A DNA stretch of 64,000 nt from Bacteroidales bacterium (lineage in GTDB: Bacteria > Bacteroidota > Bacteroidia > Bacteroidales > UBA3663). The DNA lies in NCBI GenBank assembly GCA_045640225.1, contig JAZUEP010000063.1, positions 2,243 through 66,242 of the forward strand, written 5' to 3'. The first letter of the stretch is position 1. Every line of letters starts with the position of its first letter. Positions 1-64,000 of this stretch are shown here, piece after piece. The position numbers and the translations under genes were made by a program. The notes below the pieces were generated by a model. The model ran no database searches and was not told where the DNA came from. It saw nothing but the letters and a program-made list of their open reading frames with translations.

Positions 1-68
1 ATAATTTTTCATATAGCAAGATACAGTCTGTAAATTAAAAATTAAAAATGAAAAATTAAAAATTGATA

Positions 69-176
69 CTTCAGTGGGACGAGCCTCTGGAACTAATTAA
101 GAATTAAGACTTCAGTGGGACGAGCCTCTGGAGCTAATTAAGAATTAAGACCTCAGTGGGACGAGCCTCTGGAGCC
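69..176. repeat. 41-bp tandem repeat, two full units plus a partial third
   Basis: Units 69-109 and 110-150 (CTTCAGTGGGACGAGCCTCTGGARCTAATTAAGAATTAAGA) and a partial unit 151-176, read directly. A/T word repeats (AAATTAAAAATT) lie just before at 33-66. Confidence 0.85.
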
Positions 177-533
177 AATTGGATTATAAATATATAAGCC
201 TGGTTGCTTATACCGAAATAACGCTTAATTTCACCTCTTTGACGCAAAGCACAACGTAAGGTTTAATTTTCAGGGCGCAAAGATAGGATGATTCAGGGAA
301 AAATGGATGATGAAGGGGCTTTTTTTGCCTGATTGAGCGGCAATTACGGCTGTATGGGGAGGTTTTGCTATGGTCAGCTTTCAATTATTCGCGGAGGAAG
401 GGACGGAGAAGGCGGTTGTTGGCGCAGACAGAGCCAACGACGGAGGAGGAGGAAGGAAAGGCGGAAAAGGGAGAAAAAAAGAGGCTGTGCCATTGCTGAC
501 ACAGCCCCCGTTATATTCGATGTTTGGTATTTC

Positions 534-1871
534 TTAGAATACGCCCTGAGCCATCATGGCCTTGGCGACTTTCATAAAGCCGGCGACGTTAGCGCCCTTC
601 ACGTAGTTGACGTAGCCGTCAGCCTCGGTACCGTACTTGACGCAGTTGTCATGGATGTTCTCCATGATCCAGAGGAGCTTGGCGTCAACCTCCTCGCTGG
701 TCCATGAGAGACGCTGTGAGTTCTGAGCCATCTCGAGGCCAGATACTGATACACCACCGGCGTTCGAAGCCTTGCCTGGGCAGTACAGGATCTTAGCGTC
801 CTGGAATACCTTGATAGCAGCAGGAGTGGTAGGCATGTTAGCACCCTCGGCAACAGCGATACAGCCGTTAGCTACGAGGCACTTAGCCTGCTCCTCGTTG
901 AGCTCGTTCTGGGTAGCACATGGGAGAGCGATATCAACCTTCTCGCCCCAAGGCTTAGCACCCTCGACGTACTTAGCGTTAGGATACTCGTTGACATACT
1001 CCTTGATACGGCCACGCTGTACCTGCTTGAGGTCGAAGATGTAGTCGAGCTTAGCGCGATCGATGCCTTCTGGATCGTAGATGTAGCCGTCCGAGTCAGA
1101 CATGGTCATTACCTGACCACCGAGCTGGAGGACCTTCTCAGCAGCATACTGAGCAACGTTGCCCGAACCAGAGATAGCTACCTTCTTGCCAGCGATCTCC
1201 TGACCCTTGGTCTTGAGCATAGCGCGGAGGAAGTAAACGGTGCCGTAACCGGTAGCCTCAGGACGGATGAGTGAGCCACCGAACTCGAGAGCCTTGCCGG
1301 TGAGGACGCCCTGGAACTGACGGCAGTACTTCTTGTAAGCGCCGAACATGTAGCCTACCTCGCGGCCACCTACGCCGATGTCGCCTGCAGGAACGTCGCA
1401 GTCAGGACCGATGTGACGATAGAGCTCGAGCATGAAGGCCTGGCAGAAGCGCATAACCTCAGCGCTTGACTTGCCACGTGGAGAGAAGTCTGAACCGCCC
1501 TTAGCGCCACCCATAGCGAGGGTAGTGAGCGAGTTCTTGAAGGTCTGCTCGAAAGCAAGGAACTTGAGGATACCCAGGTTGGCTGACTTGTGGAAACGGA
1601 TACCTCCCTTGTATGGGCCGATAGCATTATTGTGCTGGATACGATAGCCCATGTTGGTCTGGATGTTGCCATTGTCGTCGAGCCAGGTTACACGGAAGGT
1701 GTAGATACGATCTGGAATGCAGAGGCGCTCGATGAGATTTACCTTATCAAACTCAGGGTGCTTGTTGTACTCCTCCTCGATGGTGCCGAGTACCTCTTCA
1801 ACTGCCTGATGATACTCAGGCTCATTAGGGAATCTGCGCTTCAGATCCTCAAGAACTTTCTTTGCGTCCAT
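534..1871 (-). CDS. gdhA: NAD(P)-specific glutamate dehydrogenase
   Basis: 445-aa ORF. Glu/Leu/Phe/Val dehydrogenase active-site region ...LAMGGAKGGSDF... and a Rossmann segment VAISGSGNVAQYAAEK. Full-length GDH architecture. Confidence 0.95.
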   Translation of the reverse strand: MDAKKVLEDLKRRFPNEPEYHQAVEEVLGTIEEEYNKHPEFDKVNLIERLCIPDRIYTFRVTWLDDNGNIQTNMGYRIQHNNAIGPYKGGIRFHKSANLGILKFLAFEQTFKNSLTTLAMGGAKGGSDFSPRGKSSAEVMRFCQAFMLELYRHIGPDCDVPAGDIGVGGREVGYMFGAYKKYCRQFQGVLTGKALEFGGSLIRPEATGYGTVYFLRAMLKTKGQEIAGKKVAISGSGNVAQYAAEKVLQLGGQVMTMSDSDGYIYDPEGIDRAKLDYIFDLKQVQRGRIKEYVNEYPNAKYVEGAKPWGEKVDIALPCATQNELNEEQAKCLVANGCIAVAEGANMPTTPAAIKVFQDAKILYCPGKASNAGGVSVSGLEMAQNSQRLSWTSEEVDAKLLWIMENIHDNCVKYGTEADGYVNYVKGANVAGFMKVAKAMMAQGVF

Positions 1872-2184
1872 AGTCTTACAGAATTTGGATGATTGTTACA
1901 ATACCTTTTATATAATTAAAACTTGATTTGTCTTTTTGTCAGAAAGCAGGGAGAAAGGCTTGCTTTTTGTTGTTTGACGGTGCAAAGATACGACATTTTA
2001 CTTAATCGACCAAATTTTTTCGGCAAAAAAATACATTTTCGCGGGAAATTATTGATTTTTGCTTATTTTTTCGCACAAAATATGCAATTTTGCAACATAA
2101 ACGAAACAAATGCGGAATGCAAACAGCCTTCCCCCGACGTCGGAGGAAGGCTGCGCAATGGTTTGCAATACGGAAGGAGGCGCC

Positions 2185-5100
2185 TTAGCGGACTACCTTC
2201 TGGCCGTTGACGATACAGATGCCGTTAGCCGTAGCGGTGCGCTGTCCGAAGAGATTGTAGACAACTGCGCCCTCGGCTGCCGGAGCCTCGACCTGCTCGA
2301 CCGAGACAGGCTCGACATACTCGACGGCTGGGCCGAAGCCACCGCGGCTGTTGGCCTTACGTACCAGCTGAGCGTCGGCAGGAATCTGACCCATGCAGAT
2401 AACGCCATCGACGAGATAGAGCGCGTCGGCCTCAGGCTGAGCGAAGTCGGCCTCGGTAGGAACGACCTGAGCAGCGGTCTGGTCAGGAGCCCACTCGCCG
2501 TAGATGTTCTCGAGGGTGTACTGAGCAGCCTCGTCGTCGGTCATGACGGTCTCGTAGGTGAAGTTACCGGTGGTGTGGGTGAAGGTCATCTCGTTCGACT
2601 CAGGCGTGGTGATGTTGCCCTCGGCATCCATGGTCTGATACTCCTTGAAGCGATAAGCAGCTACGTTCATGCCGGCAGCGGTGAAGCGGCTGGCCACGAG
2701 CTTGCCGTCGAGGTCGACCGTACGGAGGTACTGAGCCTTAGACTCGCCGCCCCATGAGCGACCGAAGTTGAATGACTTGGAAAGCGTCTCGATCTGGCAA
2801 TCGAGGAAGACGTAACCCCACTGGCAGATGGCCGAGGTGTAAGGAGCGCAGACGGTGCACTCGCCGCTCTCGACGTCGCGGGCACGGCTCTCGTTGACGA
2901 GCTTGACGCGGTTGTAGACCACATCGCCATCGCCGCAGAGGTAGTCGACGGTACCGTGGATCTCGCAATCCTCCCAGTAGAAGCGCGAAGCAGCGTTCGA
3001 ATAGTAGGTATCCTGGTAAGAGAGCATGCGCACGTTCTTGGCGATGGTGTTCTTGCCCTTATCCTGCAGACAGACGGCACGACCGGCAGCACCGGTAGCG
3101 TAGTAGTCGAGTGCGTTCTGGATAGTCAGATCCTGGAGGTAGAGGCCGTCGGAGGTGTTGAGCAGGGTAGCGGTGGTGCCGATGCCCTCGTTCTCCTTGG
3201 CAGGAGCGTTGCGGATGATGGTACCCATCATCGACTCGCCGATGATCGAGATGTTGTTGCCAGAGATTGGAGTCAGAGCGGTCTCGCCCAGGTCGTAGAC
3301 GCCATTTGGCAAGAAGATCTTGACATCGCCGCGGCCGTTGGCATCGCTGAGGGCGATGAGGAAGCTGCTGACGTCGCCAGGAGCAATGCTGTAGTAGCCG
3401 GTAGCCTCGTCGAACTCGATGAAGTCGACGACGTTGCTGACCTTGACGCTGTGGGTGTACGAACCGTTAGGGAAGGTGATTGAAAGCCACTGGGCAGGAC
3501 CATCGTACTGGAAGGTGTACTCGGCGCCATCGGTATCGGCGTTGACCTTGAAGGTATCGTAGACAACACCATCCTCGCCCGTCACGGTAGCCTCAGAGGC
3601 AGCCGAGTAGACGCAATTGCTGAGCGAGACGTAAGCCTTGCCAGCCACATAGACGCGGATAGCTCCACCGTTGTTGACCTGCCAGCCGTGCTGACCATCG
3701 TGGAAGAAGCCGTCGATCTCGATAGCCTCATGATCCTCGACATAGAACGAAGGCTTGGTAAGGTCGTAGATGAAGCGCGAAGTGCTGGTTGGAACCTCGA
3801 TAGCGGTAGCCTTAGCGTAGAGCTTGAGGTCGTCCTGAAGCATGGTACCCTCGGCAATCTTGACAGCGGTGGTCTGGGTAGAGTTGAACCAGCCGCGGAA
3901 CTTCTGGCCCTCGTCGACGGTAACATCGGCCTCGCCATAGCTGAAGACGAGTGACGAACCGCCCTGGACGGTCTCCTGGCCGAGGAGAGTCTTGCCGTCG
4001 GTATCGTAATAGGTGACGTTGACCATAGGCAGGAGGTCGCAAGCCTCGGCGTAGAAGAATGGGATGTACTGAGCCGTGGTGATGGTGAGGGTCTGAGGAT
4101 CCTCGCTGTTGTAGTACCAGGTGACGTACTTGTCGCACGACGTATTGGAATCGCAGCCCACGTTGCAGTCGATGGTAGCCAGCAGCTGGCCATCCTCGCC
4201 TACGACAGTAGCGCTGTTGCCGCTATACTGGCACGAGCCGAAGGTGAACTTGACAGGGCCGTCGCAAGGAACGGTGATGACGGTGGTGGTGTAGCCATGC
4301 TGGCCGTCGTGGAAGGCGCCCTCGACGGTAACGCCGACAGGCAGGACACCGCTGGCAGGCTCGGTTACGACGTATGGATCGGTGCGGAAGTCGAGCTTGA
4401 AGTCCTGGAAGGCGCGAACCTCGGCCTCGCCATTGACCTTACCGCTGATACGGACGTTGCCGATGGCCATCTTCTTGTTGTTGGCCACGGTGCTGATGTA
4501 GAAGCGGAGCGTGAAGGTGCGGCCACCCTCGGCATCGATAGCCTCGATATGGGTAAGCGGTGCGCTTGGGTTGGCATCGTTGTTGCGGCGGATCTGTGAC
4601 TTAGGATCGTCGTAGTCGACAATAGGACCTTCGACACCGTCGACGGTGTAGCTCCATGAGAAGTAGGCATTGTCGGTACCCTCCTTGACAGCGTCGAACG
4701 CAACGCTGGTAGGCGTGAAGGTGAGACCCTTCTTGACCTTGACGGTATACTCGATCATATCGGTCTCGACGTAGCCGGCGTTGCCGGTGTTAGGACGATA
4801 GACGACGTATGGGCCTACGGTACCCTCGGCAGCGAGGTTGTACGAGTTAGGACCGCTGACCTCGAGGTCGGTGCCGACCGAATAGCCGGTGCTGGTGAGC
4901 GCCATGTTGAGGTCGTCGCTCACGACAGGATCCTTCTCGTCGCCCACAGCCCAGGTAAGGGTGAGCGGCACGTTGTCGTATTTATCGCCCTCTGGAGCCA
5001 CATAATTGGCAGGCAGCACAGCCGTGAAGGTGCGATAGTACGAGCCATCACCGATGACGATCTCGCAGGCGTTGACATCGTCGGCCTCGGTATAGGTATA

Positions 5101-6171
5101 AACGGTCTCGGTGTTACCCTCGGCAGCATGGCCGTTGAAGGTAGTAGTGGTAGTAGCCTGATAAGACTCGACGGTGACGGTAGCATCCTTGGCCGATGGA
5201 ATAGTGAGGCGGGTGCCGCCGTTGATCTGAGCCCAATCGCCCCAGTTGCCGTTGGCGATCTTGCCGGCCTCGACGTCGCAGTACATGGCTACATCCTGGA
5301 TCTCGCCATCGACGTTGGCCTGAGCGACGTACCAGAAGTTCTTGCCCGTACCCTCGGCAGCGAGCGTAGGAGCGCCATGGTCGCGCTGGAAGTCCCAGAC
5401 GATGGTCGTAGCGTTGTGGAGGACGCTGATGTCGTTGCCATTGGCCTTGAAGACAGGCGTCAGGGTGAGGTCGGTCTCGGGACGGATGATCTCGCCCGTC
5501 TTGTAGGTGGTCTTGCCGTCGTTCCAGCCGGTCAAGGTGAAGCCGGCCTTGTAGAGCGTAAAGTTAGGAGCGATGGCATAATCCTCCTGGAATCCAACCT
5601 CGGCAGCAGCAGGGACAGTACCCTCGGCGGTCTGGGTGCCGAGCGAATAGGTAACGGTGACGGTAGCTGGCAGCTCGTCGACCGACTCGACAGCCAGATA
5701 AGGCATATAGGTAGTACCCTTGACGGTGAGCGTGGTGGCGCCACCCTTATAATAGCCCTTGGCTACCTGCGAATGATCGTTCTTCCAGCACGAAGCCTGG
5801 GTATCGAATGTGCTTTCGTTACCCTCGGCATCGACCAGCGTAACGGTATGCGAACCGTACGAGCAGGCTCCGACCGTGACGAGCATCGGGCCATCGACCG
5901 GAAGGGTGAGAACTACGTTGGACGAACCGTGCTCGTTGTAGAACGAGCCAGTAAGATGAGCGACAGCCTCGGCAGCATCGGGAGCTACACGAGTGACGGT
6001 GCCATCGTCGGCCACAGCCAGGCCGTAGTCGAACTCGGTGCCCTGCGACTGGTGTTCGGCAGCCACGATCGAGCCGGCATCGTTGTTGAGGATAAGCTCG
6101 AACTTGACCGGCGCAGCCATAGCCGTTGCGGCCAGGAGCAGCGACAGCGACGAAGAAAGGAATCTCTTCAT
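2185..6171 (-). CDS. Secreted multidomain pectinesterase (CE8-like) with Listeria-Bacteroides-type repeats and a T9SS C-terminal sorting domain
   Basis: 1328 aa. Signal peptide MKRFLSSSLSLLLAATAMA. Pectinesterase motifs SYQDTYY and GTVDYLCGDG. Repeat modules FTLTGWNDGKTTYKTGEII and KFRGWFNSTQTTAVKIAEG. Beta-rich tail ending VVYNLFGQRTATANGICIVNGQKVVR, typical of T9SS CTDs. Confidence 0.8.
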   Translation of the reverse strand: MKRFLSSSLSLLLAATAMAAPVKFELILNNDAGSIVAAEHQSQGTEFDYGLAVADDGTVTRVAPDAAEAVAHLTGSFYNEHGSSNVVLTLPVDGPMLVTVGACSYGSHTVTLVDAEGNESTFDTQASCWKNDHSQVAKGYYKGGATTLTVKGTTYMPYLAVESVDELPATVTVTYSLGTQTAEGTVPAAAEVGFQEDYAIAPNFTLYKAGFTLTGWNDGKTTYKTGEIIRPETDLTLTPVFKANGNDISVLHNATTIVWDFQRDHGAPTLAAEGTGKNFWYVAQANVDGEIQDVAMYCDVEAGKIANGNWGDWAQINGGTRLTIPSAKDATVTVESYQATTTTTFNGHAAEGNTETVYTYTEADDVNACEIVIGDGSYYRTFTAVLPANYVAPEGDKYDNVPLTLTWAVGDEKDPVVSDDLNMALTSTGYSVGTDLEVSGPNSYNLAAEGTVGPYVVYRPNTGNAGYVETDMIEYTVKVKKGLTFTPTSVAFDAVKEGTDNAYFSWSYTVDGVEGPIVDYDDPKSQIRRNNDANPSAPLTHIEAIDAEGGRTFTLRFYISTVANNKKMAIGNVRISGKVNGEAEVRAFQDFKLDFRTDPYVVTEPASGVLPVGVTVEGAFHDGQHGYTTTVITVPCDGPVKFTFGSCQYSGNSATVVGEDGQLLATIDCNVGCDSNTSCDKYVTWYYNSEDPQTLTITTAQYIPFFYAEACDLLPMVNVTYYDTDGKTLLGQETVQGGSSLVFSYGEADVTVDEGQKFRGWFNSTQTTAVKIAEGTMLQDDLKLYAKATAIEVPTSTSRFIYDLTKPSFYVEDHEAIEIDGFFHDGQHGWQVNNGGAIRVYVAGKAYVSLSNCVYSAASEATVTGEDGVVYDTFKVNADTDGAEYTFQYDGPAQWLSITFPNGSYTHSVKVSNVVDFIEFDEATGYYSIAPGDVSSFLIALSDANGRGDVKIFLPNGVYDLGETALTPISGNNISIIGESMMGTIIRNAPAKENEGIGTTATLLNTSDGLYLQDLTIQNALDYYATGAAGRAVCLQDKGKNTIAKNVRMLSYQDTYYSNAASRFYWEDCEIHGTVDYLCGDGDVVYNRVKLVNESRARDVESGECTVCAPYTSAICQWGYVFLDCQIETLSKSFNFGRSWGGESKAQYLRTVDLDGKLVASRFTAAGMNVAAYRFKEYQTMDAEGNITTPESNEMTFTHTTGNFTYETVMTDDEAAQYTLENIYGEWAPDQTAAQVVPTEADFAQPEADALYLVDGVICMGQIPADAQLVRKANSRGGFGPAVEYVEPVSVEQVEAPAAEGAVVYNLFGQRTATANGICIVNGQKVVR

Positions 6172-6427
6172 AAGCGTTGAGTGTTGATTTGAGTTGGTAA
6201 GAAAAAAGTGATGGTATAAAATTCAGTTTGCAGACCGCGGACACGACAACGGCACGCGGACCGGTAAAAACTCGGTGCAAATGTAGCGAAGAAAAACCAA
6301 AAGACAAAATATTTCGACACATTTTTAAATTTAAACATAAAAAATGATAAGAAAAAAGTGGAGTTGTCGATTTTTTGCGTATATTTGTGCCCGCAAACAA
6401 TCCGCCTAACCGCTCCGAACGCAACGT

Positions 6428-6964
6428 ATGGACCACAACATGCAACCCAAGAACTCGCTACTGTCGGCCGTCGCACAACGACTGCAGCAGATGCTGCATC
6501 ACGAGACTGCGGCCGAGGCAGAACCGACGGCCGTACAGCGAACCGAGGCGAAACAGCGGGCAGTGGTGCAGACGATACAGCAAGCCAGGCCACAGGCAAC
6601 AACCGCCGACAGCAGCAAACCCGCGCCGGGTGAAATGGCAGAAAGAATGCACAACTACGTAACCGAACACATAGCCGACACGGAACTGAACGTGACGAGC
6701 ATGGCCAACGACCTGCACATCAGCCGCACGGCGCTGTATGCCGCCATGCACGAACACTACGCCATGACGCCCAGCAACTACATCACGCAGCGAAGGCTGG
6801 AATACGCGTGCCAGCTGCTGGCCATCGGCGTCAAGGCCAGTACCGTAGCGACTCGCTGCGGATACAGCGACCCGAAATACTTCGGCAAGACCTTCAAGAA
6901 ACGCTATGGCGTACTGCCCAGCCGCTATACCCAACAGGGCGGAACGCCTGTGATAGACCTCTGA
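6428..6964 (+). CDS. AraC-family HTH protein (stand-alone C-terminal DNA-binding domain with a Q/A-rich N-terminus)
   Basis: 178 aa. AraC HTH_18-like region ...LNVTSMANDLHISRTALYAAMHEHYAMTPSNYITQRRLEYACQLL...GYSDPKYFGKTFKKRYGVLPSRY. TATATTTG -7 box at 6381-6388, about 40 nt upstream of the ATG. Confidence 0.8.
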   Translation: MDHNMQPKNSLLSAVAQRLQQMLHHETAAEAEPTAVQRTEAKQRAVVQTIQQARPQATTADSSKPAPGEMAERMHNYVTEHIADTELNVTSMANDLHISRTALYAAMHEHYAMTPSNYITQRRLEYACQLLAIGVKASTVATRCGYSDPKYFGKTFKKRYGVLPSRYTQQGGTPVIDL

Positions 6965-7004
6965 AGAAGAATAATCCTCCAACACCAAACACATCGACAC
7001 TCAA

Positions 7005-9290
7005 ATGCTCGACCTCTTCCCTACCCTGATATCGCAGAAACTCGGCATCGCCGAAGCCCAGGTCAAGGCCACCCTCGACCTGCTGGAGACCGGCTGCACG
7101 ATTCCCTTCATCAGCCGCTACCGCAAGGAGGCGACCGGATCGCTGGACGAAGTGCAGATAGCCGCCATCAACGACCAGTACGAACGCCTCGGCGAACTGC
7201 AGAAACGCAAAGCCACAATCCTGGCCACCATCGACGAACAAGGCAAGCTGACCGACGCCCTGCAGCAGCGCATCGAGTCCTGCTGGGACGCGACGGCGCT
7301 GGAGGATATCTATCTGCCCTACAAGCCTAAGCGCAGGACTCGCGCCTCGATAGCCCGCGAGAAAGGACTGGAGCCATTGGCACAATACCTGATGTCGCAG
7401 GCCGGCGACCGCAACCAACGGCCGGCCACGCAGGCCGACGTAGACCACGAGCTGGCACAATACGTCAATCAGGAACTGGGCGTAACATCGGCCGACGACG
7501 CCATGAAGGGCGCGCAGGACATCATCGCCGAACTGATAGCCGAAGACGAACAGGCACGCAATACCGTGCGTCGCAACTTCCAGCACGATGCGATAATCAC
7601 GTCGAAGAAGACGAAAGGCGATAAGGCTAAGGCCAAGGAAAGCAGCGAAGCCGACGAACAGGCTGCACAGAAGTTCCGCGACTACTTTGACTGGCACGAG
7701 CCCCTGAAGCGATGCGCCAGCCACCGCCTGCTGGCCATGCGCCGCGGCGAGGCCGAGGGATTCCTGCGACTGAGCATCACGGGCGACGAAGGCCTGTGCA
7801 TCGACCGTCTGAACCGCATCTACGTGCAGAGCAACCGCTCGGCTGCCTCGCCCATCGTAACCGATGCCGTGACGGACTCGTTCAAACGTCTGCTGGCGCC
7901 CAGCATCGAGACGGAGTTCATGCAGAGTGCCAAACAAGCGGCCGACCAGGAGGCCATCCGCATCTTTGTGCGCAACCTCGAACAGCTGCTGATGTCGGCA
8001 CCGTTAGGACAGAAACGCGTCCTGGCCCTCGACCCAGGCTTCCGCACGGGTTGCAAGCTGGTGATACTGGACAGCGAGGGCAACCTGCTGCATCACGACG
8101 TGATCTATCCGCATCCGCCGAAGAGTCAGTTTATTGACGCCATGCACAAGATGGAAGACCTGACCGCGAAGTATCAGATCGAAGCCATCTCGATAGGCAA
8201 CGGAACCGCCTCGCGCGAAACGGAGGAGTTCGTCAAGGGACTGGAGCTGAAGATCCCTAATGGAGGACGACAAAATAGCGGCAACGATGAAGGCAAGCCG
8301 ATACCAGTCTTTGTAGTCAGCGAGGACGGAGCCTCGATCTACTCGGCATCGAAGGTAGCACGCGAGGAATTTCCGAACGAAGACGTAACAGTACGTGGAG
8401 CCGTTTCGATAGGTCGGCGCCTGATGGATCCGCTGGCCGAGCTGGTAAAGATCGACCCGAACTCGATCGGCGTAGGACAATATCAGAAGGACGTAGACCA
8501 GAAGGAACTGAAGAAAAGCCTGGACCAGACAGTAGAGAGCTGCGTGAACAAAGTGGGCGTGAACGTCAACACCGCCTCGAAACATCTGCTGACCTACATC
8601 TCGGGACTTGGACCGCTGCTGGCTCAGAACATTGTGGACTACCGCGCCAAGCACGGAGCCTTCCGCTCGCGCCGCCAGCTGATGGACGTGCCACGCATGG
8701 GCCCGAAAGCCTACGAACAGGCAGCGGGCTTCCTGCGCATCAGCGACGGAGAGAATCCGCTGGACAACTCGGCCGTACACCCCGAGCGCTATGACATAGT
8801 AGAACGCATGGCGAAAGACGCCGGCTGCAAGGTATCAGACCTGATGGGTGAACGAGGCAAGGAACGTCGCGCTGCGATTGACCTGAAACGCTACGTGACC
8901 GACAACTGCGCAACGACTACGGCCGACAAGAGCCAACCGATCGGCATGGAGACCCTGACCGACATCATGAACGAGCTGGACAAGCCGGGCCGCGACCCAA
9001 GACAGCAACTCGAGGAATTTGCCTTCGCCGCCGAGGTGAAGACACTGGAGGACGTGCAAGAAGGCATGGTGCTGCCTGGCATCGTGACGAACATCACCAA
9101 CTTCGGAGCATTCGTCGACGTCGGCGTGCATACACAAGGCCTGGTGCACGTCTCGGAAATGGCCAATCGCTTTGTAAAGGATCCGAACACCATCGTTTCG
9201 CTGCATCAGCATGTGATGGTACGCGTGAAGGAAATCGACCTTCGTCGAGGCAGATTATCACTCTCGATGAAAGGAATTGAACAAAAATGA
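7005..9290 (+). CDS. tex: Tex-like transcription accessory protein with C-terminal S1 RNA-binding domain
   Basis: 761 aa. N-terminal Tex helix-turn-helix region (TIPFISRYRKEATGSLDE), YqgF/RuvC-like core, HhH region. C-terminal S1 domain GMVLPGIVTNITNFGAFVDVGVHTQGLVHVSE. Confidence 0.9.
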   Translation: MLDLFPTLISQKLGIAEAQVKATLDLLETGCTIPFISRYRKEATGSLDEVQIAAINDQYERLGELQKRKATILATIDEQGKLTDALQQRIESCWDATALEDIYLPYKPKRRTRASIAREKGLEPLAQYLMSQAGDRNQRPATQADVDHELAQYVNQELGVTSADDAMKGAQDIIAELIAEDEQARNTVRRNFQHDAIITSKKTKGDKAKAKESSEADEQAAQKFRDYFDWHEPLKRCASHRLLAMRRGEAEGFLRLSITGDEGLCIDRLNRIYVQSNRSAASPIVTDAVTDSFKRLLAPSIETEFMQSAKQAADQEAIRIFVRNLEQLLMSAPLGQKRVLALDPGFRTGCKLVILDSEGNLLHHDVIYPHPPKSQFIDAMHKMEDLTAKYQIEAISIGNGTASRETEEFVKGLELKIPNGGRQNSGNDEGKPIPVFVVSEDGASIYSASKVAREEFPNEDVTVRGAVSIGRRLMDPLAELVKIDPNSIGVGQYQKDVDQKELKKSLDQTVESCVNKVGVNVNTASKHLLTYISGLGPLLAQNIVDYRAKHGAFRSRRQLMDVPRMGPKAYEQAAGFLRISDGENPLDNSAVHPERYDIVERMAKDAGCKVSDLMGERGKERRAAIDLKRYVTDNCATTTADKSQPIGMETLTDIMNELDKPGRDPRQQLEEFAFAAEVKTLEDVQEGMVLPGIVTNITNFGAFVDVGVHTQGLVHVSEMANRFVKDPNTIVSLHQHVMVRVKEIDLRRGRLSLSMKGIEQK

Positions 9291-9428
9291 AACAAAATCA
9301 AAATACGAATCTATCAATATTTGAACAAAACAATACTAAAATAGTGGAATATCGTACAGAATCGGCCATTTGAAAGGATTTTGATACAGTTTGAAAGAAT
9401 TATTATTTTGGTTCCTGCAGAAACGCAC

Positions 9429-9597
9429 TATCTTTGCAGCGTCAAAAAGGAACAAAGATTCTTTTGAGACCATCAAAATTGATTTCATAGCAAGGTTTAG
9501 TTATACATTCGATGTTTATTAATGGTATTAGTTTTATTCTAAGGTATAGATAGTGTTATTAAAAAAATGAACCGACCGGGAGGCCGGTTTATTTTTT
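9429..9597 (+). ncRNA. Candidate orphan small transcript or leader (promoter plus intrinsic terminator, no credible ORF)
   Basis: TTTG (9407-9410), 18 nt, TATCTTTG (9429-9436). Imperfect GC hairpin around 9570-9590 followed by a T-run to 9597. Only a 13-codon ORF lies inside. carB has its own TATCTTTG box at about 9833-9843. Confidence 0.3.
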
Positions 9598-9903
9598 GTA
9601 TATACTCCAAAGCTGTTAAAAAACCTGATCGCGACACCAGGCAGAGAATCCCACACAGAAAACGAGCTTCGATGACGGAACTGAGATAAAAACCGCAAAG
9701 AAAGCCGCACCTAATATAATAAATAATGTGTATTTTGACGCGTGGCATGCGCAAAACTGGGTAATTTTAGATTTTCGGAGGGGAGAAAATACATTTTTGT
9801 GCGCCCTACTATGGGCGGAGCCAAAAATTATCTGTATCTTTGTCCCCTGAAAGACGAGACCGAATATTCCGCAAAAAAGTAAGATAAATCAAACATCAAG
9901 TTT

Positions 9904-12900
9904 ATGAAGAAGCAACTCAAGAAAGTCCTCGTGCTCGGCTCCGGCGCCCTGAAGATCGGTCAGGCCGGCGAGTTCGACTACTCAGGTTCGCAGGCACTGA
10001 AAGCCCTGCGTGAAGAGGGCATCAGCTCAGTGCTGGTAAACCCAAACATCGCTACCATCCAGACTTCGGAAGGTATTGCCGACAAGGTTTACTTCCAGCC
10101 TATCACCCCCCACTTCATCACTGAGATCATCAAGAAGGAGCGTCCAGACGGCATCATGCTGGCCTGGGGCGGTCAGACAGGTCTGAACGTAGGCACCGCA
10201 CTCTACCAGAACGGCGTATTGGCCGAGTATGGCGTAGAGGTTCTGGGCACCAGCGTTGAAGCCATCATGAACACCGAGGACCGTGACCTCTTCGTAAAGG
10301 AGCTGAACAAGGCCGACCTCAAGACCCCTGTATCGCAGGCTTGCGAGACCATGGAGGACGCTGTAGCCGCAGCCCGCAAGATCGGTTACCCAATCATGAT
10401 CCGTTCGGCCTATGCACTGGGCGGTCTTGGTTCAGGCGTTTGTCCAACCGAGGAGAAGTTCAAGGAGATCGCCGAGTCGGCCTTCACCTTCGCTCCACAG
10501 GTACTGGTAGAAGAGAGCCTCAAGGGCTGGAAGGAAATTGAGTTCGAGGTAATCCGCGACGCCAACGACCACTGCTTCACCGTAGCCTCAATGGAGAACT
10601 TCGACCCACTGGGCATCCACACCGGCGAGTCGATCGTAGTAGCACCAACCTGCTCGCTCACCAAGGAGCAGGTAGAGTACCTGCAGGCCATCAGCCGCAA
10701 GTGCGTACGTCACCTGAACATCGTAGGCGAGTGCAACATCCAGTTCGCCTTCAACGCTGAGACCAACGACTATCGTATCATCGAGGTCAACGCACGTCTG
10801 TCGCGCTCATCAGCCCTTGCCTCGAAGGCAACCGGCTATCCGCTGGCTTACGTAGCTGCCAAGATCGCCCACGGCTATTCCCTCGACCAGATTGGCGAGA
10901 TGGGTACGCCAAACTCAGCTTATGTAGCTCCATCGATTGACTACATGATCTGCAAGATCCCTCGTTGGGACCTCACCAAGTTTGCTGGCGTCAGCCGTCT
11001 GATCGGCTCGTCGATGAAGTCGGTAGGCGAGATCATGGCCATCGGTCGCTCGTTCGAGGAAATGATCCAGAAGGGTCTGCGTATGATCGGCCAGGGCATG
11101 CACGGTTTTGTAGGCAATGACCACACCAAGTTCACCAACCTCGACGAGGAACTGGCCAACCCAACCGACCTGCGCATCTTTGCCATCGCCCAGGCTCTGG
11201 AAGAGGGCTACACCATCGACCGCATCGAGGAGCTGACAAAGATTGACAAGTGGTTCCTCAGCCGCATGAAGCACATCGTAGACCTGAAGAACGAGCTTCT
11301 GCAGTACAACTCGCTGGCAGAGATCAGCGATGAGAAGATGCGCGAGGTAAAGGCCTGCGGCTTCTCGGACTTCCAGATTGCCCGCTTCGTCCTGAAGCCC
11401 GAAGGCTCGATGGAGAAGGCCAACCTCGAAGTTCGTCGCGCCCGCAAGCAGCGCGGCATCCTGCCTACCGTACGTCGTATCGAGACCGTAGGCGGCGAGC
11501 ATCCAGAGCTGACCAACTATCTCTACTTCACTTACCTTGGCCAGGTAGAGCCTACCAATGCTGACGCCCTCACCACCGAGGAGTGGAAGCAGAACTGCCT
11601 GAAGCCGCAGGCTCACTCGATCGAATGGTACAAGAACGAGAAGTCGGTCATCGTGCTCGGTTCAGGCGCTTACCGCATCGGTTCGTCAGTAGAGTTCGAC
11701 TGGTGCTCGGTCAATGCCATCAACACCGCTCGCAAGCAGGGCTACAAGTCGATCATGATCAACTACAATCCTGAGACCGTATCGACCGACTACGACATGT
11801 GCGACCGCCTCTACTTCGACGAGCTGTCGCTGGAGCGTGTGCTCGACGTCATCGACCTCGAGTCTCCACGCGGTGTCGTTGTCTCAGTGGGTGGTCAGAT
11901 TCCTAACAACCTGGCCATGAAGCTGCATCGTCAGGGTGTACCTGTGCTGGGCACTTCGCCTGTCGACATCGACCGCGCAGAGAACCGCGACAAGTTCTCG
12001 GCAATGCTCGACAAGCTCGGTATCGACCAGCCAGCCTGGCAGGCGCTCACCTCGATGGAGGACATCAAGAGCTTCGTTGCCAAGGTAGGCTACCCTGTAC
12101 TGGTACGTCCATCGTACGTGCTGTCAGGTGCTGCGATGAACGTCTGCTACGACGACGAGCAGTTGGAGCGCTTCCTCGGCATGGCTACCGAGGTCAGCAA
12201 GGACTTCCCTGTCGTTGTCAGCCAGTTCATGCAGGAGACCAAGGAGATTGAGTTCGACGCCGTAGCCGACAAGGGTGAGGTCGTTGAATACGCCATCTCG
12301 GAGCACGTTGAGTATGCTGGTGTTCACTCAGGCGACGCCACCATGGTATTCCCTGCTCAGAACATCTACTTCTCGACCGTACGCCAGATCAAGAAGATTG
12401 CCCGCCGCATTGCCGCCGAGCTCAACATTTCTGGTCCATTCAACATCCAGTTCCTGGCCAAGAATCGCGAGGTAAAGGTCATCGAGTGCAACCTGCGTGC
12501 TTCGCGCTCGTTCCCATTCGTTTCGAAGATCCTGAAGCGTAACTTCATCGAGACCGCCACGAAGATCATGCTCGACGTACCATACCAGCGTCCAGAGAAG
12601 TCAGAGTTCGACATCGACCGCATCGGCGTCAAGGCATCACAGTTCTCGTTCAACCGTCTGTCGAACGCCGACCCAGTCCTGGGCGTCGACATGAGCTCGA
12701 CGGGCGAGGTAGGCTGTCTGGGCGACGACCTGAACGAGGCAATGCTCAACTCGCTGATCGCAACCGGCTACCGTCTGCCTAAGCAGGGTGGTGCCATCCT
12801 CCTGTCGAGCGGCGGCGCCAAGGGCAAGGTACAGCTGCTGGAGCCTGCACAGAACCTCGTGAAGTGCGGCTACAAGATCTACGCTACCGCAGGTACGGCC

Positions 12901-13194
12901 AAGTTCTTGTCGGAGAATGGCGTAGCCTGCGAGAAGGTAAGCTGGCCTGACGAGCAGGGCGAGAACAACGTCATCGACATGATGGCCAAGCATGCCTTCG
13001 AGCTCATCGTCAACATTCCAAAGAACCAGACCAAGCGCGAGCTGACCAACGGCTACCACATCCGCCGCAACGCCATCGATCACAACATCCCGCTGATGAC
13101 CAATGCCCGTCTGGCACGCGCCTTCATCGAGGCCATCTGCGCACTGCGTCTTGAGGATATCAAGATCAAGAGTTGGCAGGAGTATAACGCCTGA
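9904..13194 (+). CDS. carB: Carbamoyl-phosphate synthase large subunit
   Basis: 1096 aa. Duplicated ATP-grasp halves, oligomerisation domain and C-terminal MGS-like domain. Typical N-terminus KKVLVLGSGALKIGQAGEFDYSGSQA. Confidence 0.97.
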   Translation: MKKQLKKVLVLGSGALKIGQAGEFDYSGSQALKALREEGISSVLVNPNIATIQTSEGIADKVYFQPITPHFITEIIKKERPDGIMLAWGGQTGLNVGTALYQNGVLAEYGVEVLGTSVEAIMNTEDRDLFVKELNKADLKTPVSQACETMEDAVAAARKIGYPIMIRSAYALGGLGSGVCPTEEKFKEIAESAFTFAPQVLVEESLKGWKEIEFEVIRDANDHCFTVASMENFDPLGIHTGESIVVAPTCSLTKEQVEYLQAISRKCVRHLNIVGECNIQFAFNAETNDYRIIEVNARLSRSSALASKATGYPLAYVAAKIAHGYSLDQIGEMGTPNSAYVAPSIDYMICKIPRWDLTKFAGVSRLIGSSMKSVGEIMAIGRSFEEMIQKGLRMIGQGMHGFVGNDHTKFTNLDEELANPTDLRIFAIAQALEEGYTIDRIEELTKIDKWFLSRMKHIVDLKNELLQYNSLAEISDEKMREVKACGFSDFQIARFVLKPEGSMEKANLEVRRARKQRGILPTVRRIETVGGEHPELTNYLYFTYLGQVEPTNADALTTEEWKQNCLKPQAHSIEWYKNEKSVIVLGSGAYRIGSSVEFDWCSVNAINTARKQGYKSIMINYNPETVSTDYDMCDRLYFDELSLERVLDVIDLESPRGVVVSVGGQIPNNLAMKLHRQGVPVLGTSPVDIDRAENRDKFSAMLDKLGIDQPAWQALTSMEDIKSFVAKVGYPVLVRPSYVLSGAAMNVCYDDEQLERFLGMATEVSKDFPVVVSQFMQETKEIEFDAVADKGEVVEYAISEHVEYAGVHSGDATMVFPAQNIYFSTVRQIKKIARRIAAELNISGPFNIQFLAKNREVKVIECNLRASRSFPFVSKILKRNFIETATKIMLDVPYQRPEKSEFDIDRIGVKASQFSFNRLSNADPVLGVDMSSTGEVGCLGDDLNEAMLNSLIATGYRLPKQGGAILLSSGGAKGKVQLLEPAQNLVKCGYKIYATAGTAKFLSENGVACEKVSWPDEQGENNVIDMMAKHAFELIVNIPKNQTKRELTNGYHIRRNAIDHNIPLMTNARLARAFIEAICALRLEDIKIKSWQEYNA

Positions 13195-13285
13195 TACACC
13201 TTATATAATATATAATAAAGGTAGCCGCGGAAACTTCGGGTTCGGCGGCTACTTTGCCAAAAGGCAAGACTGAAGCAGAATAACT

Positions 13286-14512
13286 GTGGGCAAACCGAAG
13301 CTACAGATAGTCCCCAAACGGGGCAAGGCAGGCAAAAGCAAGAAACGCAACCTGCTGGGCAGCATTTCCATGTGGGCACTACGTTCCACGATGGCCGTGC
13401 TGACGGCAGTAGTGTGCCTGTTGCTGTTATTCTCGGCCTACAGCGAATGGATCAGTCCTGAGACCTGGATCATAGCGTCGTTTGCCGGCATCGCCTTTGG
13501 CGTACTGCTGGTACTGGCGCTGATATGGGGTATAGTCCTGGCATTGGTGCATCGCTGGCGAAGCCTGACGGTACTGGCCGTTGCCCTATTGCTGGTGGCT
13601 CCTACGGCATGGCGTTACAGTCCGCTGCATCTGACCGGCGATCCGGCCCCCTTGACACAAACCGAAGACGGACGAGACATCGAGCACATCGAGAGGATGA
13701 AAGTGATGACGTACAACACCTGCCTGATGGGCCATGCGCGGCTGAATGACAAGAAAACGGACATTCCGGTACTGGATGAAGTTTTGCGCTCGGGTGCCGA
13801 CGTAGTCTGCCTGCAGGAATATAGTTATTCGGCCAGCAGCAAGGGACATAGCCTGGAAGAGCTGAGAGGACGACTGAAGGACGCCTACCCACACATGGAC
13901 TTCACGCCCTACAGCTACAACCGGCGATCAGGTCTGGCCATCGCCTCGAAATATCCGATCACGAAGATAGACCGCATCGACCACCAGAAGAAAGGATACA
14001 TTGCAGCCATGTACTACCAGCTGCAGACCGGTAGCCGGACGATAGGTGTAGTAAACATGCATCTGCACAGCAACAAACTGTCGAAGGAGGATCGCCTATT
14101 GTACGACGAGATGATCGGACACTTCGAGGCTGACAGCCTACAACGCATCCGCAAGGGACTCCTACACTCGCTGGCCGTAGCCTGGCGACAGAGAGCCAAA
14201 GAGGCCGAGATGATAGCCAAATACCTCGAAGACAATCATCCGACAGGCATGCCGCTGCTCGTATGCGGCGACATGAACGATACACCGGTAAGCTACTGCA
14301 ACCACATGTTGCGACGCTGTGGCCTGACAGACACCTGGCAGGAGACGGGTATCGGTCCCGGCATTACCTACAGCGAGCACAGATTCTGGTTCCGCATCGA
14401 CCACCTGTTGCACAGCAAAGGACTGCGCGCACTGAGCATGAACATCCGCAAGGACATCCGTCACTCGGATCATTTCCCCGTAGAAGCCATTTATCAAATA
14501 TTACCCGAATGA
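13286..14512 (+). CDS. Endonuclease/exonuclease/phosphatase (EEP) family membrane protein
   Basis: 408 aa. N-terminal hydrophobic helices. EEP motifs VMTYNT, VVCLQEY, GDMND and C-terminal SDHFPV. The true start may be an internal Met. Confidence 0.8.
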   Translation: MGKPKLQIVPKRGKAGKSKKRNLLGSISMWALRSTMAVLTAVVCLLLLFSAYSEWISPETWIIASFAGIAFGVLLVLALIWGIVLALVHRWRSLTVLAVALLLVAPTAWRYSPLHLTGDPAPLTQTEDGRDIEHIERMKVMTYNTCLMGHARLNDKKTDIPVLDEVLRSGADVVCLQEYSYSASSKGHSLEELRGRLKDAYPHMDFTPYSYNRRSGLAIASKYPITKIDRIDHQKKGYIAAMYYQLQTGSRTIGVVNMHLHSNKLSKEDRLLYDEMIGHFEADSLQRIRKGLLHSLAVAWRQRAKEAEMIAKYLEDNHPTGMPLLVCGDMNDTPVSYCNHMLRRCGLTDTWQETGIGPGITYSEHRFWFRIDHLLHSKGLRALSMNIRKDIRHSDHFPVEAIYQILPE

Positions 14513-15231
14513 TATTCAATCCCTATCAGCTCAACACGCTGGACGGCAATCTCGCCACACAGGCCACACATCTGACGTGGGCCACGCCACAGTTGCAGGA
14601 CAATGCAGCGGTGGTGGCACTGGTACTGCTCTTCATTGCGGCCGACGTGCTGGCATGGTGTCCGAAAGGCGTGATGCGTTACCAGCTGAGATGGATTACC
14701 GACACACGCAACGCCCGCACCTTTGAAGCCTCGGTAGTGATGTATCCCTGGCTGAAGCTGGTACTGGCCGCACAGCTGTTCATCTGTTTCGGGCTGGCCC
14801 TCTACTGCTGTATCGACAGCGCCCCGGGCATCCACCTGTCGAGCCTTGGCACAGAAGATCTGAAGCAGATAGGACGCTGCATCGGAGCGCTGCTGGGATG
14901 GTACGTGCTACAGAAGACATTCGTCAACTGGCTGTGTTACCTATTCGGACAAGACGAAAAACGCACCATCATCAACCGCTCGCATCTGGCCATCTTCCTG
15001 CTGCTGGCACCATTTGCCACGCTGGCGCTAGTGGGCATAATGGCAGGATTATTTTCGACAGGAACAGCACTCAATTTGCTTGCTGCACTCTTCATTTTAT
15101 CGCAGATTTCTTTCATTTCCAATGGAATTAAGATTTTTTACGATGATTTTGGCTCGTTTTGCCTAATTTTTGCGTATCTTTGCGCACTCGAAATCGCCCC
15201 TTTGCTGATGCTTTGGACGTATTTCGGATAA
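14509..15231 (+). CDS. Polytopic membrane protein (DUF4271-like by position and topology)
   Basis: The ATG at 14509 overlaps the stop of the upstream gene (ATGA). About 240 aa, multi-TM. It lies immediately upstream of hemD, as is common in Bacteroidetes. The track start 14263 lies inside the upstream gene. Confidence 0.65.
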   Translation: MIFNPYQLNTLDGNLATQATHLTWATPQLQDNAAVVALVLLFIAADVLAWCPKGVMRYQLRWITDTRNARTFEASVVMYPWLKLVLAAQLFICFGLALYCCIDSAPGIHLSSLGTEDLKQIGRCIGALLGWYVLQKTFVNWLCYLFGQDEKRTIINRSHLAIFLLLAPFATLALVGIMAGLFSTGTALNLLAALFILSQISFISNGIKIFYDDFGSFCLIFAYLCALEIAPLLMLWTYFG

Positions 15232-15259
15232 AAATAAGCAAATACTGAAGCAAGAAAAA

Positions 15260-16003
15260 ATGAGTTTAAAGCGCATACTGGTCTCGCAGCCGACCCCCTC
15301 GTGCCCCGAAAAGTCGCCTTACTTTGACCTGCAACGGAGGTTCGGTCTGGAACTCACCTTCAAACCCTTTATTCGCATCGAGACACTCTCGGCAGCTGAG
15401 TTCCGCTCGCTCAAGATCAGCATCCCTACGTATACGGCACTCGTCTTCACCTCGCGTACTTCGGTGGAGAACTTCTTCAAACTAGCCGAAGAGCTTCGCG
15501 CCAAGCCGAACGACGAAATGCAGTACTTCTGCCTCACAGAGGCTATCGCCCTGTACCTACAGAAGTTCATCAACTTCCGCAAGCGCAAGGTACATCACTC
15601 GAAGGTAGGAAAGATCGAGGATCTGGCCCTGGTGATGAAGAAACATAACACGGAGAAGTTCCTGATGCCAGTAGCCGAAGGCCACGACGATCCGTTGCCC
15701 TGCATGACAAAGGCAAAAGTAAAGCTGACCTATGCCGTCATGTACCGCACGGTCAGCACCGAATTCACGCCTGAAGAGATTGCTTCGTATGACATGCTCT
15801 GCTTCTTCACCCCTGCAGGCATTCAGTCGCTGTTCGACAACGATCCTGATTACGTACAGGATGACCAGCGCATCGGTCTATTCGGTCCGATGACGGCCAA
15901 AGCAGCCGAGGAACGCGGACTCCGTATCGATGCACAAGGCCCTACCCCCGAGCTCCCCTCGATGGCGGCTGTACTGCAGAAATACCTGAACGATAATAAA
16001 TGA
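15260..16003 (+). CDS. hemD: Uroporphyrinogen-III synthase-like protein
   Basis: 247 aa with a HemD-like two-lobe pattern. Conserved Bacteroidetes position upstream of rnpA-yidD, with a 4-nt overlap to rnpA. Confidence 0.75.
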   Translation: MSLKRILVSQPTPSCPEKSPYFDLQRRFGLELTFKPFIRIETLSAAEFRSLKISIPTYTALVFTSRTSVENFFKLAEELRAKPNDEMQYFCLTEAIALYLQKFINFRKRKVHHSKVGKIEDLALVMKKHNTEKFLMPVAEGHDDPLPCMTKAKVKLTYAVMYRTVSTEFTPEEIASYDMLCFFTPAGIQSLFDNDPDYVQDDQRIGLFGPMTAKAAEERGLRIDAQGPTPELPSMAAVLQKYLNDNK

Positions 16004-16416
16004 AACTATACACACTGCCCAAGACCGAAAGGCTTTACCTGAGGGAATCCATTGGCGAGCTGTTTGCCAAAGGGAAATCCTTTACGGCCTTTCCTTACAG
16101 GGTGGTGTATTTAGTTACTCCCCTAAAGGGAGAAGAACAGGAGAACAAATCCCAGAACGAACGGCAGGGACGCTGTGCCATCATGGCCGTGGCTCCCAAG
16201 AAGCGCTTCAAGCACGCCGTAGACCGCAACCACGTAAAGCGCCTGACGCGCGAGGCCTACCGATTGCAGAAGCTTCCGCTGATCGAAAAGCTCGAAGCAA
16301 GCGGAAAGCAGATGGAAGTGGCCTTCATCTATGTGGACAACAAGTTCATCTCGTTTGACGAGACGTATAAGACACTTGGTCGTGCTATAGCGAAACTGAC
16401 CAAATACATCGGATGA
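16000..16416 (+). CDS. rnpA: Ribonuclease P protein component
   Basis: 138 aa. Basic RnpA motif [22 protein letters not shown]. Overlaps yidD, the classic rnpA-yidD pairing. Confidence 0.9.
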
Positions 16417-16625
16417 TGAAACGGATATTCATAAGCATGATTCGCTTCTACCAGCGATACATTTCGCCCCTGACACCACCGGCTTGCAGATATACCCCCA
16501 CGTGTTCGCAATACACGCTGGAAGCAATACAGAAGTACGGTGCCATCAGGGGCTCGTGGTTGGGTCTCAAGCGCATCTGCCGCTGTCACCCATGGGGAGG
16601 ATCAGGATACGATCCGGTGCCTTAA
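16413..16625 (+). CDS. yidD: Membrane protein insertion efficiency factor YidD
   Basis: 70 aa. Signature YQRYISPL...[19 protein letters not shown]. Confidence 0.92.
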
Positions 16626-18040
16626 CCCTGCTTGCAGGCCAAGATCTCGTCGATGGTGCAGGGCTTACGACGGCCCAGGTGGCGATGGCCTTCAGGAGTG
16701 ACGAGATAGTCCTCCTCGTTACGCATTCCGCCGAAGTTACGCCAGTGGCGAAGCTCATCATAGCAAATGAAATCGGTGAAACGGCCTGCTGCCTGCCACT
16801 GATCAATCAGATCAGGAATAAAATAGATACCCGGCTCGACCGTGAAAACAAAACCAGGCTCCAACTCGCGGCCCAGACGAAGCGAGGCAAAGCCGAAGCG
16901 AGGATCCTTCTGCGCTCCGCGTGGATAACCTACATGAACCTCGCCATAATTCTCCATATCATGTACATCGAGGCCCATCATATGGCCTAAGCCGTGAGGC
17001 ATGAACATGGCGACTGCACCGGCCTCAGCAGCCTCCATCGGATCGCCCTTCATGAGGCCGAGCTCCTTGAGTCCGGCAGCAATGTTGGCCCATGCCTGGA
17101 CATGGCACTCGCGGTAGGTAATACCTGGACGAATCATGCGAGCTGCTTCCTGATAGGTATGGATGAGGATATCGTACACGGCACGCTGGCGATCGGTATA
17201 GCAAGCGCCGACAGGCATGGTGGTAGTAAGGTCGCCTGCATAATGCATCTCGTTCTCGGCACCAGCATCGAGCAGCAACATATCACCCTCCTCAAGACGA
17301 TGGATGTAGCCATGATTATGAAGCGTCTCGCCATGACAGGTTGCGATGACAGGGAACGACAGGTAATAACCCTCACGCTGCGAAACCTCGCAGACAGCAG
17401 CGGCAATATCCTTCTCGTGCATGCCAGGCTGAATCATGCGGATGGCACGCTCGTGCATATTGACGGTGATATCGATTGACTTCTCAATCTCGGCAATTTC
17501 CTCAGCACTCTTATGGTTACGCATATCGGCCAAGGCATAGCATAGCTCGAGGCTGGGAGCAGCTACGTTCACACCCTGTACAAACGCCTGGGCAGGAGCG
17601 GTAGAAACCTTGGCACCCAACAGCTCCTGCAGCCACAGGATAGTATGGCCACGATAAGGAGGCACGAAATGAACAGGCTGGTGACGAGCGATAGCAGCAG
17701 CCACATAAGTGGAAAGCGCAGACACAGGCATCGTCTTCTGTACACCGACAGCCGCACACTTTTCGGCAATCGTAGGCTGGACGCCTGTCCAGATGATGTC
17801 ATCAATCGTGAGTTCGTCACCGAAAACGATTGTCTCACCGGCCTCGACATCAATTACGGCAGCGAGACCCTCGTAGTCAAGGCCGAAGAGATAAAGGAAG
17901 GTAGAATCCTGGCGGAAGAGATAATTGTTGTCGGCGTAGTTATACGACGCTATCCCATTGCCCAGGAAGAGCAACAGGCCGCTCTGCATGGTCTGGGCCA
18001 ACTGCTGACGGCGCTGGATATAGGTTTCTTTTGCAAACAT
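16622..18040 (-). CDS. Xaa-Pro aminopeptidase (M24B, aminopeptidase P family)
   Basis: 472 aa. Creatinase/prolidase N-terminal domain plus an M24 pita-bread domain. Metal ligands in LLLDAGAE...YAGDLT and [13 protein letters not shown]...TVEPGIY. Confidence 0.9.
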
Positions 18041-18053
18041 ATTTTAAAAGATA

Positions 18054-19631
18054 TTAGGGTTCATAACAACCAATGGCGGGGGTAGAAGGCCGAACCTTAC
18101 CATCGAGGTCAAAAGGCAGACGTGTAGCCGTACGGCCTTCGCCACGACCGATGCAAGGAGACTCGGACTGGAGATGCGGATCGCAGATATAGTTAGGCAT
18201 ATCTACAAGACGATACAATGGATCGTCAGTCCACAGCACGGAAATACAATCATCGTCGTCGTACCCCGATGAAGAATGAAGCAGACAATGATCGAAACGA
18301 TAATTGTAGATGCTATCGAGAGGAGTACCAGAATCATCGACGAAACAGGTATAGCCATTGGCATCGACATTGGGATCGAAGTCAGAGTAGCCGTAGATGA
18401 GAGTGTTGGTGAAATTACAGCGATAGAGCGGACGCGGCATGCGCATCTCATCATCGGAGGTAGACTCGGATGGCACTACATCGTAATTCCGAAGCACGAC
18501 ATCGCATTGCGAGAAGGCTGCCCAATAGTTATAATTGGCCAGCGTACAATGCGTGACATCGTAAGCGCCACCAGCCAGTTCGAGGATGGCGCCAGCCGAG
18601 TTCATCAGCAACGAATTCTCGATAATCATGTTACTGTTGTGCGCAGCAATAAGCGAATAGTTGCTGTTGCGAATCGTAGAATGGCGGATGATGAGCTGCT
18701 GTGACTGATCGCCGAGGAAGTCGGGACCATAAGCAAAACGCTTAGGATCGCCAGTAGGGGCTGATTCGGCCGACTGTTCTGCAAGGAAAGACGTGTCGCA
18801 ACTATCCTGCGACAAGACGATACCGGTAGTCATGCCTCGAATATCAGCATACTGCAAGAGGTTGCCGCTACTGCCCGAATAATAGTTGATGCCGCCCCAC
18901 TGAGCCGACATATCGCGATAATAGAGATTGTCGAAGATCTTGTCAGTACGATCGCCTAAAAGCGTGACAGGCTGCTGCTGTGTGCCCTGTATCTTCAGAC
19001 AACCGTACACCTCGATGGATGCATGATCGTGCAGATAGAGCGTGACGCCAGGATCAATGCTGAGCGTGACACCCTGAGGAATACAGAAAGCGCCATAGAT
19101 AAGTTTGTCGAGACCACCAGTCTGCCAAAGGGTATCGGCACGAAGCGTGTCAGCATGTAGTTCCTCGACGTCGCGCGTAGTGACGGCCAAGCGGATACTG
19201 CGCGTCAATCCGTTACACTGGATATCGAGCCAATCCTCGCGCTCGACGTCGCGTTCCTCCTGACGACCAGCGAACGATGCCTCGACCAGTACGAAAAGAG
19301 AATCGCCACGAGCGATATGCAGATAATCCGGATTGAGGAACGATGTACCTGCCATGCCATCGACATTGATACGAAAGATGCTGGAATCGCCACCACGCAG
19401 ACTGATGCCTTGCAGAACAATCTCGCCCTTGTTGCGATTATAAAGCATGAGTTTCTGGGTAGCAGTAGTATGACCGGTAAGCAAGACTCCCAGATGATAG
19501 GTATCAGCCGAAGTAGAATCGTTGAGCTCATACGAAGGCTGAGCGGCGGCATCGGACAAGATGTCGTCGCTACAAGCTACTACCGAACATAACAGTATCA
19601 GCAGGGAGATGATGCTCAACAGATGTTTCAT
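18054..19631 (-). CDS. Lipoprotein, putative right-handed beta-helix repeat protein
   Basis: 525 aa. Lipobox LLCSVVAC. Repetitive segments resembling parallel beta-helix turns (IRNSNYSLIAAHNSNMIIENSLLMNSAGAILEL). The functional call is tentative. Confidence 0.55.
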   Translation of the reverse strand: MKHLLSIISLLILLCSVVACSDDILSDAAAQPSYELNDSTSADTYHLGVLLTGHTTATQKLMLYNRNKGEIVLQGISLRGGDSSIFRINVDGMAGTSFLNPDYLHIARGDSLFVLVEASFAGRQEERDVEREDWLDIQCNGLTRSIRLAVTTRDVEELHADTLRADTLWQTGGLDKLIYGAFCIPQGVTLSIDPGVTLYLHDHASIEVYGCLKIQGTQQQPVTLLGDRTDKIFDNLYYRDMSAQWGGINYYSGSSGNLLQYADIRGMTTGIVLSQDSCDTSFLAEQSAESAPTGDPKRFAYGPDFLGDQSQQLIIRHSTIRNSNYSLIAAHNSNMIIENSLLMNSAGAILELAGGAYDVTHCTLANYNYWAAFSQCDVVLRNYDVVPSESTSDDEMRMPRPLYRCNFTNTLIYGYSDFDPNVDANGYTCFVDDSGTPLDSIYNYRFDHCLLHSSSGYDDDDCISVLWTDDPLYRLVDMPNYICDPHLQSESPCIGRGEGRTATRLPFDLDGKVRPSTPAIGCYEP

Positions 19632-19670
19632 GAGAACTTACAATATTGAAGATATTACGATGCAGAGAAA

Positions 19671-20177
19671 TCACTTAGCGCTCACAACCAGCGTACTATA
19701 TGAAGCCAATCGGGCACGATATTGCCGCAAGTGAAGATTCTCGGCATTGGCCGGACCTGCCGTAGGAGCCGGCGATCCATACTGGACTGCACCGAACTGC
19801 GACTGGCAGTCAGGGCAAACGGCGATGAACGGATCCTGCATGGTGATGGCCCGATGCGTTCCATGCTGATAACAGTAGGGACATGCCAAATCGTAGGCAT
19901 AAAAAGCATCCTCGGTGACCGCGTGATAAAGAAGGAGGCCACATACGCCAATTACCTCGGACTGATGCAGATACTGATTGACCAGCACTACACCGGGCTG
20001 ACTGTCAAGATTCGGAAGATCGGTCTGACCAAGTGCGGCATTGATGGTGCTGATGTTACAGGAATATCGCACATTATAGGCCGGCACAGGAGATTCGAAC
20101 GACGTTCGTTCGGCACACGAAGCGAGAAACAATAATGCGCCGGCGAACTCAACGGACAAGAGCAGCGATCGCCTCAT
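19671..20177 (-). CDS. Small lipoprotein with a four-Cys motif (CPYC...CPDC), function unknown
   Basis: Start chosen at MRRSLLLSVEFAGALLFLASC (signal plus lipobox). The track ORF extends to 20213. Overlaps the 3' end of argH. Confidence 0.55.
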   Translation of the reverse strand: MRRSLLLSVEFAGALLFLASCAERTSFESPVPAYNVRYSCNISTINAALGQTDLPNLDSQPGVVLVNQYLHQSEVIGVCGLLLYHAVTEDAFYAYDLACPYCYQHGTHRAITMQDPFIAVCPDCQSQFGAVQYGSPAPTAGPANAENLHLRQYRARLASYSTLVVSAK

Positions 20178-21480
20178 CGACCTTCTGGAAGTTAAAACCT
20201 GACAGGACCTCATCCATCAAGGCACGTACCTGTGCAGTACAGAGATTACCGACCGATCCTTCGTGGGTATGATGAACTTCCTTCACTGGCTCGAAACGGC
20301 CTGCTTCGATATCGAGACCTACCTTCTTGTAGGCATCGCGGAATGGCATACCCTCGGTGGCAAGACGATTGACCTCCTCGACCGAGAACATCAGATCGTA
20401 ACGAGAATCGTCGAGGATGTGTTCGTTGACCGTAATATGCTCCATCATAAGAGTGACCATACGAAGGATATCCTTGAGCTCGTCGAACGTAGGCAGGAAA
20501 ACCTCCTTGATGATCTGGAGATCGCGGAAGTACCCGGAAGGCAGATTGTTCGTGATCATCATCACCTGCTGCGGAACAGCCTGGATCTTATTACACTTGG
20601 CACGCGTAAGCTCGAATACGTCTGGATTCTTCTTGTGCGGCATGATGCTGGAACCGGTGGTAAATGCGTCATGCAACTTGATGAAACCGAAGTTCTGAGA
20701 CGAGAACATGCAGGCATCGAAGGCCAGCTTTGCCACAGTGGCTGCAATACCGGCAAGGGCCTGTGCCACGACACGTTCGGTCTTGCCGCGTCCCATCTGA
20801 GCATAGACTACATTGTAAGCCATCGAATCGAAGCCCAGCAGATCGGTGGTCATCTGGCGATTCAGCGGGAACGAAGAGCCATAACCGGCGGCAGAACCCA
20901 GAGGATTGCGGTTGACGACCTTATAGGCAGACTGTAGTACCTGAAGATCGTCGACCAGGCTCTCGGCGTAAGCGCCGAACCAAAGGCCGAACGAAGAAGG
21001 CATTGCCACCTGCAGATGAGTATAGCCTGGCATAAGGACGTGCTTGTACTGCTCGCTCTGCTGCTGAAGCATGGCGAAAAGGCGTTCGGTAGCCGTTACG
21101 ATTTCCTTGATTTCGTGTCGCATATAGAGCTTGAGATCGACAAGCACCTGATCATTGCGCGAACGGCCAGAATGAATCTTCTTGCCGATATCACCTAATC
21201 GACGAGTAAGCAGAAGTTCGACCTGTGAATGTACATCCTCGATACCCTCCTCGATTACAAAGCGGCCCTCGACGGCATCGCGATAGATATTCTTCATCTC
21301 GGCCAGCAAGACCTTCAGCTCGTCGGACGTAAGGAGGCCAATACTCTCGAGCATGGTGATGTGCGCCATGGAACCCAACACATCGAAGGGGGCAAGATAA
21401 AGGTCCATCTCGCGATCAAGACCTATGGTATAACGTTCGATATCCTTATCGACCTGAACGGATTTTTCCCAAAGTTTCAT
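20149..21480 (-). CDS. argH: Argininosuccinate lyase
   Basis: Start set at MKLWEKSVQ (21480). Fumarate-lyase signature GSSIMPHKKNPD. Length and layout are typical of ArgH. Confidence 0.93.
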   Translation of the reverse strand: MKLWEKSVQVDKDIERYTIGLDREMDLYLAPFDVLGSMAHITMLESIGLLTSDELKVLLAEMKNIYRDAVEGRFVIEEGIEDVHSQVELLLTRRLGDIGKKIHSGRSRNDQVLVDLKLYMRHEIKEIVTATERLFAMLQQQSEQYKHVLMPGYTHLQVAMPSSFGLWFGAYAESLVDDLQVLQSAYKVVNRNPLGSAAGYGSSFPLNRQMTTDLLGFDSMAYNVVYAQMGRGKTERVVAQALAGIAATVAKLAFDACMFSSQNFGFIKLHDAFTTGSSIMPHKKNPDVFELTRAKCNKIQAVPQQVMMITNNLPSGYFRDLQIIKEVFLPTFDELKDILRMVTLMMEHITVNEHILDDSRYDLMFSVEEVNRLATEGMPFRDAYKKVGLDIEAGRFEPVKEVHHTHEGSVGNLCTAQVRALMDEVLSGFNFQKVDEAIAALVR

Positions 21481-21559
21481 CTGAATATAAAAAATAATGG
21501 TGGCAAAAGACTCCAATCGCAAACGGATTGGAGTCTTTATGAGTTACAATTAGTGAGAC

Positions 21560-22309
21560 TTAACGGCGGTGAGACTGAGGCTGATTGATCTTAGGCGACT
21601 GCTTGTTGCCACTGTTGTCGTGATAACGGCTGTCGTGGGTACGATCTTTCTGGTTGCCATTCTTGTAATAATTATCGCGCTGTGGCTTCTGGTTGCCAGA
21701 TGAGCGCTGTACACGATTGGCGCCAAAGTCGTTTCGACCATAGTCGGCATGGCGGCTTGAACCATGGATCTTGTGATCGTTGCCATTGTAGATCTCGTGA
21801 TGGGCATCATGATGAGCGGGCTTGCGGTTGGCGTAATAGCTGCCGTGGTTATGGGTGCGATTGTGACCACCGCGATACTCCTTCATGACATGAGGCGCAT
21901 CATAATAATAGAACGAGGTGTTGCTATAGATTGTATAGATGCGGAATGCCCAGCGACGACCTGTGGTATAGACCGGACGATAGAAATAGTCACGTGCCAT
22001 GAACTTGCGATACTGGCTGGCCGAGAGGACATAACGCATATCATCGTTGCGATCATCAAGGAGGGTGTAATAGCGGTCGACAGCGTCGATGTAACCATAC
22101 ACTACATCATCCATGATATAATTGATAGCGTAGATGAAATCGTAATTGATCTCGTAGCACTCCTCGTACTGCCAAGGTGCGAGGTCGAGCTCGTAAGCCA
22201 TACGATCGCTCAGGAAGCGGGCGTTGTTGCGGATGTTGCTGTGTGACATTGCCTGCATATTGAGGATGCTGGCCAAAGCGATGAACAGGGTTAAAAACAT
22301 CTTCTTCAT
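21560..22309 (-). CDS. Secreted protein with a His/Asn/Arg-rich low-complexity C-terminus, function unknown
   Basis: 249 aa. Signal peptide MKKMFLTLFIALASILNMQA. The C-terminal ~100 aa are rich in H, N, R, G and Y. Confidence 0.6.
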   Translation of the reverse strand: MKKMFLTLFIALASILNMQAMSHSNIRNNARFLSDRMAYELDLAPWQYEECYEINYDFIYAINYIMDDVVYGYIDAVDRYYTLLDDRNDDMRYVLSASQYRKFMARDYFYRPVYTTGRRWAFRIYTIYSNTSFYYYDAPHVMKEYRGGHNRTHNHGSYYANRKPAHHDAHHEIYNGNDHKIHGSSRHADYGRNDFGANRVQRSSGNQKPQRDNYYKNGNQKDRTHDSRYHDNSGNKQSPKINQPQSHRR

Positions 22310-22396
22310 AGTCGTGTTGTTTTTAGGGTTTGTAATCTGTTTCGTTTGTCTTTAAGACGCCACAGCAATCGCAAAGTTTAAGACCGGGAGCAAAAA

Positions 22397-22858
22397 TCAA
22401 TACGGAATCCGTACGAGCATATCTGCCAACTGGTCGGCGATACCATCGATCTTCTTGCCTACCATCGGCTTGAGGAAGAAGGGGATATCTACCTCAACCG
22501 TTACACGACAACGAGTCTCGTAGGGAGCATTGGGCAACAGCTGAATCCAGAGCGTCATCTCGACAGGCGACTGATCGGCAGCGAACTTGACGCACTTCAT
22601 TGGTTCCTCACGCTCGACGATGCCAATACCGATCTGCATACCATTGACACGGAAGAGTGCCGTATCGCGAGTAAACGAGAAGTCGCTGAGCGTGAACTTG
22701 CCTCCACCCTGCTCGGCAATCTTGGCTTTGATCATAGCCTTCTGCTCAGCAGGCATATTGTCTTTCATGATCTGGAACTGTCCCAGATCACTGATTCGAT
22801 TCCAGACCTGATACTGCGAGGCAGGAATGATCTTTACTTCGCTCTGATACTTGCTCAT
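22397..22858 (-). CDS. SRPBCC-superfamily (polyketide cyclase/START-like) protein
   Basis: Start set at MSKYQSEV (22858), directly abutting the pyrE stop. About 153 aa with an SRPBCC-like alternating pattern. The family call is tentative. Confidence 0.55.
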   Translation of the reverse strand: MSKYQSEVKIIPASQYQVWNRISDLGQFQIMKDNMPAEQKAMIKAKIAEQGGGKFTLSDFSFTRDTALFRVNGMQIGIGIVEREEPMKCVKFAADQSPVEMTLWIQLLPNAPYETRCRVTVEVDIPFFLKPMVGKKIDGIADQLADMLVRIPY

Positions 22859-23490
22859 TTTCCCCACTCGCTTGGATTGGCACGCCACTGCTTGAGCACC
22901 TCGATGTCCTCAGCCTTGATGTAATTGAGTTCAGCAGCCTCGGCTACCAGCTCGGTGTAGTTCGAAAGTGTAATAAGTTCGACCTGAGCCTCCTCGAAAG
23001 CCTGCTGGGCCTGTGGGAACTGATAGGTGAAGATTGCGACCATACCGAGGACATTGACATTAGCCTGACGAAGTGCTGCCACGGCCTTGAGCGAAGACAT
23101 ACCGGTAGAGATCAGATCTTCAACGACAACGACGTTCCAGCCTTCCTGAATCTGACCTTCGATGAGGTTGCCCATACCATGATCCTTTGGAGCTGAACGG
23201 ACATAGACGAAAGGCACGCCCAAAGCATCGGCTACAAGAGCGCCCTGAGCGATAGCTCCGGTAGCGACGCCTGCAATAGCATCGACCTTACCGCCATACT
23301 GACGCTGGATGGTATTGACCAAGCCGGTCTTGATGATGGTACGGATATCAGGGAATGCTAATGTCTTACGATTGTCGCAATAGATGGGCGAATGCCATCC
23401 GGAAGCCCATGTAAAAGGATTATTAGGTTGCAACTTGACAGCCTTGATGGCCATCAGCTTCTCAGCTACTAAGCGTTCGATTGATTTCAT
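22855..23490 (-). CDS. pyrE: Orotate phosphoribosyltransferase
   Basis: 211 aa. PRPP-binding motif VVVVEDLISTGMSS. OPRTase-type N-terminus. TACATTTG -7 box upstream. Confidence 0.93.
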   Translation of the reverse strand: MKSIERLVAEKLMAIKAVKLQPNNPFTWASGWHSPIYCDNRKTLAFPDIRTIIKTGLVNTIQRQYGGKVDAIAGVATGAIAQGALVADALGVPFVYVRSAPKDHGMGNLIEGQIQEGWNVVVVEDLISTGMSSLKAVAALRQANVNVLGMVAIFTYQFPQAQQAFEEAQVELITLSNYTELVAEAAELNYIKAEDIEVLKQWRANPSEWGK

Positions 23491-23632
23491 ATCTGTAAAA
23501 ATTTATTATTGTATTAAAATTGCTCGCGTGCGAATGCTGCAAATGTAATTGTTTTTTGCGACATGGCCCCTATCCAATAGGATAAAAATGAAAAAAAAGG
23601 GGCAAATAGGCTGAAAACCTTACGAAATGTCG

Positions 23633-24325
23633 CTATGACTTTGCAAAGGAAAGAGTGAGAACGCTGATACGGACACCCGGAACCGCAGCCAGCAACGCAT
23701 CAGCTGCAGCCACGATTGTTGCTCCCGTAGTAAGTACATCGTCGACCAGCAGGACGTGTTTCGATGCCAAGCACTCGGGATGACGCACGGCGAATGTCCC
23801 GGATTCGTGGTGCAGACGCTCGCGACCCGACAGGCCGACCTGCGACGATGTATAACGCATCTTGCGCAGACAATCCGTACGCACTGGCAGATTCCAGGCC
23901 TGCGACAAAGCCTCGGCAATGGCTACTGTCTGGTTATAACCACGATGCAGCAGACGAAGCCAATGGACCGGAATAGGCAGAATAACATCGATGTCGTACG
24001 GCCAACCGGGATTGCCAGATGCCTGAGCCGCAAGCTCAAGTTCCTGCACGAACAAGCGAGTGACGTAAGTATTGTGCCACGGCTGATCGCTGAACTTTGA
24101 CAACCGAATCACATTGCCGAAATCGCCGTTGCGAAGGTAGTAGCAGAACGACGTAGCGTGTTCGAGCGGGAAACGACCCAGCAGATGGTTTTCGACCTCG
24201 TTACCCGGAAGCTCGGCACGTACTCGTGGCAGTCGGCCGAGGCAACTCAGGCAAATAGCGCCCTCATCGGGCAACAAGGAACTGCCACAACAGGGACAAT
24301 GGCGAGGGAGGAATAGTTCAATCAT
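23633..24325 (-). CDS. comF: ComF-family phosphoribosyltransferase-domain protein
   Basis: Start set at MIELFLPRHCPCCG (24325). N-terminal 4-Cys zinc finger and C-terminal PRTase motif VLLVDDVLTTGATI. Confidence 0.8.
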   Translation of the reverse strand: MIELFLPRHCPCCGSSLLPDEGAICLSCLGRLPRVRAELPGNEVENHLLGRFPLEHATSFCYYLRNGDFGNVIRLSKFSDQPWHNTYVTRLFVQELELAAQASGNPGWPYDIDVILPIPVHWLRLLHRGYNQTVAIAEALSQAWNLPVRTDCLRKMRYTSSQVGLSGRERLHHESGTFAVRHPECLASKHVLLVDDVLTTGATIVAAADALLAAVPGVRISVLTLSFAKS

Positions 24326-24791
24326 CGGATTCGGAATCGGTGCAACGCGACAAGGCTTTTGAAATAACGTTCGGTTCGAAACCGCGTTGAGCAGCAAATC
24401 GATAAAGGCGAGCTCGATCGTTAGGCGACAAAGGGAGCGCCATTCCCTTCAGGCGATGACGAAGAATGGCAAGACATTCCGATAGATAATCCTCGTCGTC
24501 AACGACTTCGGTAAGCGCATCATTGATCAAAGAATCAGCGATTTGCTTGGCCCGTAAGGCATAACGGATCTTGGTACGCCCCCAATGCTGGAAGCGATAC
24601 TTGTCGTTGACAAAAGCCCTTGCATAACGGCTTTCGTCAATAAAATGTTCTTGTATCAACGTTGCCACCAGACGTTCGGCATCAGCCTCAGCAATCCCCC
24701 AGCCAAGAGCCTTAGACAGGATCTCGGACGGACAGCGCTCGCTTGTCGAACAGAGGGCAGCAGCACGATTTAATGCTTGTTCGTAAGTCAA
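24318..24791 (-). CDS. recX: RecX regulatory protein
   Basis: 157 aa. Three-helix repeat pattern with typical RecX segments (ALNRAAALCSTSERCPSEI..., RYARAFVNDKYRFQHWGRTKIRYALRAKQI). Confidence 0.8.
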   Translation of the reverse strand: MTYEQALNRAAALCSTSERCPSEILSKALGWGIAEADAERLVATLIQEHFIDESRYARAFVNDKYRFQHWGRTKIRYALRAKQIADSLINDALTEVVDDEDYLSECLAILRHRLKGMALPLSPNDRARLYRFAAQRGFEPNVISKALSRCTDSESDD

Positions 24792-24835
24792 AATTGTAAT
24801 AGGTAAAAAACGGGTTAGAAACTAATGGATAATGC

Positions 24836-25846
24836 TTAACCGGACATGAACGAAGCCTTTACCATACGGTCTCGGCCGTTGACATCCTGCCGAAGCTCGA
24901 CATCGTGAAATCCCATATCTCGAAGCAGATCGCAGACCTCCTGTCCATAGGCGGCATTAATCTCGAAATAAAGACTGCCGCCAGATACCAGATGACGAGT
25001 TGAAAACAGCGCTATCGCACGATAGAACAGCAACGGATCCTGATCGGGAACGAAGAGTGCCATCGATGGCTCGTGTTGTAAAACCAGATCGGACATCTCG
25101 GCAACCTCACGCTGACAGATATAGGGAGGATTGCTTACCACGACATCGAAAGACGGTGGAAAAGATTGTGGATAACCTGTTGATAATGGTTGTTGACAAT
25201 CGTGTTGATCGGCAGAGGAGAAACCTGTTGATAATGGTTGACAACCCCTCGATTCAGAAGAGTTATCAACAGCCGAAAGTATATCGAACTGAGCGAATTG
25301 CACGTTATCAACACCCTGTTGAAAAGAATTCTTCCGAGCCACATCTAAAGCCGCTGTTGATAAATCGGCAGCAAACACCCGAGAATTGTTGATAAGTCGA
25401 GCCAGCGACAAGGCAATACAGCCAGATCCGGTTCCGACATCGAGGATATTCAATGCACGGGATTCCGATGTCCGACATCCCTCGTTCTCAATACGCGACA
25501 TACAATCGGAAACTATCCAAGATACCAGCTCGGCTGTCTCAGGCCGCGGAATCAGCACATCAGGGGTGACCAAGAATCGCTCGCCACAGAAACGTTCATA
25601 TCCCAATGCTTGCTGCATCGGGATTCCCTGTTCCATCTTGTCCGCTATCTGCAGCAGAATGGCAGACTGCTCTGACGGTAAAACATAGTCGGGATGAAGT
25701 ATGCGATCCATACGCGAAAGAGCACACACTTCCTCGAGCATGACATCGATAATCGAACGCACTTCGCGCTCGTCATAGAGAGGCCTTCCCTGCGTGTCGC
25801 AAGCCTTACGTATGCTTGCGCGCAATATCTTTATTGTGTTTTGCAT
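24836..25846 (-). CDS. prmC: Release factor glutamine N5-methyltransferase (PrmC/HemK) with an in-frame internal insertion
   Basis: 336 aa. SAM motif ILDVGTGSGCIAL and catalytic VVSNPPY. An extra duplicated segment CQPLSTGF...CQQPLSTGYP lies between them. Confidence 0.88.
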   Translation of the reverse strand: MQNTIKILRASIRKACDTQGRPLYDEREVRSIIDVMLEEVCALSRMDRILHPDYVLPSEQSAILLQIADKMEQGIPMQQALGYERFCGERFLVTPDVLIPRPETAELVSWIVSDCMSRIENEGCRTSESRALNILDVGTGSGCIALSLARLINNSRVFAADLSTAALDVARKNSFQQGVDNVQFAQFDILSAVDNSSESRGCQPLSTGFSSADQHDCQQPLSTGYPQSFPPSFDVVVSNPPYICQREVAEMSDLVLQHEPSMALFVPDQDPLLFYRAIALFSTRHLVSGGSLYFEINAAYGQEVCDLLRDMGFHDVELRQDVNGRDRMVKASFMSG

Positions 25847-26023
25847 GGCGCAAAGTTAGCAATTTTTCGCGAAAAAATGGCATAAAAAGGTGTCATAAAA
25901 TCTAAAAAAAGTTTCTTTTCACGCAAAAATCATCTAAAATAACATAATTATAAAGATAAAAACACACGACTTTGAAGAAAAATTACTAAATTTGCGCACG
26001 ATTTTTTGGTATAAAAAAGACAT

Positions 26024-27562
26024 ATGAAACTATTTCGATATACATCTTTGCTGTTTTGCTCAGTGCTGCTGGCCTTGAGTCTGTCAGCCTGTCTGGGTTC
26101 AGGTAACGATGCTGAGACTGTTATCACGAATTACAACAATGCCATCGTGACCTCGTTCTCGCTCGAAGCCAACAACGACGTATGCAGCAATCTTACGAGC
26201 TATAAATTCACCATCGACAACCACGGATACAGCGACGAAGAGATACATAGCAAGTTCCCGAACGATGGTATCATCTTCAATCCTGATTCGCTCCCGGTGG
26301 GTGTTATTCCTGATTCGCTGAAGGTCAATCTTTCGTTCTCGTCGCCAGACAGCGTTTATTTCAAATTATACGACCCATGGGGCAAATTGGGGCAGTATGC
26401 AACCTTCTCGAAAGACTCTGCGCTCTATTTCGCATCCTATCCGGATTGCCGACTGACACTGGTTGCCAAGGGTGGCGTCCGCAAGACCTATCATATCAAG
26501 ATTAACGTCCACAAGGTAAAAGGCGACACGATTCAGTGGCGTGATTTTACCGAGGAACTTTGGTCGGACTTGAATATCACCGACCAGCGAACCGATACGC
26601 TGAACGGACAGTATTGCTGGTATGTCGAGGAAGATGGCGTACGTACAAAGGTCAGCACATCGCCCACCGATGGCAACGTAAAGAACTGGCAGACGTTGAC
26701 AGACGTCGAAGTTGAAGACGGAGATATCCTGGACCTCTCGACGCTCTACAACTGGCATAATTCGCTTTATGCCCTCGGCAAGAACAATGGCACACTGTAT
26801 GCCACCGTTGACGGAGTTCATTGGACAGCGTCTTGCCCGGAACATAGTTTCGTAGCCGTTCTGGGCAATCAATGCAAGACACAGGATGTTTTCGGCACAT
26901 GGAACTGCGACTCGCTCAACGCCATCATTCGCGTAGACGACAGATTGCATTTCGCAACTTCGGCCGATGCCAAGCAATGGAACCTCGAGCAAGAGATTCC
27001 GGCCAACTTCCCAATCAAAGGCTTTTCACGTCCGATCTATACCGAAGCTCGTAGCAAATATGGCAACCTGACTTCTCGACTGTACATCACAGGCGGCATC
27101 ACGCAACAGGGACAGCTCGTGGCCGGCACATGGTCGTGCGACGGATGGAATGCAGACGAGAAGGGTGTAAACTGGGAATGGTTCGAACAGAACGAAATGC
27201 CAGCCATGTACGGAGCAACCGTAACCGAATACACTTTCGACCCTGCCAAGCCGAACAGTCTGTGGATTCTGCAGCCTGGCATTACGGCTACCGGCAATGT
27301 CGCCTCAAACACCTTCTTCGGCAAACTGCATTCCACCCTGTATTACAGCGAGGACCACGGTGTGAGCTGGCATAGACTGAGCCGTTACTACACCAAGTAT
27401 GCCGATAACACTCCCGTTGGCGTGGTATCCTGCAACTCTGGTTTCTGCAGCGAGCAGGGTTATGTACTACGCTACTTCGGCGGACGTAACGACGACGGTT
27501 CCTTCAAGACTTCGGTCTGGGGCGGACAACTCAATTCACTTACCTTCGACCCTAAGAAGTAA
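26024..27562 (+). CDS. Lipoprotein of unknown function
   Basis: 512 aa. Signal plus lipobox LLALSLSAC. W- and G-rich repeats in the C-terminal half suggest a beta-propeller-like fold. No catalytic motif recognised. Confidence 0.6.
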   Translation: MKLFRYTSLLFCSVLLALSLSACLGSGNDAETVITNYNNAIVTSFSLEANNDVCSNLTSYKFTIDNHGYSDEEIHSKFPNDGIIFNPDSLPVGVIPDSLKVNLSFSSPDSVYFKLYDPWGKLGQYATFSKDSALYFASYPDCRLTLVAKGGVRKTYHIKINVHKVKGDTIQWRDFTEELWSDLNITDQRTDTLNGQYCWYVEEDGVRTKVSTSPTDGNVKNWQTLTDVEVEDGDILDLSTLYNWHNSLYALGKNNGTLYATVDGVHWTASCPEHSFVAVLGNQCKTQDVFGTWNCDSLNAIIRVDDRLHFATSADAKQWNLEQEIPANFPIKGFSRPIYTEARSKYGNLTSRLYITGGITQQGQLVAGTWSCDGWNADEKGVNWEWFEQNEMPAMYGATVTEYTFDPAKPNSLWILQPGITATGNVASNTFFGKLHSTLYYSEDHGVSWHRLSRYYTKYADNTPVGVVSCNSGFCSEQGYVLRYFGGRNDDGSFKTSVWGGQLNSLTFDPKK

Positions 27563-28248
27563 TGAAGCGATACCTGGTAGCATTCTGGTTGCTTGTATCA
27601 ACCATAGTCGCAGCCACAGCTCAAGAAAAGGAATACCTCTACGAAATAGGTGGAGGAACCGGAATGAGTTGGGGGTATGGCGACGTGAATGCCACCAAGG
27701 CAATATATAGTCCGTCATCGTCGTTCAGCATTCTCTATCGCTACAATCTCAATCTGCGCTGGGCTTTAGCGGCCGAGCTGCAGAGTTCAGGATTAAGCGG
27801 AGACTCGAGGGACTTTGATTACGTCCTGCCCACCGGTGCCTATGACTTCAATCTACGATACTGGCAACTAGGCATCCGACCGGAAATACATTTCTGGAAC
27901 TATGGCTGGGGTAGCGACTATCGCGAGAAGAAACGATATACTCCATTTCTGACTGCAGGTCTGACTGGAGGCGTCGTTACAGGGTTGGAAGACCAGACAG
28001 AGTTTACCATCGGTATTCCGATGGGTGTAGGATACAAGTTCAAGATGGCGCAACGCTGGAATGCACAGCTCACGGCTTTGTTCACCAAGACCTTCAGCGA
28101 CAAGCTTGACGGATTATCCGACCCGGAAGGCATCAAGACACATGGCCTTGTCGGAAATGACTGGATGGCATCAATAACCCTGAGTGTGACCTTCGATTTC
28201 AAGGAACGTTGCATTGAATGCCACAACCAAAAGAATCAGGCAAGATAA
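27562..28248 (+). CDS. Outer-membrane beta-barrel protein (DUF6089-like by position upstream of uppS)
   Basis: 228 aa. Signal peptide MKRYLVAFWLLVSTIVAATA. Alternating beta-strand pattern. Start overlaps the stop of the upstream gene. Confidence 0.6.
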   Translation: MKRYLVAFWLLVSTIVAATAQEKEYLYEIGGGTGMSWGYGDVNATKAIYSPSSSFSILYRYNLNLRWALAAELQSSGLSGDSRDFDYVLPTGAYDFNLRYWQLGIRPEIHFWNYGWGSDYREKKRYTPFLTAGLTGGVVTGLEDQTEFTIGIPMGVGYKFKMAQRWNAQLTALFTKTFSDKLDGLSDPEGIKTHGLVGNDWMASITLSVTFDFKERCIECHNQKNQAR

Positions 28249-28296
28249 GAACTATCACAACAAGAAAACAAACGATATAAAATAAAGACAAGAGAT

Positions 28297-29079
28297 ATGG
28301 CAAAACTGGAAGACATAGACAAGTCACGCACACCTAAATCGGTGGCTATCATTATGGATGGCAATGGTCGTTGGGCCAAGAATCAGGGCAAGGACCGCTC
28401 GGAAGGCCACAGCGTAGGCATCAAGGCTCTACACGACACGATCGAGGCCGCCAAGTGGGCTGGCGTAAAGTATCTGACGGTTTACGCCTTCTCGACCGAG
28501 AACTGGAATCGTCCGAAGAAGGAAGTCGACACACTGATGAACCTCATTGCCTATGCCCTCGAGCAGGAGACTCCTGGCATGATCAAGGAAGGCGTCCGAC
28601 TGGACATGATAGGCGATACCAGCAAGATGCCACAGTTCGCCCTTGACAAATTGCGTTGGAGCATTGACCAGACCAAGGATTGCAAGGACATCACGATGGT
28701 ACTATGCCTGAGCTACAGCAGTCGCTGGGAAATTACCGATGCCGTACGTCGACTGGCACAGCAATGTGCTGCCGGCGAAATCAAGCCAGAGGACATTGAC
28801 GAAAAGATGGTAAGCCAGAGCCTCTGCTCGGCTACACATCTCCCCGACCCTGACCTTCTGATCCGTACCGGAGGCGAGAAGCGTATCTCGAACTACCTGC
28901 TCTGGCAGATCTCATACTCCGAGCTGTACTTTACCGATACGCTTTGGCCTGATTTCCGTCACGAGCAGCTGTATGATGCCATCGTCGACTATCAGACACG
29001 CGAACGTCGCTTCGGCAAGACCAGTGCCCAGGTTCAGGCTGAAGCTCAGGCCAAGACAGACGCCGAAGGCAACGCCTAA
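28297..29079 (+). CDS. uppS: Undecaprenyl-diphosphate synthase (isoprenyl transferase)
   Basis: 260 aa. Signature VAIIMDGNGRWA and C-terminal RTGGEKRISNYLLWQISYSELYF. Confidence 0.95.
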   Translation: MAKLEDIDKSRTPKSVAIIMDGNGRWAKNQGKDRSEGHSVGIKALHDTIEAAKWAGVKYLTVYAFSTENWNRPKKEVDTLMNLIAYALEQETPGMIKEGVRLDMIGDTSKMPQFALDKLRWSIDQTKDCKDITMVLCLSYSSRWEITDAVRRLAQQCAAGEIKPEDIDEKMVSQSLCSATHLPDPDLLIRTGGEKRISNYLLWQISYSELYFTDTLWPDFRHEQLYDAIVDYQTRERRFGKTSAQVQAEAQAKTDAEGNA

Positions 29080-29118
29080 ACGGTTACATCAATCCGCAAA
29101 TATACATTATATATATTA

Positions 29119-31845
29119 ATGACACGTAAAATATCGCTGCTACTCCTCATGACGCTGACCTTCATGGCCAGCCTCATGGCTCAGGAAATACCAGCAGACA
29201 CCATCTTCAACCCCACGGTCAACCACACCTCGCAGACGGGCCGCAAATATACCATTCGCGGCATCGAAGTAACAGGTGCGGACAACTATGAGGACTATGT
29301 ACTGATAGGATTCTCTGGTCTATCGGTAGGACAGACCATTACCGTACCTGGCGACGAAGTTACTACGGCCATCAAGCGTTTCTGGCGTCAAGGATTGTTC
29401 AGTGACGTCCGCATCACCCTCGAAAAAGTATACGAGAACGATTGCTGGATCAAGATTGCCCTTACTCCCCGTCCTCGTATTGCCAACATCGAATACGACG
29501 GCGTAAAGAAGTCCGAGCGTGAGGATCTGGACGTACAGATGGGTGTAGCCAAAGGTAGTCAGGTAACTCCTAACATCCTCGACCGCGCCAAAACGATTAT
29601 CAAGCGCTACTACGATAGCAAAGGCTATCAGAATGCCGACGTCGAAATCTATCAGCAGGATGACACCCTGTTGCAGAACATGGTCAATCTTACCATCTAT
29701 GTCGACAAGCACGAGAAGGTCAAGATCAAGAACCTTTACATCAATGGTCTCGAAACCTGGGATTCGATTGGTCATAAGAACCTGTTCCCTCTCAAGAAGG
29801 ACTACATGACCTATCGTAAGGCCAATGCAGCACTGAAGAAGACCAATGCGGTGAACAAGTGGTATAACATGTTCCGTGCCAAGAAGTTTGTCCCCGACAC
29901 CTACAAGGAGGACAAGCAGAATCTCATCAAGAAGTTCCAGGAGCTGGGCTATCGCGATGCACGTATCGTCAGCGACAAGCAGGAACGCTTTGACAACAGT
30001 CATATCGACCTAACCATCAATGTCGAAGAAGGTCCCCGTTACTATATCCGCAACATGTCAGTCGTTGGTAATACGGTATATCCTGAGGATGGCCTGCTTG
30101 CCGAACTCCGCTTGCAGCGCGGCGACGTCTACAACCAGACGAAGATCGACAAGCGCATCAATACCGACGAGGACGGCATCGGAACTGCGTACATGGACCA
30201 GGGTTATCTCTTCTTCCGCATGGAACCTATCGAGGTAAATATTGAGGGAGACTCCGTTGACCTTGAATTCCGTGTTACCGAAGGTCCTCCGGCTCACATC
30301 AACAAGGTCATCATCAATGGTAATGACCGTCTGTACGAACACGTAATCCGTCGCGAGCTGCGCACTCGTCCTGGCGAGCTGTTCTCAAAGACCGACCTTA
30401 TCCGTTCCGCTCGCGAGCTTGCTCAGACCGGCCACTTCGATCCTGAGAAGATGAATCCACGTCCTGTACCTAACACCGAGGACGGAACCGTAGACATCAT
30501 CTACGACCTCGAATCGAAGGCCAACGACCAGGTGGAATTCTCGCTGGGCTGGGGTTCAACAGGTCTGATCGGTCGTGTCTCGCTTAAGCTGACCAACATC
30601 TCGATGAAGGACTTGTTCCATCCATCGCGTTACCATGGAATCTATCCATCGGGCGAAGGCGAGACCTTCACACTCTCGATCCAGACCAATGCGCAGTATT
30701 ATCAGTCGTATAGCCTGTCATATATCAACCCATGGTTCGGTGGCAAGCGACCGAATTCATTCAACCTCTCGGTCTATTATTCGCGCCAGTCGGACATCAA
30801 CTCGAAGTACTATAGCCAGAATATGTATAACAACTACTATGGTTATGGTGGCTATCCTTATGGCGGTTACGGTGGCTATGGAGGTTACGGCGGATACGGC
30901 TATGGCTATGGCGGTTATGGCTATGGCTACGGTGGATACGGCAATCAGAACCTCTACGAGTACGCCATCGACCCTGACAAGTCAATCCAGATGATCGGTG
31001 CTTCGCTCGGCTTCGGAAAGCGTCTGTCATGGCCTGACGACTACTTCATGCTGCAGACCATGCTCAACTACCACGTCTACATCCTGAAGGATTGGCAGTA
31101 CTTCCCGGTTTCGAACGGCACCTCGAACAGCCTCTCGCTCGAGGCCGTCCTGTCACGTTCGTCAATCGATAATCCGTACTATACACGTCGTGGTTCTACG
31201 TTCACGGTCGATGCCGAGGTGGCTCCCCCATACTCACTCTTCGAGGACAGCAAGAAACTTGCATCTACAGATAAATACTCTGCCGACAAGATGCGTTGGC
31301 TCGAGTTCTGGAAGGTCAAGTTCTCGACCAAGACCTACACCCCACTCACGTCAGGTCAGCGTACGCTCGTATTCCACACGCGTTCAGACTTCGGCTTCCT
31401 CGGACATTACAATCCGCACAAGCAGTCGCCATTCAACAGCTACTACATGGGTGGTGATGGCAACTCGTACTATTCGTCATCGTATATCACCGAGTACATT
31501 CCATTGCGTGGCTACGAGAACGGATCGCTCACCTCGACCTACTCGCAGACCAACGACGTAGCAACCTGTTACGCCCGACTGGTTGCCGAGCTCCGCTATC
31601 CATTCATGCTCGAGTCATCATCTACCATCTATGGTCTGGTCTTTGCCGAGGCCGGTAATGCGTGGACGGACATCAAGTACTTCAACCCATTCTCGCTGAA
31701 ACGCTCTATGGGTGCAGGTGTCCGCATCTTCCTGCCAATGATCGGTATGCTCGGTATCGACTGGGGTTATGGCTTCGACAAGACCTTCGGCACGACCAGC
31801 AATTCTGGCTCGAACTTCCACTTTGTCATCGGACAGGAGTTCTAA
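29119..31845 (+). CDS. bamA: Outer membrane protein assembly factor BamA (Omp85) with a Gly/Tyr-rich loop insertion
   Basis: 908 aa. Signal peptide, POTRA repeats and a C-terminal Omp85 barrel ending ...NFHFVIGQEF. GY-rich stretch YGYGGYPYGGYGGYGGYGGYGYGYGGYGYGYGGYG. Confidence 0.92.
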   Translation: MTRKISLLLLMTLTFMASLMAQEIPADTIFNPTVNHTSQTGRKYTIRGIEVTGADNYEDYVLIGFSGLSVGQTITVPGDEVTTAIKRFWRQGLFSDVRITLEKVYENDCWIKIALTPRPRIANIEYDGVKKSEREDLDVQMGVAKGSQVTPNILDRAKTIIKRYYDSKGYQNADVEIYQQDDTLLQNMVNLTIYVDKHEKVKIKNLYINGLETWDSIGHKNLFPLKKDYMTYRKANAALKKTNAVNKWYNMFRAKKFVPDTYKEDKQNLIKKFQELGYRDARIVSDKQERFDNSHIDLTINVEEGPRYYIRNMSVVGNTVYPEDGLLAELRLQRGDVYNQTKIDKRINTDEDGIGTAYMDQGYLFFRMEPIEVNIEGDSVDLEFRVTEGPPAHINKVIINGNDRLYEHVIRRELRTRPGELFSKTDLIRSARELAQTGHFDPEKMNPRPVPNTEDGTVDIIYDLESKANDQVEFSLGWGSTGLIGRVSLKLTNISMKDLFHPSRYHGIYPSGEGETFTLSIQTNAQYYQSYSLSYINPWFGGKRPNSFNLSVYYSRQSDINSKYYSQNMYNNYYGYGGYPYGGYGGYGGYGGYGYGYGGYGYGYGGYGNQNLYEYAIDPDKSIQMIGASLGFGKRLSWPDDYFMLQTMLNYHVYILKDWQYFPVSNGTSNSLSLEAVLSRSSIDNPYYTRRGSTFTVDAEVAPPYSLFEDSKKLASTDKYSADKMRWLEFWKVKFSTKTYTPLTSGQRTLVFHTRSDFGFLGHYNPHKQSPFNSYYMGGDGNSYYSSSYITEYIPLRGYENGSLTSTYSQTNDVATCYARLVAELRYPFMLESSSTIYGLVFAEAGNAWTDIKYFNPFSLKRSMGAGVRIFLPMIGMLGIDWGYGFDKTFGTTSNSGSNFHFVIGQEF

Positions 31846-31957
31846 CCGAAGTTAAACCTCACAAGTACTCAAGGGTCTAAAACAATAAAAGAACTATTAT
31901 ACCTCGCAACTAAACTATCCATTAATAAACATCTTTAACTAAACAAAATCAAGCCCT

Positions 31958-32467
31958 ATGAAAAAAATCTTATTCACCTGCCTGGTTGCCCTTATTGCCA
32001 GTGCCAATGCGTTCGCTCAGAAGTATGCCCTTATCGACATGGACTACATCCTGAAGCAGATTCCACAGTACGAGATGGCCAACGAACAGCTCAACCAGAT
32101 CAGCAAGCGTTGGCAAACTGAAGTCGAGACACTTTCGGCCGAAGCAGAACAGCTCTACAAGCAGTATCAGGCCGATATGGTCTACCTCACCAAGGAGCAG
32201 CAGAATCAGCGCGAGACTGCCATTCTGGCCAAGGAGAAAGAGGTACAGGATCTGCGACTGAAGTATTTCGGTCCAGAAGGCGAGCTCTATCAGAAGCGCA
32301 ACAGCCTGGTTGGTCATATCCAGGACGACATTTACGAAGCTGTCAAGGAAATTGCCGAGAAGAACAGCTTCTCAATGGTGATCGATCGTGCATCGGCCGA
32401 AAGCATCATCTATGCCAGCCCTAAGATCGATATCTCAAAGGAGGTGCTTCAGAAGATGGGTTATTAA
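31958..32467 (+). CDS. OmpH/Skp-family periplasmic chaperone (copy 1)
   Basis: 169 aa. Signal peptide and coiled-coil Q/E-rich core. Position downstream of bamA. Confidence 0.85.
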   Translation: MKKILFTCLVALIASANAFAQKYALIDMDYILKQIPQYEMANEQLNQISKRWQTEVETLSAEAEQLYKQYQADMVYLTKEQQNQRETAILAKEKEVQDLRLKYFGPEGELYQKRNSLVGHIQDDIYEAVKEIAEKNSFSMVIDRASAESIIYASPKIDISKEVLQKMGY

Positions 32468-32546
32468 GGCAACAGTATAAACCAGCTTGCCCAAAATTAC
32501 AGAAACAAATTATAAAAAAAATAACTAACAAATCAAAAACATCAAA

Positions 32547-33056
32547 ATGTTCAAGAAATTTATCGTAGCAGCCATCATTGCTGTTGCAAGCATCACATCG
32601 TATGCTCAGACCGCTCTCAAAATCGGAACCGTAAACCTCGACGAAGTTATGCAGGCAATGCCTGAGACTTCGGTCCTCGAGAAGGAGCTCTCAACCCGCA
32701 CCCAGAATTTCCAGAATCAGGCTAAGACCATGCAGGACGAGTTCCAGAGCAAATATCAGGCTTACGTTGAGCAGCACGACTCACTCGACGAACTGACCCG
32801 TGGCGTCCGCGAGGACGAACTTCGCTCACTTCAGCAGCGTGCCGAGCAGTACCAGCAGATGAGCTATCAGCAGATTTCGCAGTACCGCGAGCAGCAGCTG
32901 GCCATGATTCAGGAGAAACTCTTCAAGGCAGTCAACACCGTCGGCGATCGCGAAAAGTATGTTGCTATCTTCCCAACTAACGAAGCTACCTACTTCTCTG
33001 CCGCTCTGACCACGGACGTTACCGCCCTTGTCAAGACCGAACTGGGAATTAAGTGA
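32547..33056 (+). CDS. OmpH/Skp-family periplasmic chaperone (copy 2)
   Basis: 169 aa. Signal peptide and coiled-coil core. Confidence 0.85.
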   Translation: MFKKFIVAAIIAVASITSYAQTALKIGTVNLDEVMQAMPETSVLEKELSTRTQNFQNQAKTMQDEFQSKYQAYVEQHDSLDELTRGVREDELRSLQQRAEQYQQMSYQQISQYREQQLAMIQEKLFKAVNTVGDREKYVAIFPTNEATYFSAALTTDVTALVKTELGIK

Positions 33057-33571
33057 TGAAACGTATACTGATACTGGGCATGCTGACCCTTGCAATCCTT
33101 TGCAACGTCAGCGCCCAGACTCCTACGCCACGATTCGGCAACATCGAGATGGAGGACATCTTCGCTCTGTTGCCCGAAAACAAAATGGTAGAGGACGAGT
33201 TGGCACAGCTCCAGGCTGCCTACGACGAAGAGATTCAGAAAATGGGCGAAGACTATCAGCTCAAGGTGAGCGATTTTGTAGCCGTACAACAAACGCTGGA
33301 TCCTAACATTGCGGAAGCCCGTGCTCAGGAGATTGAGCAGCTGCAACAGCGCATCCAGCAATTCCGCAAGAAGGCAGCACAAAGCCTCCGCGAACAACGT
33401 CAGGCCAAGACCGCCCCTATCATCGAACGCGTATCGCAGGCCATCAAGGCCGTAGGCGAGCGTTATGGCTACACCTACATCTTCGACCTCAAGCAGGCTG
33501 GTATCCTCTACTTCTCGCCTGAGCAGTGCGACGACATCACGCCTCTGGTTCGCCTCGAACTAGGCCTGTAA
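33053..33571 (+). CDS. OmpH/Skp-family periplasmic chaperone (copy 3)
   Basis: 172 aa. Signal peptide and coiled-coil core. 4-nt overlap with copy 2. Confidence 0.8.
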   Translation: MMKRILILGMLTLAILCNVSAQTPTPRFGNIEMEDIFALLPENKMVEDELAQLQAAYDEEIQKMGEDYQLKVSDFVAVQQTLDPNIAEARAQEIEQLQQRIQQFRKKAAQSLREQRQAKTAPIIERVSQAIKAVGERYGYTYIFDLKQAGILYFSPEQCDDITPLVRLELGL

Positions 33572-33609
33572 CACTCGACACCCTGAAACAGGCTTTCCTG
33601 ACAACAGCA

Positions 33610-33643
33610 AACCGCCCTTTGATCATTGGACCAAAGGGCGGTT
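33610..33643. terminator. Bidirectional intrinsic terminator hairpin
   Basis: Perfect 12-bp stem AACCGCCCTTTG / CAAAGGGCGGTT between the convergent ompH copy 3 (+) and the small Cys-rich gene (-). Confidence 0.75.
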
Positions 33644-33691
33644 AATTTGTAGATTTCCTGTTATCGGAAAACTGACCGTTTGTTGATCTGA

Positions 33692-33901
33692 TTACTCAGC
33701 AGCGGTGCAGCATGAATCAGCAACAGCGCAGCAAGAGTCAGCAGCAGCGCAGCATGAATCGCAGCAAGCAGCGAGGGTGTCAACTACCTCCTCAACGACT
33801 GCAGCAGCCTCCTCAACGGGAGCCTCAGCTGGCTTGTTAGAAGTGCAAGCTGCAAAGCAAGCAGCTACCATAACACCTGCGAAAAGAACCAATTTCTTCA
33901 T
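33692..33901 (-). CDS. Small lipoprotein with a tandem CC-dipeptide tail (CCDSCC-AAADSCC-AVADSCC)
   Basis: 69 aa. Signal plus lipobox MKKLVLFAGVMVAACFAAC. C-terminal 25 aa contain four Cys-Cys pairs with a DSCC periodicity. Confidence 0.6.
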   Translation of the reverse strand: MKKLVLFAGVMVAACFAACTSNKPAEAPVEEAAAVVEEVVDTLAACCDSCCAAADSCCAVADSCCTAAE

Positions 33902-34220
33902 TGTTGTAATAATTTAGTAAAAGTTTATTGTTTTAAATACCTTAAAGTCTCATGCACAACTTTTAGAACTCCGATGTGCGGTTGCGCCATCGATAACATT
34001 CTTTTTGTTTTTGCGGTGCAAAGGTAAGAACTTTTTACATTTGTTGAGCTTTTTTCTATATATTTCTTCATTTACGGACTCAAAAAAGCTACAAACCGCC
34101 CTATTTGCTAACCATAGATTAAAAAATACACATAATACTTCAAGCCCACTGAACCATGCACAATAAACTACGGATTTATACGTTATTATTATAGGTAAAC
34201 GCTAATGCTGACAATAATCA

Positions 34221-34943
34221 ATGAGCACTCTACATAGATATTCACGCCTGCTGATATTTGCCTTCTTTCTGGCACAGATATTCACGTTATCGGCCCAACG
34301 CCAGAAGATCCGCAACCTGCCCTACTACGACCAGCGCCTGCTGCATTGGGGCTTCTGTCTTGGCGCCAATACACCCGATATTACCTTCACACACAGTGGC
34401 AGTGAAGCAGGTGAAGGATGGTGGGCAACCTGTCCGAACGTGAATGCCGCCTTCTTTGTCGGATTGATGGGCGACCTGGCCATTACCGAGCACTTGAACT
34501 TTCGCTGCACGCCAATGCTTTATTTCCAGGAACGTGCGGTAGCCTTTGAACGCACTTTGCCTACCTTCGAGCGACAGCAAACCATGCAGCATCTCAAGAC
34601 TACCTATCTCGAGATTCCGGTCAGCCTCAAGATCAGTACGCGCCGAATCAACAACTACCGTCCGTACCTTGTGGCAGGCTTACAAGCCGACATCGATATG
34701 GCGCACGAAAAAGAGACTCCTATCGTCTTCAATCGTTATGATCTGGGCGTTCATTTCGGAATGGGCTGCGACTTCTATCTCCCGTTCTTCAAGCTGGCAC
34801 CTGAATTCCGCATCAATCTCGGCTTGCTCGATATGCTCGACCATAAAAGAACAGGCCTGCAGGATCAAACCATGATGCCATACACCAATGCGCTCCTATC
34901 GGCCCGCAACACCGGAATGTCGCTGATTTTCTGGTTCGAGTAA
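34221..34943 (+). CDS. PorT/SprT-like outer-membrane beta-barrel protein (T9SS-associated family, tentative)
   Basis: 240 aa. Signal-like N-terminus. YYDQRLLHWGFCLG motif typical of PorT-family barrels. Ends in an aromatic residue context (LIFWFE). Confidence 0.55.
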   Translation: MSTLHRYSRLLIFAFFLAQIFTLSAQRQKIRNLPYYDQRLLHWGFCLGANTPDITFTHSGSEAGEGWWATCPNVNAAFFVGLMGDLAITEHLNFRCTPMLYFQERAVAFERTLPTFERQQTMQHLKTTYLEIPVSLKISTRRINNYRPYLVAGLQADIDMAHEKETPIVFNRYDLGVHFGMGCDFYLPFFKLAPEFRINLGLLDMLDHKRTGLQDQTMMPYTNALLSARNTGMSLIFWFE

Positions 34944-35009
34944 ATAAGGATTAATCTTTGCGCGAAAGACGTAAACACCTAATGGCATGGCTGAGTCTTT
35001 GGCAGACAC

Positions 35010-35159
35010 TCAGTCATTGCAATCGTATGGGTCGTGGTCATGATTGCAATACCAACCCTGTACACGATCGTCCTGACGAGCATATTTCTCCCAAGGAGCT
35101 ACGTTGTCACGATGTTGCTGAGCACGCTGCTGGCGGTTGTTGTTGAAGAAGAATCCCAT
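35010..35159 (-). CDS. 49-aa Cys/His-containing small protein, copy 1 (MGFFFNNNRQQRAQQHRDNVAPWEKYARQDDRVQGWYCNHDHDPYDCND)
   Basis: Below the ORF-track cutoff and translated by hand. Own promoter on the minus strand (TTTG, 19 nt, TATCTTTG). A paralogue at 38919-39068 differs at many synonymous sites but only 4 residues. Confidence 0.7.
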   Translation of the reverse strand: MGFFFNNNRQQRAQQHRDNVAPWEKYARQDDRVQGWYCNHDHDPYDCND

Positions 35160-35225
35160 AGTCGTAATGTTTTATTGGTTTAACTTGGTGCAAAGATAGG
35201 GAGTTCTGAGCGAATGGCAAAATCT

Positions 35226-35239
35226 TGACAACGTTGTCA
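35226..35239. promoter_or_regulatory. Perfect 14-bp palindrome TGACAACGTTGTCA just upstream of the -33 element of small gene copy 1 (operator-like)
   Basis: Read directly. An identical palindrome lies at 39135-39148 in the same position relative to copy 2. The half-site ACGTTGTCA recurs inside both coding sequences. Confidence 0.6.
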
Positions 35240-35397
35240 CGTCATTGTTATAACAGAGACTTTATGCGGAAGTGAAGGGTACTCTACACTATGTTTTAGC
35301 CATAAAAATCGTGCAAATTCAAATATTTAAGACTATAAAATAAAAAAACTCATCAAAAATTTGGATATGCCAAATAAAACCTCTATCTTTGCACCGG

Positions 35398-35492
35398 AAA
35401 GTTAGTCGTAATGACTGTGATGTAATCGGTCTGTGCAGAAGTCCCCGCCTGCGAGGCATCACTCTTCGGAGTAAACATGGTCATACGTTTTT
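35398..35492 (+). ncRNA. Candidate structured small RNA of about 95 nt, family not recognised
   Basis: Consensus Bacteroidetes promoter TTTG (35360-35363), 20 nt, TATCTTTG (35384-35391). Closing stem CGTAATGAC (35407-35415) / GTCATACG (35480-35487) followed by TTTTT. Inner stems TGTGATG/CATCAC, GCAG/CTGC and a CTC-TTCG-GAG tetraloop hairpin. No ORF. Confidence 0.45.
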
Positions 35493-35513
35493 CTGGGGCA
35501 GAAACAAAGCATT

Positions 35514-36119
35514 TCACTTTTTGTGAGATGCTTTATTTTTTTCTTGTAGGCAAAGAGGTTCGATTGTCTCGTTCTCTTTCAACGCTGTAATACCATACTG
35601 AATTTTATCAAGTGTGCGATTTCGTACCCCAACGGTCAACTTGATTGTGCCAAGAAAAGTGTCATTGTATGACATCAGGATCATTTTGATTAACTTACTT
35701 TGATTTTTATTGTCACGTTTCGGGATATCAAGGGCTACTTGGACTGCACAAGACAATATCTCTTCCAACTTAAAGACAGCCAATGTAGATTTATAGCGTT
35801 TAGCAGCATGGCCAGCCGCCTCAACTACAGATTCCTTTCTTATAAGGATATCTGCATTTAGAGACTTATTATAAACCGACTTTTCCGGATGATCAGCTTT
35901 CCATTCTTGATAGAAATCATAGATAATTTGCTTCCTTTGTTTTATGGCCTCGGGAGATTCACCCATGGGAATGCCATTCTCATCATAAACCAAAGGTGTA
36001 GGTTCGTCTCCTGTATCATCCGTTGCGTCACGAACAATCTTACCTAGAGATTCCAGGTCAAATTCATAGTTCAAATCCCACTCTATATCGAGTAGTTCAT
36101 ATTCAAGAGCGTCTTCCAT
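35514..36119 (-). CDS. Hypothetical protein, about 201 aa, acidic N-terminus, no recognisable catalytic motif
   Basis: Start moved to MEDALEYELL (36119) because the module-A -7 box (36139-36146) lies inside the longer track ORF. A faint resemblance to polyvalent-protein LPD/PBECR-type domains is unverified. Confidence 0.6.
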   Translation of the reverse strand: MEDALEYELLDIEWDLNYEFDLESLGKIVRDATDDTGDEPTPLVYDENGIPMGESPEAIKQRKQIIYDFYQEWKADHPEKSVYNKSLNADILIRKESVVEAAGHAAKRYKSTLAVFKLEEILSCAVQVALDIPKRDNKNQSKLIKMILMSYNDTFLGTIKLTVGVRNRTLDKIQYGITALKENETIEPLCLQEKNKASHKK

Positions 36120-36138
36120 ATTTACAATCATTTGGCAG

Positions 36139-36214
36139 CAAAGATAAATACTTTTTTTCATTCCACAATCAAATCACCCCGAAAAAGTACAAAGGATTGG
36201 ACTTTTTCGGGGTG
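36139..36214 (-). promoter_or_regulatory. Cassette boundary module A, copy 1 (terminator hairpin plus promoter)
   Basis: On the minus strand: CCCCGAAAAAGT-12 nt-ACTTTTTCGGGG hairpin (36177-36212), TGATTTGATTGTGGAATGAAAAAAA, then TATCTTTG (36146-36139). About 75 nt are shared with copies at 38715-38789 and 42238-42310. Confidence 0.75.
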
Positions 36215-36255
36215 CATTATATCATCTTTGAGGTAGTATTACTCTCCCTCCGACG

Positions 36256-36954
36256 CTATTTCGATGACTGAATGTCTTTTTTGACAGAAGACGTGTTTTG
36301 TACCACAAACAGACAATCTCTCAACTTATCGTAGTACAAATAGCCGTCAACGTATTTTTGCTTGAACTGCAGAAGGAAGGAACGATGAACGACAGGTTCT
36401 GACATCTGACTGATTGGTACTATGAACAGTTCATCAGGATGAGACTCAGTACCGCCCACACCCAATGCCACGAACACAGAAGCTCCACGGTCTTTACCGA
36501 ACTGAACATATCGGTCAATCTGCTCACTTCTTGCCCACGTTACAGTGCCATTGACAAAACTATTTCGCCATTTGCATTCCACACCCAACAGCCGGCTTTC
36601 TCCTCCCCCGACATTAAGCTTCAATACCAGATCTGGATTACAATTTGATTCGGGATAAACCCCATTGGAATACTTATCACCCTGCCACTCCAACAGTTCA
36701 CGGAATTTGCTGTGTTGTTTGAAGCCAAATAGATCTACTATATGGCTCTCAAACTCCGTTCCTTTCTTGTCTTCATGGAATGTTGCATCGGAAGGGACTG
36801 GAATAACATCACTTGGTTTTTCGTCCAATGCTGCAAGCGGTTGTGTCGTAGATGGAGATTGCAGATCTTTCTCAATGCTTTTGCCTTTTGCTATCATCCA
36901 CACGCCCAATAGCGACAAGCATATACCGCTAACAATCAACAAATATCCAATCAT
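36256..36954 (-). CDS. Membrane-anchored PD-(D/E)xK restriction-endonuclease-fold protein (complete E...PD...ExK)
   Basis: 232 aa. N-terminal TM helix MIGYLLIVSGICLSLLGVWMIA and a P/S/T linker. C-terminal domain with FESHIVDLF, NPDLVLKL and GVECKWR. Paralogous to the upstream gene. Confidence 0.6.
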   Translation of the reverse strand: MIGYLLIVSGICLSLLGVWMIAKGKSIEKDLQSPSTTQPLAALDEKPSDVIPVPSDATFHEDKKGTEFESHIVDLFGFKQHSKFRELLEWQGDKYSNGVYPESNCNPDLVLKLNVGGGESRLLGVECKWRNSFVNGTVTWARSEQIDRYVQFGKDRGASVFVALGVGGTESHPDELFIVPISQMSEPVVHRSFLLQFKQKYVDGYLYYDKLRDCLFVVQNTSSVKKDIQSSK

Positions 36955-36965
36955 GCAAACTATTG

Positions 36966-37604
36966 TTATTTAATGGTTAATCTATTGGTCGAGGTCTCAT
37001 AGAAGAACTTACCCTCCTTTGTTGTGACTTCATATTTGGACAACACAGATGTATAGATGTTAGCGTACGGACGTTCGTCTAATGGAACGACGTAAAGCTG
37101 CTCCGGATTACGAGGAGCGCCTCCAATCCCGACAACGATAAATACCTTAGCATTATTCTTCTTTTCGTAACTCTTCAGCACCTCAATCTTTTCTTCCTTA
37201 CACCAATCGAGGCTTTCCTGAGGCATATCCTGGCGCCATACACATTCTACAGCAAATCGATAATCCTTACCACCTGCAGTAAGCTTGATATCCAGATCAG
37301 GCTTGGTTGCTGTGGAGCTATTGTCTGCACGAGAGAGCAGAGTCAGTGATTTGCGCGAAAAATCGAACTTCGAAATCACATACTCCTCAAAAGCCTGACC
37401 TTTCTGCACGTTGCTTTGACCACTGTTTATCGTTTTTGAGGATGTCTCATTCACCTTTATCTGTTTTGGTTCAGTGGATAAAGCCGCTGCTGTAGGTTTT
37501 GACGATTCCTTATCACTGTCTTCTGCATTGATCGCATAGAATCCGATTGCTGTAAGCACAATTCCAACGGATAATATTATGATGCCAATAGTATTCTGTT
37601 TCAT
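36966..37604 (-). CDS. Membrane-anchored PD-(D/E)xK-like paralogue with a degenerate third motif (ECV instead of ECK)
   Basis: 212 aa. TM helix IGIIILSVGIVLTAIGFYAI and an S/T/K linker. FEEYVISKF, KPDLDIKL and AVECVWR. Collinear with the 232-aa neighbour through VFIVVGIGG...QLYVVPL. Confidence 0.6.
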   Translation of the reverse strand: MKQNTIGIIILSVGIVLTAIGFYAINAEDSDKESSKPTAAALSTEPKQIKVNETSSKTINSGQSNVQKGQAFEEYVISKFDFSRKSLTLLSRADNSSTATKPDLDIKLTAGGKDYRFAVECVWRQDMPQESLDWCKEEKIEVLKSYEKKNNAKVFIVVGIGGAPRNPEQLYVVPLDERPYANIYTSVLSKYEVTTKEGKFFYETSTNRLTIK

Positions 37605-37836
37605 CTTCTATTGTTCTTAGTTCTTACCTCTATTATATGAAATAGTCGAGTCATCAGCCGCCATGCTTCTTGACGAAGGCATGAGGCTCAGATCATAAAG
37701 CTTCGCAGGTGCATCTGAAGCGCCTTGCGATGAGTGTCCATTCGTAACGTAAAGCATCCTCGCTATATCAAGTACAGTTCGCGCACTGCTTGCCATTCAT
37801 ACCCAAGGCGCACAAGGCATCTTGAGTGGAATGATA

Positions 37837-37893
37837 TTTGAGGTAGAAGACATTTGTTTCGTTGATTATGTTTATGTAGATACACTAACCATC
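37837..37893 (-). pseudogene. Gene 3'-end remnant, module B copy 1 (in-frame stop)
   Basis: Minus-strand translation DG*CIYINIINETNVFYLKY is homologous to the remnant at 42379-42435 (DGWYIYYNISNETNVIDLNY). No start codon or upstream ORF. Confidence 0.5.
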
Positions 37894-37946
37894 TGATTAA
37901 TTCTATTGTAACTGAATGGGATGGATTTATTAGCTTATATAGGTAT

Positions 37947-38363
37947 TTATTCAGATTCTGTAATTCGTGAAGAAAGGATTTCTTTTACTCGGTTAAGAAG
38001 GGTTCGTGTGGGTTCAAACTTTTCCTCAATGTCTTGCTTTGTCGCTTTGAAAAAACAGTCATAGTCTGATTTTTCTCTCATGGTCTCCAATTGGGAATAC
38101 AACTTGCCTTCGGCATCGGTTAGTTCACCCGTTATGACATAGTATTGACCAACAAGGCTTTTTATGCCATTATGTTTGTGCGAAGGATGTTGGTCCTGGA
38201 TCAACAAGGCACGAAAAGCATTGACCATTGAGTAATATAGTCTATTAGCAGCCATTGACCATGCTTCTATTTGGCATGCTTTTTCTGCATCATCCCAACA
38301 TTGGTCAGCCTTTTCGATGTATAGTTCAACCATCGCATTACGGTTATCAGATTCAAGGCTCAT
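37947..38363 (-). CDS. HEPN-domain protein (toxin-like partner of the MNT-HEPN pair)
   Basis: 138 aa. HEPN (PF05168-like) pattern ...ANRLYYSMVNAFRALL...HKHNG...LETMREKSDYD. 4-nt ATGA overlap with the upstream MNT gene. Confidence 0.8.
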   Translation of the reverse strand: MSLESDNRNAMVELYIEKADQCWDDAEKACQIEAWSMAANRLYYSMVNAFRALLIQDQHPSHKHNGIKSLVGQYYVITGELTDAEGKLYSQLETMREKSDYDCFFKATKQDIEEKFEPTRTLLNRVKEILSSRITESE

Positions 38364-38674
38364 AAGATTGATATTTTATCTTTTTCTACGTTATTGTAAA
38401 ATGGGCTGGAAACACGTTGTGCCCATTGCTCATAGGTATAGAGTATAGGACTTACATCTGCCTGGTTTTTCCATCCCCATAAAACAAAAGGATAGCAATA
38501 TGCATCCTCATCTGATGAATTTACGGAACTCTTATTGACAAGGATAAGCAGATCCCAGTCAGAATCCTCGTTAGCTTCCCCTCTGGCCCGTGATCCATAA
38601 AGCCAAACCTTACTACCATCTGGCAGCACTTGTTTAGCCACATCACGGAATCCTTGAATAATATTTCCATTCAT
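38360..38674 (-). CDS. Minimal nucleotidyltransferase (MNT) domain protein
   Basis: 104 aa. Pol-beta NTase motif LYGSRARGEANEDSDWDLLILV. Confidence 0.85.
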   Translation of the reverse strand: MNGNIIQGFRDVAKQVLPDGSKVWLYGSRARGEANEDSDWDLLILVNKSSVNSSDEDAYCYPFVLWGWKNQADVSPILYTYEQWAQRVSSPFYNNVEKDKISIL

Positions 38675-38714
38675 ACTCTTCTAAAATTTAAGATAATATT
38701 CCCATATTGCGCCG

Positions 38715-38789
38715 CAAATATACATCTTTTTTTTCATTCCACAATCAAAACACCCCGAAAAAGTGCAGAGGATGGACTTTTTCGGGGTT
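38715..38789 (-). promoter_or_regulatory. Cassette boundary module A, copy 2 (terminator hairpin plus promoter of the MNT-HEPN unit)
   Basis: Hairpin arms 38753-38764 / 38776-38787. TATATTTG -7 box at 38722-38715. The MNT ATG lies 40 nt downstream. Confidence 0.75.
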
Positions 38790-38918
38790 CAATGATTGCA
38801 TGATATCAAATTATGGAGTCTTCGGCATCACGTTGTCAGTCGCCCAGAGGGTCAATGCAGTACGGATCATTTTCGTCGAGCATGTGGTAGATCATTTCTT
38901 CATCCATAGCAGTAAGTA

Positions 38919-39068
38919 TTAGTCGTTGCAGTCGTATGGACCATGGTCATGATTGCAGATCCATCCCTGTATGCGATCGTCCTCACGAGCATACTTCTCC
39001 CACGGAGCTACGTTGTCACGATGTTGCTGTGCGCGCTGCTGGCGATTGTTGTTGAAAAAGAATCCCAT
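38919..39068 (-). CDS. 49-aa Cys/His-containing small protein, copy 2 (MGFFFNNNRQQRAQQHRDNVAPWEKYAREDDRIQGWICNHDHGPYDCND)
   Basis: Hand translation. Same promoter and operator layout as copy 1. Confidence 0.7.
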   Translation of the reverse strand: MGFFFNNNRQQRAQQHRDNVAPWEKYAREDDRIQGWICNHDHGPYDCND

Positions 39069-39134
39069 AGTCGTATTGTTTTATTGATTTAACTTGGTGC
39101 AAAGATAGGGAGTTTTGACGAGACAGCAAAACCT

Positions 39135-39148
39135 TGACAACGTTGTCA
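39135..39148. promoter_or_regulatory. Second copy of the TGACAACGTTGTCA palindrome
   Basis: Read directly. Same spacing to the -33/-7 elements of small gene copy 2. Confidence 0.6.
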
Positions 39149-39241
39149 CTTCAATTCAGCGCAAAACGGACTTGGAAAATGTAATTTATATATAGCAATC
39201 GCACCCGTAAGGAAATTTTTTTAGACGTTATAGTCAGGCTC

Positions 39242-39295
39242 ATTCCCTGTTATGTGGAGATGCGGGTCGACCCGCATCTCCACATAACAGGGAAT
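39242..39295. repeat. Perfect 54-bp palindrome (27+27, no spacer)
   Basis: ATTCCCTGTTATGTGGAGATGCGGGTC|GACCCGCATCTCCACATAACAGGGAAT, verified base by base. It lies between two divergent promoters. Confidence 0.95.
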
Positions 39296-39378
39296 ACGGT
39301 ATTTTTACAAAATTGTTCATTTGGCAAATCAAAATTTAATGCGTATCTTTGCCGTGTGAAAAATCAAAAAATAACATT

Positions 39379-40119
39379 ATGAACAAACTAAAAGAAATTT
39401 ACCGCGAGTTAATCTCCGCAATTAAAGAGTCGAATCTGGTATCGTATGATACCGTTAAATTTGGTGTTCAAACAGGACGGTTATATCCTGCGAATTCTCC
39501 GAATGTTGGAATGATGGTTATCGGGCGATCTTGCAATGGTTGGACAGCTTACAGCGACGATGTCGATGTCCTGTTTGGCGAAGGCAAATCATCAATGTTT
39601 AGTACAGAACCTTTTAGCTTTTTAAAAGAGGATAATAACCAATACAATCCAAAGCGCTCAGCTTTCTGGAGAGTAGTAGAAGCTATTGCAGCGACGTTTT
39701 ATGGCGAAAAACAATGGTCAGATTACATAGCGTGGAGTAACCTTTATAAAGTTTCACCAGAAGAAGGTAACCCCAACCGGACACTCGGCGGCCTTCAGTA
39801 CAAGCATTGCGTAGAGATTCTACGATACGAAATAGAGATGCGGTCACCAAGCATCATTATTTTCCTCACAGGCGATGACTCTAAAGACTGGTTGACAGAA
39901 GATTTTATAAAGTCTGCATGTGGAGGTATCGTCCCATCCTCCTTCACGGAGATCAAATGGGACAAATTTCGGTTGCTTTATTCAAAAATCAGCAATGACA
40001 GAGCAATAATCATCACCGAACACCCCCAAGGGAAGAAGGAGCAACCTCATATTGAAGCTATAATAGATTGTATTCGAAAAGCTAACATCAATTTATATAT
40101 TAATTCTCGCCACAAGTAA
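39379..40119 (+). CDS. Uracil-DNA glycosylase superfamily-like protein (family unassigned)
   Basis: Start at MNKLKEIY (39379), downstream of TTTG, 20 nt, TATCTTTG (39344-39351). UDG-like layout: MVIGRSCNGW (motif-1 position), SNLYKVSPEEGNPNR...C...L..EI....PSIIIFLTG, and a late ITEHPQG (motif-2 position). Confidence 0.5.
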   Translation: MNKLKEIYRELISAIKESNLVSYDTVKFGVQTGRLYPANSPNVGMMVIGRSCNGWTAYSDDVDVLFGEGKSSMFSTEPFSFLKEDNNQYNPKRSAFWRVVEAIAATFYGEKQWSDYIAWSNLYKVSPEEGNPNRTLGGLQYKHCVEILRYEIEMRSPSIIIFLTGDDSKDWLTEDFIKSACGGIVPSSFTEIKWDKFRLLYSKISNDRAIIITEHPQGKKEQPHIEAIIDCIRKANINLYINSRHK

Positions 40120-40123
40120 AATA

Positions 40124-40474
40124 TTATGGCTTGATGACCGTATCATCAGCAATATGATGGATTAGCTGTTCTGTCGTGTCATAAACATAAGGCAAGGCTG
40201 TAACTGCTGTCGTAGAGACAATAATGTCATCATCAAGTGCAACGGAGAGTTTGGCTATCGTAGCTAGCGTGAGGTTGTGCGTTCCACTCAGCCATCGGCT
40301 TACTTCTGTTTCGGTTTTTCCGAGTCTTTTCGCCAATTCTTTTTGACTCATATTTTTTGTCTCTAGCAATTCATACACCCTATTGGCGATCTGCACAGAC
40401 AGATCGACTTGTCGCCGAATCTCTGGTGTTGTTGCTTCGCGTATGCTTTGCATTATAGGATTGATCTTTGCCAT
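40124..40474 (-). CDS. XRE-family helix-turn-helix protein
   Basis: 116 aa. HTH_3-type MSQKELAKRLGKTETEVSRWLSGTHNLTLATIAKLSVAL. Confidence 0.85.
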   Translation of the reverse strand: MAKINPIMQSIREATTPEIRRQVDLSVQIANRVYELLETKNMSQKELAKRLGKTETEVSRWLSGTHNLTLATIAKLSVALDDDIIVSTTAVTALPYVYDTTEQLIHHIADDTVIKP

Positions 40475-40486
40475 AGTTTTTAATCA

Positions 40487-40690
40487 TTAGTCATCTATTG
40501 TAAAAGAAAGGGGACCGATGAGATTAGTTCCTTGTATTGTAACTATCTGTTCTCTTTCTTGCTGCTTAATTACAATGTCTATCTTCTGAAGTGTTTGTAC
40601 ACATCGATTAAGGTGAGCATCTTCTTCGTAAGTTTTTGTTGTCTTTAGTCCACTATCTTTCTTTTCTAGACGATCAATTTCGTGTTCCAA
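40487..40690 (-). CDS. 67-aa hypothetical protein, translationally coupled to the upstream 490-aa gene
   Basis: The ATG lies 1 nt after the stop of the 490-aa ORF, and the stop lies 12 nt before the XRE start. No recognisable motif. Confidence 0.55.
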   Translation of the reverse strand: MEHEIDRLEKKDSGLKTTKTYEEDAHLNRCVQTLQKIDIVIKQQEREQIVTIQGTNLIGPLSFTIDD

Positions 40691-40691
40691 A

Positions 40692-42164
40692 CTAAAATTC
40701 TATTCCGCACTCGTATTTATACAAGTTCTCTGTGAACTCTTTTGAAAAAGATACAGATGCACCATCTCGTATCACTATCACGTAACTTTTAAACAATCCA
40801 CCCCATTGAGACCAAAAACAATACGTAATCAACGCATGCATATTATCCATTATTCTCACACGAGGAAGGATTGAATCATCATTTAGGAACTTGCCGATTT
40901 CTGCTACTTTGATATTATAGAGCTTCGGCAAACTGGTTATGATAGTACGAGATCTATACATCGCATGCCAATCCAGCGGAAGAGAGTTTGGCAACTCATG
41001 TAATAACCATGCTTGCCAGATAGCAACTTCTGTAAATGGCATCTCAAGATAACCAAAGACAGATGGCAACAGTTCTCCAATATCATAAGGTATTTTACCC
41101 GATAAAATAGTTTCTCCATCAAATACCAGAGCCTCCTCTTTAGTCTCTGGGTTCTTCTTCTCTTTTGCTGTTTCTTTCCTTGCATAGAGACGAACCGAAG
41201 CGCCATAGAAATCACCGACCTTAACCCCATCAAGTATATAGCCATCTTTCAGTTTCAGGCTATCGAGAGATTCCATTACATCCTGAAGATTTTCAAAAGC
41301 ACGATGTTCTTTAGAGCCAAATACAATCCTGAAATTAAGTGTACTAATCCAAAGAGGATCATATTTGTCAAAGACACATTTTTTTAATGTTATTGCTTTA
41401 TAGTATGAGCTTTTCTCATCTATGTAGTTAACACCATCCGATCGTTGAGACAATGTAAAGCTTCTTTTACCGAGACTTGTTTCAATGCAAAAACCCCAAT
41501 TATTCCCTACCCATACTAAAGATACATTCTTGAATGCACCACCTAAGAATGAACGCTTCAAGACACAGTACTCGAAAAAAGTCTTAACCTCAGCAATACC
41601 TCGAACTGTACACTTTTCTGAATTAACAGATAAAACTACATTTGGATTCAGGATGCTTTCTATCATCTCATACTTACCTGCCATAATAGCTTTGCCAAAC
41701 CTGTCTGCAAGAAACAAATTGCGCATTTCCACCTTCTTGCCGTCATCTTTAGGGCCATAGATAGAGTCTTGACTAAAGTCATGTTGATACGGCATTGCAT
41801 AACGAGGACTATCTACAAAGTTATCATATTCATCCCAGAAGGAAATATTCAGTACTCGTACCAATAGTTTGTGTTCTAATATCTGTTGGCCATATTTTGC
41901 CTGAAATTCCTCAGAAGAGATTCCTGGATTCACAAAAATATGAATCAAAGGACTATCTGTAGCCTCTAACATAGGAACTGCAAATTCAGCGATATAATCA
42001 CCTATCATCAAATCTGAGTCAACAACTCTTCCCTCATAGTAATTACGAGCGAGTTCCCTATATATCGAAATTTTATCAACCTCTGACATAGGTTGATAAT
42101 TGAGTCTTGGCTCACCATCTACAATATATAAGGTGTATCTATAGTCTGCTTCTATTGCTCTCAT
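40692..42164 (-). CDS. 490-aa hypothetical protein, no recognisable catalytic motif (possible NTF2/SnoaL-like middle segment)
   Basis: Long intact ORF in AT-rich DNA, driven by module A copy 3. The segment AIMAGKYEMIESILNPNVVLSVNSEKCTVRGIAEVKTFFEY resembles SnoaL-like folds, by eye only. Confidence 0.7.
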   Translation of the reverse strand: MRAIEADYRYTLYIVDGEPRLNYQPMSEVDKISIYRELARNYYEGRVVDSDLMIGDYIAEFAVPMLEATDSPLIHIFVNPGISSEEFQAKYGQQILEHKLLVRVLNISFWDEYDNFVDSPRYAMPYQHDFSQDSIYGPKDDGKKVEMRNLFLADRFGKAIMAGKYEMIESILNPNVVLSVNSEKCTVRGIAEVKTFFEYCVLKRSFLGGAFKNVSLVWVGNNWGFCIETSLGKRSFTLSQRSDGVNYIDEKSSYYKAITLKKCVFDKYDPLWISTLNFRIVFGSKEHRAFENLQDVMESLDSLKLKDGYILDGVKVGDFYGASVRLYARKETAKEKKNPETKEEALVFDGETILSGKIPYDIGELLPSVFGYLEMPFTEVAIWQAWLLHELPNSLPLDWHAMYRSRTIITSLPKLYNIKVAEIGKFLNDDSILPRVRIMDNMHALITYCFWSQWGGLFKSYVIVIRDGASVSFSKEFTENLYKYECGIEF

Positions 42165-42237
42165 AAATGTTCATAGATTATTTCTCAAAAGTACCAGCCA
42201 TTACCAATTTTGGAAAATCTTGTGGTACTATGCGAGG

Positions 42238-42310
42238 CAAATATACACATTTTTTTCATTTCTCAATCAAATCACCCCGAAAAAGTGAATGGGATGCGCT
42301 TTTTCGGGAT
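42238..42310 (-). promoter_or_regulatory. Cassette boundary module A, copy 3
   Basis: Hairpin arms about 42275-42286 / 42298-42308 (10 bp). TATATTTG -7 box at 42245-42238. Confidence 0.7.
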
Positions 42311-42378
42311 GATATTATACGTTTTATTGAGGTTAACCCTCTTCTATGCTTGACTTAAATGAATGTGTCGGATATATA

Positions 42379-42435
42379 ATTGAGGTCGATGACATTTGTT
42401 TCGTTGCTGATGTTATAATAGATGTACCAGCCATC
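42379..42435 (-). pseudogene. Gene 3'-end remnant, module B copy 2
   Basis: 30-codon open fragment RGHDIDGWYIYYNISNETNVIDLNYISDTFI* with no start codon. Homologous to 37837-37893. Confidence 0.5.
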
Positions 42436-42463
42436 AATATCGTGTCCTCTTTAAATCAATTTA

Positions 42464-42666
42464 TGAGTCCACTTGAAAAAGTGCCATTTTTTGATAGCCC
42501 TTTTGGGAATCCTTTCTTTTTGTAAGCAATTTTCACAACAAAATACAGAATACAGACTGTTTCAAATAAAAACTATTCGATTTATTCTGAAAATTGACTG
42601 CAAGAAAGTATCGAACTATCATTTTGCAAGTATTTATTTAACGTCCGACTTTTTCAAGTGGACTCA
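42464..42666. repeat. Perfect 19-bp inverted repeats flanking a 165-bp AT-rich segment
   Basis: TGAGTCCACTTGAAAAAGT (42464-42482) and its exact reverse complement (42648-42666). The right arm abuts the stop of the 335-aa gene. Confidence 0.9.
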
Positions 42667-42667
42667 T

Positions 42668-43675
42668 TTATTCTTTTCTGGAGTTCTTTCTTTTACGATA
42701 CCACGTGCAGACGCTACGATACTTACTGTCAATGAAGTCTGAGATTTCGAATGCTTCACCTTCTTTGTCTTTTTCTTTTAGCAGCTTGTCAACCCATTCT
42801 CCAAGCTTCTGTTGCTTTCCGTCAAATGCTTGAGCTCCATCTTCATAATACTCCTGCTGAACGAAATCGGCCATAAGCATGAGAAATGAATAAGCATTTT
42901 TTCCGTGTTCTTGGATATTACGTTTAATCATATTCTCCAATTTTCCAAGAGCTTCAATCAGCACATCAGCTTCTGGAGACAGGTCTCGGTTCGGTTTCTT
43001 GTAGTCCAATACTTTACAAGTCAAAGGCATCATATCCTCTTCGTCCACAAAGATTTCGCTGAGCTTTTGAATCTTTTCCATGAAAGTTGCTTCAATGTCG
43101 CGAATGAAGTCAAAATCCCCTTTGCCGAGATGTTTTTCTATTTTATCATGAATATCTGATAAAGGGTTGCCATTGTGATTCGCTTTCAGTTCTTGTGTCA
43201 AATCCGGTACAAGAATAGAGTAATTATATCTGTCTTTCACCCTATGGGCGAAACCAATCTGATAGCTCAGCGATGCAGTCTTGTTGTAGCTGTTTCTCAT
43301 ACGAATAAATGCTGACCACCCCTCGTTAGCTAGTGGCTGGAATCCATCAACCTTCCTAAAAATATCAATAAGACATGAACCTCTATTGTTAGACAAATAA
43401 ACATCTTGAACCATGATATCCGAATCTTGTGCCAAATTGAAAAGCCTTTTAGCAATCCATCGTTGAAGATTGAATGCATCTTGATTTAAGACTAAGCAAT
43501 ACGTAGCTCCCACAATTGTAAAATAACTCTCTTTTTCGATATCAACGACGGCAGCATGTCTGAATGCGCGGCGTGCGTCAGCTAAGTATCCTCCACTGGT
43601 CTTTTCGAACGACCAATATGCAGGTAAAAGTTCTACTTCGAAAAATGCAGATTTCAGCTCTAAATTGTGTGGCAT
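42668..43675 (-). CDS. DUF932-like protein (tentative), last gene of the R-M-like operon
   Basis: 335 aa. TYCLVLNQDAF and IRMRNSYNKTASLSYQIGFAHRV resemble the DUF932 core (y.lv.N..af ... NShdgs.al....G..R.v). C-terminal helical K/E-rich half. Confidence 0.5.
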   Translation of the reverse strand: MPHNLELKSAFFEVELLPAYWSFEKTSGGYLADARRAFRHAAVVDIEKESYFTIVGATYCLVLNQDAFNLQRWIAKRLFNLAQDSDIMVQDVYLSNNRGSCLIDIFRKVDGFQPLANEGWSAFIRMRNSYNKTASLSYQIGFAHRVKDRYNYSILVPDLTQELKANHNGNPLSDIHDKIEKHLGKGDFDFIRDIEATFMEKIQKLSEIFVDEEDMMPLTCKVLDYKKPNRDLSPEADVLIEALGKLENMIKRNIQEHGKNAYSFLMLMADFVQQEYYEDGAQAFDGKQQKLGEWVDKLLKEKDKEGEAFEISDFIDSKYRSVCTWYRKRKNSRKE

Positions 43676-43689
43676 AATGTAATTGTATA

Positions 43690-43818
43690 TTATTGGTTTA
43701 GCGAAGTTTTAAAATTCTTCCCATACTGATCTGCCGCATCGGTGAGTTTGTCATCGATGGGCAGATTCATATCACGCAGAGATTTCAGCGTGGTGTATAG
43801 TTCTTTGAGGGTTGCCAT
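43690..43818 (-). CDS. 42-aa ORF filling the gap between the methyltransferase and DUF932-like genes (MATLKELYTTLKSLRDMNLPIDDKLTDAADQYGKNFKTSLNQ)
   Basis: Hand translation. The start lies 12 nt after the MTase stop, and the stop lies 14 nt before the next start. Coding status is unproven. Confidence 0.35.
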   Translation of the reverse strand: MATLKELYTTLKSLRDMNLPIDDKLTDAADQYGKNFKTSLNQ

Positions 43819-43830
43819 AGCTTTGACGTT

Positions 43831-46800
43831 TTATTCATCTCCCGCCATGCGGAACTCTAACTCATAATTTTTGATGAAGTCGGTTTCTTCTGGAGTGAGG
43901 CCATAAAGCGGACCAATGTAGTCGTCTATGCGATCGATGATGGCTTTTGACTTGACAATCTTGTATTCCTTGAATTCGGAAACATTGTATCTTGAATCTC
44001 CACTTGATTGCCTAACATTTGCATGTGCTTCGACATCATGTTGGTACTCATCGTAGAAATTGTTCAAAACATCGATTTGTTCATCGGTAAGATTTGGTAT
44101 GGTAAATGATAGAAGTTCATCACTCTTCCAATCCAAATTATTTGAGATTATCTGATAATACCAAAAAGAAAGGTTGCTGCTGAGTATACATCCAATGGCA
44201 TTAGCAAGTTTCTTTTCAAACAAGATTGCCTTCTCCTTGGTTGATCCTGTACTATAATTTGTTACAATTTTGAAGTACCTACCGCCTGTTGTTCTATAAT
44301 AAATAGGATCACCATCTTCGCGGACATATGAGGAAAGCATTGTTTTGTTCCACACCTTGTCAAGAATACGCTTCTCAGTTTCTAATCCTATTTTAGGTAT
44401 ACGACCAAACAACTTCAAATGCCCTAACACATTTGTAAATTGCAAGGTATCAATCAGCGCTTGCAGATCAAAGTCACGCCCTTTCCTGTGCATCTTTGTG
44501 GAAAGAAGTTGCTTACAAGGTGTCTTTGTCTTCTGAAACATAAGAATTGAAGTATTCACAACTGCATTCTTGAAAACCGGTTGAGGACGCACTGAGTATG
44601 AAGAAATCTTAATGCCTCGGCAGTTTTCGAGCAGCAGTTTATGGACACCAGAAAGAGAGTCACTCGAAGTCAACGAGATAGGCACAATATAAGTCATGAA
44701 TGCATCTTTGCGAAGGAGCCAGTAAGCCAATTCGATGAACATAGTATAAGAATCCATCGAACCTTTCTGTTTGCCTTTAATTGTTTTTGTCGTGTTATAG
44801 AACTTCTTCACTATGGCCTTATCATTTTCGCTTAACTTTGCTCCATACGGAGGATTGCCTATGACAATATCAAATCCATTTTTATCAGGATTAGTATTAT
44901 CAAAAGCATCTGAGAACATCACCTTGTAGTCAAAGAAAGGCAAACTCAACTTCGCTCTTTCCGCAAGACTAATTGTTTCATCATTCAAAAGAGCACGAAG
45001 CTGTTCTCCGGTTACGAGTATGTCTCGAAGATTCCCTTTCAATTGAGACTTGAGTTCCACATCTGGCTTACCGAATAACTCAGTTTGGACAGAATCGCCA
45101 CCTGCATTAATATCGGCAACAAGCTGAAGAGCCACAATGTTTAAGATGCAATGTTTGATATTGATAGAGCATTGTAGTTTATCATCTCCAGACAAATAGA
45201 AATATTGTTTTTGGAACTCACGCAGTTTTTGCTTTTCTTTACGAATAGCTTCAATCTTGCCATGGACTTGTCTGTCGCTGATATTTACATACTTTCCGTT
45301 AAAAGTCGTAAAGAGCGAATTTCCTTGCATAATCTTGTAATCAAGATTTGGTAGCACTTCTGGGGTTGCTTCGTCAACTACCAGTGTAAGCCAGAAACGA
45401 AGACGTGCAATATCAACAGCGCCTTTTTCAAGGTCAACGCCATAAATATTCTCTTGAATTATGTGACGCTTTATCTCTACCGAATTGTCGAAATTCTCAA
45501 TAGCACCACGGCAGAAGAACAGCTCTTTGAGTAGCCCCATTGGGAAAGCGCCAGAACCGATAGCAGGGTCACAAATCTTTATGCTTGCCAATCGTCTGTC
45601 AACCTCTTCAATAATATCTGCAGGCAATACATTTATATTATAAGAGGTAACAAACTCACGAATCTGCTCACGGTACTCTCGCGGGAAATCATTTTGTAAG
45701 TACGAGATAAGCGACTCCTTGCACATGTATCGTACAATCTCCTTCGGTGTGTAATATGCACCTTTGTCTTTGTTGTCTTCCAGCAGGTTTTCGAATATCT
45801 GTCCTAACATCTCAGGATCAATACCCACCTCGGCATCACTTGGATCATTCTCGTCGATGGTGAAGTTGTATTGATTGAACATCTTCAGCAATTCGCTGAA
45901 ATACTCTTTCGGGAATACTGTACGTACCTCATCGTCCTCATCACGACCAAATAAGCCGCCATTGAGGTAAGGGATTCGCAGGACGCCATTATTCGGAAAA
46001 TCCTTAATCTGAGTGTCGAAGATGTCACCGTTTGCGCTTCTGTCTGTATCAAGAGCTTCGTCAAATAGAGGCTCGAGTATTTCGTCGAGGAAGTTCTCCT
46101 GTTGTGCTTCTGTTGCCTGATGGAATAAGTTGTACATAAAGTTCTTGTCTCCATCATTCCAAGTCTTGCCAGGTTCCACGCCCATCCATCCTTTCTTTTG
46201 TAGGAAGTGCAGGAACACAATACGGCCAAGGAGCTTCTTTACATAATCGCGTACCCGCTTGTCGTCACGTCCGAAGTCTGCATACATTTGCGGATGAGGT
46301 TCGTGAAACACCTTTTCTTTCCAGCCGCCATCTTTCTTCACAAATTTCTTGCCAGTAATAAACATCACGAACTTCTCGTACTGATCCTTGTACTTCTTGA
46401 AGAACTCATCTGAGAGAGCCTCAACGTCGAAAGCCTTCACAATGTCGTCACGCTGCACATTACCTTTCTTGCCAAAAAGCTTCAAGAAGTTTTGTGCGGC
46501 GGTTCGACATGATTGACCTGGACCGAGAAGGAAAGTGTATCGTTTTGCTTCGGTAATGTTCTTATCGTCCTTCTGGCAGAACGAGAAACGCCAGTCGAGT
46601 TGCCAGTTATCCTTGTAGTGGAAGATGATGAAGGCAGAGGAATACGTGTTCATGATACGGCGAATGAGCTGCTGGATGCCCACACGATTGCGCTGCATCT
46701 GTACGCTGTCATTCACAGTTACGTCAAAGATGTCAATCGTAACATGACCAACGCTGACGGTACCATATTTGATAATATCTTTGATGCCAGTTCGTATAGC

Positions 46801-46953
46801 CATTCCCTGTAATTCCTCATCCTCGAGCACAGGCAGTTGCCACGCAGTTTCGTAATTCTCTTCGCCAAAGATAGGGAAAATAATGGTTTCGAGGAACGAC
46901 TCCTCGCCTTGATACTCACTGCTGAGATACGCTTGTAGTTTTTGCTCGTCCAT
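43831..46953 (-). CDS. Gamma-class N6-adenine DNA methyltransferase with specificity region (Eco57I/PglX-like large MTase)
   Basis: 1040 aa. Motif I ICDPAIGSGAFPMG precedes motif IV DIVIGNPPYG. A long C-terminal region is compatible with a TaqI-like TRD. The N-terminal ~350 aa lack an obvious E-x-K nuclease motif. Confidence 0.85.
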   Translation of the reverse strand: MDEQKLQAYLSSEYQGEESFLETIIFPIFGEENYETAWQLPVLEDEELQGMAIRTGIKDIIKYGTVSVGHVTIDIFDVTVNDSVQMQRNRVGIQQLIRRIMNTYSSAFIIFHYKDNWQLDWRFSFCQKDDKNITEAKRYTFLLGPGQSCRTAAQNFLKLFGKKGNVQRDDIVKAFDVEALSDEFFKKYKDQYEKFVMFITGKKFVKKDGGWKEKVFHEPHPQMYADFGRDDKRVRDYVKKLLGRIVFLHFLQKKGWMGVEPGKTWNDGDKNFMYNLFHQATEAQQENFLDEILEPLFDEALDTDRSANGDIFDTQIKDFPNNGVLRIPYLNGGLFGRDEDDEVRTVFPKEYFSELLKMFNQYNFTIDENDPSDAEVGIDPEMLGQIFENLLEDNKDKGAYYTPKEIVRYMCKESLISYLQNDFPREYREQIREFVTSYNINVLPADIIEEVDRRLASIKICDPAIGSGAFPMGLLKELFFCRGAIENFDNSVEIKRHIIQENIYGVDLEKGAVDIARLRFWLTLVVDEATPEVLPNLDYKIMQGNSLFTTFNGKYVNISDRQVHGKIEAIRKEKQKLREFQKQYFYLSGDDKLQCSINIKHCILNIVALQLVADINAGGDSVQTELFGKPDVELKSQLKGNLRDILVTGEQLRALLNDETISLAERAKLSLPFFDYKVMFSDAFDNTNPDKNGFDIVIGNPPYGAKLSENDKAIVKKFYNTTKTIKGKQKGSMDSYTMFIELAYWLLRKDAFMTYIVPISLTSSDSLSGVHKLLLENCRGIKISSYSVRPQPVFKNAVVNTSILMFQKTKTPCKQLLSTKMHRKGRDFDLQALIDTLQFTNVLGHLKLFGRIPKIGLETEKRILDKVWNKTMLSSYVREDGDPIYYRTTGGRYFKIVTNYSTGSTKEKAILFEKKLANAIGCILSSNLSFWYYQIISNNLDWKSDELLSFTIPNLTDEQIDVLNNFYDEYQHDVEAHANVRQSSGDSRYNVSEFKEYKIVKSKAIIDRIDDYIGPLYGLTPEETDFIKNYELEFRMAGDE

Positions 46954-46961
46954 AGCTTAAG

Positions 46962-49900
46962 TTATTTGGCAAGCGCAAGGTACACCTCGGGTACGCCTGT
47001 CTGCTTAGTTTGTTCTGAAACGATATTGTCTAACTTTCGGGCAATGATGCCATCTATTTCCTCTTGCGTAAGGACAAAGAGAGACTGCTGATCATCGTAC
47101 ACCTCCCGACCAATGGCATTGATAGTTCGGATAATATCAGAATTTCCCTTGTTCACCATTTGGAAGGCTGCATCGAGGAGATTCTGTGAGTGCTGGCTCA
47201 ACTGACCAGATTCACTCATCTTGACGATGACGCCCTTGGCGTTGGTTGCCGCCTTATCTTTCACCTTGTAGCTGTTGAGCTTTGCAAGGTGTTGGCCAAC
47301 GGTGCGGATAGCGGTACGACATTTTTGCTCCCAATCAGATGGGAGGTCGATACGAGGAGCGTCAGGTGCGGTAATGAAGTTTGGATAGAAGTCAATACCG
47401 GTGACAATCTTGCCCTTTCCTTCTGCATCGACACGAACGAAGAGACCTTTCATCTTTGGAGTGCGCACCACAAAGTACGCAGCACCATCAGCAGTTGTTG
47501 TTGCAAGCTGAAGGTCATCCTCCTTCTGGCAGATAGCCTCGTAGCGCAGAGGATTCGCATCACGATACTTCTTCAACTGATGGATGTATTGCTCGTATGG
47601 TGACTCCTCGCCATTGACAATGCCGTTGAGGTCGTAGTGTTCCACAGTTTCGTCCTCGGTGAACACCTTGCTGTCCTCTCCGAAAAGTGTATGGAACGAC
47701 TGAAGTTTGATGTGTGCTTTCTCTACCAATTGTATCTGCTGGTCTCCTTGGGCACTTGGCATGAAGTTATAAACGTAAACGTATGGCTCGCTGGAGCCGA
47801 TGCGGTTCACGCGGCCGATGCGCTGCATCAGGCGTGTTGAGTTCCATGGGGTATCATAGTTCAGGATGCAGTTGGCGCGATGCAGGTTGATACCCTCGGC
47901 AAGTACCTCGGTGGTGATGATAATCTGATAGTCATTCTTCCACTCACCCTTGTAGTTGGCATCGAAGTTCTCTTGAATCTTCTGTTGCATCTCATCGCGA
48001 TTAGCAGCTGTGATAGCCAGCGTCCTATTCTTGAATCCCTTATTTTCGCAGACACGCTTCAAGGTATTGACCGTATCAATCGCTTCGGAGAAGATAACAA
48101 GCTTCTGTGGACGGTTGCGTTCGGCGTTGAATAGTACAGGCTTCAATGCCTCCTTGAACTCATCGAGCTTAGGATCCTCCGAGTTCTTTGCCCAACGGTC
48201 ATAGAGGTTGCAAATGAGCTCGTAATCAGTCTTCAGAAGTTCGATGTAGGCGGGATTGAAAGCGTCGCGAGTGTATTCGGCATTCTGCTCTTTTTCGTTC
48301 TTGCCCTTTTCTGTGAGCTTCTTGATACGGGCACGTATGTCATCGGCGCATTCGGCAAACGTCACCTTGTGTCCACGCTTCTCAGTCTTAGCCTTCTCGT
48401 CAAGTTCGGCATTCACGTCAAACTGCGGACAGATAAAGATGGCGTTGTTCTCCCACATGCGAATCATGTTGGCTGTGTAATTACGGAGATTGAGAAGTGA
48501 CTGCGTGAAGGCGGAGAATGAACTTTCGAGCCGCTTTACAAGCAGAATCTGCATGATCTTGGCAAGCTGTTCGCCCACCTTCTCGGGGTCACGCGAACCA
48601 CGACCCTGATACTTCTGTAGATCCTCAGGCTTAGTGAGATATTGGATGGCACGATAGCGGTAGTAGCAAAGGTAGTCGGAGTTGTTGAACTTGAAATCAG
48701 GCGTTGGCGAAATCAGGTTCATGGTGTCGGCAAAGAGCTGAGCCAGTTGGTCATCCATCTTGTACTTGAGGCTGTGGGGACCACTGATGGCTGGGAATAC
48801 CAAATGCTGTTTCTCCATGTCTGCGGCATAGTACTTTTTGATGTCGGTACGAGTGCGACGAACCAGCATATCGCACAGAACGGCATCGCGTATGGTGGCA
48901 GAAATTTTCTTGAAGGCTTCGTTGATTTCCTCCAGACACTGTTCGTCCTCAGGTGTCTTGATGGGTTTTGCGGAAATTTCGCTTGCCTCCTTGCGGAGTG
49001 CGAGGTATTCGGCCATTATGCCAGAGAAGAACGCTTCAAGATTGCGACCGTCCACCTTTTCGAGGGTGCAGTACTGATGGTTGCGTTCGAAGAGGTAAAT
49101 CTGATTCTTCAGGTCGTTTGGCGTATTGTTCTGTGGAGTAGCAGAGAGAAGACCGATGTAGGGATAGTTGCCCGTGCTGGCACCAATCTGAGCAATGAGG
49201 TCATCAAGGGCGTTGTACATCTGTGTGCCACTATTGCGGAACTTATGGCTCTCGTCAATGATGATAAGGCCGTAGTTGTGATACTCCAAATTGCCCTCAA
49301 ACTCCCCGCTATCAGTATCCGCATCTTCGTCATCTTCTACGAGATTACCGATTGATCCTGTGGTGATAAAGTCGATGAGCGGTTCTATCTGATCATCGCT
49401 ATCCTTATCAAATTCGCGAATGGTATCAACCCAAGCCTTCTTGATGGCAGGAGGCGTGACGATGAGCACTTTGCGTTCACGACCGTCATCTGGATAGTTG
49501 AGGAAATACTTTATGACGAGCGTACCCACGATGGTTTTGCCCAATCCTACTACATCGGCAAGCATAAAACCGCCATGTGCCTTCATGATGCCGAAGCATT
49601 GCTTCACGGCATCCATCTGGTATTCGAGTGGCGAGAAGTCCTTGGGCAGGTAGCTGGAGATGACCTGCGTGGTATCGACATCCAGAAGGTCACCAAACTT
49701 GTATTGCAGAAGTTTGAGGTAGAGTTCGTAGGGAGTGAGAGGTGCAGAGAGTTCCTTCTGCTTCTCTTTCTCTATCTTTTCGACAGGTTTAGAAGGCTGA
49801 AGTATTTGCTCCAGGAACTCTTGGGTCCAATCCTTTGAGAGAGCCCATTTCTCTTCGAACCATGTGATATGACCTTTTCTTGTAGGCTTCAATTCGGCAT

Positions 49901-50555
49901 TGATCATGTATGGATCGTTCTCCAGCACATTCAATTCAGCGTTTCCTATCAGTCCTTTTTCGGTGAAGTTACTACTGCCTACGATTGCATACATAGGTTT
50001 GTCGTCATCGTCTGACGAGGTGAAGATATAGCATTTGCTGTGCAAGAACTGTTTCTCGCCAGTCTCATCATCTTCGAGAATGTGAATCTCGATTTTCGGT
50101 TTGTCTTCTTCATCGTACATTACCTCAGTTTTGCACACTAACGGAGCGTCATAATGATGTATGGCATCGTTGTCACAGAACTTCAGTAGCAGGTCAATGA
50201 CGTTTCTGTACTCTTCCTTCAAGTTGTCGGCCAGATCATTGATACTTGTTTTGATGAAGTCTTGAGGATAGTTCTTGCTGTCCTTGAACTTTGGTTCCTT
50301 CAAGAGTTTGGCATAGACATACGGATCCTTGCCAATAAGCAACTTGAGTTTAGAATCAGGTCGCTGTAGGAAAGCCGTAAGCTCATCTACGACCAATGCC
50401 ATACCTGGTATATCCCAATAGCCTGTGGCTATACGGATAGTGTTGATCTCTGGATTGGATATACACTCTTTGAATGCATTAACCATCAGCAGATTCTCAC
50501 TGTTGTCAATTAGTGTTTTATTCATATAACAAAGATTAGATAATTCCAGCATCAC
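46962..50555 (-). CDS. PLD-nuclease / SNF2-family helicase fusion protein
   Basis: 1197 aa. HKD-like motif FLHSKCYIF...IVGSSNFTEKGL. Helicase motifs DVVGLGKTIVG (I), IIIDESHKFRN (II), LLSATPQNN (III) and QRIGRVNRIGS (VI). An alternative start is at MNKTLIDN (50525). Confidence 0.88.
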   Translation of the reverse strand: MMLELSNLCYMNKTLIDNSENLLMVNAFKECISNPEINTIRIATGYWDIPGMALVVDELTAFLQRPDSKLKLLIGKDPYVYAKLLKEPKFKDSKNYPQDFIKTSINDLADNLKEEYRNVIDLLLKFCDNDAIHHYDAPLVCKTEVMYDEEDKPKIEIHILEDDETGEKQFLHSKCYIFTSSDDDDKPMYAIVGSSNFTEKGLIGNAELNVLENDPYMINAELKPTRKGHITWFEEKWALSKDWTQEFLEQILQPSKPVEKIEKEKQKELSAPLTPYELYLKLLQYKFGDLLDVDTTQVISSYLPKDFSPLEYQMDAVKQCFGIMKAHGGFMLADVVGLGKTIVGTLVIKYFLNYPDDGRERKVLIVTPPAIKKAWVDTIREFDKDSDDQIEPLIDFITTGSIGNLVEDDEDADTDSGEFEGNLEYHNYGLIIIDESHKFRNSGTQMYNALDDLIAQIGASTGNYPYIGLLSATPQNNTPNDLKNQIYLFERNHQYCTLEKVDGRNLEAFFSGIMAEYLALRKEASEISAKPIKTPEDEQCLEEINEAFKKISATIRDAVLCDMLVRRTRTDIKKYYAADMEKQHLVFPAISGPHSLKYKMDDQLAQLFADTMNLISPTPDFKFNNSDYLCYYRYRAIQYLTKPEDLQKYQGRGSRDPEKVGEQLAKIMQILLVKRLESSFSAFTQSLLNLRNYTANMIRMWENNAIFICPQFDVNAELDEKAKTEKRGHKVTFAECADDIRARIKKLTEKGKNEKEQNAEYTRDAFNPAYIELLKTDYELICNLYDRWAKNSEDPKLDEFKEALKPVLFNAERNRPQKLVIFSEAIDTVNTLKRVCENKGFKNRTLAITAANRDEMQQKIQENFDANYKGEWKNDYQIIITTEVLAEGINLHRANCILNYDTPWNSTRLMQRIGRVNRIGSSEPYVYVYNFMPSAQGDQQIQLVEKAHIKLQSFHTLFGEDSKVFTEDETVEHYDLNGIVNGEESPYEQYIHQLKKYRDANPLRYEAICQKEDDLQLATTTADGAAYFVVRTPKMKGLFVRVDAEGKGKIVTGIDFYPNFITAPDAPRIDLPSDWEQKCRTAIRTVGQHLAKLNSYKVKDKAATNAKGVIVKMSESGQLSQHSQNLLDAAFQMVNKGNSDIIRTINAIGREVYDDQQSLFVLTQEEIDGIIARKLDNIVSEQTKQTGVPEVYLALAK

Positions 50556-50640
50556 GATGGAACTATCTAATCAATCTGCGTATGGCTTGTGTGTAATGGC
50601 TCGAAGCGGAAAGGACACAAAAAGAGTGTGAACCCTTCTT

Positions 50641-50834
50641 GTGGTATTCCGAGGCTAGCGTCCCTTCTGAACCTCATCCCCTACAAGAACAATGCTCACA
50701 CCCAAAGGTGCAAGCATCAACTATTTTTGCAGGGGATGTTGGCTCAAAGGACGTTTGTCTATAAACGCCAAAGCCAACCATCATTGATGTGGTGTTATTC
50801 AGAATAATATTTGGGACGCTATTCGGAATACCAC
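50641..50834. repeat. Imperfect ~22-bp inverted repeats flanking a 148-bp internally structured segment that carries a plus-strand -7 box
   Basis: GTGGTATTCCGAggcTAGCGTCCC (50641-50664) versus the reverse complement of 50813-50834 (GTGGTATTCCGAaTAGCGTCCC). Nested hairpins lie inside. TATTTTTG at 50722-50729 points away from the operon. Confidence 0.8.
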
Positions 50835-50928
50835 AATGATAGTCTGATGCTGTTGTATGTATTATGTCAGTTAGTTTGTCTCTGTGTCGGTTTGTGATTT
50901 GAGATTTTGAGATGTTTGTTATCGACGG

Positions 50929-50960
50929 CAAAAATACGGCTTTTTCGCGATATTACCAAA
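50929..50960 (-). promoter_or_regulatory. Predicted promoter upstream of the PLD-SNF2 operon
   Basis: On the minus strand: TTTG (50960-50957), 20 nt, TATTTTTG (50936-50929). This implies a 5' leader of about 370 nt running through the IR-flanked segment. Confidence 0.5.
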
Positions 50961-51315
50961 TAAATAAGGCACGAAATGGTCGGAATGGCCGTTTTATCCG
51001 TATTTGAGCGCACAAAAGTGGCTATCTGATGCAAAAAATCGCGCACGAAATGACGATTTGATGCGAAACGGGCTCAAATATAAAAGAGGCATCGACCGCG
51101 CGAAAAAATTCAAAAAAACGGCCAAAACTCTCTCAAAAAGGCACCAACCCCGTTGGATAAGGGTGGTAGCACCCCGGCAGCCCCCCTTCGTCTCACTATT
51201 TCGGTCTTCTTCCTCCTACGACGACCAGCCCCTTCTCTTTTTCCTCGTTCTTCTCTCTTTACTCTCTTCCCTCTTACTTCGTTTAGTTAATAGTATGACA
51301 TAATGAACCAATACA

Positions 51316-52197
51316 TCAATCGTACAGGGCATGAAGATCGGTCTGGCTGAGGGTTTGGCCAGGACGGAGCGAGATGCATGGACGACGACGAGAATGGTGC
51401 TTGTAGATGATGTGCACGAAGCAATGGCGCAGGGAGGACTGCATGATGACATAGTCGTTGCAGCGACGCGAGAATCCTGCCGTGCCGATTACGATAGTGA
51501 TACGTGGATCGACAGTGGTGGCATGGTTGAGGTCGTCGCAACGACGCTCAAGGGGATGCTGTATCACCTGGAGGTCGCCCGACTTCATTGCACTTTGCGT
51601 CATGCGGATTACGGTACGCGGACAGCGACCTGTTACTTCGGACAGATAGGGGACGGAAAGAACCTTACGGGCCGCATGAGATGCGTTACCCTTGAGGGGG
51701 CAACCCTTCGTTTGTAACTCGTCGGCTCGGCTCTTAGCGCTGATAGGTGCCAGCAGTAGCAGGTGGCGCATCTCCTTCTCGATAGCGGTGACGCGTATGT
51801 TGTGGTGTGTACGCAGTGTGACCTTGGCAGCTACCATACAGGGGCTGACGTAGCGTTGCTGATGGTGGCTGAAGGTTGCGGTATAGGTATAATGACGTTT
51901 ATAGGACGTTGCTGTGATGTGGATGGTGCCATCGGGACGATAATCAACACGGAACAGGGCGTGACCACCCTTGATGGCATCGAGCAGCCGGAGTGCCTTG
52001 TAATGGCTGATGTGGAAGTCGTTGCGGAACTGATGAAGGCTCCGGAAGACATAACAGCTGCTGGGCGACCACGTCTTGATGGCTACGGACAATGCCACAA
52101 GGCTCCACCACAGTCCGTCGTGACGGGCCAATTGGAGGAGCTGCAGAGGCACATTGATGTGCGACTGCATAACGACTTTCGAGGCATCTTGAAGCAT
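51316..52197 (-). CDS. Hypothetical protein, possibly winged-helix or replication-initiator-like
   Basis: 293 aa in host-like GC. TAACTTTG -7 box at 52253-52246. Possible HTH VPYLSEVTGRCPRTVIRMTQSAM. The Rep-like idea rests only on the adjacent iteron-like array. Confidence 0.55.
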   Translation of the reverse strand: MLQDASKVVMQSHINVPLQLLQLARHDGLWWSLVALSVAIKTWSPSSCYVFRSLHQFRNDFHISHYKALRLLDAIKGGHALFRVDYRPDGTIHITATSYKRHYTYTATFSHHQQRYVSPCMVAAKVTLRTHHNIRVTAIEKEMRHLLLLAPISAKSRADELQTKGCPLKGNASHAARKVLSVPYLSEVTGRCPRTVIRMTQSAMKSGDLQVIQHPLERRCDDLNHATTVDPRITIVIGTAGFSRRCNDYVIMQSSLRHCFVHIIYKHHSRRRPCISLRPGQTLSQTDLHALYD

Positions 52198-52396
52198 TGT
52201 AGGAGGTCAGTTAAAGGTGGTTTCGCCCTATTCGTTTTTGCGCTGCAAAGTTACGGATTTTTTTCGAAATTTCCAAATTTTTCAGACTCTTTTTTTACGC
52301 AAAAAAACGTTTTTTTTCGACAAAATTCCGTATCGGGAAATCTCAGATCTCGGAAGTGCATTCTGCCAGAAAAAAGGCCTTCCGAGATTTGTGGAA

Positions 52397-52601
52397 GCGT
52401 GTCTGGCCAGAAGAATACGCTCTATAAAAACGAGGAAGCATGTCTGGCCAGAAAAATGCGCTCTATAAAAACGAGGAAGCGTGTCTGGCCAGAAAAATGG
52501 ACTATAACAAAACGAGGAAGAGCAATTCGCCAGAAAAATGCGCCATATAAAAACGGGGAAGAGCAGTTGGCAAAAAAAAAGCGCCTCCTCGCAGCGAGGA
52601 A
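52397..52601. repeat. Five tandem 41-bp repeats (iteron-like array)
   Basis: Units 52397-52437, 52438-52478, 52479-52519, 52520-52560 and 52561-52601 (GCGTGTCTGGCCAGAARAATRCGCTCTATAAAAACGAGGAA, degenerating rightwards). A partial unit lies further left near 52356. Confidence 0.85.
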
Positions 52602-52653
52602 GCGCAATCAGCGGACGGAATAGACTCCCTCGGAGCGAGGAGAGTCAAACTGA

Positions 52654-53793
52654 TTATTTGACGGCCTTGAGAGCCTTGGCGAAGCGCTCGAGGAAGAGGT
52701 CGCACTCCTTCTGCGTGATGCAGAGCGGTGGCAGGATACGCAGGACGTTGGTACCGGCAGCACCGGTGAAGACGTGCTGCTCGAACAACAGATTGTTGCG
52801 CACTTCCTTGTATGGATGGTCGAACTCGATGCCGATCATCAGGCCACGGCCACGCAGTTCCTTCAGGCCAGGGATGTCCATTGCCTTGAGGCCGGCCATC
52901 AGGTACTCGCCCATCTTGGCAGCATTGTCAATGAGGCCTTCCTCCTTGATTACATCGAGCACGGTGCACGCCAGGGCGCAACCCAGATGATTGCCACCGA
53001 AGGTGGTTCCAAGCTGACCATAGATAGGCTGGAACATTGGCGAGATCAATACGCCGGCAAAAGGATAGCCATTGGCAATGCCCTTAGCCACGGTAATGAT
53101 GTCAGGCTTGATTCCGTAGTACTGGTGCGCGAAGAACTTGCCCGAACGGCCGTAACCGGACTGAATCTCGTCCAGAATCAGCACTACGCCATTCTCCTGC
53201 GTCACCTGACGCAACTGCTGCATGAACTCGGTAGTAGGAATATGGATACCGCCTACGCCCGAGATGCCCTCGATGATGACAGCAGCGACATCACCGTTGG
53301 CAATCGAAGCCTTGATGCCCTCGATATCGCCCAGCTCGAAGAAGTCGACAGGGAAGGTCGAGTTGATCGGAGCCTGGATCTTAGGATTCTGTGTGACGTT
53401 TACGGCGGCAGAAGTACGGCCATGGAAGGCGTGTCCGAAGGCAATGATCTTCTTCTTGCCGGTATAGAACGAAGCCAGCTTCAAGGCATTCTCGTTGGCC
53501 TCGGCGCCCGAGTTGATCAGGAAGAGCTGATAATCGTCGTAACCGCAGATTGGGCCTAACTTCTCGGCCAGCTGGACCTGCAGCGGATTCTTGACCGCAT
53601 TGCTGTAGAAGCTGAGCTTTGCAGCCTGCTCCTGCATGGTCTGCAGATACCTTGGATGTGCATGACCAATCGAGATTACTGCATGGCCACCATAGAAGTC
53701 AAGATACTCCTGACCCTTATCGTCGTAGACATAGGCACCCTTGCCATGATCGATGGTTACATCGAATAACGGATATACATCAAATAGTTTCAT
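52654..53793 (-). CDS. argD: Acetyl/succinyl-ornithine aminotransferase (class III PLP)
   Basis: 379 aa. PLP-lysine context DIITVAKGIANGYP. Class-III aminotransferase layout in an arg operon context. Confidence 0.9.
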   Translation of the reverse strand: MKLFDVYPLFDVTIDHGKGAYVYDDKGQEYLDFYGGHAVISIGHAHPRYLQTMQEQAAKLSFYSNAVKNPLQVQLAEKLGPICGYDDYQLFLINSGAEANENALKLASFYTGKKKIIAFGHAFHGRTSAAVNVTQNPKIQAPINSTFPVDFFELGDIEGIKASIANGDVAAVIIEGISGVGGIHIPTTEFMQQLRQVTQENGVVLILDEIQSGYGRSGKFFAHQYYGIKPDIITVAKGIANGYPFAGVLISPMFQPIYGQLGTTFGGNHLGCALACTVLDVIKEEGLIDNAAKMGEYLMAGLKAMDIPGLKELRGRGLMIGIEFDHPYKEVRNNLLFEQHVFTGAAGTNVLRILPPLCITQKECDLFLERFAKALKAVK

Positions 53794-53800
53794 AAGTAGT

Positions 53801-54381
53801 AGCCCCTACCCCCTAACCCCTCCCCCGAACGGTGGAGGGGAGTAGATAGTATAATGGGCAAATATTTATTGGTTGTTAATATCGGTGAAGATGATATGCT
53901 GACGGATTGATCGCTTGACATCGTCGGTGTGATATAGGACTTCATCGTTCGTGAATCGCAGAACGCGATAACCCATTTGATTCAAGATGGCGGTTCGGCG
54001 CTCGTCATCTTCGCGTTGCTCTGGAGTCTCGTGATAGCCGCCATCCACTTCGATGACCAATTGCTCGTCAAGGCAAACAAAATCCGCAATGAATTCGCCT
54101 ATGGCATGCTGTCTACGGAATTTGATGCCCAGACCTTTGCGTCGCAGTATCTGCCATAGCATGTCTTCGGCCAGCGTTGGATTCTTCCGATTCTCGTCGG
54201 CATATTCGCGCAACGTGCCATATAGCATCGGATCCGCCGTTTTATTCTGAGAAGAGAAGTCTTCCCTTTGCCTCTTGATCATGCATTATCCATTTTTTGG
54301 GGTGGCATCAAATACCTCTCTCGTCCTCAGAAGCATCCTACTCCCCTCCACCGCTCGGGGGAGGGGCTGGGGGTAGGGGCT
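53801..54381. mobile_element. IR-flanked DUF559 cassette occupying the argC-argD spacer
   Basis: A 45-bp left arm (53801-53845) and 44-bp right arm (54338-54381) are reverse complements at about 41 positions. The arms abut the argD start and the argC stop. Confidence 0.6.
53866..54282 (-). CDS. DUF559 (Vsr/PD-(D/E)xK-like) endonuclease-domain protein
   Basis: 138 aa. Motif pattern GIKFRRQHAIGEFIADFVCLDEQLVIEVDGGYH...RTAILNQMGYRVLRFTNDEV. Confidence 0.85.
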   Translation of the reverse strand: MIKRQREDFSSQNKTADPMLYGTLREYADENRKNPTLAEDMLWQILRRKGLGIKFRRQHAIGEFIADFVCLDEQLVIEVDGGYHETPEQREDDERRTAILNQMGYRVLRFTNDEVLYHTDDVKRSIRQHIIFTDINNQ

Positions 54382-55515
54382 TTAGAACGCTATCGCCTTC
54401 AGCTTGAGTCCTGTCTTCTCGTCCAGGCCGAACATGAGGTTCATATTCTGGACAGCCTGGCCTACGGCACCCTTCAGGAGGTTGTCGATCATCGAGGTGA
54501 TGACAACCTTGCGGCCGAATACCTCGACGTGTACGAGTGCCTTGTTGGTACCAACGACTTGCTTGAGGTCGAGCGCAGAATCGCAATAATGGGTAAAGGC
54601 GGCATCCTTGTAGAAGTCCTTGTAGAGGGCTACTACCTCGTCCTTGCTCATCGCCTTGTCGAGCTTCACGACCTCGGTGCAGAAGATGCCACGAGCGAAG
54701 TCGCCACGATAAGGAATGAAATCGACGGTAATCGAGCCCCTCTCATTCTCCCCGAGGGGAGATGACTCTGTGGGATAACCCTCATTTAGCGTGTCAATGA
54801 CGCGAGGACTTCCTTCTGGACGGAGCTCATTGAGCGTCTGGGTAATCTCATGGAGGTGCTGATGAGTAAAGAGCTTGTAGACGCTCATGTTATCATTGCG
54901 CCATGAGAAGTGAGTGGTTGCGCCAGGCTTCTGGCCTGCTCCGGTCGAACCGGTGATGGCATTGACTGCAATGTCGTTGGTCAGAAGGCCGACCTTGGCC
55001 AATGGCAGAAGACCCACCTGAATACAGGTAGCGAAACAACCAGGGTTGGCAAGATACTGACACTGCTTAATTGCCTCACGATGAATCTCTGGCAAGCCAT
55101 AAACATACCGGGCTCCTTCATTTCCCCCAAGGGGGAAGGAGCCATCCCAATGACCAGGGCCAATACGGAAATCCTGTGCGAGGTCGATGATCTTGACATG
55201 AGCCGGAATCTGGTTCTCGGACGCGCTGGTCTCTCCCCCTTGGGGGAGATGGAGGGGGCCATGCTCCTTAAGGAAGGCCTCGCTCTTACCATGACCGAAG
55301 CAGAAGAAAATGACATCGACCTGATCGAATGGCATCTGATCGGTAAAGCAAAGCTCTGTATCACCCAGCAGGCCCTCGTGGACATCGGCCACACGATTGC
55401 CGGCATTCGACTCGCTGTTGGCGAATACGATTTCGACCTCAGGGTGATTAATCAAAATGCGGAGCAGCTCACCACCAGTGTAGCCAGCTGCTCCCAATAT
55501 TCCTACTTTGACCAT
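54382..55515 (-). CDS. argC: N-acetyl-gamma-glutamyl-phosphate reductase with three extra in-frame segments
   Basis: 377 aa. NAD motif ILGAAGYTGGELLRIL and catalytic ANPGCFATC. C-terminal DNLLKGAVGQAVQNMNLMFG. Longer than my recollection of ~320 aa for Bacteroidales ArgC. Confidence 0.9.
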   Translation of the reverse strand: MVKVGILGAAGYTGGELLRILINHPEVEIVFANSESNAGNRVADVHEGLLGDTELCFTDQMPFDQVDVIFFCFGHGKSEAFLKEHGPLHLPQGGETSASENQIPAHVKIIDLAQDFRIGPGHWDGSFPLGGNEGARYVYGLPEIHREAIKQCQYLANPGCFATCIQVGLLPLAKVGLLTNDIAVNAITGSTGAGQKPGATTHFSWRNDNMSVYKLFTHQHLHEITQTLNELRPEGSPRVIDTLNEGYPTESSPLGENERGSITVDFIPYRGDFARGIFCTEVVKLDKAMSKDEVVALYKDFYKDAAFTHYCDSALDLKQVVGTNKALVHVEVFGRKVVITSMIDNLLKGAVGQAVQNMNLMFGLDEKTGLKLKAIAF

Positions 55516-55517
55516 GT

Positions 55518-55700
55518 TTATTCGTTAGGAAGGATAAGTGCGCAAATGATGTAGAGCAGCAGACCGAATCCACCGAGGAGCACGCAGCAAAGCCAGATGA
55601 TACGTACGATGGTAGAATCAAGGCCGAAGAACTTAGCCACACCGGCACAAACGCCGAAAAGCTTCTTGTCGGTCGTCGATTTTGTCAATTTATTTGCCAT
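55518..55700 (-). CDS. PspC-domain membrane protein
   Basis: 60 aa. KKLFGVCAGVAKFFGLDSTIVRIIW followed by a TM helix. Confidence 0.8.
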   Translation of the reverse strand: MANKLTKSTTDKKLFGVCAGVAKFFGLDSTIVRIIWLCCVLLGGFGLLLYIICALILPNE

Positions 55701-55724
55701 AGTTGTATTACTTTGTTTTAGTTA

Positions 55725-56924
55725 TTAACGATCCTCCTCAGGATGAACAGAATAATAAGCACGGAGAGGAGTTGAGGTTACCTTGATGAAGCCCTTGGCG
55801 TCTTCAGAGGTCCAGGCCTTGGCTGTCTCGCCATACTCACCCAGCTTGTTGTGTACCAGGTCGTCAGGAGTGTCAGCACCAACAGTCTGGAAAGTATAAG
55901 GACGAAGCTCGAGGGTAACGGTACCGTTCACATTACGCTGGCTCGATTCGAGCATAGCCTCCATATCGGGCATCACAGGCTCGAGGTACTGGCTCTCGTG
56001 GAGGAACATGCCATACCAGTTCGATACCTGATCCTTCCAGTACTGCTGCCACTTCGACAGGGTGAACTTCTCGAGGAAACGATGTGCGGCGATGATCAGC
56101 ATAGGAGCAGCAGCTTCGAAGCCCACACGTCCCTTGATACCGATAATGGTGTCGCCTACATGGCAGTCACGGCCAATGGCATAAGCCGCACCAATCTTCT
56201 CGACCTCCTGGATTGCCTTGATCTTGTCGTCGTATTCAACACCGTTCACCGAGCAGATTTCGCCCTTCTTGAACCCGATGGAAAGAATCTCTGGCTCGCT
56301 CTTGGTCGGATGCTTCAGGTAAGCGCTCTCTGGCAGACCCTGGGTAGAATCGAGGATCTCACCACCGCAGATCGAGGTACCCCAGAGACCTACATTGTAC
56401 GAATACTTGAGCTTGGTGAAGTCAGCGAAATAACCATTGGCATTGAGGTAGTCTACCTCTTCCTGACGCGAAAGGTTGCGATCGCGGGTCAACGTGATGA
56501 TCTCGACGCCTGGAGCCATAACGAGGAAGGTCATATCGAAACGGATCTGGTCATTGCCGGCACCGGTCGAACCGTGAGCGATGGCATCAGCGCCAATCTC
56601 CTTAGCATAGCGTGCGATAGCCAGAGCCTGGAAGATACGCTCTGACGACACAGAGATCGGATAGCAATTGTTACGCAATACGTTGCCATACACCATGTAA
56701 CGCAGCGACTTGTCGTAGTACTCCTTGGTAACATCAAGGGTTACGTACTTCACAGCGCCCAGCTTATAGGCGTTTTCCTCGTTGGTCTTGAGTTGCTCCT
56801 CGCTGAAGCCGCCGGTGTTGGCACAAGCGGCATACACCTCGTATCCCATCTCCTTGGTGAGATACATCACATTATAACTGGTATCCAGACCGCCACTGAA
56901 GGCGACTACTACTTTTTTTGCCAT
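55725..56924 (-). CDS. argG: Argininosuccinate synthase
   Basis: 399 aa. ATP-binding AFSGGLDTS and HGSTGAGNDQIRF. Confidence 0.95.
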   Translation of the reverse strand: MAKKVVVAFSGGLDTSYNVMYLTKEMGYEVYAACANTGGFSEEQLKTNEENAYKLGAVKYVTLDVTKEYYDKSLRYMVYGNVLRNNCYPISVSSERIFQALAIARYAKEIGADAIAHGSTGAGNDQIRFDMTFLVMAPGVEIITLTRDRNLSRQEEVDYLNANGYFADFTKLKYSYNVGLWGTSICGGEILDSTQGLPESAYLKHPTKSEPEILSIGFKKGEICSVNGVEYDDKIKAIQEVEKIGAAYAIGRDCHVGDTIIGIKGRVGFEAAAPMLIIAAHRFLEKFTLSKWQQYWKDQVSNWYGMFLHESQYLEPVMPDMEAMLESSQRNVNGTVTLELRPYTFQTVGADTPDDLVHNKLGEYGETAKAWTSEDAKGFIKVTSTPLRAYYSVHPEEDR

Positions 56925-56960
56925 AAGTAATTCGTAATTTGTAATTCGTAATTATTCTAA

Positions 56961-57563
56961 TCAAATCTTATCCAGATCCTCGAGCTGCTCATCCGGATGT
57001 TCTGCCGGATCGTACAGCATTGCGGTACAGATGCAACGCTTGAAATCCGTACGGGTCAGGACATCGTAGTTGACGCAAGACTGGCAGCCGCGCCAGAAGG
57101 CAGGATCGTCGGTCAGCTGTTCGAAGGTCACCGGACGATATCCGAGTTCGTGATTGATCTTCAGTACGGCAGCACCGCTGGTCAGACCAAACAGTTTGGC
57201 CTCGGGGAACAGGCGGCGGCTGTAGTTGAACGAGAATCGCTTGATTCGCGTAGCCAGGCCCAGGCCGCGATACTTAGGATTCACGATCAGACCAGAGTTA
57301 ACGATATACTGCTTGTTGCTCCAGCTCTCGATATAACAGAAACCGGCGAAATCAGAGCCGCACAATGCGATGATGGCCTTACCTTCGATCATCTTCTGAG
57401 CCACATAATCAGGCGAACGACGGGCAATACCCGTTCCTCGTGCCTTCGACGATTCTTCGATTGTGTTCAGAATCTCTTCTACAAAATGAATATGCTGCTT
57501 ACCAGCTACATAAATCCTGATTTGGGGCTGCTGTCCAGCCTCAGGAGTCTTAACTTCTTCCAT
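56961..57563 (-). CDS. GNAT-family N-acetyltransferase of the arg operon
   Basis: 200 aa. Acyl-CoA binding region VNPKYRGLGLATRIKRF. Position between argR and argG. Confidence 0.8.
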   Translation of the reverse strand: MEEVKTPEAGQQPQIRIYVAGKQHIHFVEEILNTIEESSKARGTGIARRSPDYVAQKMIEGKAIIALCGSDFAGFCYIESWSNKQYIVNSGLIVNPKYRGLGLATRIKRFSFNYSRRLFPEAKLFGLTSGAAVLKINHELGYRPVTFEQLTDDPAFWRGCQSCVNYDVLTRTDFKRCICTAMLYDPAEHPDEQLEDLDKI

Positions 57564-57629
57564 TGCTTCAATTCAGAATGGTATCAATTGTCTTTTTTTA
57601 TCTTTTTCTTTGGGGTTGTTCTATGCTTA

Positions 57630-58106
57630 TCAGAGACTCTTGGGCAAGGCGTCGCAAAGAGCTTCGGCCACCTGCTGAGTCGTAAAACCACCTCGTGGAA
57701 TCACTAATATCGTATCGTCGCCTGCCAGGGTACCCATTACCTCGGGCAAGGCACTCATATCTATATCGTAGGCGATGCTGCTGGCGTATCCAGGCTTGGT
57801 GCGTATCACAATCAGTATCTGGCTGCACTCAATGCTGACCACACCGGCCACCGTCTTAGGCGGGATAAAATGGGGAGACACCTTGTTGTGTGCCGAAGCA
57901 GCGACGTCAGGCATGACATACATGTAGGCGCCCTCTCGCGTTGCGATTTTGGCAATCTGCATCTGCTTGAGGTCACGGCTCAGTGTTGCCTGTGTCACTT
58001 CGAATCCTTGCTTACGCAACTCTTGCAGTAGTTCTTCTTGGCTACCAATACTCTGACTTTGGATCACCTCTCGGATTGCATTAATCCTGTCTTTCTTATT
58101 TTTCAT
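57630..58106 (-). CDS. argR: Arginine repressor
   Basis: Start set at MKNKKDRINAIREVI (58106), downstream of a TATCTTTG-type box near 58155. Winged-helix N-terminal domain and C-terminal GTLAGDDTILVI. Confidence 0.88.
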   Translation of the reverse strand: MKNKKDRINAIREVIQSQSIGSQEELLQELRKQGFEVTQATLSRDLKQMQIAKIATREGAYMYVMPDVAASAHNKVSPHFIPPKTVAGVVSIECSQILIVIRTKPGYASSIAYDIDMSALPEVMGTLAGDDTILVIPRGGFTTQQVAEALCDALPKSL

Positions 58107-58286
58107 CGTCCCTAGCAGAAACCTGAATATGTATATACTTTGTTTTTTTCGCTGCAAAGATATACATTATCTGCATAAATGCAAAATATTTACCCTATAA
58201 TTTTACATTTTATCCTAAAAAATGCGCCATTATTCAATATTTATTTTGCAATTATGCAGATTATGATGCTTTTTTCAGCATCTTTT

Positions 58287-58859
58287 TTATTCCATTGCCA
58301 GAATAGTCTCCTTAATTACGCGTGGGAAGTGTGCATACTCCAGTGCATGCACCTTCGTAGCCACAGCATGCGCATCATCGCCGGCCTCAACAGGACAGGT
58401 AGCCTGGAAGATAATGTCGCCGTTGTCGAAGAACTCGTTGACGTAATGGATCGTAATACCCGATTCCTTGTCGCCACAACGGACTACATCTTCGTGTACA
58501 CGATCGCCATACATTCCCTTGCCGCAATGCAGCGGGATCAATGCCGGATGGATATTGACAATGGCACGTGGATAGGCATCGACCAGATATTTAGGCACCA
58601 GCAACAGATAACCGGCCAGCACTATGAAGTCGATCTTATACTCGGCCAGAAGCCCAAGGACAGCTGCCTCGTCGGCCATGTCGGCCTTGGTCACCAACTT
58701 CGAAGGAATGCCCAGACGATTGGCTCGCTCAAAGACATAAGCATCAGCCTTGTTGCACACAATGAGAGAGATGCGTGCTACGTCGCTCCCCTCGAAATAC
58801 CCCGCAATATTCTCAGCATTCGAACCCGAACCTGATGCAAAAATAGCGATATTTTTCAT
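58287..58859 (-). CDS. purN: Phosphoribosylglycinamide formyltransferase
   Basis: Start set at MKNIAIFASGSGSNAENI (58859). Motif NIHPALIP. The track ORF N-terminal extension was rejected. Confidence 0.9.
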   Translation of the reverse strand: MKNIAIFASGSGSNAENIAGYFEGSDVARISLIVCNKADAYVFERANRLGIPSKLVTKADMADEAAVLGLLAEYKIDFIVLAGYLLLVPKYLVDAYPRAIVNIHPALIPLHCGKGMYGDRVHEDVVRCGDKESGITIHYVNEFFDNGDIIFQATCPVEAGDDAHAVATKVHALEYAHFPRVIKETILAME

Positions 58860-59106
58860 TTTCAGTTTACAATTTAGCACAAAACTAACATTTTTGTGCA
58901 GAAATATACATTTTCTTATAAAATAATTTCGCCACACCGAATAAATTTTGTTTCTTTGCAGCGTGAAATTGGTTAAAAACCGGCACAAATGTAGCCGTTT
59001 TTTATTAATTCTCCAAAAAATAGTGTAAAAATTTGCACTTCCCCGTCTTCCGAAACGGGATTTGCCAATACGAAACAACAATATTCACATTTTAAATATT
59101 ACAACT

Positions 59107-59340
59107 ATGTCAGAAATCGAAAGCAAAGTAAAAGAGATTATCGTAGAGAAGCTTGGTGTTGATGAGTCAGAGGTTACTCTCGAGGCATCTTTCACCAACG
59201 ACCTTGGCGCAGACTCACTCGACACCGTTGAGCTCATCATGGAGTTCGAGAAGGAGTTCGGTATCACCATCCCAGATGATCAGGCTGAGAAGATCGCTAC
59301 CGTAGGTGACGCTGTTGCTTACATCGAGGCTAACAAGTAA
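59107..59340 (+). CDS. acpP: Acyl carrier protein
   Basis: Start at [18 protein letters not shown]. Phosphopantetheine site [13 protein letters not shown]. Confidence 0.95.
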
Positions 59341-59453
59341 TCACTTTTATTGAAGTTACTAATTACAATTACAAATTACACATTGTATTGTCTTCGCAGA
59401 CAGACGATGGTTGTAATTCGTAATCAGTAATTAGTAATTTTTTATATATAACT

Positions 59454-60710
59454 ATGGAATTAAAGAGAGTAGTAGTAACGGGCCTGGGCGCCGTTACCCC
59501 GCTTGGCAAGTCGGTCGATGAGACCTGGGCCAACCTCCTGGAGGGCAAGAGCGGATGCGCACCTGTGACCCTTATTGACGCTTCTAAATTCAAGACCCAG
59601 TTTGCCTGCGAGGTGAAGGATTTCGATCCGACACTTTACTTCGAGAAGAAGGAGGTCCGCAAGGTTGACCGCTATACCCAGCTGGCTTTTGCCGCTGTCG
59701 ACGAGGCCATCAAGGATTGCGGACTTGACCTTGAGACTGCCGACAAGAACCGTATCGGAGTTATCTACAGCTCGGGCATCGGTGGCATCAAGACCTTCCA
59801 CGACGAGTCAAAGGGCTACAATGACGAGGTGGGTCCAAAATACAACCCATTCTTCATCCCCAAGATGATTGCCGACATCGCTGCCGGCATGCTCAGCATC
59901 AAGTACGGTTTCCATGGTCCTAACTACGGTACCGTTTCGGCTTGTGCTTCTTCGACCCACGGCATGATCGACGCATTCAACCTCATCCGTCTGGGCAAGG
60001 CCAACATCATCGTTACCGGCGGTGCCGAGGCTCCTATCTCCGAGCCAGGTCTGGGTGGCTTCAATGCCATGAAGGCCCTTTCGACCCGCAACGACGATCC
60101 TGCTCGTGCCAGCCGTCCTTTCTCGGCCAGCCGCGATGGCTTCGTAATGGGCGAAGGCTCTGGCTGCCTCATCCTCGAGGAGCTCGAGCATGCCAAGGCT
60201 CGTGGTGCCAAGATCTACGCCGAAGTAGTAGGCGGAGGCATGTCAGCCGATGCTTATCACCTCACCGCCACTCACCCTGAGGGTCTGGGCGCAAAGCTTG
60301 TGATGACCGCAGCGCTCGAAGACGCCGGACTCAAGCCTGAGGATATTGACTACATCAACGTTCACGGCACCTCGACCCACGTAGGCGACATCTCTGAGGC
60401 TAAGGCTATCAAGGAAGTATTCGGCGACTGGGCATACAAGCTCAACATTTCGTCAACCAAGTCAATGACTGGTCACCTGCTCGGTGCTGCCGGCTCTGTC
60501 GAGGCCTTGATTTGCGTCAAGTCTGTACAGTGCGATATGGTTCCTCCTACCATCAATCACGACGAGGAGGACAAGGATCCAGAGATTGACTACGATCTGA
60601 ACTTCACCTTCAACAAGGCTCAGAAGCGTACCGTTCGCGCCGCATTGTCGAACACCTTCGGCTTCGGTGGCCACAACGGCTCGGTTATCGTCAAGAAATA
60701 CGTCGACTAA
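59454..60710 (+). CDS. fabF: Beta-ketoacyl-ACP synthase II
   Basis: 418 aa. Active-site region SACASSTHG, the NVHGTSTHVGD His context, and GFGGHNGSVIV. Confidence 0.95.
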   Translation: MELKRVVVTGLGAVTPLGKSVDETWANLLEGKSGCAPVTLIDASKFKTQFACEVKDFDPTLYFEKKEVRKVDRYTQLAFAAVDEAIKDCGLDLETADKNRIGVIYSSGIGGIKTFHDESKGYNDEVGPKYNPFFIPKMIADIAAGMLSIKYGFHGPNYGTVSACASSTHGMIDAFNLIRLGKANIIVTGGAEAPISEPGLGGFNAMKALSTRNDDPARASRPFSASRDGFVMGEGSGCLILEELEHAKARGAKIYAEVVGGGMSADAYHLTATHPEGLGAKLVMTAALEDAGLKPEDIDYINVHGTSTHVGDISEAKAIKEVFGDWAYKLNISSTKSMTGHLLGAAGSVEALICVKSVQCDMVPPTINHDEEDKDPEIDYDLNFTFNKAQKRTVRAALSNTFGFGGHNGSVIVKKYVD

Positions 60711-60736
60711 AGTCGAAGCTAAAGAGTTAAAAAGCT

Positions 60737-60786
60737 AAAGAGTTAAAAAGTGCTTGCGGTTCGACCCTAAGTCTTTTTAACTCTTT
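60737..60786 (+). terminator. Hairpin terminator downstream of fabF built from A/T word repeats
   Basis: Perfect 14-bp arms AAAGAGTTAAAAAG (60737-60750) / CTTTTTAACTCTTT (60773-60786), with T-rich sequence downstream. Confidence 0.7.
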
Positions 60787-60861
60787 CTCGTTTTAGTCTT
60801 TTTTTCTGCGACAAACGAACTCTTTAACTATTTAACTCTTTCACTTTTTAACTTACAAGAT

Positions 60862-61896
60862 ATGCGTTATTATCAGAATGTACACGACCTCGGCGACCTG
60901 CAGGCAGCCGTACGCGAAGCACTCGAGGTCAAGCAGAACCGCTACGGTTACCAGCACCTCGGCAAGAACAAGACCTGCCTCCTTATCTTCTTCAACAACT
61001 CGCTCCGTACTCGCCTCTCGACCCAGAAGGCCGCACAGAACCTGGGCATGAACACCATCGTGCTCGACGTCAACGCCGGTGCCTGGAAGCTCGAGACCGA
61101 ACGTGGCGTCGTCATGGACGGCGACAAGGCCGAGCATCTGCTCGAGGCTATCCCCGTCATGGCCAGCTATGCCGATATCATCGGTGTACGTTCGTTTGCC
61201 CGCTTCGAATCGAAGAAGGACGACTACGAGGAGAAGATTCTCTCGCAGTTCATCAAGTATTCAGGCAAGCCTGTATTCTCGATGGAGTGCGCCACTGGCC
61301 ATCCGTTACAGGCCCTGGCCGACATCATCACCATCGAGGAGCATATGCAGAACGCTCGTCCCAAGGTTGTCATGACCTGGGCTCCTCATCCAGGCCGTCT
61401 GCCACAGGCCGTACCTAATTCGTTTGCACAGTTCGCCGTTGCAGCCGGTTACGAAGTGGTCATCACCCACCCTCATGGCTTTGAGCTCGACGAGCGCTTC
61501 ACGGCCGGTGCCACCATCGAATACGACCAGATGAAGGCCTTCGAAGGTGCCGACTTCGTATATGCCAAGAACTGGAGTGCCTATGCAGATCCTTTCTACG
61601 GTCAGAACCTCGAGAAGGTTGCCATTGCCGGTGGCCTGACCGGTCCTAACGGTTTCCCTGCCCTCGAACTCCCAGGCATTGGCCTCTACGAGGAGGATTG
61701 GCGTTCATGGACGGTCAGCGATCGTCAGATGGCCGTCACCAACGATGCCCACTTCATGCACTGCCTGCCTGTCCGCCGTAACATGATCGTTACTGACGAC
61801 GTCATCGAGGGTCCTCGTTCGCTGGTGATCCCCGAGGCTGCCAACCGCGAGATTTCGGCCGAAACCGTCATCAAGCGCATGCTCGAGGCGCTGTAA
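60862..61896 (+). CDS. argF: N-acyl-ornithine carbamoyltransferase (Bacteroides argF'-type, succinyl/acetyl-ornithine)
   Basis: 344 aa. Carbamoyltransferase motifs FNNSLRTRLS and HPLQALAD. C-terminal FMHCLPVRRN, characteristic of the argF' lineage. Confidence 0.85.
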   Translation: MRYYQNVHDLGDLQAAVREALEVKQNRYGYQHLGKNKTCLLIFFNNSLRTRLSTQKAAQNLGMNTIVLDVNAGAWKLETERGVVMDGDKAEHLLEAIPVMASYADIIGVRSFARFESKKDDYEEKILSQFIKYSGKPVFSMECATGHPLQALADIITIEEHMQNARPKVVMTWAPHPGRLPQAVPNSFAQFAVAAGYEVVITHPHGFELDERFTAGATIEYDQMKAFEGADFVYAKNWSAYADPFYGQNLEKVAIAGGLTGPNGFPALELPGIGLYEEDWRSWTVSDRQMAVTNDAHFMHCLPVRRNMIVTDDVIEGPRSLVIPEAANREISAETVIKRMLEAL

Positions 61897-61915
61897 GGAG
61901 GGAAAAAGATAAAAA

Positions 61916-62013
61916 GGTAAAGAGGTAAAAAGGTATCCAGTCTCTCGACCTCAAAGATAAGAAAGCCGACCCGCTGGTCACCTTTTTACCTTTTACCTTT
62001 TTACCTCTTTACC
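61916..62013. terminator. Long-stem bidirectional terminator between argF' and ddh
   Basis: Perfect 19-bp arms GGTAAAGAGGTAAAAAGGT (61916-61934) / ACCTTTTTACCTCTTTACC (61995-62013) with a 60-nt loop. Confidence 0.65.
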
Positions 62014-62029
62014 TCGTTACTTTCGGGCT

Positions 62030-62929
62030 TTATACCAAGTGGCGAATCAACTCCTCACGATCGCCTGGCAACATGTCGATGACAGGAATCTCGACCATCG
62101 TGTAGGCACCTGGCTGCTGCTTCAGCGAAGCGCGAGCAACATTTACCAGCACCTGAGCGGTCAATGCAGGATTGTTGATCTTCATGTTGAACTCGAACAA
62201 CTGATTGTGAGTCTTGCCACTCACGCCCTTGCGGGTGAGGTTTACGCCATGTCCCACATCGTTCAGCGCATCGACGCTTTCCACCTGGAAGACGTGTGTC
62301 TCATCGCTGGCGAAATATGGATCAGCCTTGATAGCCTTGGTCACCTCGGCCAGATCAGCACCTTCTTCCAGCTCGACGTATACCATACGACGATGGATGC
62401 CCTGACCTACAGGAATGGTCATCGAGAGTGCATCCTTCACGCCCTCCTTCGAGCGGACACAGACACTGTGACCCATCGAACGGCCAGGACCGAAGTTTGT
62501 ATACGAAAGGCCCTTTGGTGCCAGACTCTCCATCAGCATACGCACAATCGAGTCTGAACCCGGATCCCAGCCAGCGCTGATTACGCTCACGGCATTATTA
62601 GCCTTGGCGCAAGCGTCGAGCGAACGGCGCAGGTCAACGATCTGGGTGTGAATATCGAACGAATCCACCGTGTTGATGCCCAGTGCAAGGCACTTCTTGG
62701 CATGCTCTTCAACGCTGCGGGTTGGTGTTGCCAGAATGGCCACTTCCACATCCTTCAGTTCTTCGATGCTCTTCACTACTGGATAGTTGGCGAGTTCGGC
62801 GGGCTTATTCTCAGCGCCAGCACGACGTACAATTCCAACGCACTCCATATCCGGAGCAGCCTCGATAGCCTCGAGGGCATACTTTCCGATATTGCCATAA
62901 CCTACGATGGCGACTTTTGTCCGTTTCAT
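62030..62929 (-). CDS. ddh: meso-Diaminopimelate D-dehydrogenase
   Basis: Start set at MKRTKVAIVGYGNIGKYALEAI (62929), downstream of a TATCTTTG box near 62960. About 299 aa, Ddh-like throughout. Confidence 0.88.
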   Translation of the reverse strand: MKRTKVAIVGYGNIGKYALEAIEAAPDMECVGIVRRAGAENKPAELANYPVVKSIEELKDVEVAILATPTRSVEEHAKKCLALGINTVDSFDIHTQIVDLRRSLDACAKANNAVSVISAGWDPGSDSIVRMLMESLAPKGLSYTNFGPGRSMGHSVCVRSKEGVKDALSMTIPVGQGIHRRMVYVELEEGADLAEVTKAIKADPYFASDETHVFQVESVDALNDVGHGVNLTRKGVSGKTHNQLFEFNMKINNPALTAQVLVNVARASLKQQPGAYTMVEIPVIDMLPGDREELIRHLV

Positions 62930-63061
62930 CTTACTTATCTTTTTGAATGGTTTTACGGCGCAAAGATAGCGAAAATTCCGTATATTTGCAAATTTATTGG
63001 CAAAAATCAGTAAATTCTTGCAAAATTCATCTTTTTTATAATCCAAAACAACCAAAAACAG

Positions 63062-64000
63062 CATGAAAATCCGTTTGTGGGCCGAGTGGATCGGCATCTT
63101 CGTCGGATGTCTCATCATGGCAGCCGGCTTTGTATTCTTTATCAATCCCTACAACATTGTACCCGGCGGCGTATATGGTGCAAGTATCGTCTTGCACAAC
63201 CTATTCCCTAGCATCCAGGTCGGTACGTTCGGTTACTGCTTCGACATTCCCCTCCTCATCATCAGCGTGTTGTTGCTCGGCAGTCGCCTTGGCAGCCGTA
63301 CTATCGTTGCCGCGCTGTCTACGCCGTTCATCATGAATACGCTCTCGTCGTTGGCCTATCCTACCGAGGAAGCGCTCGAAGCTCTTGATCCGAGCCAGAT
63401 TGCCGGCGGACGGCTCGACCTTTCAGATCACCTGATGCTTACCTGCCTGATCGGTGCAACCCTGATCGGATTAGGCTGCGGCATCATCGTCAATTGCAAG
63501 GCCACCTCTGGCGGAACCGATATCGTAGCCATGCTGATGCAGAAGTACCTGCGTATCCCCTTCTCGACCGGCATTCTGCTGGCCGATGGCATTGTCGTTG
63601 CCTTCGGCCTATTGGTCATCGGCCTCGGATTGGGCAGCGACGGACCCGCCGATCCCCAAGGCTGCCTGCTGTCGTTCTATTCGCTCATCGCCATCTATGT
63701 TTCGTCGCGCGTCATCGCCCGCGTCATTGCCGGCGCCAAGGACGACAAGCTCCTCTTCATCATCAGCGACCGGCCGGTTCCTGAGCTCGAGAAATATATC
63801 CTGAACGACCTTGAGCGCACCGCTACCCGCATCGTCAGCCGCGGTCTGTATACGCAGGCGGACAAGGAGATGCTCTTCCTCGTCATCCACAACAAGGAAG
63901 TTCCGGGCGTAAAGGAATGTATCCGCCAGTACGACCCCCGCGCCTTCGTGGTTGTCACCGACGCCTACGACACTTTCGGCGAAGGCTGGAAGCAGCTTCC
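63062..64000 (+). CDS. YitT-family membrane protein (DUF2179 C-terminus), 3'-partial, with an apparent +1 frameshift near 63899-63902
   Basis: Not in the ORF track because it runs off the window. MKIRLWAEWIGIFVGCLIMAAGFVFFINPYNIVPGGVYG... After ...MLFLVIHNKEV the conserved continuation PGVKECIRQYDPRAFVVVTDAYDTFGEGWKQL is in the +1 frame. Confidence 0.75.

Follow-up and report, generated by a model that had tools for sequence, protein, structure and literature searches.

Two adjacent minus-strand genes in a stretch of Bacteroidales DNA (64,000 nucleotides, hereafter the window) raise the question of why a membrane-anchored protein with a nuclease-like domain is encoded next to a degenerate copy of itself, and what the two proteins might do together. 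A first-pass annotation had offered the genes, here called A and B, as a candidate novel abortive-infection pair. Both open reading frames that it described are present on the minus strand, separated by 11 nt (Table 1). The paralogy of their products was borne out by BLASTP (86.7 bits, E = 1e-25, 26% identity across 221 columns), all of the motifs quoted in the annotation being aligned. The proposed common architecture also stood, with one N-terminal hydrophobic helix in each protein, a linker and a folded C-terminal domain, but the domain is about 150 aa long and not about 120 aa. In AF2 models the N-terminal helix spans residues 2-24 in A and 3-27 in B, the linker is disordered (pLDDT <50) at residues 29-52 in A and 29-58 in B, and the folded domain covers residues 61-217 and 65-212, respectively.

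Table 1. Features of the A-B locus and of its upstream region, in window coordinates
Feature	Coordinates	Strand	Description
Gene A	36256..36954	-	232-aa membrane-anchored protein with an intact PD-(D/E)xK (Hjc/RecU-like) nuclease domain; from ORF, AF2 and Foldseek
A membrane anchor	36883..36954	-	residues 1-24; N-tail without K/R, C-flank KGKSIEK
A nuclease domain	36304..36774	-	residues 61-217; profile match, invariant columns
A predicted catalytic Lys128 codon (ECKWR)	36571..36573	-	K in 247/264 family domains
B-A intergenic gap	36955..36965	-	11 nt
Gene B	36966..37604	-	212-aa paralogue of A, same architecture, catalytically degenerate (ECVWR, no WxGDKY loop)
B hydrophobic helix	37524..37598	-	residues 3-27; basic N-tail MKQN, acidic C-flank, AXA-like motif AINA|EDSDKE
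B Val122 codon, in place of the catalytic Lys	37239..37241	-	V or A in 10/10 non-redundant B-clade proteins
Spacer, HEPN stop to B start	37605..37946	-	342 nt; no -7 box, contains repeat D3 (37834-37893)
MNT gene (38360-38674) and HEPN gene (37947-38363)	37947..38674	-	Pfam NTP_transf_2 2.3e-9, HEPN 7.9e-14
Nearest upstream Bacteroidetes -7 box, TATATTTG	38715-38722	-	before the MNT gene, coding strand, inside repeat module D2
Terminator-like hairpin	36175..36214	-	14-bp stem, 42 nt past the A stop; -34.7 kcal/mol, z = -3.96; repeat module D2

The AF2 models (pLDDT 82 for A and 83 for B, above 90 in the nuclease domains) were searched against known structures with Foldseek. The top matches of the A domain were Hjc proteins (E 1e-5, target-normalised TM-score 0.64-0.70), and Hjc was likewise the top match of the B domain (E 5e-5). 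RecU, the SPARDA nuclease domain, R.SwaI and phage RecU/Hjc-like proteins were also matched by both models. The PD-(D/E)xK (restriction-endonuclease-like) fold, which had been suggested from motif spacing, is thus supported by structural comparison for A as well as for B. The E...PD...ExK signature is complete in A, as had been read from its translation (E69, D108, E126 and K128), and the other landmarks of the A domain are the WQGDKY loop (residues 90-95), P107-D108, E126-C127-K128-W129-R130 and GxGG at 165-168. Over about 265 domain instances of the family the four residues are conserved in 251 (E), 262 (D), 262 (E) and 247 (K) cases. Judged by its sequence, A has an intact PD-(D/E)xK site that is predicted to bind metal and to be catalytic, and the protein would be an active nuclease.

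In B, residues E73, D103 and E120 are kept and V122 occupies the position of the Lys, a substitution that the first-pass annotation had called correctly; the WxGDKY loop of the family is missing. A decaying pseudogene is ruled out by the dN/dS of 0.16-0.19 (0.13-0.14 for A), which indicates that B is under purifying selection, together with 64 invariant columns. Some PD-(D/E)xK enzymes bring in the Lys from another position, and B may therefore not be fully dead despite V122.

Scans of A and B against Pfam, NCBIfam and PHROGs found no family, and A had no Pfam match at E ≤ 1. Searches of PDB sequences, with single sequences and with a profile, gave no match. Neither protein matched the Pfam models of named defence nucleases (NERD, Mrr_cat, Shedu DUF4263, Cap4-type, PDDEXK_n) above the gathering score; a few homologues match PDDEXK_15 at E 0.008-0.09, under its cut-off. 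The view that no named defence system is recognisable here agrees with Pfam, NCBIfam and PADLOC-DB v2, none of which gives a significant model. The proteins belong to a large family nevertheless: an exhaustive profile search with the A/B domain gathered 1,856 clusters at 50% identity (E ≤ 1e-3), and 476 at E ≤ 1e-30, compared to 16 and 8 relatives found by word-indexed homologue searches. Since the mixed alignment of A and B sequences has no conserved stretch, genomes were scanned with A-type sequences only; this alignment gave 200 matches in 185,579 species genomes, mostly of Bacteroidota. No matches were obtained by tblastn in phage and plasmid records, and a single weak locus was found among 2.9 million viral contigs. 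An N-terminal transmembrane (TM) helix is nearly universal across the family. Every named member is annotated as a hypothetical protein, and the family is unnamed and unannotated, without a Pfam, NCBIfam or PADLOC model.

The tandem pair is not the basic unit of this family, contrary to what the first-pass annotation had implied. The family is mostly single-gene, with one copy at about 78 of 80 genome loci, and the pair is rare and derived. Where the pair does occur it is conserved, as had been supposed: the order B then A was found in every sufficiently long contig (the window and loci L097, L004/5/6, L098 and L002). Across these orthologous pairs the intergenic gap is 0-11 nt, which suggests that translation of B and A is coupled. 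Best-hit analysis placed the B proteins and their A partners in two clades, each monophyletic, and the two have co-diverged. A metagenome scan with a B-only profile recovered no more B-type genes; its matches were one A-type gene and distant relatives that have no TM helix. A hidden, highly diverged partner of the single-copy members was also looked for and rejected, because, mis-split family genes apart, neither a neighbour cluster that recurs nor a small TM neighbour was present.

Duplication into an intact and a dead copy has at least four independent origins. Besides the B clade, it was found in loci L038/L051 and in two fusions. The first of these, P0025, has 19 members on contigs of up to 346 kb and carries a K-to-V domain and an intact domain in tandem after a single TM helix. 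The second, P0027, consists of TM1, an intact domain, a basic flank, TM2 and a K-to-V domain, and is known from one 2-kb contig. In L038/L051, as in P0027, the dead copy lies downstream. These independent active-plus-dead pairs are a natural experiment on the reasons for which asymmetric nuclease dimers would be favoured.

The neighbourhood of the family genes was examined for restriction-modification (R-M) genes. Six R-M-type neighbour clusters, comprising Type IIG, ISP or I enzymes, BsuBI/PstI endonucleases, N6/N4 methylase and GmrSD, are present at 32 of 84 loci. The association with defence islands that had been anticipated is one we call strong, at least 32 of the 84 loci, as a raw neighbour count, having such a neighbour within 5 genes. 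The linkage is polar: 34 R-M-type neighbours precede the family gene and 5 follow it (Fisher p = 4e-7), with 38 of these 39 sharing its strand. Of 71 genes at position -1, about a quarter encode Type IIG, ISP or I enzymes, BsuBI/PstI endonucleases or GmrSD, and the picture at position -2 is much the same. In 61 of 72 loci the upstream gene has the same orientation, and in 34 of those 61 the two genes are at most 60 nt apart. The family gene is typically the last gene in R-M operons of Bacteroidota, and a single copy at the 3' end is also its usual place in defence operons of other kinds. Its polar attachment to R-M systems of many unrelated types points to a general role as their accessory or back-up. 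Housekeeping genes are common among the neighbours as well, and about 60% of loci lack a recurrent R-M neighbour. In the window the genes lie in an island with a GC content of 0.37-0.43, compared to 0.50-0.53 in the flanks, which also contains a PLD-SNF2 helicase, an Eco57I-like methylase and the MNT-HEPN genes; the flanking cassettes differ among close relatives. We consider the family a credible candidate anti-phage gene.

The MNT-HEPN genes do not appear to be an obligate partner. They precede the pair in the window and in L097 only, in an identical arrangement and with the 342-nt spacer 98% identical; HsdR is found in L004/5, and a Type ISP-like methylase and YbjQ in L002. The Bacteroidetes -7 box TAnnTTTG was used to scan for promoters, a σ70 promoter scan being uninformative for Bacteroidota. 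As the first-pass annotation had reported, there is no -7 box on the minus strand directly before the pair (37605-37946), and the terminator hairpin that it invoked was found downstream of A. No RNA family was detected by Rfam between 35000 and 39500. The B-A transcript probably originates upstream, at the MNT-HEPN genes, and ends at the hairpin; the four genes would then be co-transcribed. The 215-aa gene downstream of the pair was rejected as part of the unit, since in L004 and L097 the pair is followed by an unrelated gene of 159 aa.

The reading that we favour, with a probability of roughly 0.55, is that A is a defence protein, a DNA endonuclease tethered to the membrane and dependent on dimerisation, and that B is its non-catalytic partner. 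A would be a single-pass inner-membrane protein with a cytoplasmic Hjc/RecU-like PD-(D/E)xK endonuclease domain. Hjc and RecU cut as dimers. By analogy, A most likely acts as a membrane-tethered dimer, and the repeated evolution of paired copies fits such dimeric enzymes. An old duplication in the lineage would have given rise to B, which lost the catalytic Lys and the WxGDKY loop and was kept by selection. Because of the dimer analogy, and because B has lost these elements yet is retained, A and B most likely assemble into an asymmetric complex that has one active site, to which B would contribute DNA binding, regulation or targeting but no catalysis. Having no promoter of its own, the pair would be read through from the MNT-HEPN promoter. 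The complex could provide innate defence against incoming DNA, with the tether holding the nuclease off the nucleoid and near the place where phage or conjugative DNA enters; alternatively, membrane or envelope events may trigger dimerisation and DNA cleavage. If the family does restrict phages or plasmids, a widespread and compact (about 200-aa) defence gene would be added to the repertoire of Bacteroidota, which include gut Prevotella and Bacteroidales and whose immune systems are poorly charted compared to those of E. coli and Bacillus.

The charges that flank the TM helices bear on whether B could pair with A at all. In all ten B-clade proteins the N side is basic (net charge +2.8) and the C side acidic (-2.3), with AXA-like motifs (INA|E, VHA|N). 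These flanks are inverted relative to those of the partner A proteins, which have an N-tail without K/R and a basic C-flank. B might accordingly be exported or signal-anchored, and if so, its domain could not pair with the cytoplasmic domain of A. Its dead domain would instead sense DNA or envelope events in the periplasm, and contacts between the helices would switch on the nuclease of A across the membrane. The layout of P0027 would likewise place the dead domain across the membrane from the intact one. A periplasmic domain is in fact joined to a nuclease in one subgroup of the family, whose members have a cleavable signal peptide, a periplasmic domain of about 130 aa, a TM helix, a RRRK-type flank (mean net charge +4.15) and the nuclease domain, which is therefore cytoplasmic. 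This subfamily raises the possibility that some nucleases are governed by events outside the cytoplasm. The flank charges of single-copy members, however, are mixed, and those with an intact site often have basic N-tails too, so that simple topology rules are not decisive. Furthermore, both domains of P0025, the fusion with 19 members, follow one TM helix and thus lie on the same side, while P0027 is a single 2-kb contig. We regard signalling of this kind between B and A as unlikely. Its extension to the whole family is speculative and also unlikely. All members would then be transmembrane sensor-nucleases recruited as the last genes of R-M operons against entering DNA; the exported dead domain of B would detect incoming DNA or the phage injection apparatus and activate A through the paired helices, and a bare helix, TerB or the periplasmic domain would be variants of the sensing part.

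The order of the two genes also allows a toxin-antitoxin-like arrangement, in which A is a toxic nuclease and its inactive paralogue B neutralises it until infection sets A free, leading to abortive infection. B precedes A by 0-11 nt, in the usual antitoxin-first order, it is degenerate but conserved, and the adjacent MNT-HEPN genes and the defence island would suit such a system. However, about 78 of 80 loci with an intact-site gene have neither a paralogue nor a recurrent small partner, and the nuclease is thus not generally in need of an antidote. The downstream position of the dead copy in L038/L051 and P0027 also speaks against it, and the fusion of the two copies in P0025 and P0027 is at odds with a releasable antitoxin. 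An antidote role for B is therefore doubtful, and that of a partner in an asymmetric endonuclease is preferred.

The nearly universal N-terminal helix could itself be the effector. The nuclease-fold domain would in that case be mainly a nucleic-acid sensor, and killing would result from membrane damage by clustered N-terminal helices, an abortive-infection pore, and not from DNA cleavage. Many defence effectors are simple TM proteins, and the members with a TerB or DUF533 module placed between TM helix and nuclease domain hint at a link to membrane status. Conservation of the E-D-E-K tetrad in about 93% of domains argues for catalysis, chains with one TM helix each are poor at forming pores, and in the signal-peptide subfamily the helix is a stop-transfer link between two domains; we therefore hold a pore to be improbable. 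Least probable is that the genes have no part in defence and carry out a housekeeping DNA transaction at the membrane, such as RecU-like resolution, DNA uptake or chromosome segregation. The nearest structures, Holliday-junction resolvases, would speak for it; against it stand the sporadic spread of the family, the low-GC island, the polar linkage to R-M genes, the variable flanking cassettes and the lack of Hjc or RecU membership at the sequence level.

A membrane-tethered endonuclease with a non-catalytic partner can be set beside several known systems. Archaeal Hjc and bacterial or phage RecU (PDB 2wcw, 2wiz, 1gef, 1zp7) share with A and B a compact PD-(D/E)xK core with E, D and ExK on equivalent elements (Foldseek E 1e-5 to 5e-5, target-normalised TM-score 0.62-0.70 for A and B together). 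Unlike Hjc and RecU, the family has an N-terminal membrane helix with a disordered linker, an invariant WxGDKY loop and ECKWR/GxGG signatures, and it resides in defence islands or R-M operons and not in a housekeeping or phage-replication setting. Sequence profiles give no membership in Hjc or RecU families; some homologues have sub-threshold matches to phrog_244 (E 5e-4 to 0.1). The nuclease domain of SPARDA, a short-Argonaute system (PDB 9qcc, 9jt2, 9vx6), is a PD-(D/E)xK defence effector whose fold resembles that of A and B (Foldseek E 6e-4 to 1e-2). The PDB titles speak of an "activated filament assembly", that is, of an enzyme switched on by assembly, the mode that we propose for A and B. 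SPARDA, however, is soluble, APAZ-fused and guided by Argonaute, while A and B have no Argonaute and are membrane-anchored.

Among restriction and nicking enzymes, the C-terminal domain of Sau3AI is a dead copy, and BspD6I and BbvCI are heterodimeric nicking enzymes. Like the proposed A-B complex, these enzymes combine a catalytic PD-(D/E)xK unit with a paralogous non-catalytic or different unit, which gives asymmetric cutting or allosteric control. They are soluble and sequence-specific, in contrast to A and B, both of which are membrane-anchored. Location of an anti-phage nuclease at the membrane is itself known from SNIPE-type proteins, which act at the injection stage. These, and the PADLOC model CARF_PDDEXK_TM, represent the same idea of an inner-membrane nuclease in defence, built on other nuclease families or sensor domains. 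Neither A nor B contains a CARF domain or matches a profile significantly, and one family member matches CARF_PDDEXK_TM weakly (E 0.005).

The only defence-database models with any signal are PDC-M15 (component A) and PDC-S48, at marginal scores. The best PADLOC-DB v2 match of A is PDC-M15A (E 0.0032, marginal), and among 110 family members tested with PADLOC, 12 match PDC-M15A (best E 6e-5) and 7 match PDC-S48 (best E 3e-4). Since these matches cover just the PD...ExK core, they point to remote similarity within the superfamily and not to membership. Bunzi and Shango are defence systems that contain TerB proteins, and such systems have been proposed to serve in membrane surveillance (bioRxiv 10.1101/2022.05.11.491447). 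The TerB or DUF533 module of some family members, absent as TerB from A and B of the window, is the feature held in common with these two systems, which use helicase/ATPase partners and not an Hjc-like nuclease.

Two neighbouring minus-strand open reading frames, A (232 aa) and its upstream paralogue B (212 aa), are present with the 11-nt gap claimed by the first-pass annotation. A and B align in BLASTP with 86.7 bits (E = 1e-25, 26% identity across 221 columns), and all previously quoted motifs are in register. AlphaFold2 models, obtained with input alignments of 22 homologues for A and 21 for B, have mean pLDDT of 82 and 83, respectively. In each, an N-terminal helix (A residues 2-24, B 3-27) is followed by a disordered linker with pLDDT <50 (A 29-52, B 29-58) and a confident alpha/beta domain with blocks of pLDDT >90. 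The proposed architecture therefore stands except for the size of the C-terminal domain, which spans roughly 150 residues (61-217 of A and 65-212 of B) instead of about 120. A Foldseek check agreed with the suggested restriction-endonuclease fold: both models match PD-(D/E)xK structures, and the domain is modelled as having this fold. Archaeal Hjc is the top PDB match for both A (E 1.1e-5, TM-score normalised to target 0.64-0.70) and B (E 5.2e-5, TM-score 0.62-0.67), followed by RecU, the SPARDA nuclease domain and R.SwaI; among viral models, phage RecU/Hjc-type resolvases match best in structure search. The domain is predicted to work as an Hjc/RecU-type nuclease, although it fails sequence-profile membership of the Hjc and RecU families. 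Nor does it belong to NERD, Mrr, Shedu, Cap4 or any PADLOC model, and sequence search gave no PDB match.

Conservation was counted in 265 domain instances aligned to the family profile. The catalytic tetrad is retained at E69 in 251, D108 in 262, E126 in 262 and K128 in 247 domains (A numbering). Also near-invariant are C127, W/Y129 and R130 of the ECKWR motif, G165-x-G-G, and W90-x-G/S-D93-K94-Y/F, a loop lying after the first helix and before the PD strand. A carries the full set. B has V122 for the lysine, in line with the reading of one intact and one degenerate copy, and in B and every B-clade protein the lysine is replaced and the WxGDKY loop is missing. The dN/dS values are 0.16-0.19 for B, compared with 0.13-0.14 for A, and the B clade has 64 invariant columns; B is degenerate yet under purifying selection.

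Neither protein has a Pfam, NCBIfam or PHROG match, and in PADLOC A has only a marginal match to PDC-M15A (E 0.0032), so that, as annotated, no named defence system is recognised. Among 110 family members, 12 match PDC-M15A (best E 6e-5) and 7 match PDC-S48. Word-indexed searches returned few relatives (16 and 8); exhaustive profile search returned 1,856 clusters (50% identity) at E<=1e-3 and 476 at E<=1e-30. With few exceptions, members have 190-290 aa, a single N-terminal hydrophobic helix and ECKWR; every source-named member is a "hypothetical protein". A scan of 185,579 species, each represented by a single genome, gave 200 stretches coding for relatives, mostly in Bacteroidota (Prevotella, Bacteroidales, Cytophagales, Algoriphagus, Pontibacter, Flavobacteriales) and in a few Planctomycetota and Desulfobacterota. 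The family was not found in 50,697 phage or 72,556 plasmid records, and 2.9 million viral contigs gave a single weak match. The family is best viewed as an apparently new, unnamed branch of the PD-(D/E)xK superfamily, set apart by its membrane-anchored architecture, and we hold this structural and family description with high confidence. Metagenome loci L088-L096 encode a distant relative of about 165 aa without a membrane helix (N-terminus …KGEAFEDYVRK…), and also 336-348-aa versions with a C-terminal extension; the fold therefore also occurs in soluble form.

About 20 of the 150 best family matches have 350-400 aa and begin with a typical cleavable signal peptide (e.g. MRKRIISLFLLALLCFVTYA|QD), followed by a domain of about 130 aa, one TM helix, a strongly basic flank with a mean net charge of +4.15 (RRRK or KRKR) and the nuclease domain. 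In this subfamily the signal peptide and basic flank place the intact nuclease domain in the cytoplasm, in a receptor-like layout. Some members have TerB or DUF533 between helix and nuclease domain (locus L038, TerB 29.2 bits; protein P0116, DUF533 31.3 bits; both above curated cut-offs). TerB proteins are found in the defence systems Bunzi and Shango, with a proposed membrane surveillance role (bioRxiv 10.1101/2022.05.11.491447). The helix of A has no K/R before it and KGK after it, which fits an N-out/C-in orientation. All ten B-clade proteins have flank charges opposite to A (N side net +2.8, C side −2.3) and an AXA-like motif ahead of an acidic stretch. These charges would suit a rival reading of A and B as a sensor pair of opposite topology, as would the family protein P0027 (TM1, ECK domain, TM2, ECV domain; one 2-kb contig), whose K-to-V domain would lie across the membrane from the intact one. 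In P0025, a single chain of TM, ECV domain and ECK domain, both are predicted on one side, and single-copy members have mixed flank charges.

When the family profile was run over all ORFs of 80 genome loci (±10 kb), a second copy was found only in L038 and L051; the remaining loci have one family gene, barring two split by frameshift or ORF calling, and positions +1 and −1 hold no further recurrent neighbour. The expected conservation of the pair holds for the window and its relatives L097, L004/5/6, L098 and L002, where alone the B-to-A order is seen (gaps 0-11 nt), and fails for the family, which is mostly single-gene. This distribution also sits poorly with a toxin-antitoxin module, a reading for which the adjacent genes could be cited. 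Since the B proteins group in a single clade and the A proteins paired with them in a second, one old duplication has co-diverged (domain identity, window versus L002/L098, 52-54% for B and 42-49% for A). The pair is a derived, not a basal, state. Besides B-A, "intact plus dead" duplications arose independently on at least three occasions: in P0025, whose domains are each other's closest relatives (19 members, contigs up to 346 kb), in P0027, and in L038/L051, where an intact ECKYR protein with TerB is followed after 4-6 nt by a 173/188-aa copy lacking D, E and K. In three of the four events Val took the place of the catalytic Lys; this recurrence is the strongest indirect argument for action as a dimer and for the usefulness of an assembly with one active site. 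L097 and the window share 96-98% identity over MNT-HEPN, the spacer and B, but A is only 85% identical at the protein level (dS 0.61 for A, 0.11 for B), which suggests a recombination breakpoint between or within A and B.

Of 72 loci, 61 have a directly upstream neighbour in the same orientation, and for 34 of these the gap is at most 60 nt. Pfam and PADLOC scans of 71 neighbours at position −1 matched Eco57I (6 members), MmeI (5), Type ISP (4), BsuBI/PstI endonuclease (4), N6 methylase (4), GmrSD (2), HsdR-type (2) and AbiGi (1); the counts overlap because multi-domain enzymes match several models. About a quarter of these neighbours are therefore R-M-type or defence proteins, and position −2 is similar. 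Six R-M-type neighbour clusters (Type IIG at 13 loci, HsdR 6, Type ISP 6, GmrSD 4, BsuBI/PstI 4, N6/N4 methylase 4) occur at 32 of 84 loci, a lower bound because neighbours seen at one locus only are left out. The anticipated association with defence genes was found in a within-locus comparison: 34 R-M-type neighbours are upstream versus 5 downstream (Fisher p=4e-7), and all but one of the 39 share the strand of the family gene. Thus, the family gene is typically the last in a restriction-type operon. Upstream of B-A itself lie HsdR in L004/5 (27-nt gap), a Type ISP-like methylase and YbjQ in L002, and MNT-HEPN only in the window and L097; MNT-HEPN, for which co-transcription with the pair was proposed earlier, is therefore not an obligate partner.

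We put the probability of a role for the unit in defence against incoming DNA at roughly 0.55; abortive infection specifically is unlikely. A would act as a Mg2+-dependent DNA endonuclease in a membrane-tethered dimer. In the window lineage its partner would be the non-catalytic B, leaving one active site and hence nicking or binding-controlled cutting; the chances of such a heterodimer are about even. Some restriction enzymes likewise combine an active copy with an inactive one. Tethering might let DNA be cut near its entry point with the nuclease kept off the nucleoid, or membrane or envelope events might induce clustering and activation, as assembly activates SPARDA. A TM-pore effector would make use of the helix and leave the conserved tetrad aside. 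A housekeeping resolvase, for all the likeness to Hjc, fits poorly with the operon position. The wider class of membrane-associated or assembly-activated defence nucleases is already known, and the family adds no new category; its interest lies in its breadth in Bacteroidota, its consistent place at the 3' end of R-M operons and its convergent duplication into "active plus dead" copies.

Features of the window around the B-A pair
Feature	Coordinates	Strand
69-aa ORF	33692-33901	minus
Repeat D1	35012-35244, 38921-39153	
215-aa protein (weak LPD3 match, E 0.0018)	35514-36161	minus
Repeat D2	36130-36225, 38706-38801, 42228-42323	
−7 box of 215-aa gene	36139-36146	
14-bp hairpin 3' of A	36175-36214	
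ACCTCAAWNAT at cassette boundaries	36224-36234, 37834-37844, 42376-42386	minus
ORF A, 232 aa	36256-36954	minus
ORF B, 212 aa	36966-37604	minus
Repeat D3	37834-37893, 42376-42435	
HEPN (Pfam HEPN E 7.9e-14)	37947-38363	minus
MNT (PADLOC candidate PDC-S09, E 2e-14)	38360-38674	minus
−7 box before MNT	38715-38722	
Palindrome	39242-39295	
256-aa protein (weak uracil-DNA-glycosylase-superfamily match, E 0.0027)	39349-40119	plus
HTH gene	40124-40474	minus
490-aa protein (no match in any library)	40692-42164	minus
Putative restriction system	42668-50555	minus
Eco57I/MmeI-like methylase	43831-46953	minus
PLD-SNF2 helicase	46962-50555	minus
DUF559/Vsr-like endonuclease gene (E 2.7e-33)	53866-54282	

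A and B lie in a low-GC island (about 35-46 kb, GC 0.37-0.43; flanks 0.50-0.53) between BamA/Skp and arginine-biosynthesis genes, with MNT-HEPN, the HTH gene, the methylase and the helicase on the same strand. The 215-, 256- and 490-aa proteins, also encoded in the island, have no firm family assignment. As annotated, no −7 box (the Bacteroidetes promoter box, TAnnTTTG) is found on the coding strand of the 342-nt HEPN-B spacer, the nearest upstream one preceding MNT, and a hairpin follows A; the proposed read-through of B-A from the MNT-HEPN promoter is plausible. Rfam gave no match for the spacer, which L097 shares at 98% identity. The canonical Rx4-6H motif was not seen in the window HEPN sequence (…METMREKSDYD…), which may be non-catalytic.

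The island consists of gene cassettes with repeated intergenic modules between them. D2, read on the minus strand, contains a terminator-like hairpin (CCCCGAAAAAG...CTTTTTCGGGG) and then a −7 box, TATnTTTG. At 42.3 kb some 50 nt separate D3 from D2; at 36-38 kb a 230-nt spacer, B and A lie between them, as if B-A had been inserted there. ACCTCAAWNAT occurs four times in the window versus 0.29 expected by chance; two copies bracket the spacer-B-A segment, and it may be a recombination site. The HTH gene is 81% identical to that of L097 (3312-3659), which in L097 and L005 is two genes downstream of B-A; in the window it is in a different cassette, after the 490-aa gene, which indicates cassette shuffling among close relatives.

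The putative restriction system comprises a 1,197-aa PLD-nuclease and SNF2/ResIII helicase fusion, a 1,040-aa Eco57I/MmeI-like N6-methylase and a 335-aa protein without family, and resembles a split system of Type ISP/IIG-like or DISARM-like kind. Because the start called for the 215-aa ORF precedes that gene's own −7 box, translation probably begins at an internal Met. Between D1 and the UDG-like gene is a perfect 27+27-nt palindrome without spacer (ATTCCCTGTTATGTGGAGATGCGGGTC / GACCCGCATCTCCACATAACAGGGAAT), whose sole Rfam signal is a chance-level miRNA match. The DUF559/Vsr-like gene is outside the island, among the arginine-biosynthesis genes; in L022, the Type ISP enzyme encoded upstream of the family gene likewise contains an embedded DUF559 domain. 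Finally, a lipoprotein-like signal (…ACFAAC) is seen in the 69-aa ORF, in which 21-nt tandem repeats encode a Cys-rich repeat, CCDSCCAAADSCCAVADSCC.

Follow-up and report, generated by a model that had tools for sequence, protein, structure and literature searches.

The region analysed here, which lies within a window of 64,000 nucleotides from a Bacteroidales contig (JAZUEP010000063.1), appears to be a mosaic of a two-gene unit resembling a restriction-modification (R-M) system, the stump of a third gene that we call gene C, and a cassette encoding a DUF932-like protein. The two-gene unit consists of a gene encoding a PLD nuclease domain fused to an SNF2 ATPase (PLD-SNF2) and a gene encoding a gamma-class N6-adenine DNA methylase, which on the basis of their sequences would constitute a new variant of ATP-dependent R-M with a split mechanism armed by the PLD domain. 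We assign this reading a probability of about 0.62. All four open reading frames (ORFs) of the locus lie on the minus strand, with coordinates unchanged from the first-pass annotation of this DNA, and our re-check of the ORFs together with family scans upheld both their close packing, with intergenic gaps of 8, 12, and 14 nt, and the domains that had been assigned to them.

Features of the locus, with positions in the window, strand, and basis of each assignment
Feature	Position	Strand	Basis
PLD(HKD)-SNF2 fusion gene, putative restriction/motor subunit	46962..50525	-	Pfam domains, homologs
PLD/HKD nuclease domain, single HKD motif	49911..50441	-	Pfam PLDc_2 3.4e-07; RE_NgoFVII PLD
SNF2-type SF2 ATPase motor, both RecA lobes	47694..49634	-	SNF2-rel_dom, ResIII, Helicase_C
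C-terminal domain of PLD-SNF2, about 240-280 aa	46965..47693	-	no Pfam match past aa 920
Gamma-class N6-adenine DNA methyltransferase, putative modification/specificity subunit	43831..46953	-	Eco57I/PglX/MmeI-like
Methylase N-terminal domain (aa 1-130), conserved	46564..46953	-	32-homolog alignment
Target-recognition domain, TaqI_C/CamA-like, variable module	43834..44502	-	profile alignment, cassettes elsewhere
42-aa ORF, 5' remnant of ~220-aa gene C	43690..43818	-	homology to intact genes
Recombination or deletion breakpoint between R-M module and DUF932-like cassette	43711..43725	.	homology ends
Divergent DUF932-family gene, 335 aa, separate single-gene cassette (42667-43710)	42668..43675	-	family, fold, homology limits
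Hairpin (42266-42318), then Bacteroidetes-type -7 box TATATTTG (42245-42238)	42231..42318	-	

The PLD-SNF2 gene is readable as an ORF of 1197 aa from a GTG codon (46962-50555), but translation likely begins at the ATG at 50525, because the database copy of the protein is 1187 aa long. Pfam confirmed the earlier proposal that a single protein joins an HKD/PLD module, an SNF2 ATPase, and an extra C-terminal domain, with PLDc_2 at residues 39-215, SNF2/ResIII at 308-453, and Helicase_C at 804-920. The catalytic motifs are intact: 20 homologs with identities of 57-100% all keep H162, K164, and G183-S-S-N186 (1187-aa numbering), and the motor motifs, which include Walker A (GLGKT), DESH, and motif VI (QRIGRVNR), are invariant in the homolog alignment. 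Sequence neighbours of the motor in the PDB are Rad54, DDM1, and RapA. Conservation extends to the C-terminus in the 20-homolog alignment, and for 119 of the 120 homologs listed the alignment covers 97-99% of the protein; the C-terminal domain is a candidate for docking the methylase or binding DNA. The best PADLOC match was the 'HKD+Snf2' model C3a139 (4.5e-42). Matches to Hma, Zorya ZorD, and Dpd DpdE in PADLOC and NCBIfam were set aside as generic similarity among SNF2 C-lobes.

The methylase, which comprises 1040 aa and starts 8 nt past the PLD-SNF2 stop codon, had been described as an Eco57I/PglX-like gamma methyltransferase with a target-recognition domain (TRD), and this assignment was confirmed by Pfam matches to Eco57I (8.7e-26), N6_Mtase, and MmeI_Mtase and by profile alignment with CamA (1e-44) and BseCI (2e-33) across residues ~660-1075 of the family profile, which correspond to the catalytic and specificity domains. 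The NPPY motif (GNPPYG) and the SAM-binding motif DPAIGSGAFP are invariant across homologs, and a gamma-class N6-adenine methylase core is followed by a C-terminal TRD, as in Type IIG enzymes. At the position of the D...ExK nuclease motif, the window methylase reads IFDVTV...VQMQ and its homologs read IF(D/E)VT...V-x-M-x, with T at the lysine position in 28 of 32; no acid/lysine triad is conserved at the N-terminus in the alignment of 32 homologs, which bears out the first-pass observation that the enzyme lacks this motif. Conserved in the same alignment are IF(D/E)77(V/I)T, R88-N-R90, Q94, R98, F111-H-Y113, and W121-R122. An AF2 model of residues 1-400 (pLDDT 79, medium confidence) gave no match to a nuclease fold, with a best Foldseek match against the PDB of E 0.011 and TM values of at most 0.22. 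With no significant PDB fold match, a 'degenerate PD-ExK fold' for the N-terminus remains a guess from the order of secondary structures. Because it is conserved, the N-terminal domain may still be a non-canonical nuclease.

Pairing of these two genes is conserved. We considered 69 genome loci in which 400 nt or more of sequence lie beyond a PLD-SNF2 homolog: a methylase homolog follows directly downstream in 63 and within 0.5-1.5 kb in five more (68 of 69 in total), and the usual gap is 2-20 nt. Gene order and co-conservation are directly observed, and they sustain the earlier view that PLD-SNF2 and the nuclease-less methylase form a tight unit of two polypeptides. Loci with the pair were found in Bacteroidales, Treponema, Kiritimatiellia, and MAGs of some Firmicutes. 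Homologs of PLD-SNF2 form more than 3600 clusters at 90% identity, mostly from Bacteroidales, the methylase has more than 8000 matches, and homologs of the locus point to Prevotellaceae/Bacteroidales of animal guts. Searching E. coli genomes with the locus and a flank gave no match, so E. coli is not the host. Clustering of the neighbours at 64 pair loci yielded no universal third gene.

The specificity end of the methylase is modular. Alignments of many homologs stop after query residues 1 to ~810-830, with a C-terminal end that varies, and the GC content of the TRD is 38.2%, compared with 47.8% in the PLD-SNF2 gene. A serine recombinase is encoded in 14 of the 64 pair loci, and silent, inverted cassettes of the TaqI_C type lie downstream in 11, with Pfam checks on one locus per cluster. 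The window holds no inverted TRD copies, invertase, or silent cassettes, which indicates that its copy is not a shufflon. Taken together, these comparisons suggest that the specificity end can be swapped and is sometimes, in particular loci, phase-variable. An earlier study (Milman et al., 2023; PMC9881135, Table 3) listed this pair in identical order, with the specificity end of the methylase undergoing programmed inversion at some loci, but only as a genomic context of inversions and without a name or a test. The window fits that description, with the PLD-SNF2 coding sequence immediately 5' of a large Eco57I-type methylase coding sequence. We found no named system or experiment that covers the pair.

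The 42-aa ORF that follows the methylase had been called conserved-looking; at this position, the closest relatives of the methylase carry an intact gene of 221-224 aa. We conclude from these alignments that the ORF is a truncated pseudogene stump of gene C, a third gene that is optional. Identity to the 221-224-aa genes is 74-76% over the ORF as a whole and nearly complete over codons 1-30, and a gene C HMM scores the ORF at 4e-11. Homology is confined to codons 1 to ~30 (43726-43818), with a tail and stop codon that consist of junction sequence, and the ORF looks conserved because these codons are the start of the longer gene. In the loci of the closest methylase relatives (L089, L090, and L083), intact gene C lies 11-19 nt past the methylase. 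The truncation boundary is directly observed: a horse-metagenome contig diverges from the window at 43725 and runs on as intact gene C, a loose end in run X6 falls at the same position, homology to L089 stops at 43748, and homology to L001 spans 42667-43710. The X1 contig is identical to the window across 43508-43831, which shows the junction to be real and not created by assembly.

The 335-aa protein encoded beyond this junction has, like the 42-aa protein and the 490-aa protein farther downstream, no direct match in Pfam, PADLOC, NCBIfam, or PHROGs. An exhaustive phmmer search gave 81 relatives (a word-based search gave one), and 52 of these match DUF932 (PF06067; best 1.4e-15); a relative from P. 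veronii matches at 2.3e-10, above the cut-off. Structure prediction, run with database proteins, produced an AlphaFold/AF2 model with a pLDDT of 93.6, for which Foldseek returned 38 BFVD matches at E<=1e-3, some named DUF932 or TIGR03299. The matches to phage DUF932/TIGR03299 proteins (E 3e-11 to 1e-3; query-normalised TM 0.29-0.61) extend over roughly the whole length. Both lines of evidence support the 'DUF932-like' label given earlier. Foldseek found no significant match for the model in the PDB, the family profile found nothing among PDB sequences, and the fold does not point to a mechanism; the literature that we found assigns no role to the DUF932 family.

Although the 335-aa protein shares its fold and family with the 'phage/plasmid-like protein' family DUF932/TIGR03299 (PF06067), it belongs to a divergent subfamily, marked by an NSYNKT motif, that was detected in chromosomal or plasmid defence loci and gave no phage hits. 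The first-pass statement that DUF932 is normally found on conjugative elements and phages therefore needs amending for this subfamily: tblastn gave one plasmid match and no phage matches, a search for related loci with a trimmed alignment gave two metagenome loci and no viral loci, and each of the seven contexts that we found is a defence locus, either chromosomal or on a plasmid. A DUF932-like HMM had no matches in 87 related PLD-SNF2 loci, and DNA homology with L001, the sole close relative, covers the gene and about 35 nt of leader, which places the cassette boundaries by direct observation. In the mosaic reading, a DUF932 cassette took the place of the body of gene C and does not belong to the pair.

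On the minus strand, no terminator-like site was detected between the methylase and DUF932-like genes, and read-through probably makes the latter the last gene of a shared transcript; a search for RNA-seq runs for the operon found none. Downstream, the hairpin and -7 box TATATTTG are likely where transcription of this unit ends and where the following unit, which consists of the 490-aa gene and an HTH, has its promoter; the same ~80-nt element directly follows intact gene C in L083. Based on the 14-nt gap, the lack of an intervening terminator, and recurrence beside Eco57I-type methylases, the DUF932-like gene may be functionally linked to the system. Gene C and the DUF932-like gene could be an optional plug-in for Eco57I/PglX-type methylase systems, serving as sensor, regulator, back-up effector, or counter-counter-defence, and the window would hold a decayed copy that lost gene C and kept DUF932. 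Consistent with this idea, a different Eco57I/TaqI_C methylase, gene C, and the DUF932-like gene occur in that order in L099 and L100; a 220-aa gene, the DUF932-like gene, and two GmrSD genes are consecutive in GCA_016648615; the DUF932-like gene comes immediately after PglX and before PglZ in a BREX-1 operon on a Pseudomonas veronii plasmid; and a DUF1016-linked methylase is among the contexts. However, seven contexts are a small sample even if all are defence loci, the gene follows McrBC or AIPR genes and not a methylase in L095 and L096, gene C occurs without DUF932 in about eight of the ten PLD-SNF2 loci that carry it, and neither protein is in PADLOC. We therefore hold only tentatively, and as an unlikely outcome, that a defence-linked DUF932 clade, often with gene C, is an accessory that docks 3' of Eco57I/PglX-type methylase operons and modulates or backs them up.

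For the pair itself, we propose that the methylase would read a specific sequence through its swappable TaqI_C-like C-terminal domain and methylate the host genome. Where incoming DNA is unmethylated, it would recruit or license its 1187-aa partner, with the SNF2 motor translocating along the DNA and the single-HKD PLD domain cutting it. A lone HKD motif needs a second copy as its partner, so cutting would probably occur when two complexes meet. Of the available readings, the earlier suggestion that cleavage is outsourced to the PLD-translocase fits best, and we infer the cleavage itself, the physical coupling of the two proteins, and a defence phenotype.

By analogy, the pair would in effect be a split, PLD-armed counterpart of Type ISP or Type III enzymes. 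With the Type ISP enzymes LlaGI and LlaBIII it has in common a nuclease, an SF2 ATP-dependent translocase, a gamma-class N6-adenine methylase, and a TRD, and for both, restriction would be expected to involve translocation and an encounter between two enzymes. However, a Type ISP enzyme is one polypeptide with an Mrr/PD-ExK nuclease, whereas the window has two ORFs, a PLD/HKD nuclease, and an SNF2-type motor; we found no membership at the level of sequence, with no Type ISP structure among the PDB search matches. Type III systems (Mod and Res) are likewise encoded by two genes, for a specificity-bearing methylase and a helicase-nuclease fusion that depends on it, but Mod is beta-class and Res has a C-terminal PD-ExK domain, whereas the window pairs a gamma-class methylase with an N-terminal PLD domain on an SNF2 motor and reverses the gene order, with the nuclease-motor gene first. 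The Type IV enzyme SauUSI also fuses an N-terminal PLD nuclease to an SF2 ATPase for ATP-dependent restriction, but it is a single protein with its own recognition domain for modified DNA and no partner methylase. The obligately linked methylase in the window therefore points to the opposite logic, in which unmodified DNA would be cut.

Compared by components, the pair shares an SNF2 and PglX-like-methylase core with class 1 DISARM, BREX-3, and ARMADA. BREX and DISARM show that systems with such components need not act by simple cleavage. The pair could accordingly block replication, remodel DNA, or nick it without site-linked double-strand cleavage, or could be mainly a phase-variable epigenetic regulator, as shufflons in related loci vary the methylome. 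In class 1 DISARM, ARMADA II, and BREX type 3, an SNF2 helicase (DrmD/BrxHII/ArmA-like) is found beside a PglX/Eco57I-type methylase, as it is here, and this core has been described as common to DISARM, BREX-3, and ARMADA (bioRxiv 10.1101/2025.09.15.676423). Class 1 DISARM also has a PLD nuclease activity (DrmC); in the window, the PLD domain is fused to the SNF2 protein. PADLOC matches include DrmD (5e-35), BrxHII, and DrmMI (2.5e-24, much weaker than the IIG models), and the closest large solved relatives of the methylase in a PDB profile search are PglX and BrxX (1e-21). We nevertheless consider such a mode of action improbable: the HKD catalytic residues are strictly conserved, scans of proteins across the window found no DrmA, DrmB/DUF1998, PglZ, BrxC, YprA, or UvrD partner, in agreement with the first-pass remark that DISARM-like components occur here without DrmA, DrmB, PglZ, and BrxC, and no DISARM, BREX, or ARMADA partner (DrmA/YprA, DUF1998, PglZ, BrxC, or UvrD), nor any neighbour as large as DrmA or DrmB, is recurrent beside the pair in the 64 clustered loci. 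NCBIfam scores were 148.9 bits for DISARM_DrmD (cut-off 610), 103.7 for DrmD_b (cut-off 950), and, for the methylase, 53.9 for BREX_1_MTaseX (cut-off 500). The BREX-related 'BR' systems (NAR 2026, PMC12839542) were ruled out, because their anchors are DUF499 ATPases and PglZ.

It is quite improbable that the methylase is a self-sufficient Type IIG enzyme and PLD-SNF2 an independent, SauUSI-like or Mokosh-like neighbour brought there by clustering of defence genes. The best PADLOC model for the methylase is REase_MTase_IIG ('Type IIG REase-MTase'; 2e-72), which aligns with residues 51-426 and so includes the N-terminal region, and as a result curators may file its relatives as self-contained IIG enzymes. 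Relatives have also been called 'homologous to Cj0031', a IIG enzyme (Milman et al., 2023; PMC9881135), and single-protein PLD-helicase defences exist, with NCBIfam 'phospholipD_antiphage' matching PLD-SNF2 at 8e-30, below its cut-off. However, adjacency in 68 of 69 loci from several phyla with gaps of a few nucleotides is far beyond what clustering in islands would give, the methylase N-terminus has neither a conserved D...ExK motif nor a nuclease fold match, and the NCBIfam matches to stand-alone PLD-helicase families fall far under curated cut-offs and cover the helicase C-lobe alone. The reading proposed at first, one integrated R-M-like system of all four genes in which the 42-aa peptide and the DUF932-like protein would each be a functional subunit, draws on the shared strand, the short gaps, and the lack of a terminator-like site ahead of the DUF932-like gene, but it is very unlikely, because our co-occurrence survey gave the outcome that the first pass had named as refuting it, with neither small ORF nor DUF932-like gene co-conserved with the methylase-helicase pair: the latter gene adjoins none of the 87 PLD-SNF2 loci and shares only itself and its short leader with its one close relative, and the former is the beginning of a longer gene that close relatives keep intact.

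PLD-SNF2 and the methylase form one of the commonest large defence-like operons of gut Bacteroidales. If the split R-M reading is correct, the pair would condense the SNF2 and PglX-like-methylase core of DISARM, BREX-3, and ARMADA into a minimal set of two proteins, with a built-in PLD nuclease and a specificity that is swappable and sometimes phase-variable. It would then offer a tractable model for how methylation status is coupled to a motor in the larger systems, and would matter for phage therapy and for efforts to manipulate Prevotella and Bacteroides genetically. The DUF932 clade that recurs within defence loci opens a new line of inquiry into a family that is very widespread, and if the accessory-module reading were true, it would provide the first functional foothold for DUF932, as a plug-in common to R-M and BREX.

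An ORF listing confirmed the four closely packed minus-strand genes described in the first-pass annotation, which are separated by gaps of 8, 12 and 14 nt. Because the database protein for the PLD-SNF2 gene is 1187 aa long, the most likely start codon of this nuclease-motor protein is the ATG at 50525 and not the GTG at 50555. Pfam recognized a PLD nuclease domain and the SNF2 and helicase domains within it, and the C-terminal ~240-280 residues received no Pfam assignment. The 1040-aa methylase matched Eco57I, N6_Mtase and MmeI_Mtase, and searches of Pfam, PADLOC, NCBIfam and PHROGs gave zero matches for the 42-aa, 335-aa (DUF932-like) and downstream 490-aa proteins.

Positions of the features discussed, in window coordinates unless a protein or a related locus (L number) is named
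Feature	Position	Strand	Source or remark
PLD-SNF2 gene	46962-50555 (from GTG)	-	ORF listing
Methylase gene	43831-46953	-	ORF listing
42-aa ORF	43690-43818	-	ORF listing
DUF932-like gene (335 aa)	42668-43675	-	ORF listing
PLDc_2	aa 39-215 of PLD-SNF2 protein		Pfam
SNF2/ResIII	aa 308-453 of PLD-SNF2 protein		Pfam
Helicase_C	aa 804-920 of PLD-SNF2 protein		Pfam
Gene C	L089 5343-6017		
Gene C	L090 4355-5020		
Gene C	L083 8561-9229		
Gene C	L075 16631-17269		
Gene C	L099 6104-6754		
Serine recombinase and inverted TaqI_C cassettes, example	L012 15062-16480		downstream of methylase
Small protein behind DUF932-like gene	L096 10998-11474; L095 8922-9485		
Hairpin with 25-bp stem	42266-42318		
-7 box	42245-42238		
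~80-nt element	38708-38786; 42231-42308; L083 9265-9343; L001 3174-3218		
Inverted repeat	42453-42677		
OmpH/Skp-like paralogs	31958-33571		
HEPN and nucleotidyltransferase genes	37947-38674		
Palindrome	39242-39295		
256-aa ORF	39349-40119		
490-aa and HTH_3 genes	40124-42164		
Region 5' of PLD-SNF2 gene	50575-50770		hairpin at 50719-50690

The PLD-SNF2 protein has >3600 homologous clusters and the methylase at least 8000 homologs. When a single genome of each species was scanned, 80 PLD-SNF2 loci emerged, mostly from Prevotella, Bacteroides and other Bacteroidales, with some from Treponema, Kiritimatiellia and Firmicutes MAGs. Sixty-nine loci extend 400 nt or more beyond the 3' end of the PLD-SNF2 gene; among these, a homolog of the window's methylase lies directly downstream in 63, lies 0.5-1.5 kb downstream in 5 and is missing in 1, and the gap between the two genes is typically 2-20 nt among related loci. 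Clustering of all neighboring ORFs within 6 kb at 64 loci revealed no universal third gene. PLD-SNF2 homologs have invariant HxK...GSSN (a single HKD motif), Walker A GLGKT, DESH and motif VI sequences, and the SAM-binding DPAIGSGAFP and GNPPYG motifs are invariant among methylase homologs. As judged from these sequence comparisons, the PLD-SNF2 protein and its methylase constitute a genuine R-M-like variant that is widespread.

The proposal that the methylase lacks a nuclease stands as far as motifs are concerned and extends to the whole family, because 32 pair-associated methylases contain no D...ExK and the N-terminal fold has no significant counterpart in the PDB. In the alignment of these methylases, residues 1-130 are well conserved, with IF(D/E)77(V/I)T, R88-N-R90, Q94, R98, F111-H-Y113 and W121-R122 as conserved positions, and D...ExK is absent from this region; the position of its lysine is a threonine in 28 of the 32 proteins, and that of the upstream aspartate is mostly a serine. 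An AlphaFold model of residues 1-400 forms an alpha/beta domain (pLDDT 79), for which the best PDB match had an E value of 0.011 and TM <=0.22. The N-terminal domain may contain a non-canonical active site. The top PADLOC model for the methylase was a 'Type IIG REase-MTase' profile, which matched residues 51-426, and system-calling tools would probably classify the protein as IIG and leave its PLD-SNF2 partner without a label.

At the other end of the methylase, the C-terminal ~380 residues align with CamA (1e-44) and BseCI (2e-33) across their joint catalytic and specificity region, and the nearest large solved relatives are PglX and BrxX (1e-21). The alignment of many homologs ends at approximately residue 810-830, which indicates that the specificity end is modular. 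A serine recombinase is encoded 3' of the methylase in 14 of 64 PLD-SNF2 loci, and inverted silent TaqI_C cassettes occur in 11 of 64, with one locus per cluster confirmed with Pfam. These recombinases and inverted cassettes are phase-variable specificity shufflons; the window has no silent TaqI_C cassettes.

An ATP-dependent R-M design, the most likely function of the pair, fits the strict linkage of the two genes, the preserved PLD and motor motifs, the methylase without a nuclease motif and the swappable TRD; its mechanistic steps are putative. The methylase would provide sequence recognition and self-marking, and the SNF2-PLD protein would translocate and cleave DNA. A protein with a single HKD motif requires a second copy to complete the active site, as established for Nuc and BfiI; therefore, the natural expectation would be that cleavage occurs when two complexes collide or dimerize. 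In the logic of this design, Type ISP and Type III enzymes are nearest to the pair, whereas in ancestry class 1 DISARM, BREX-3 and ARMADA II are nearest, through their core of SNF2 and PglX-like methylase. Membership tests placed the pair outside DISARM, BREX, ARMADA, Type ISP and Type III, as it is without DrmA/B, PglZ, BrxC and a YprA partner, and no DrmA, DrmB/DUF1998, PglZ or BrxC was found among the window proteins scanned. In HMM-level scans, the NCBIfam DrmD model scored 149 bits against the PLD-SNF2 protein (cut-off 610), and the BREX PglX model scored 54 bits against the methylase (cut-off 500). The PADLOC candidate HMM 'HKD+Snf2' matches the PLD-SNF2 protein at 4.5e-42. The pair was noticed earlier as an unnamed genomic context of inversions (Milman et al., 2023; PMC9881135, Table 3), and we found neither a name nor an experimental test for it in the literature.

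The 42-aa ORF had been described as conserved-looking, and our results show it to be a pseudogene stump instead. In L089 and L090, whose methylases are the closest relatives (92% and 86% identity), a gene of 224 or 221 aa without a Pfam domain, which we call gene C, begins 11-12 nt past the methylase. The 42-aa ORF is near-identical to gene C over ~30 N-terminal residues (MATLKELYTTLKSLRDMNLP.DDKL..AAD), beyond which it has 12 unrelated codons and a stop, and a gene C HMM matched it at 4e-11. A horse-metagenome contig matches the window as far as 43725, beyond which it carries an intact gene C (...LEEKIIKEEI). By blastn, homology to the R-M module ends at 43748 and homology to the cassette begins at 43710. 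The junction is real, because an independent gut-metagenome contig spans 43508-43831 with zero mismatches. The homology over ~30 codons and the breakpoint therefore identify the 42-aa ORF as debris instead of a conserved micropeptide. Gene C, found in ~10 of 91 loci, is an occasional accessory with zero matches in Pfam, PDB and PADLOC. Its family, of ~210-225 aa, recurs right behind Eco57I-type methylases. Gene C is nearly identical between loci with methylases just ~39% identical to that of the window and therefore moves as a separate module.

The 'DUF932-like' assignment of the 335-aa protein held up. A word-based search returned one relative (89% identity), whose gene lies on a contig of 3.2 kb, preceded by a TaqI_C fragment and an LRR gene, and an exhaustive search returned 232 representative clusters of ~320-350 aa. 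PF06067/DUF932 matched 52 of 81 aligned family members (best 1.4e-15), and the AlphaFold model (pLDDT 93.6) matched 38 phage proteins at E<=1e-3, several of them named DUF932 or TIGR03299; no similar solved structures were found. Its proposed membership in the R-M system was not upheld, as an HMM for the protein had no match in any of the 87 PLD-SNF2 loci, and at the DNA level the similarity to the close relative is confined to the ORF and a ~35-nt leader, ending at the stop codon. The DUF932-like gene is a separate defense-island cassette. The integrated system envisaged in the first-pass annotation thus survives for the PLD-SNF2 and methylase genes, but not for the gene C stump or the DUF932-like gene.

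All seven independent retrievable contexts of the DUF932-like subfamily are defense loci: the window; the locus of the close relative (L001); a Pseudomonas veronii plasmid, on which the gene lies within a BREX-1 operon, with PglX on one side and a GmrSD gene and then PglZ and BrxL on the other; a McrBC/WYL/Zorya island; a Dcm-EcoRII-Z1-DUF4420-AIPR cluster; a row of DUF1016, Eco57I/TaqI_C methylase, gene C and DUF932-like genes; and a locus where it follows a 220-aa gene and precedes two GmrSD genes. The subfamily had no phage matches and only one plasmid match. Seven contexts are too few as proof of a functional link with defense, which is a genuine lead. The P. veronii plasmid (LT599585, 87339-104184) encodes BrxB, BrxC, PglX, PglZ and BrxL of a BREX type 1 operon, with the DUF932-family and GmrSD genes inserted between PglX and PglZ, and its record annotates every operon gene just as 'hypothetical protein'. 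In two unrelated defense islands (L096 and L095), small proteins homologous to each other are encoded behind the DUF932-like gene, with an HCxxGxxRS motif like that of phosphatases and a weak match to DSPc (0.0032).

No terminator-like site was found on the coding strand from the methylase to the DUF932-like gene. Approximately 350 nt past the DUF932-like stop lies a hairpin with a 25-bp stem, and between this hairpin and the 490-aa gene there is a -7 box of the Bacteroidetes type, TATATTTG. An ~80-nt element consisting of a GC-rich hairpin and this -7 box occurs in the window in front of both the MNT/HEPN pair and the 490-aa gene, and again in L001 and in L083, where it lies directly behind an intact gene C. 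The hairpin, the -7 box and their recurrence in the sequence suggest that the transcription unit ends with the DUF932-like gene and that the 490-aa and HTH genes form one of their own. The arms of an inverted repeat, each 30 nt long, match at 87%, share a perfect 20-nt core, ATGAGTCCACTTGAAAAAGT, and enclose 165 nt; the right arm overlaps the DUF932-like stop codon. In a relative from metagenome run X2, 42414 is joined directly to 42667, such that a 252-nt segment is absent. The repeat is either a small mobile (MITE-like) or an invertible element.

The locus lies in a stretch of ~38-43% GC at ~34-46 kb of the window, which is flanked on one side by housekeeping genes for BamA and three OmpH paralogs and on the other by arginine-biosynthesis genes (GC ~51%). 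The three tandem OmpH/Skp-like paralogs directly 3' of BamA, the usual arrangement in Bacteroidota, mark the core-genome edge of the island. The island also encodes a toxin-antitoxin-type pair of a HEPN protein (138 aa) and a minimal, MntA-like nucleotidyltransferase (104 aa). A perfect 54-nt palindrome with 27-nt arms and no spacer lies closely upstream of a 256-aa ORF that weakly matches the uracil-DNA-glycosylase superfamily. Behind the gene for the 490-aa protein, which has no detectable family, lies that for a 116-aa HTH_3 protein, which resembles components B/C of the PADLOC candidate system PDC-M64 (2.7e-26), and the two genes may constitute a separate small defense or regulatory module. 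The region 5' of the PLD-SNF2 gene, which contains a 13-bp-stem hairpin, shows several differing indels and joints among metagenomic relatives and is therefore a hypervariable leader or promoter region.

Taken together, the pair of PLD-SNF2 protein and methylase is common and of value for understanding mechanism, and the association of the DUF932-like family with defense loci is new.
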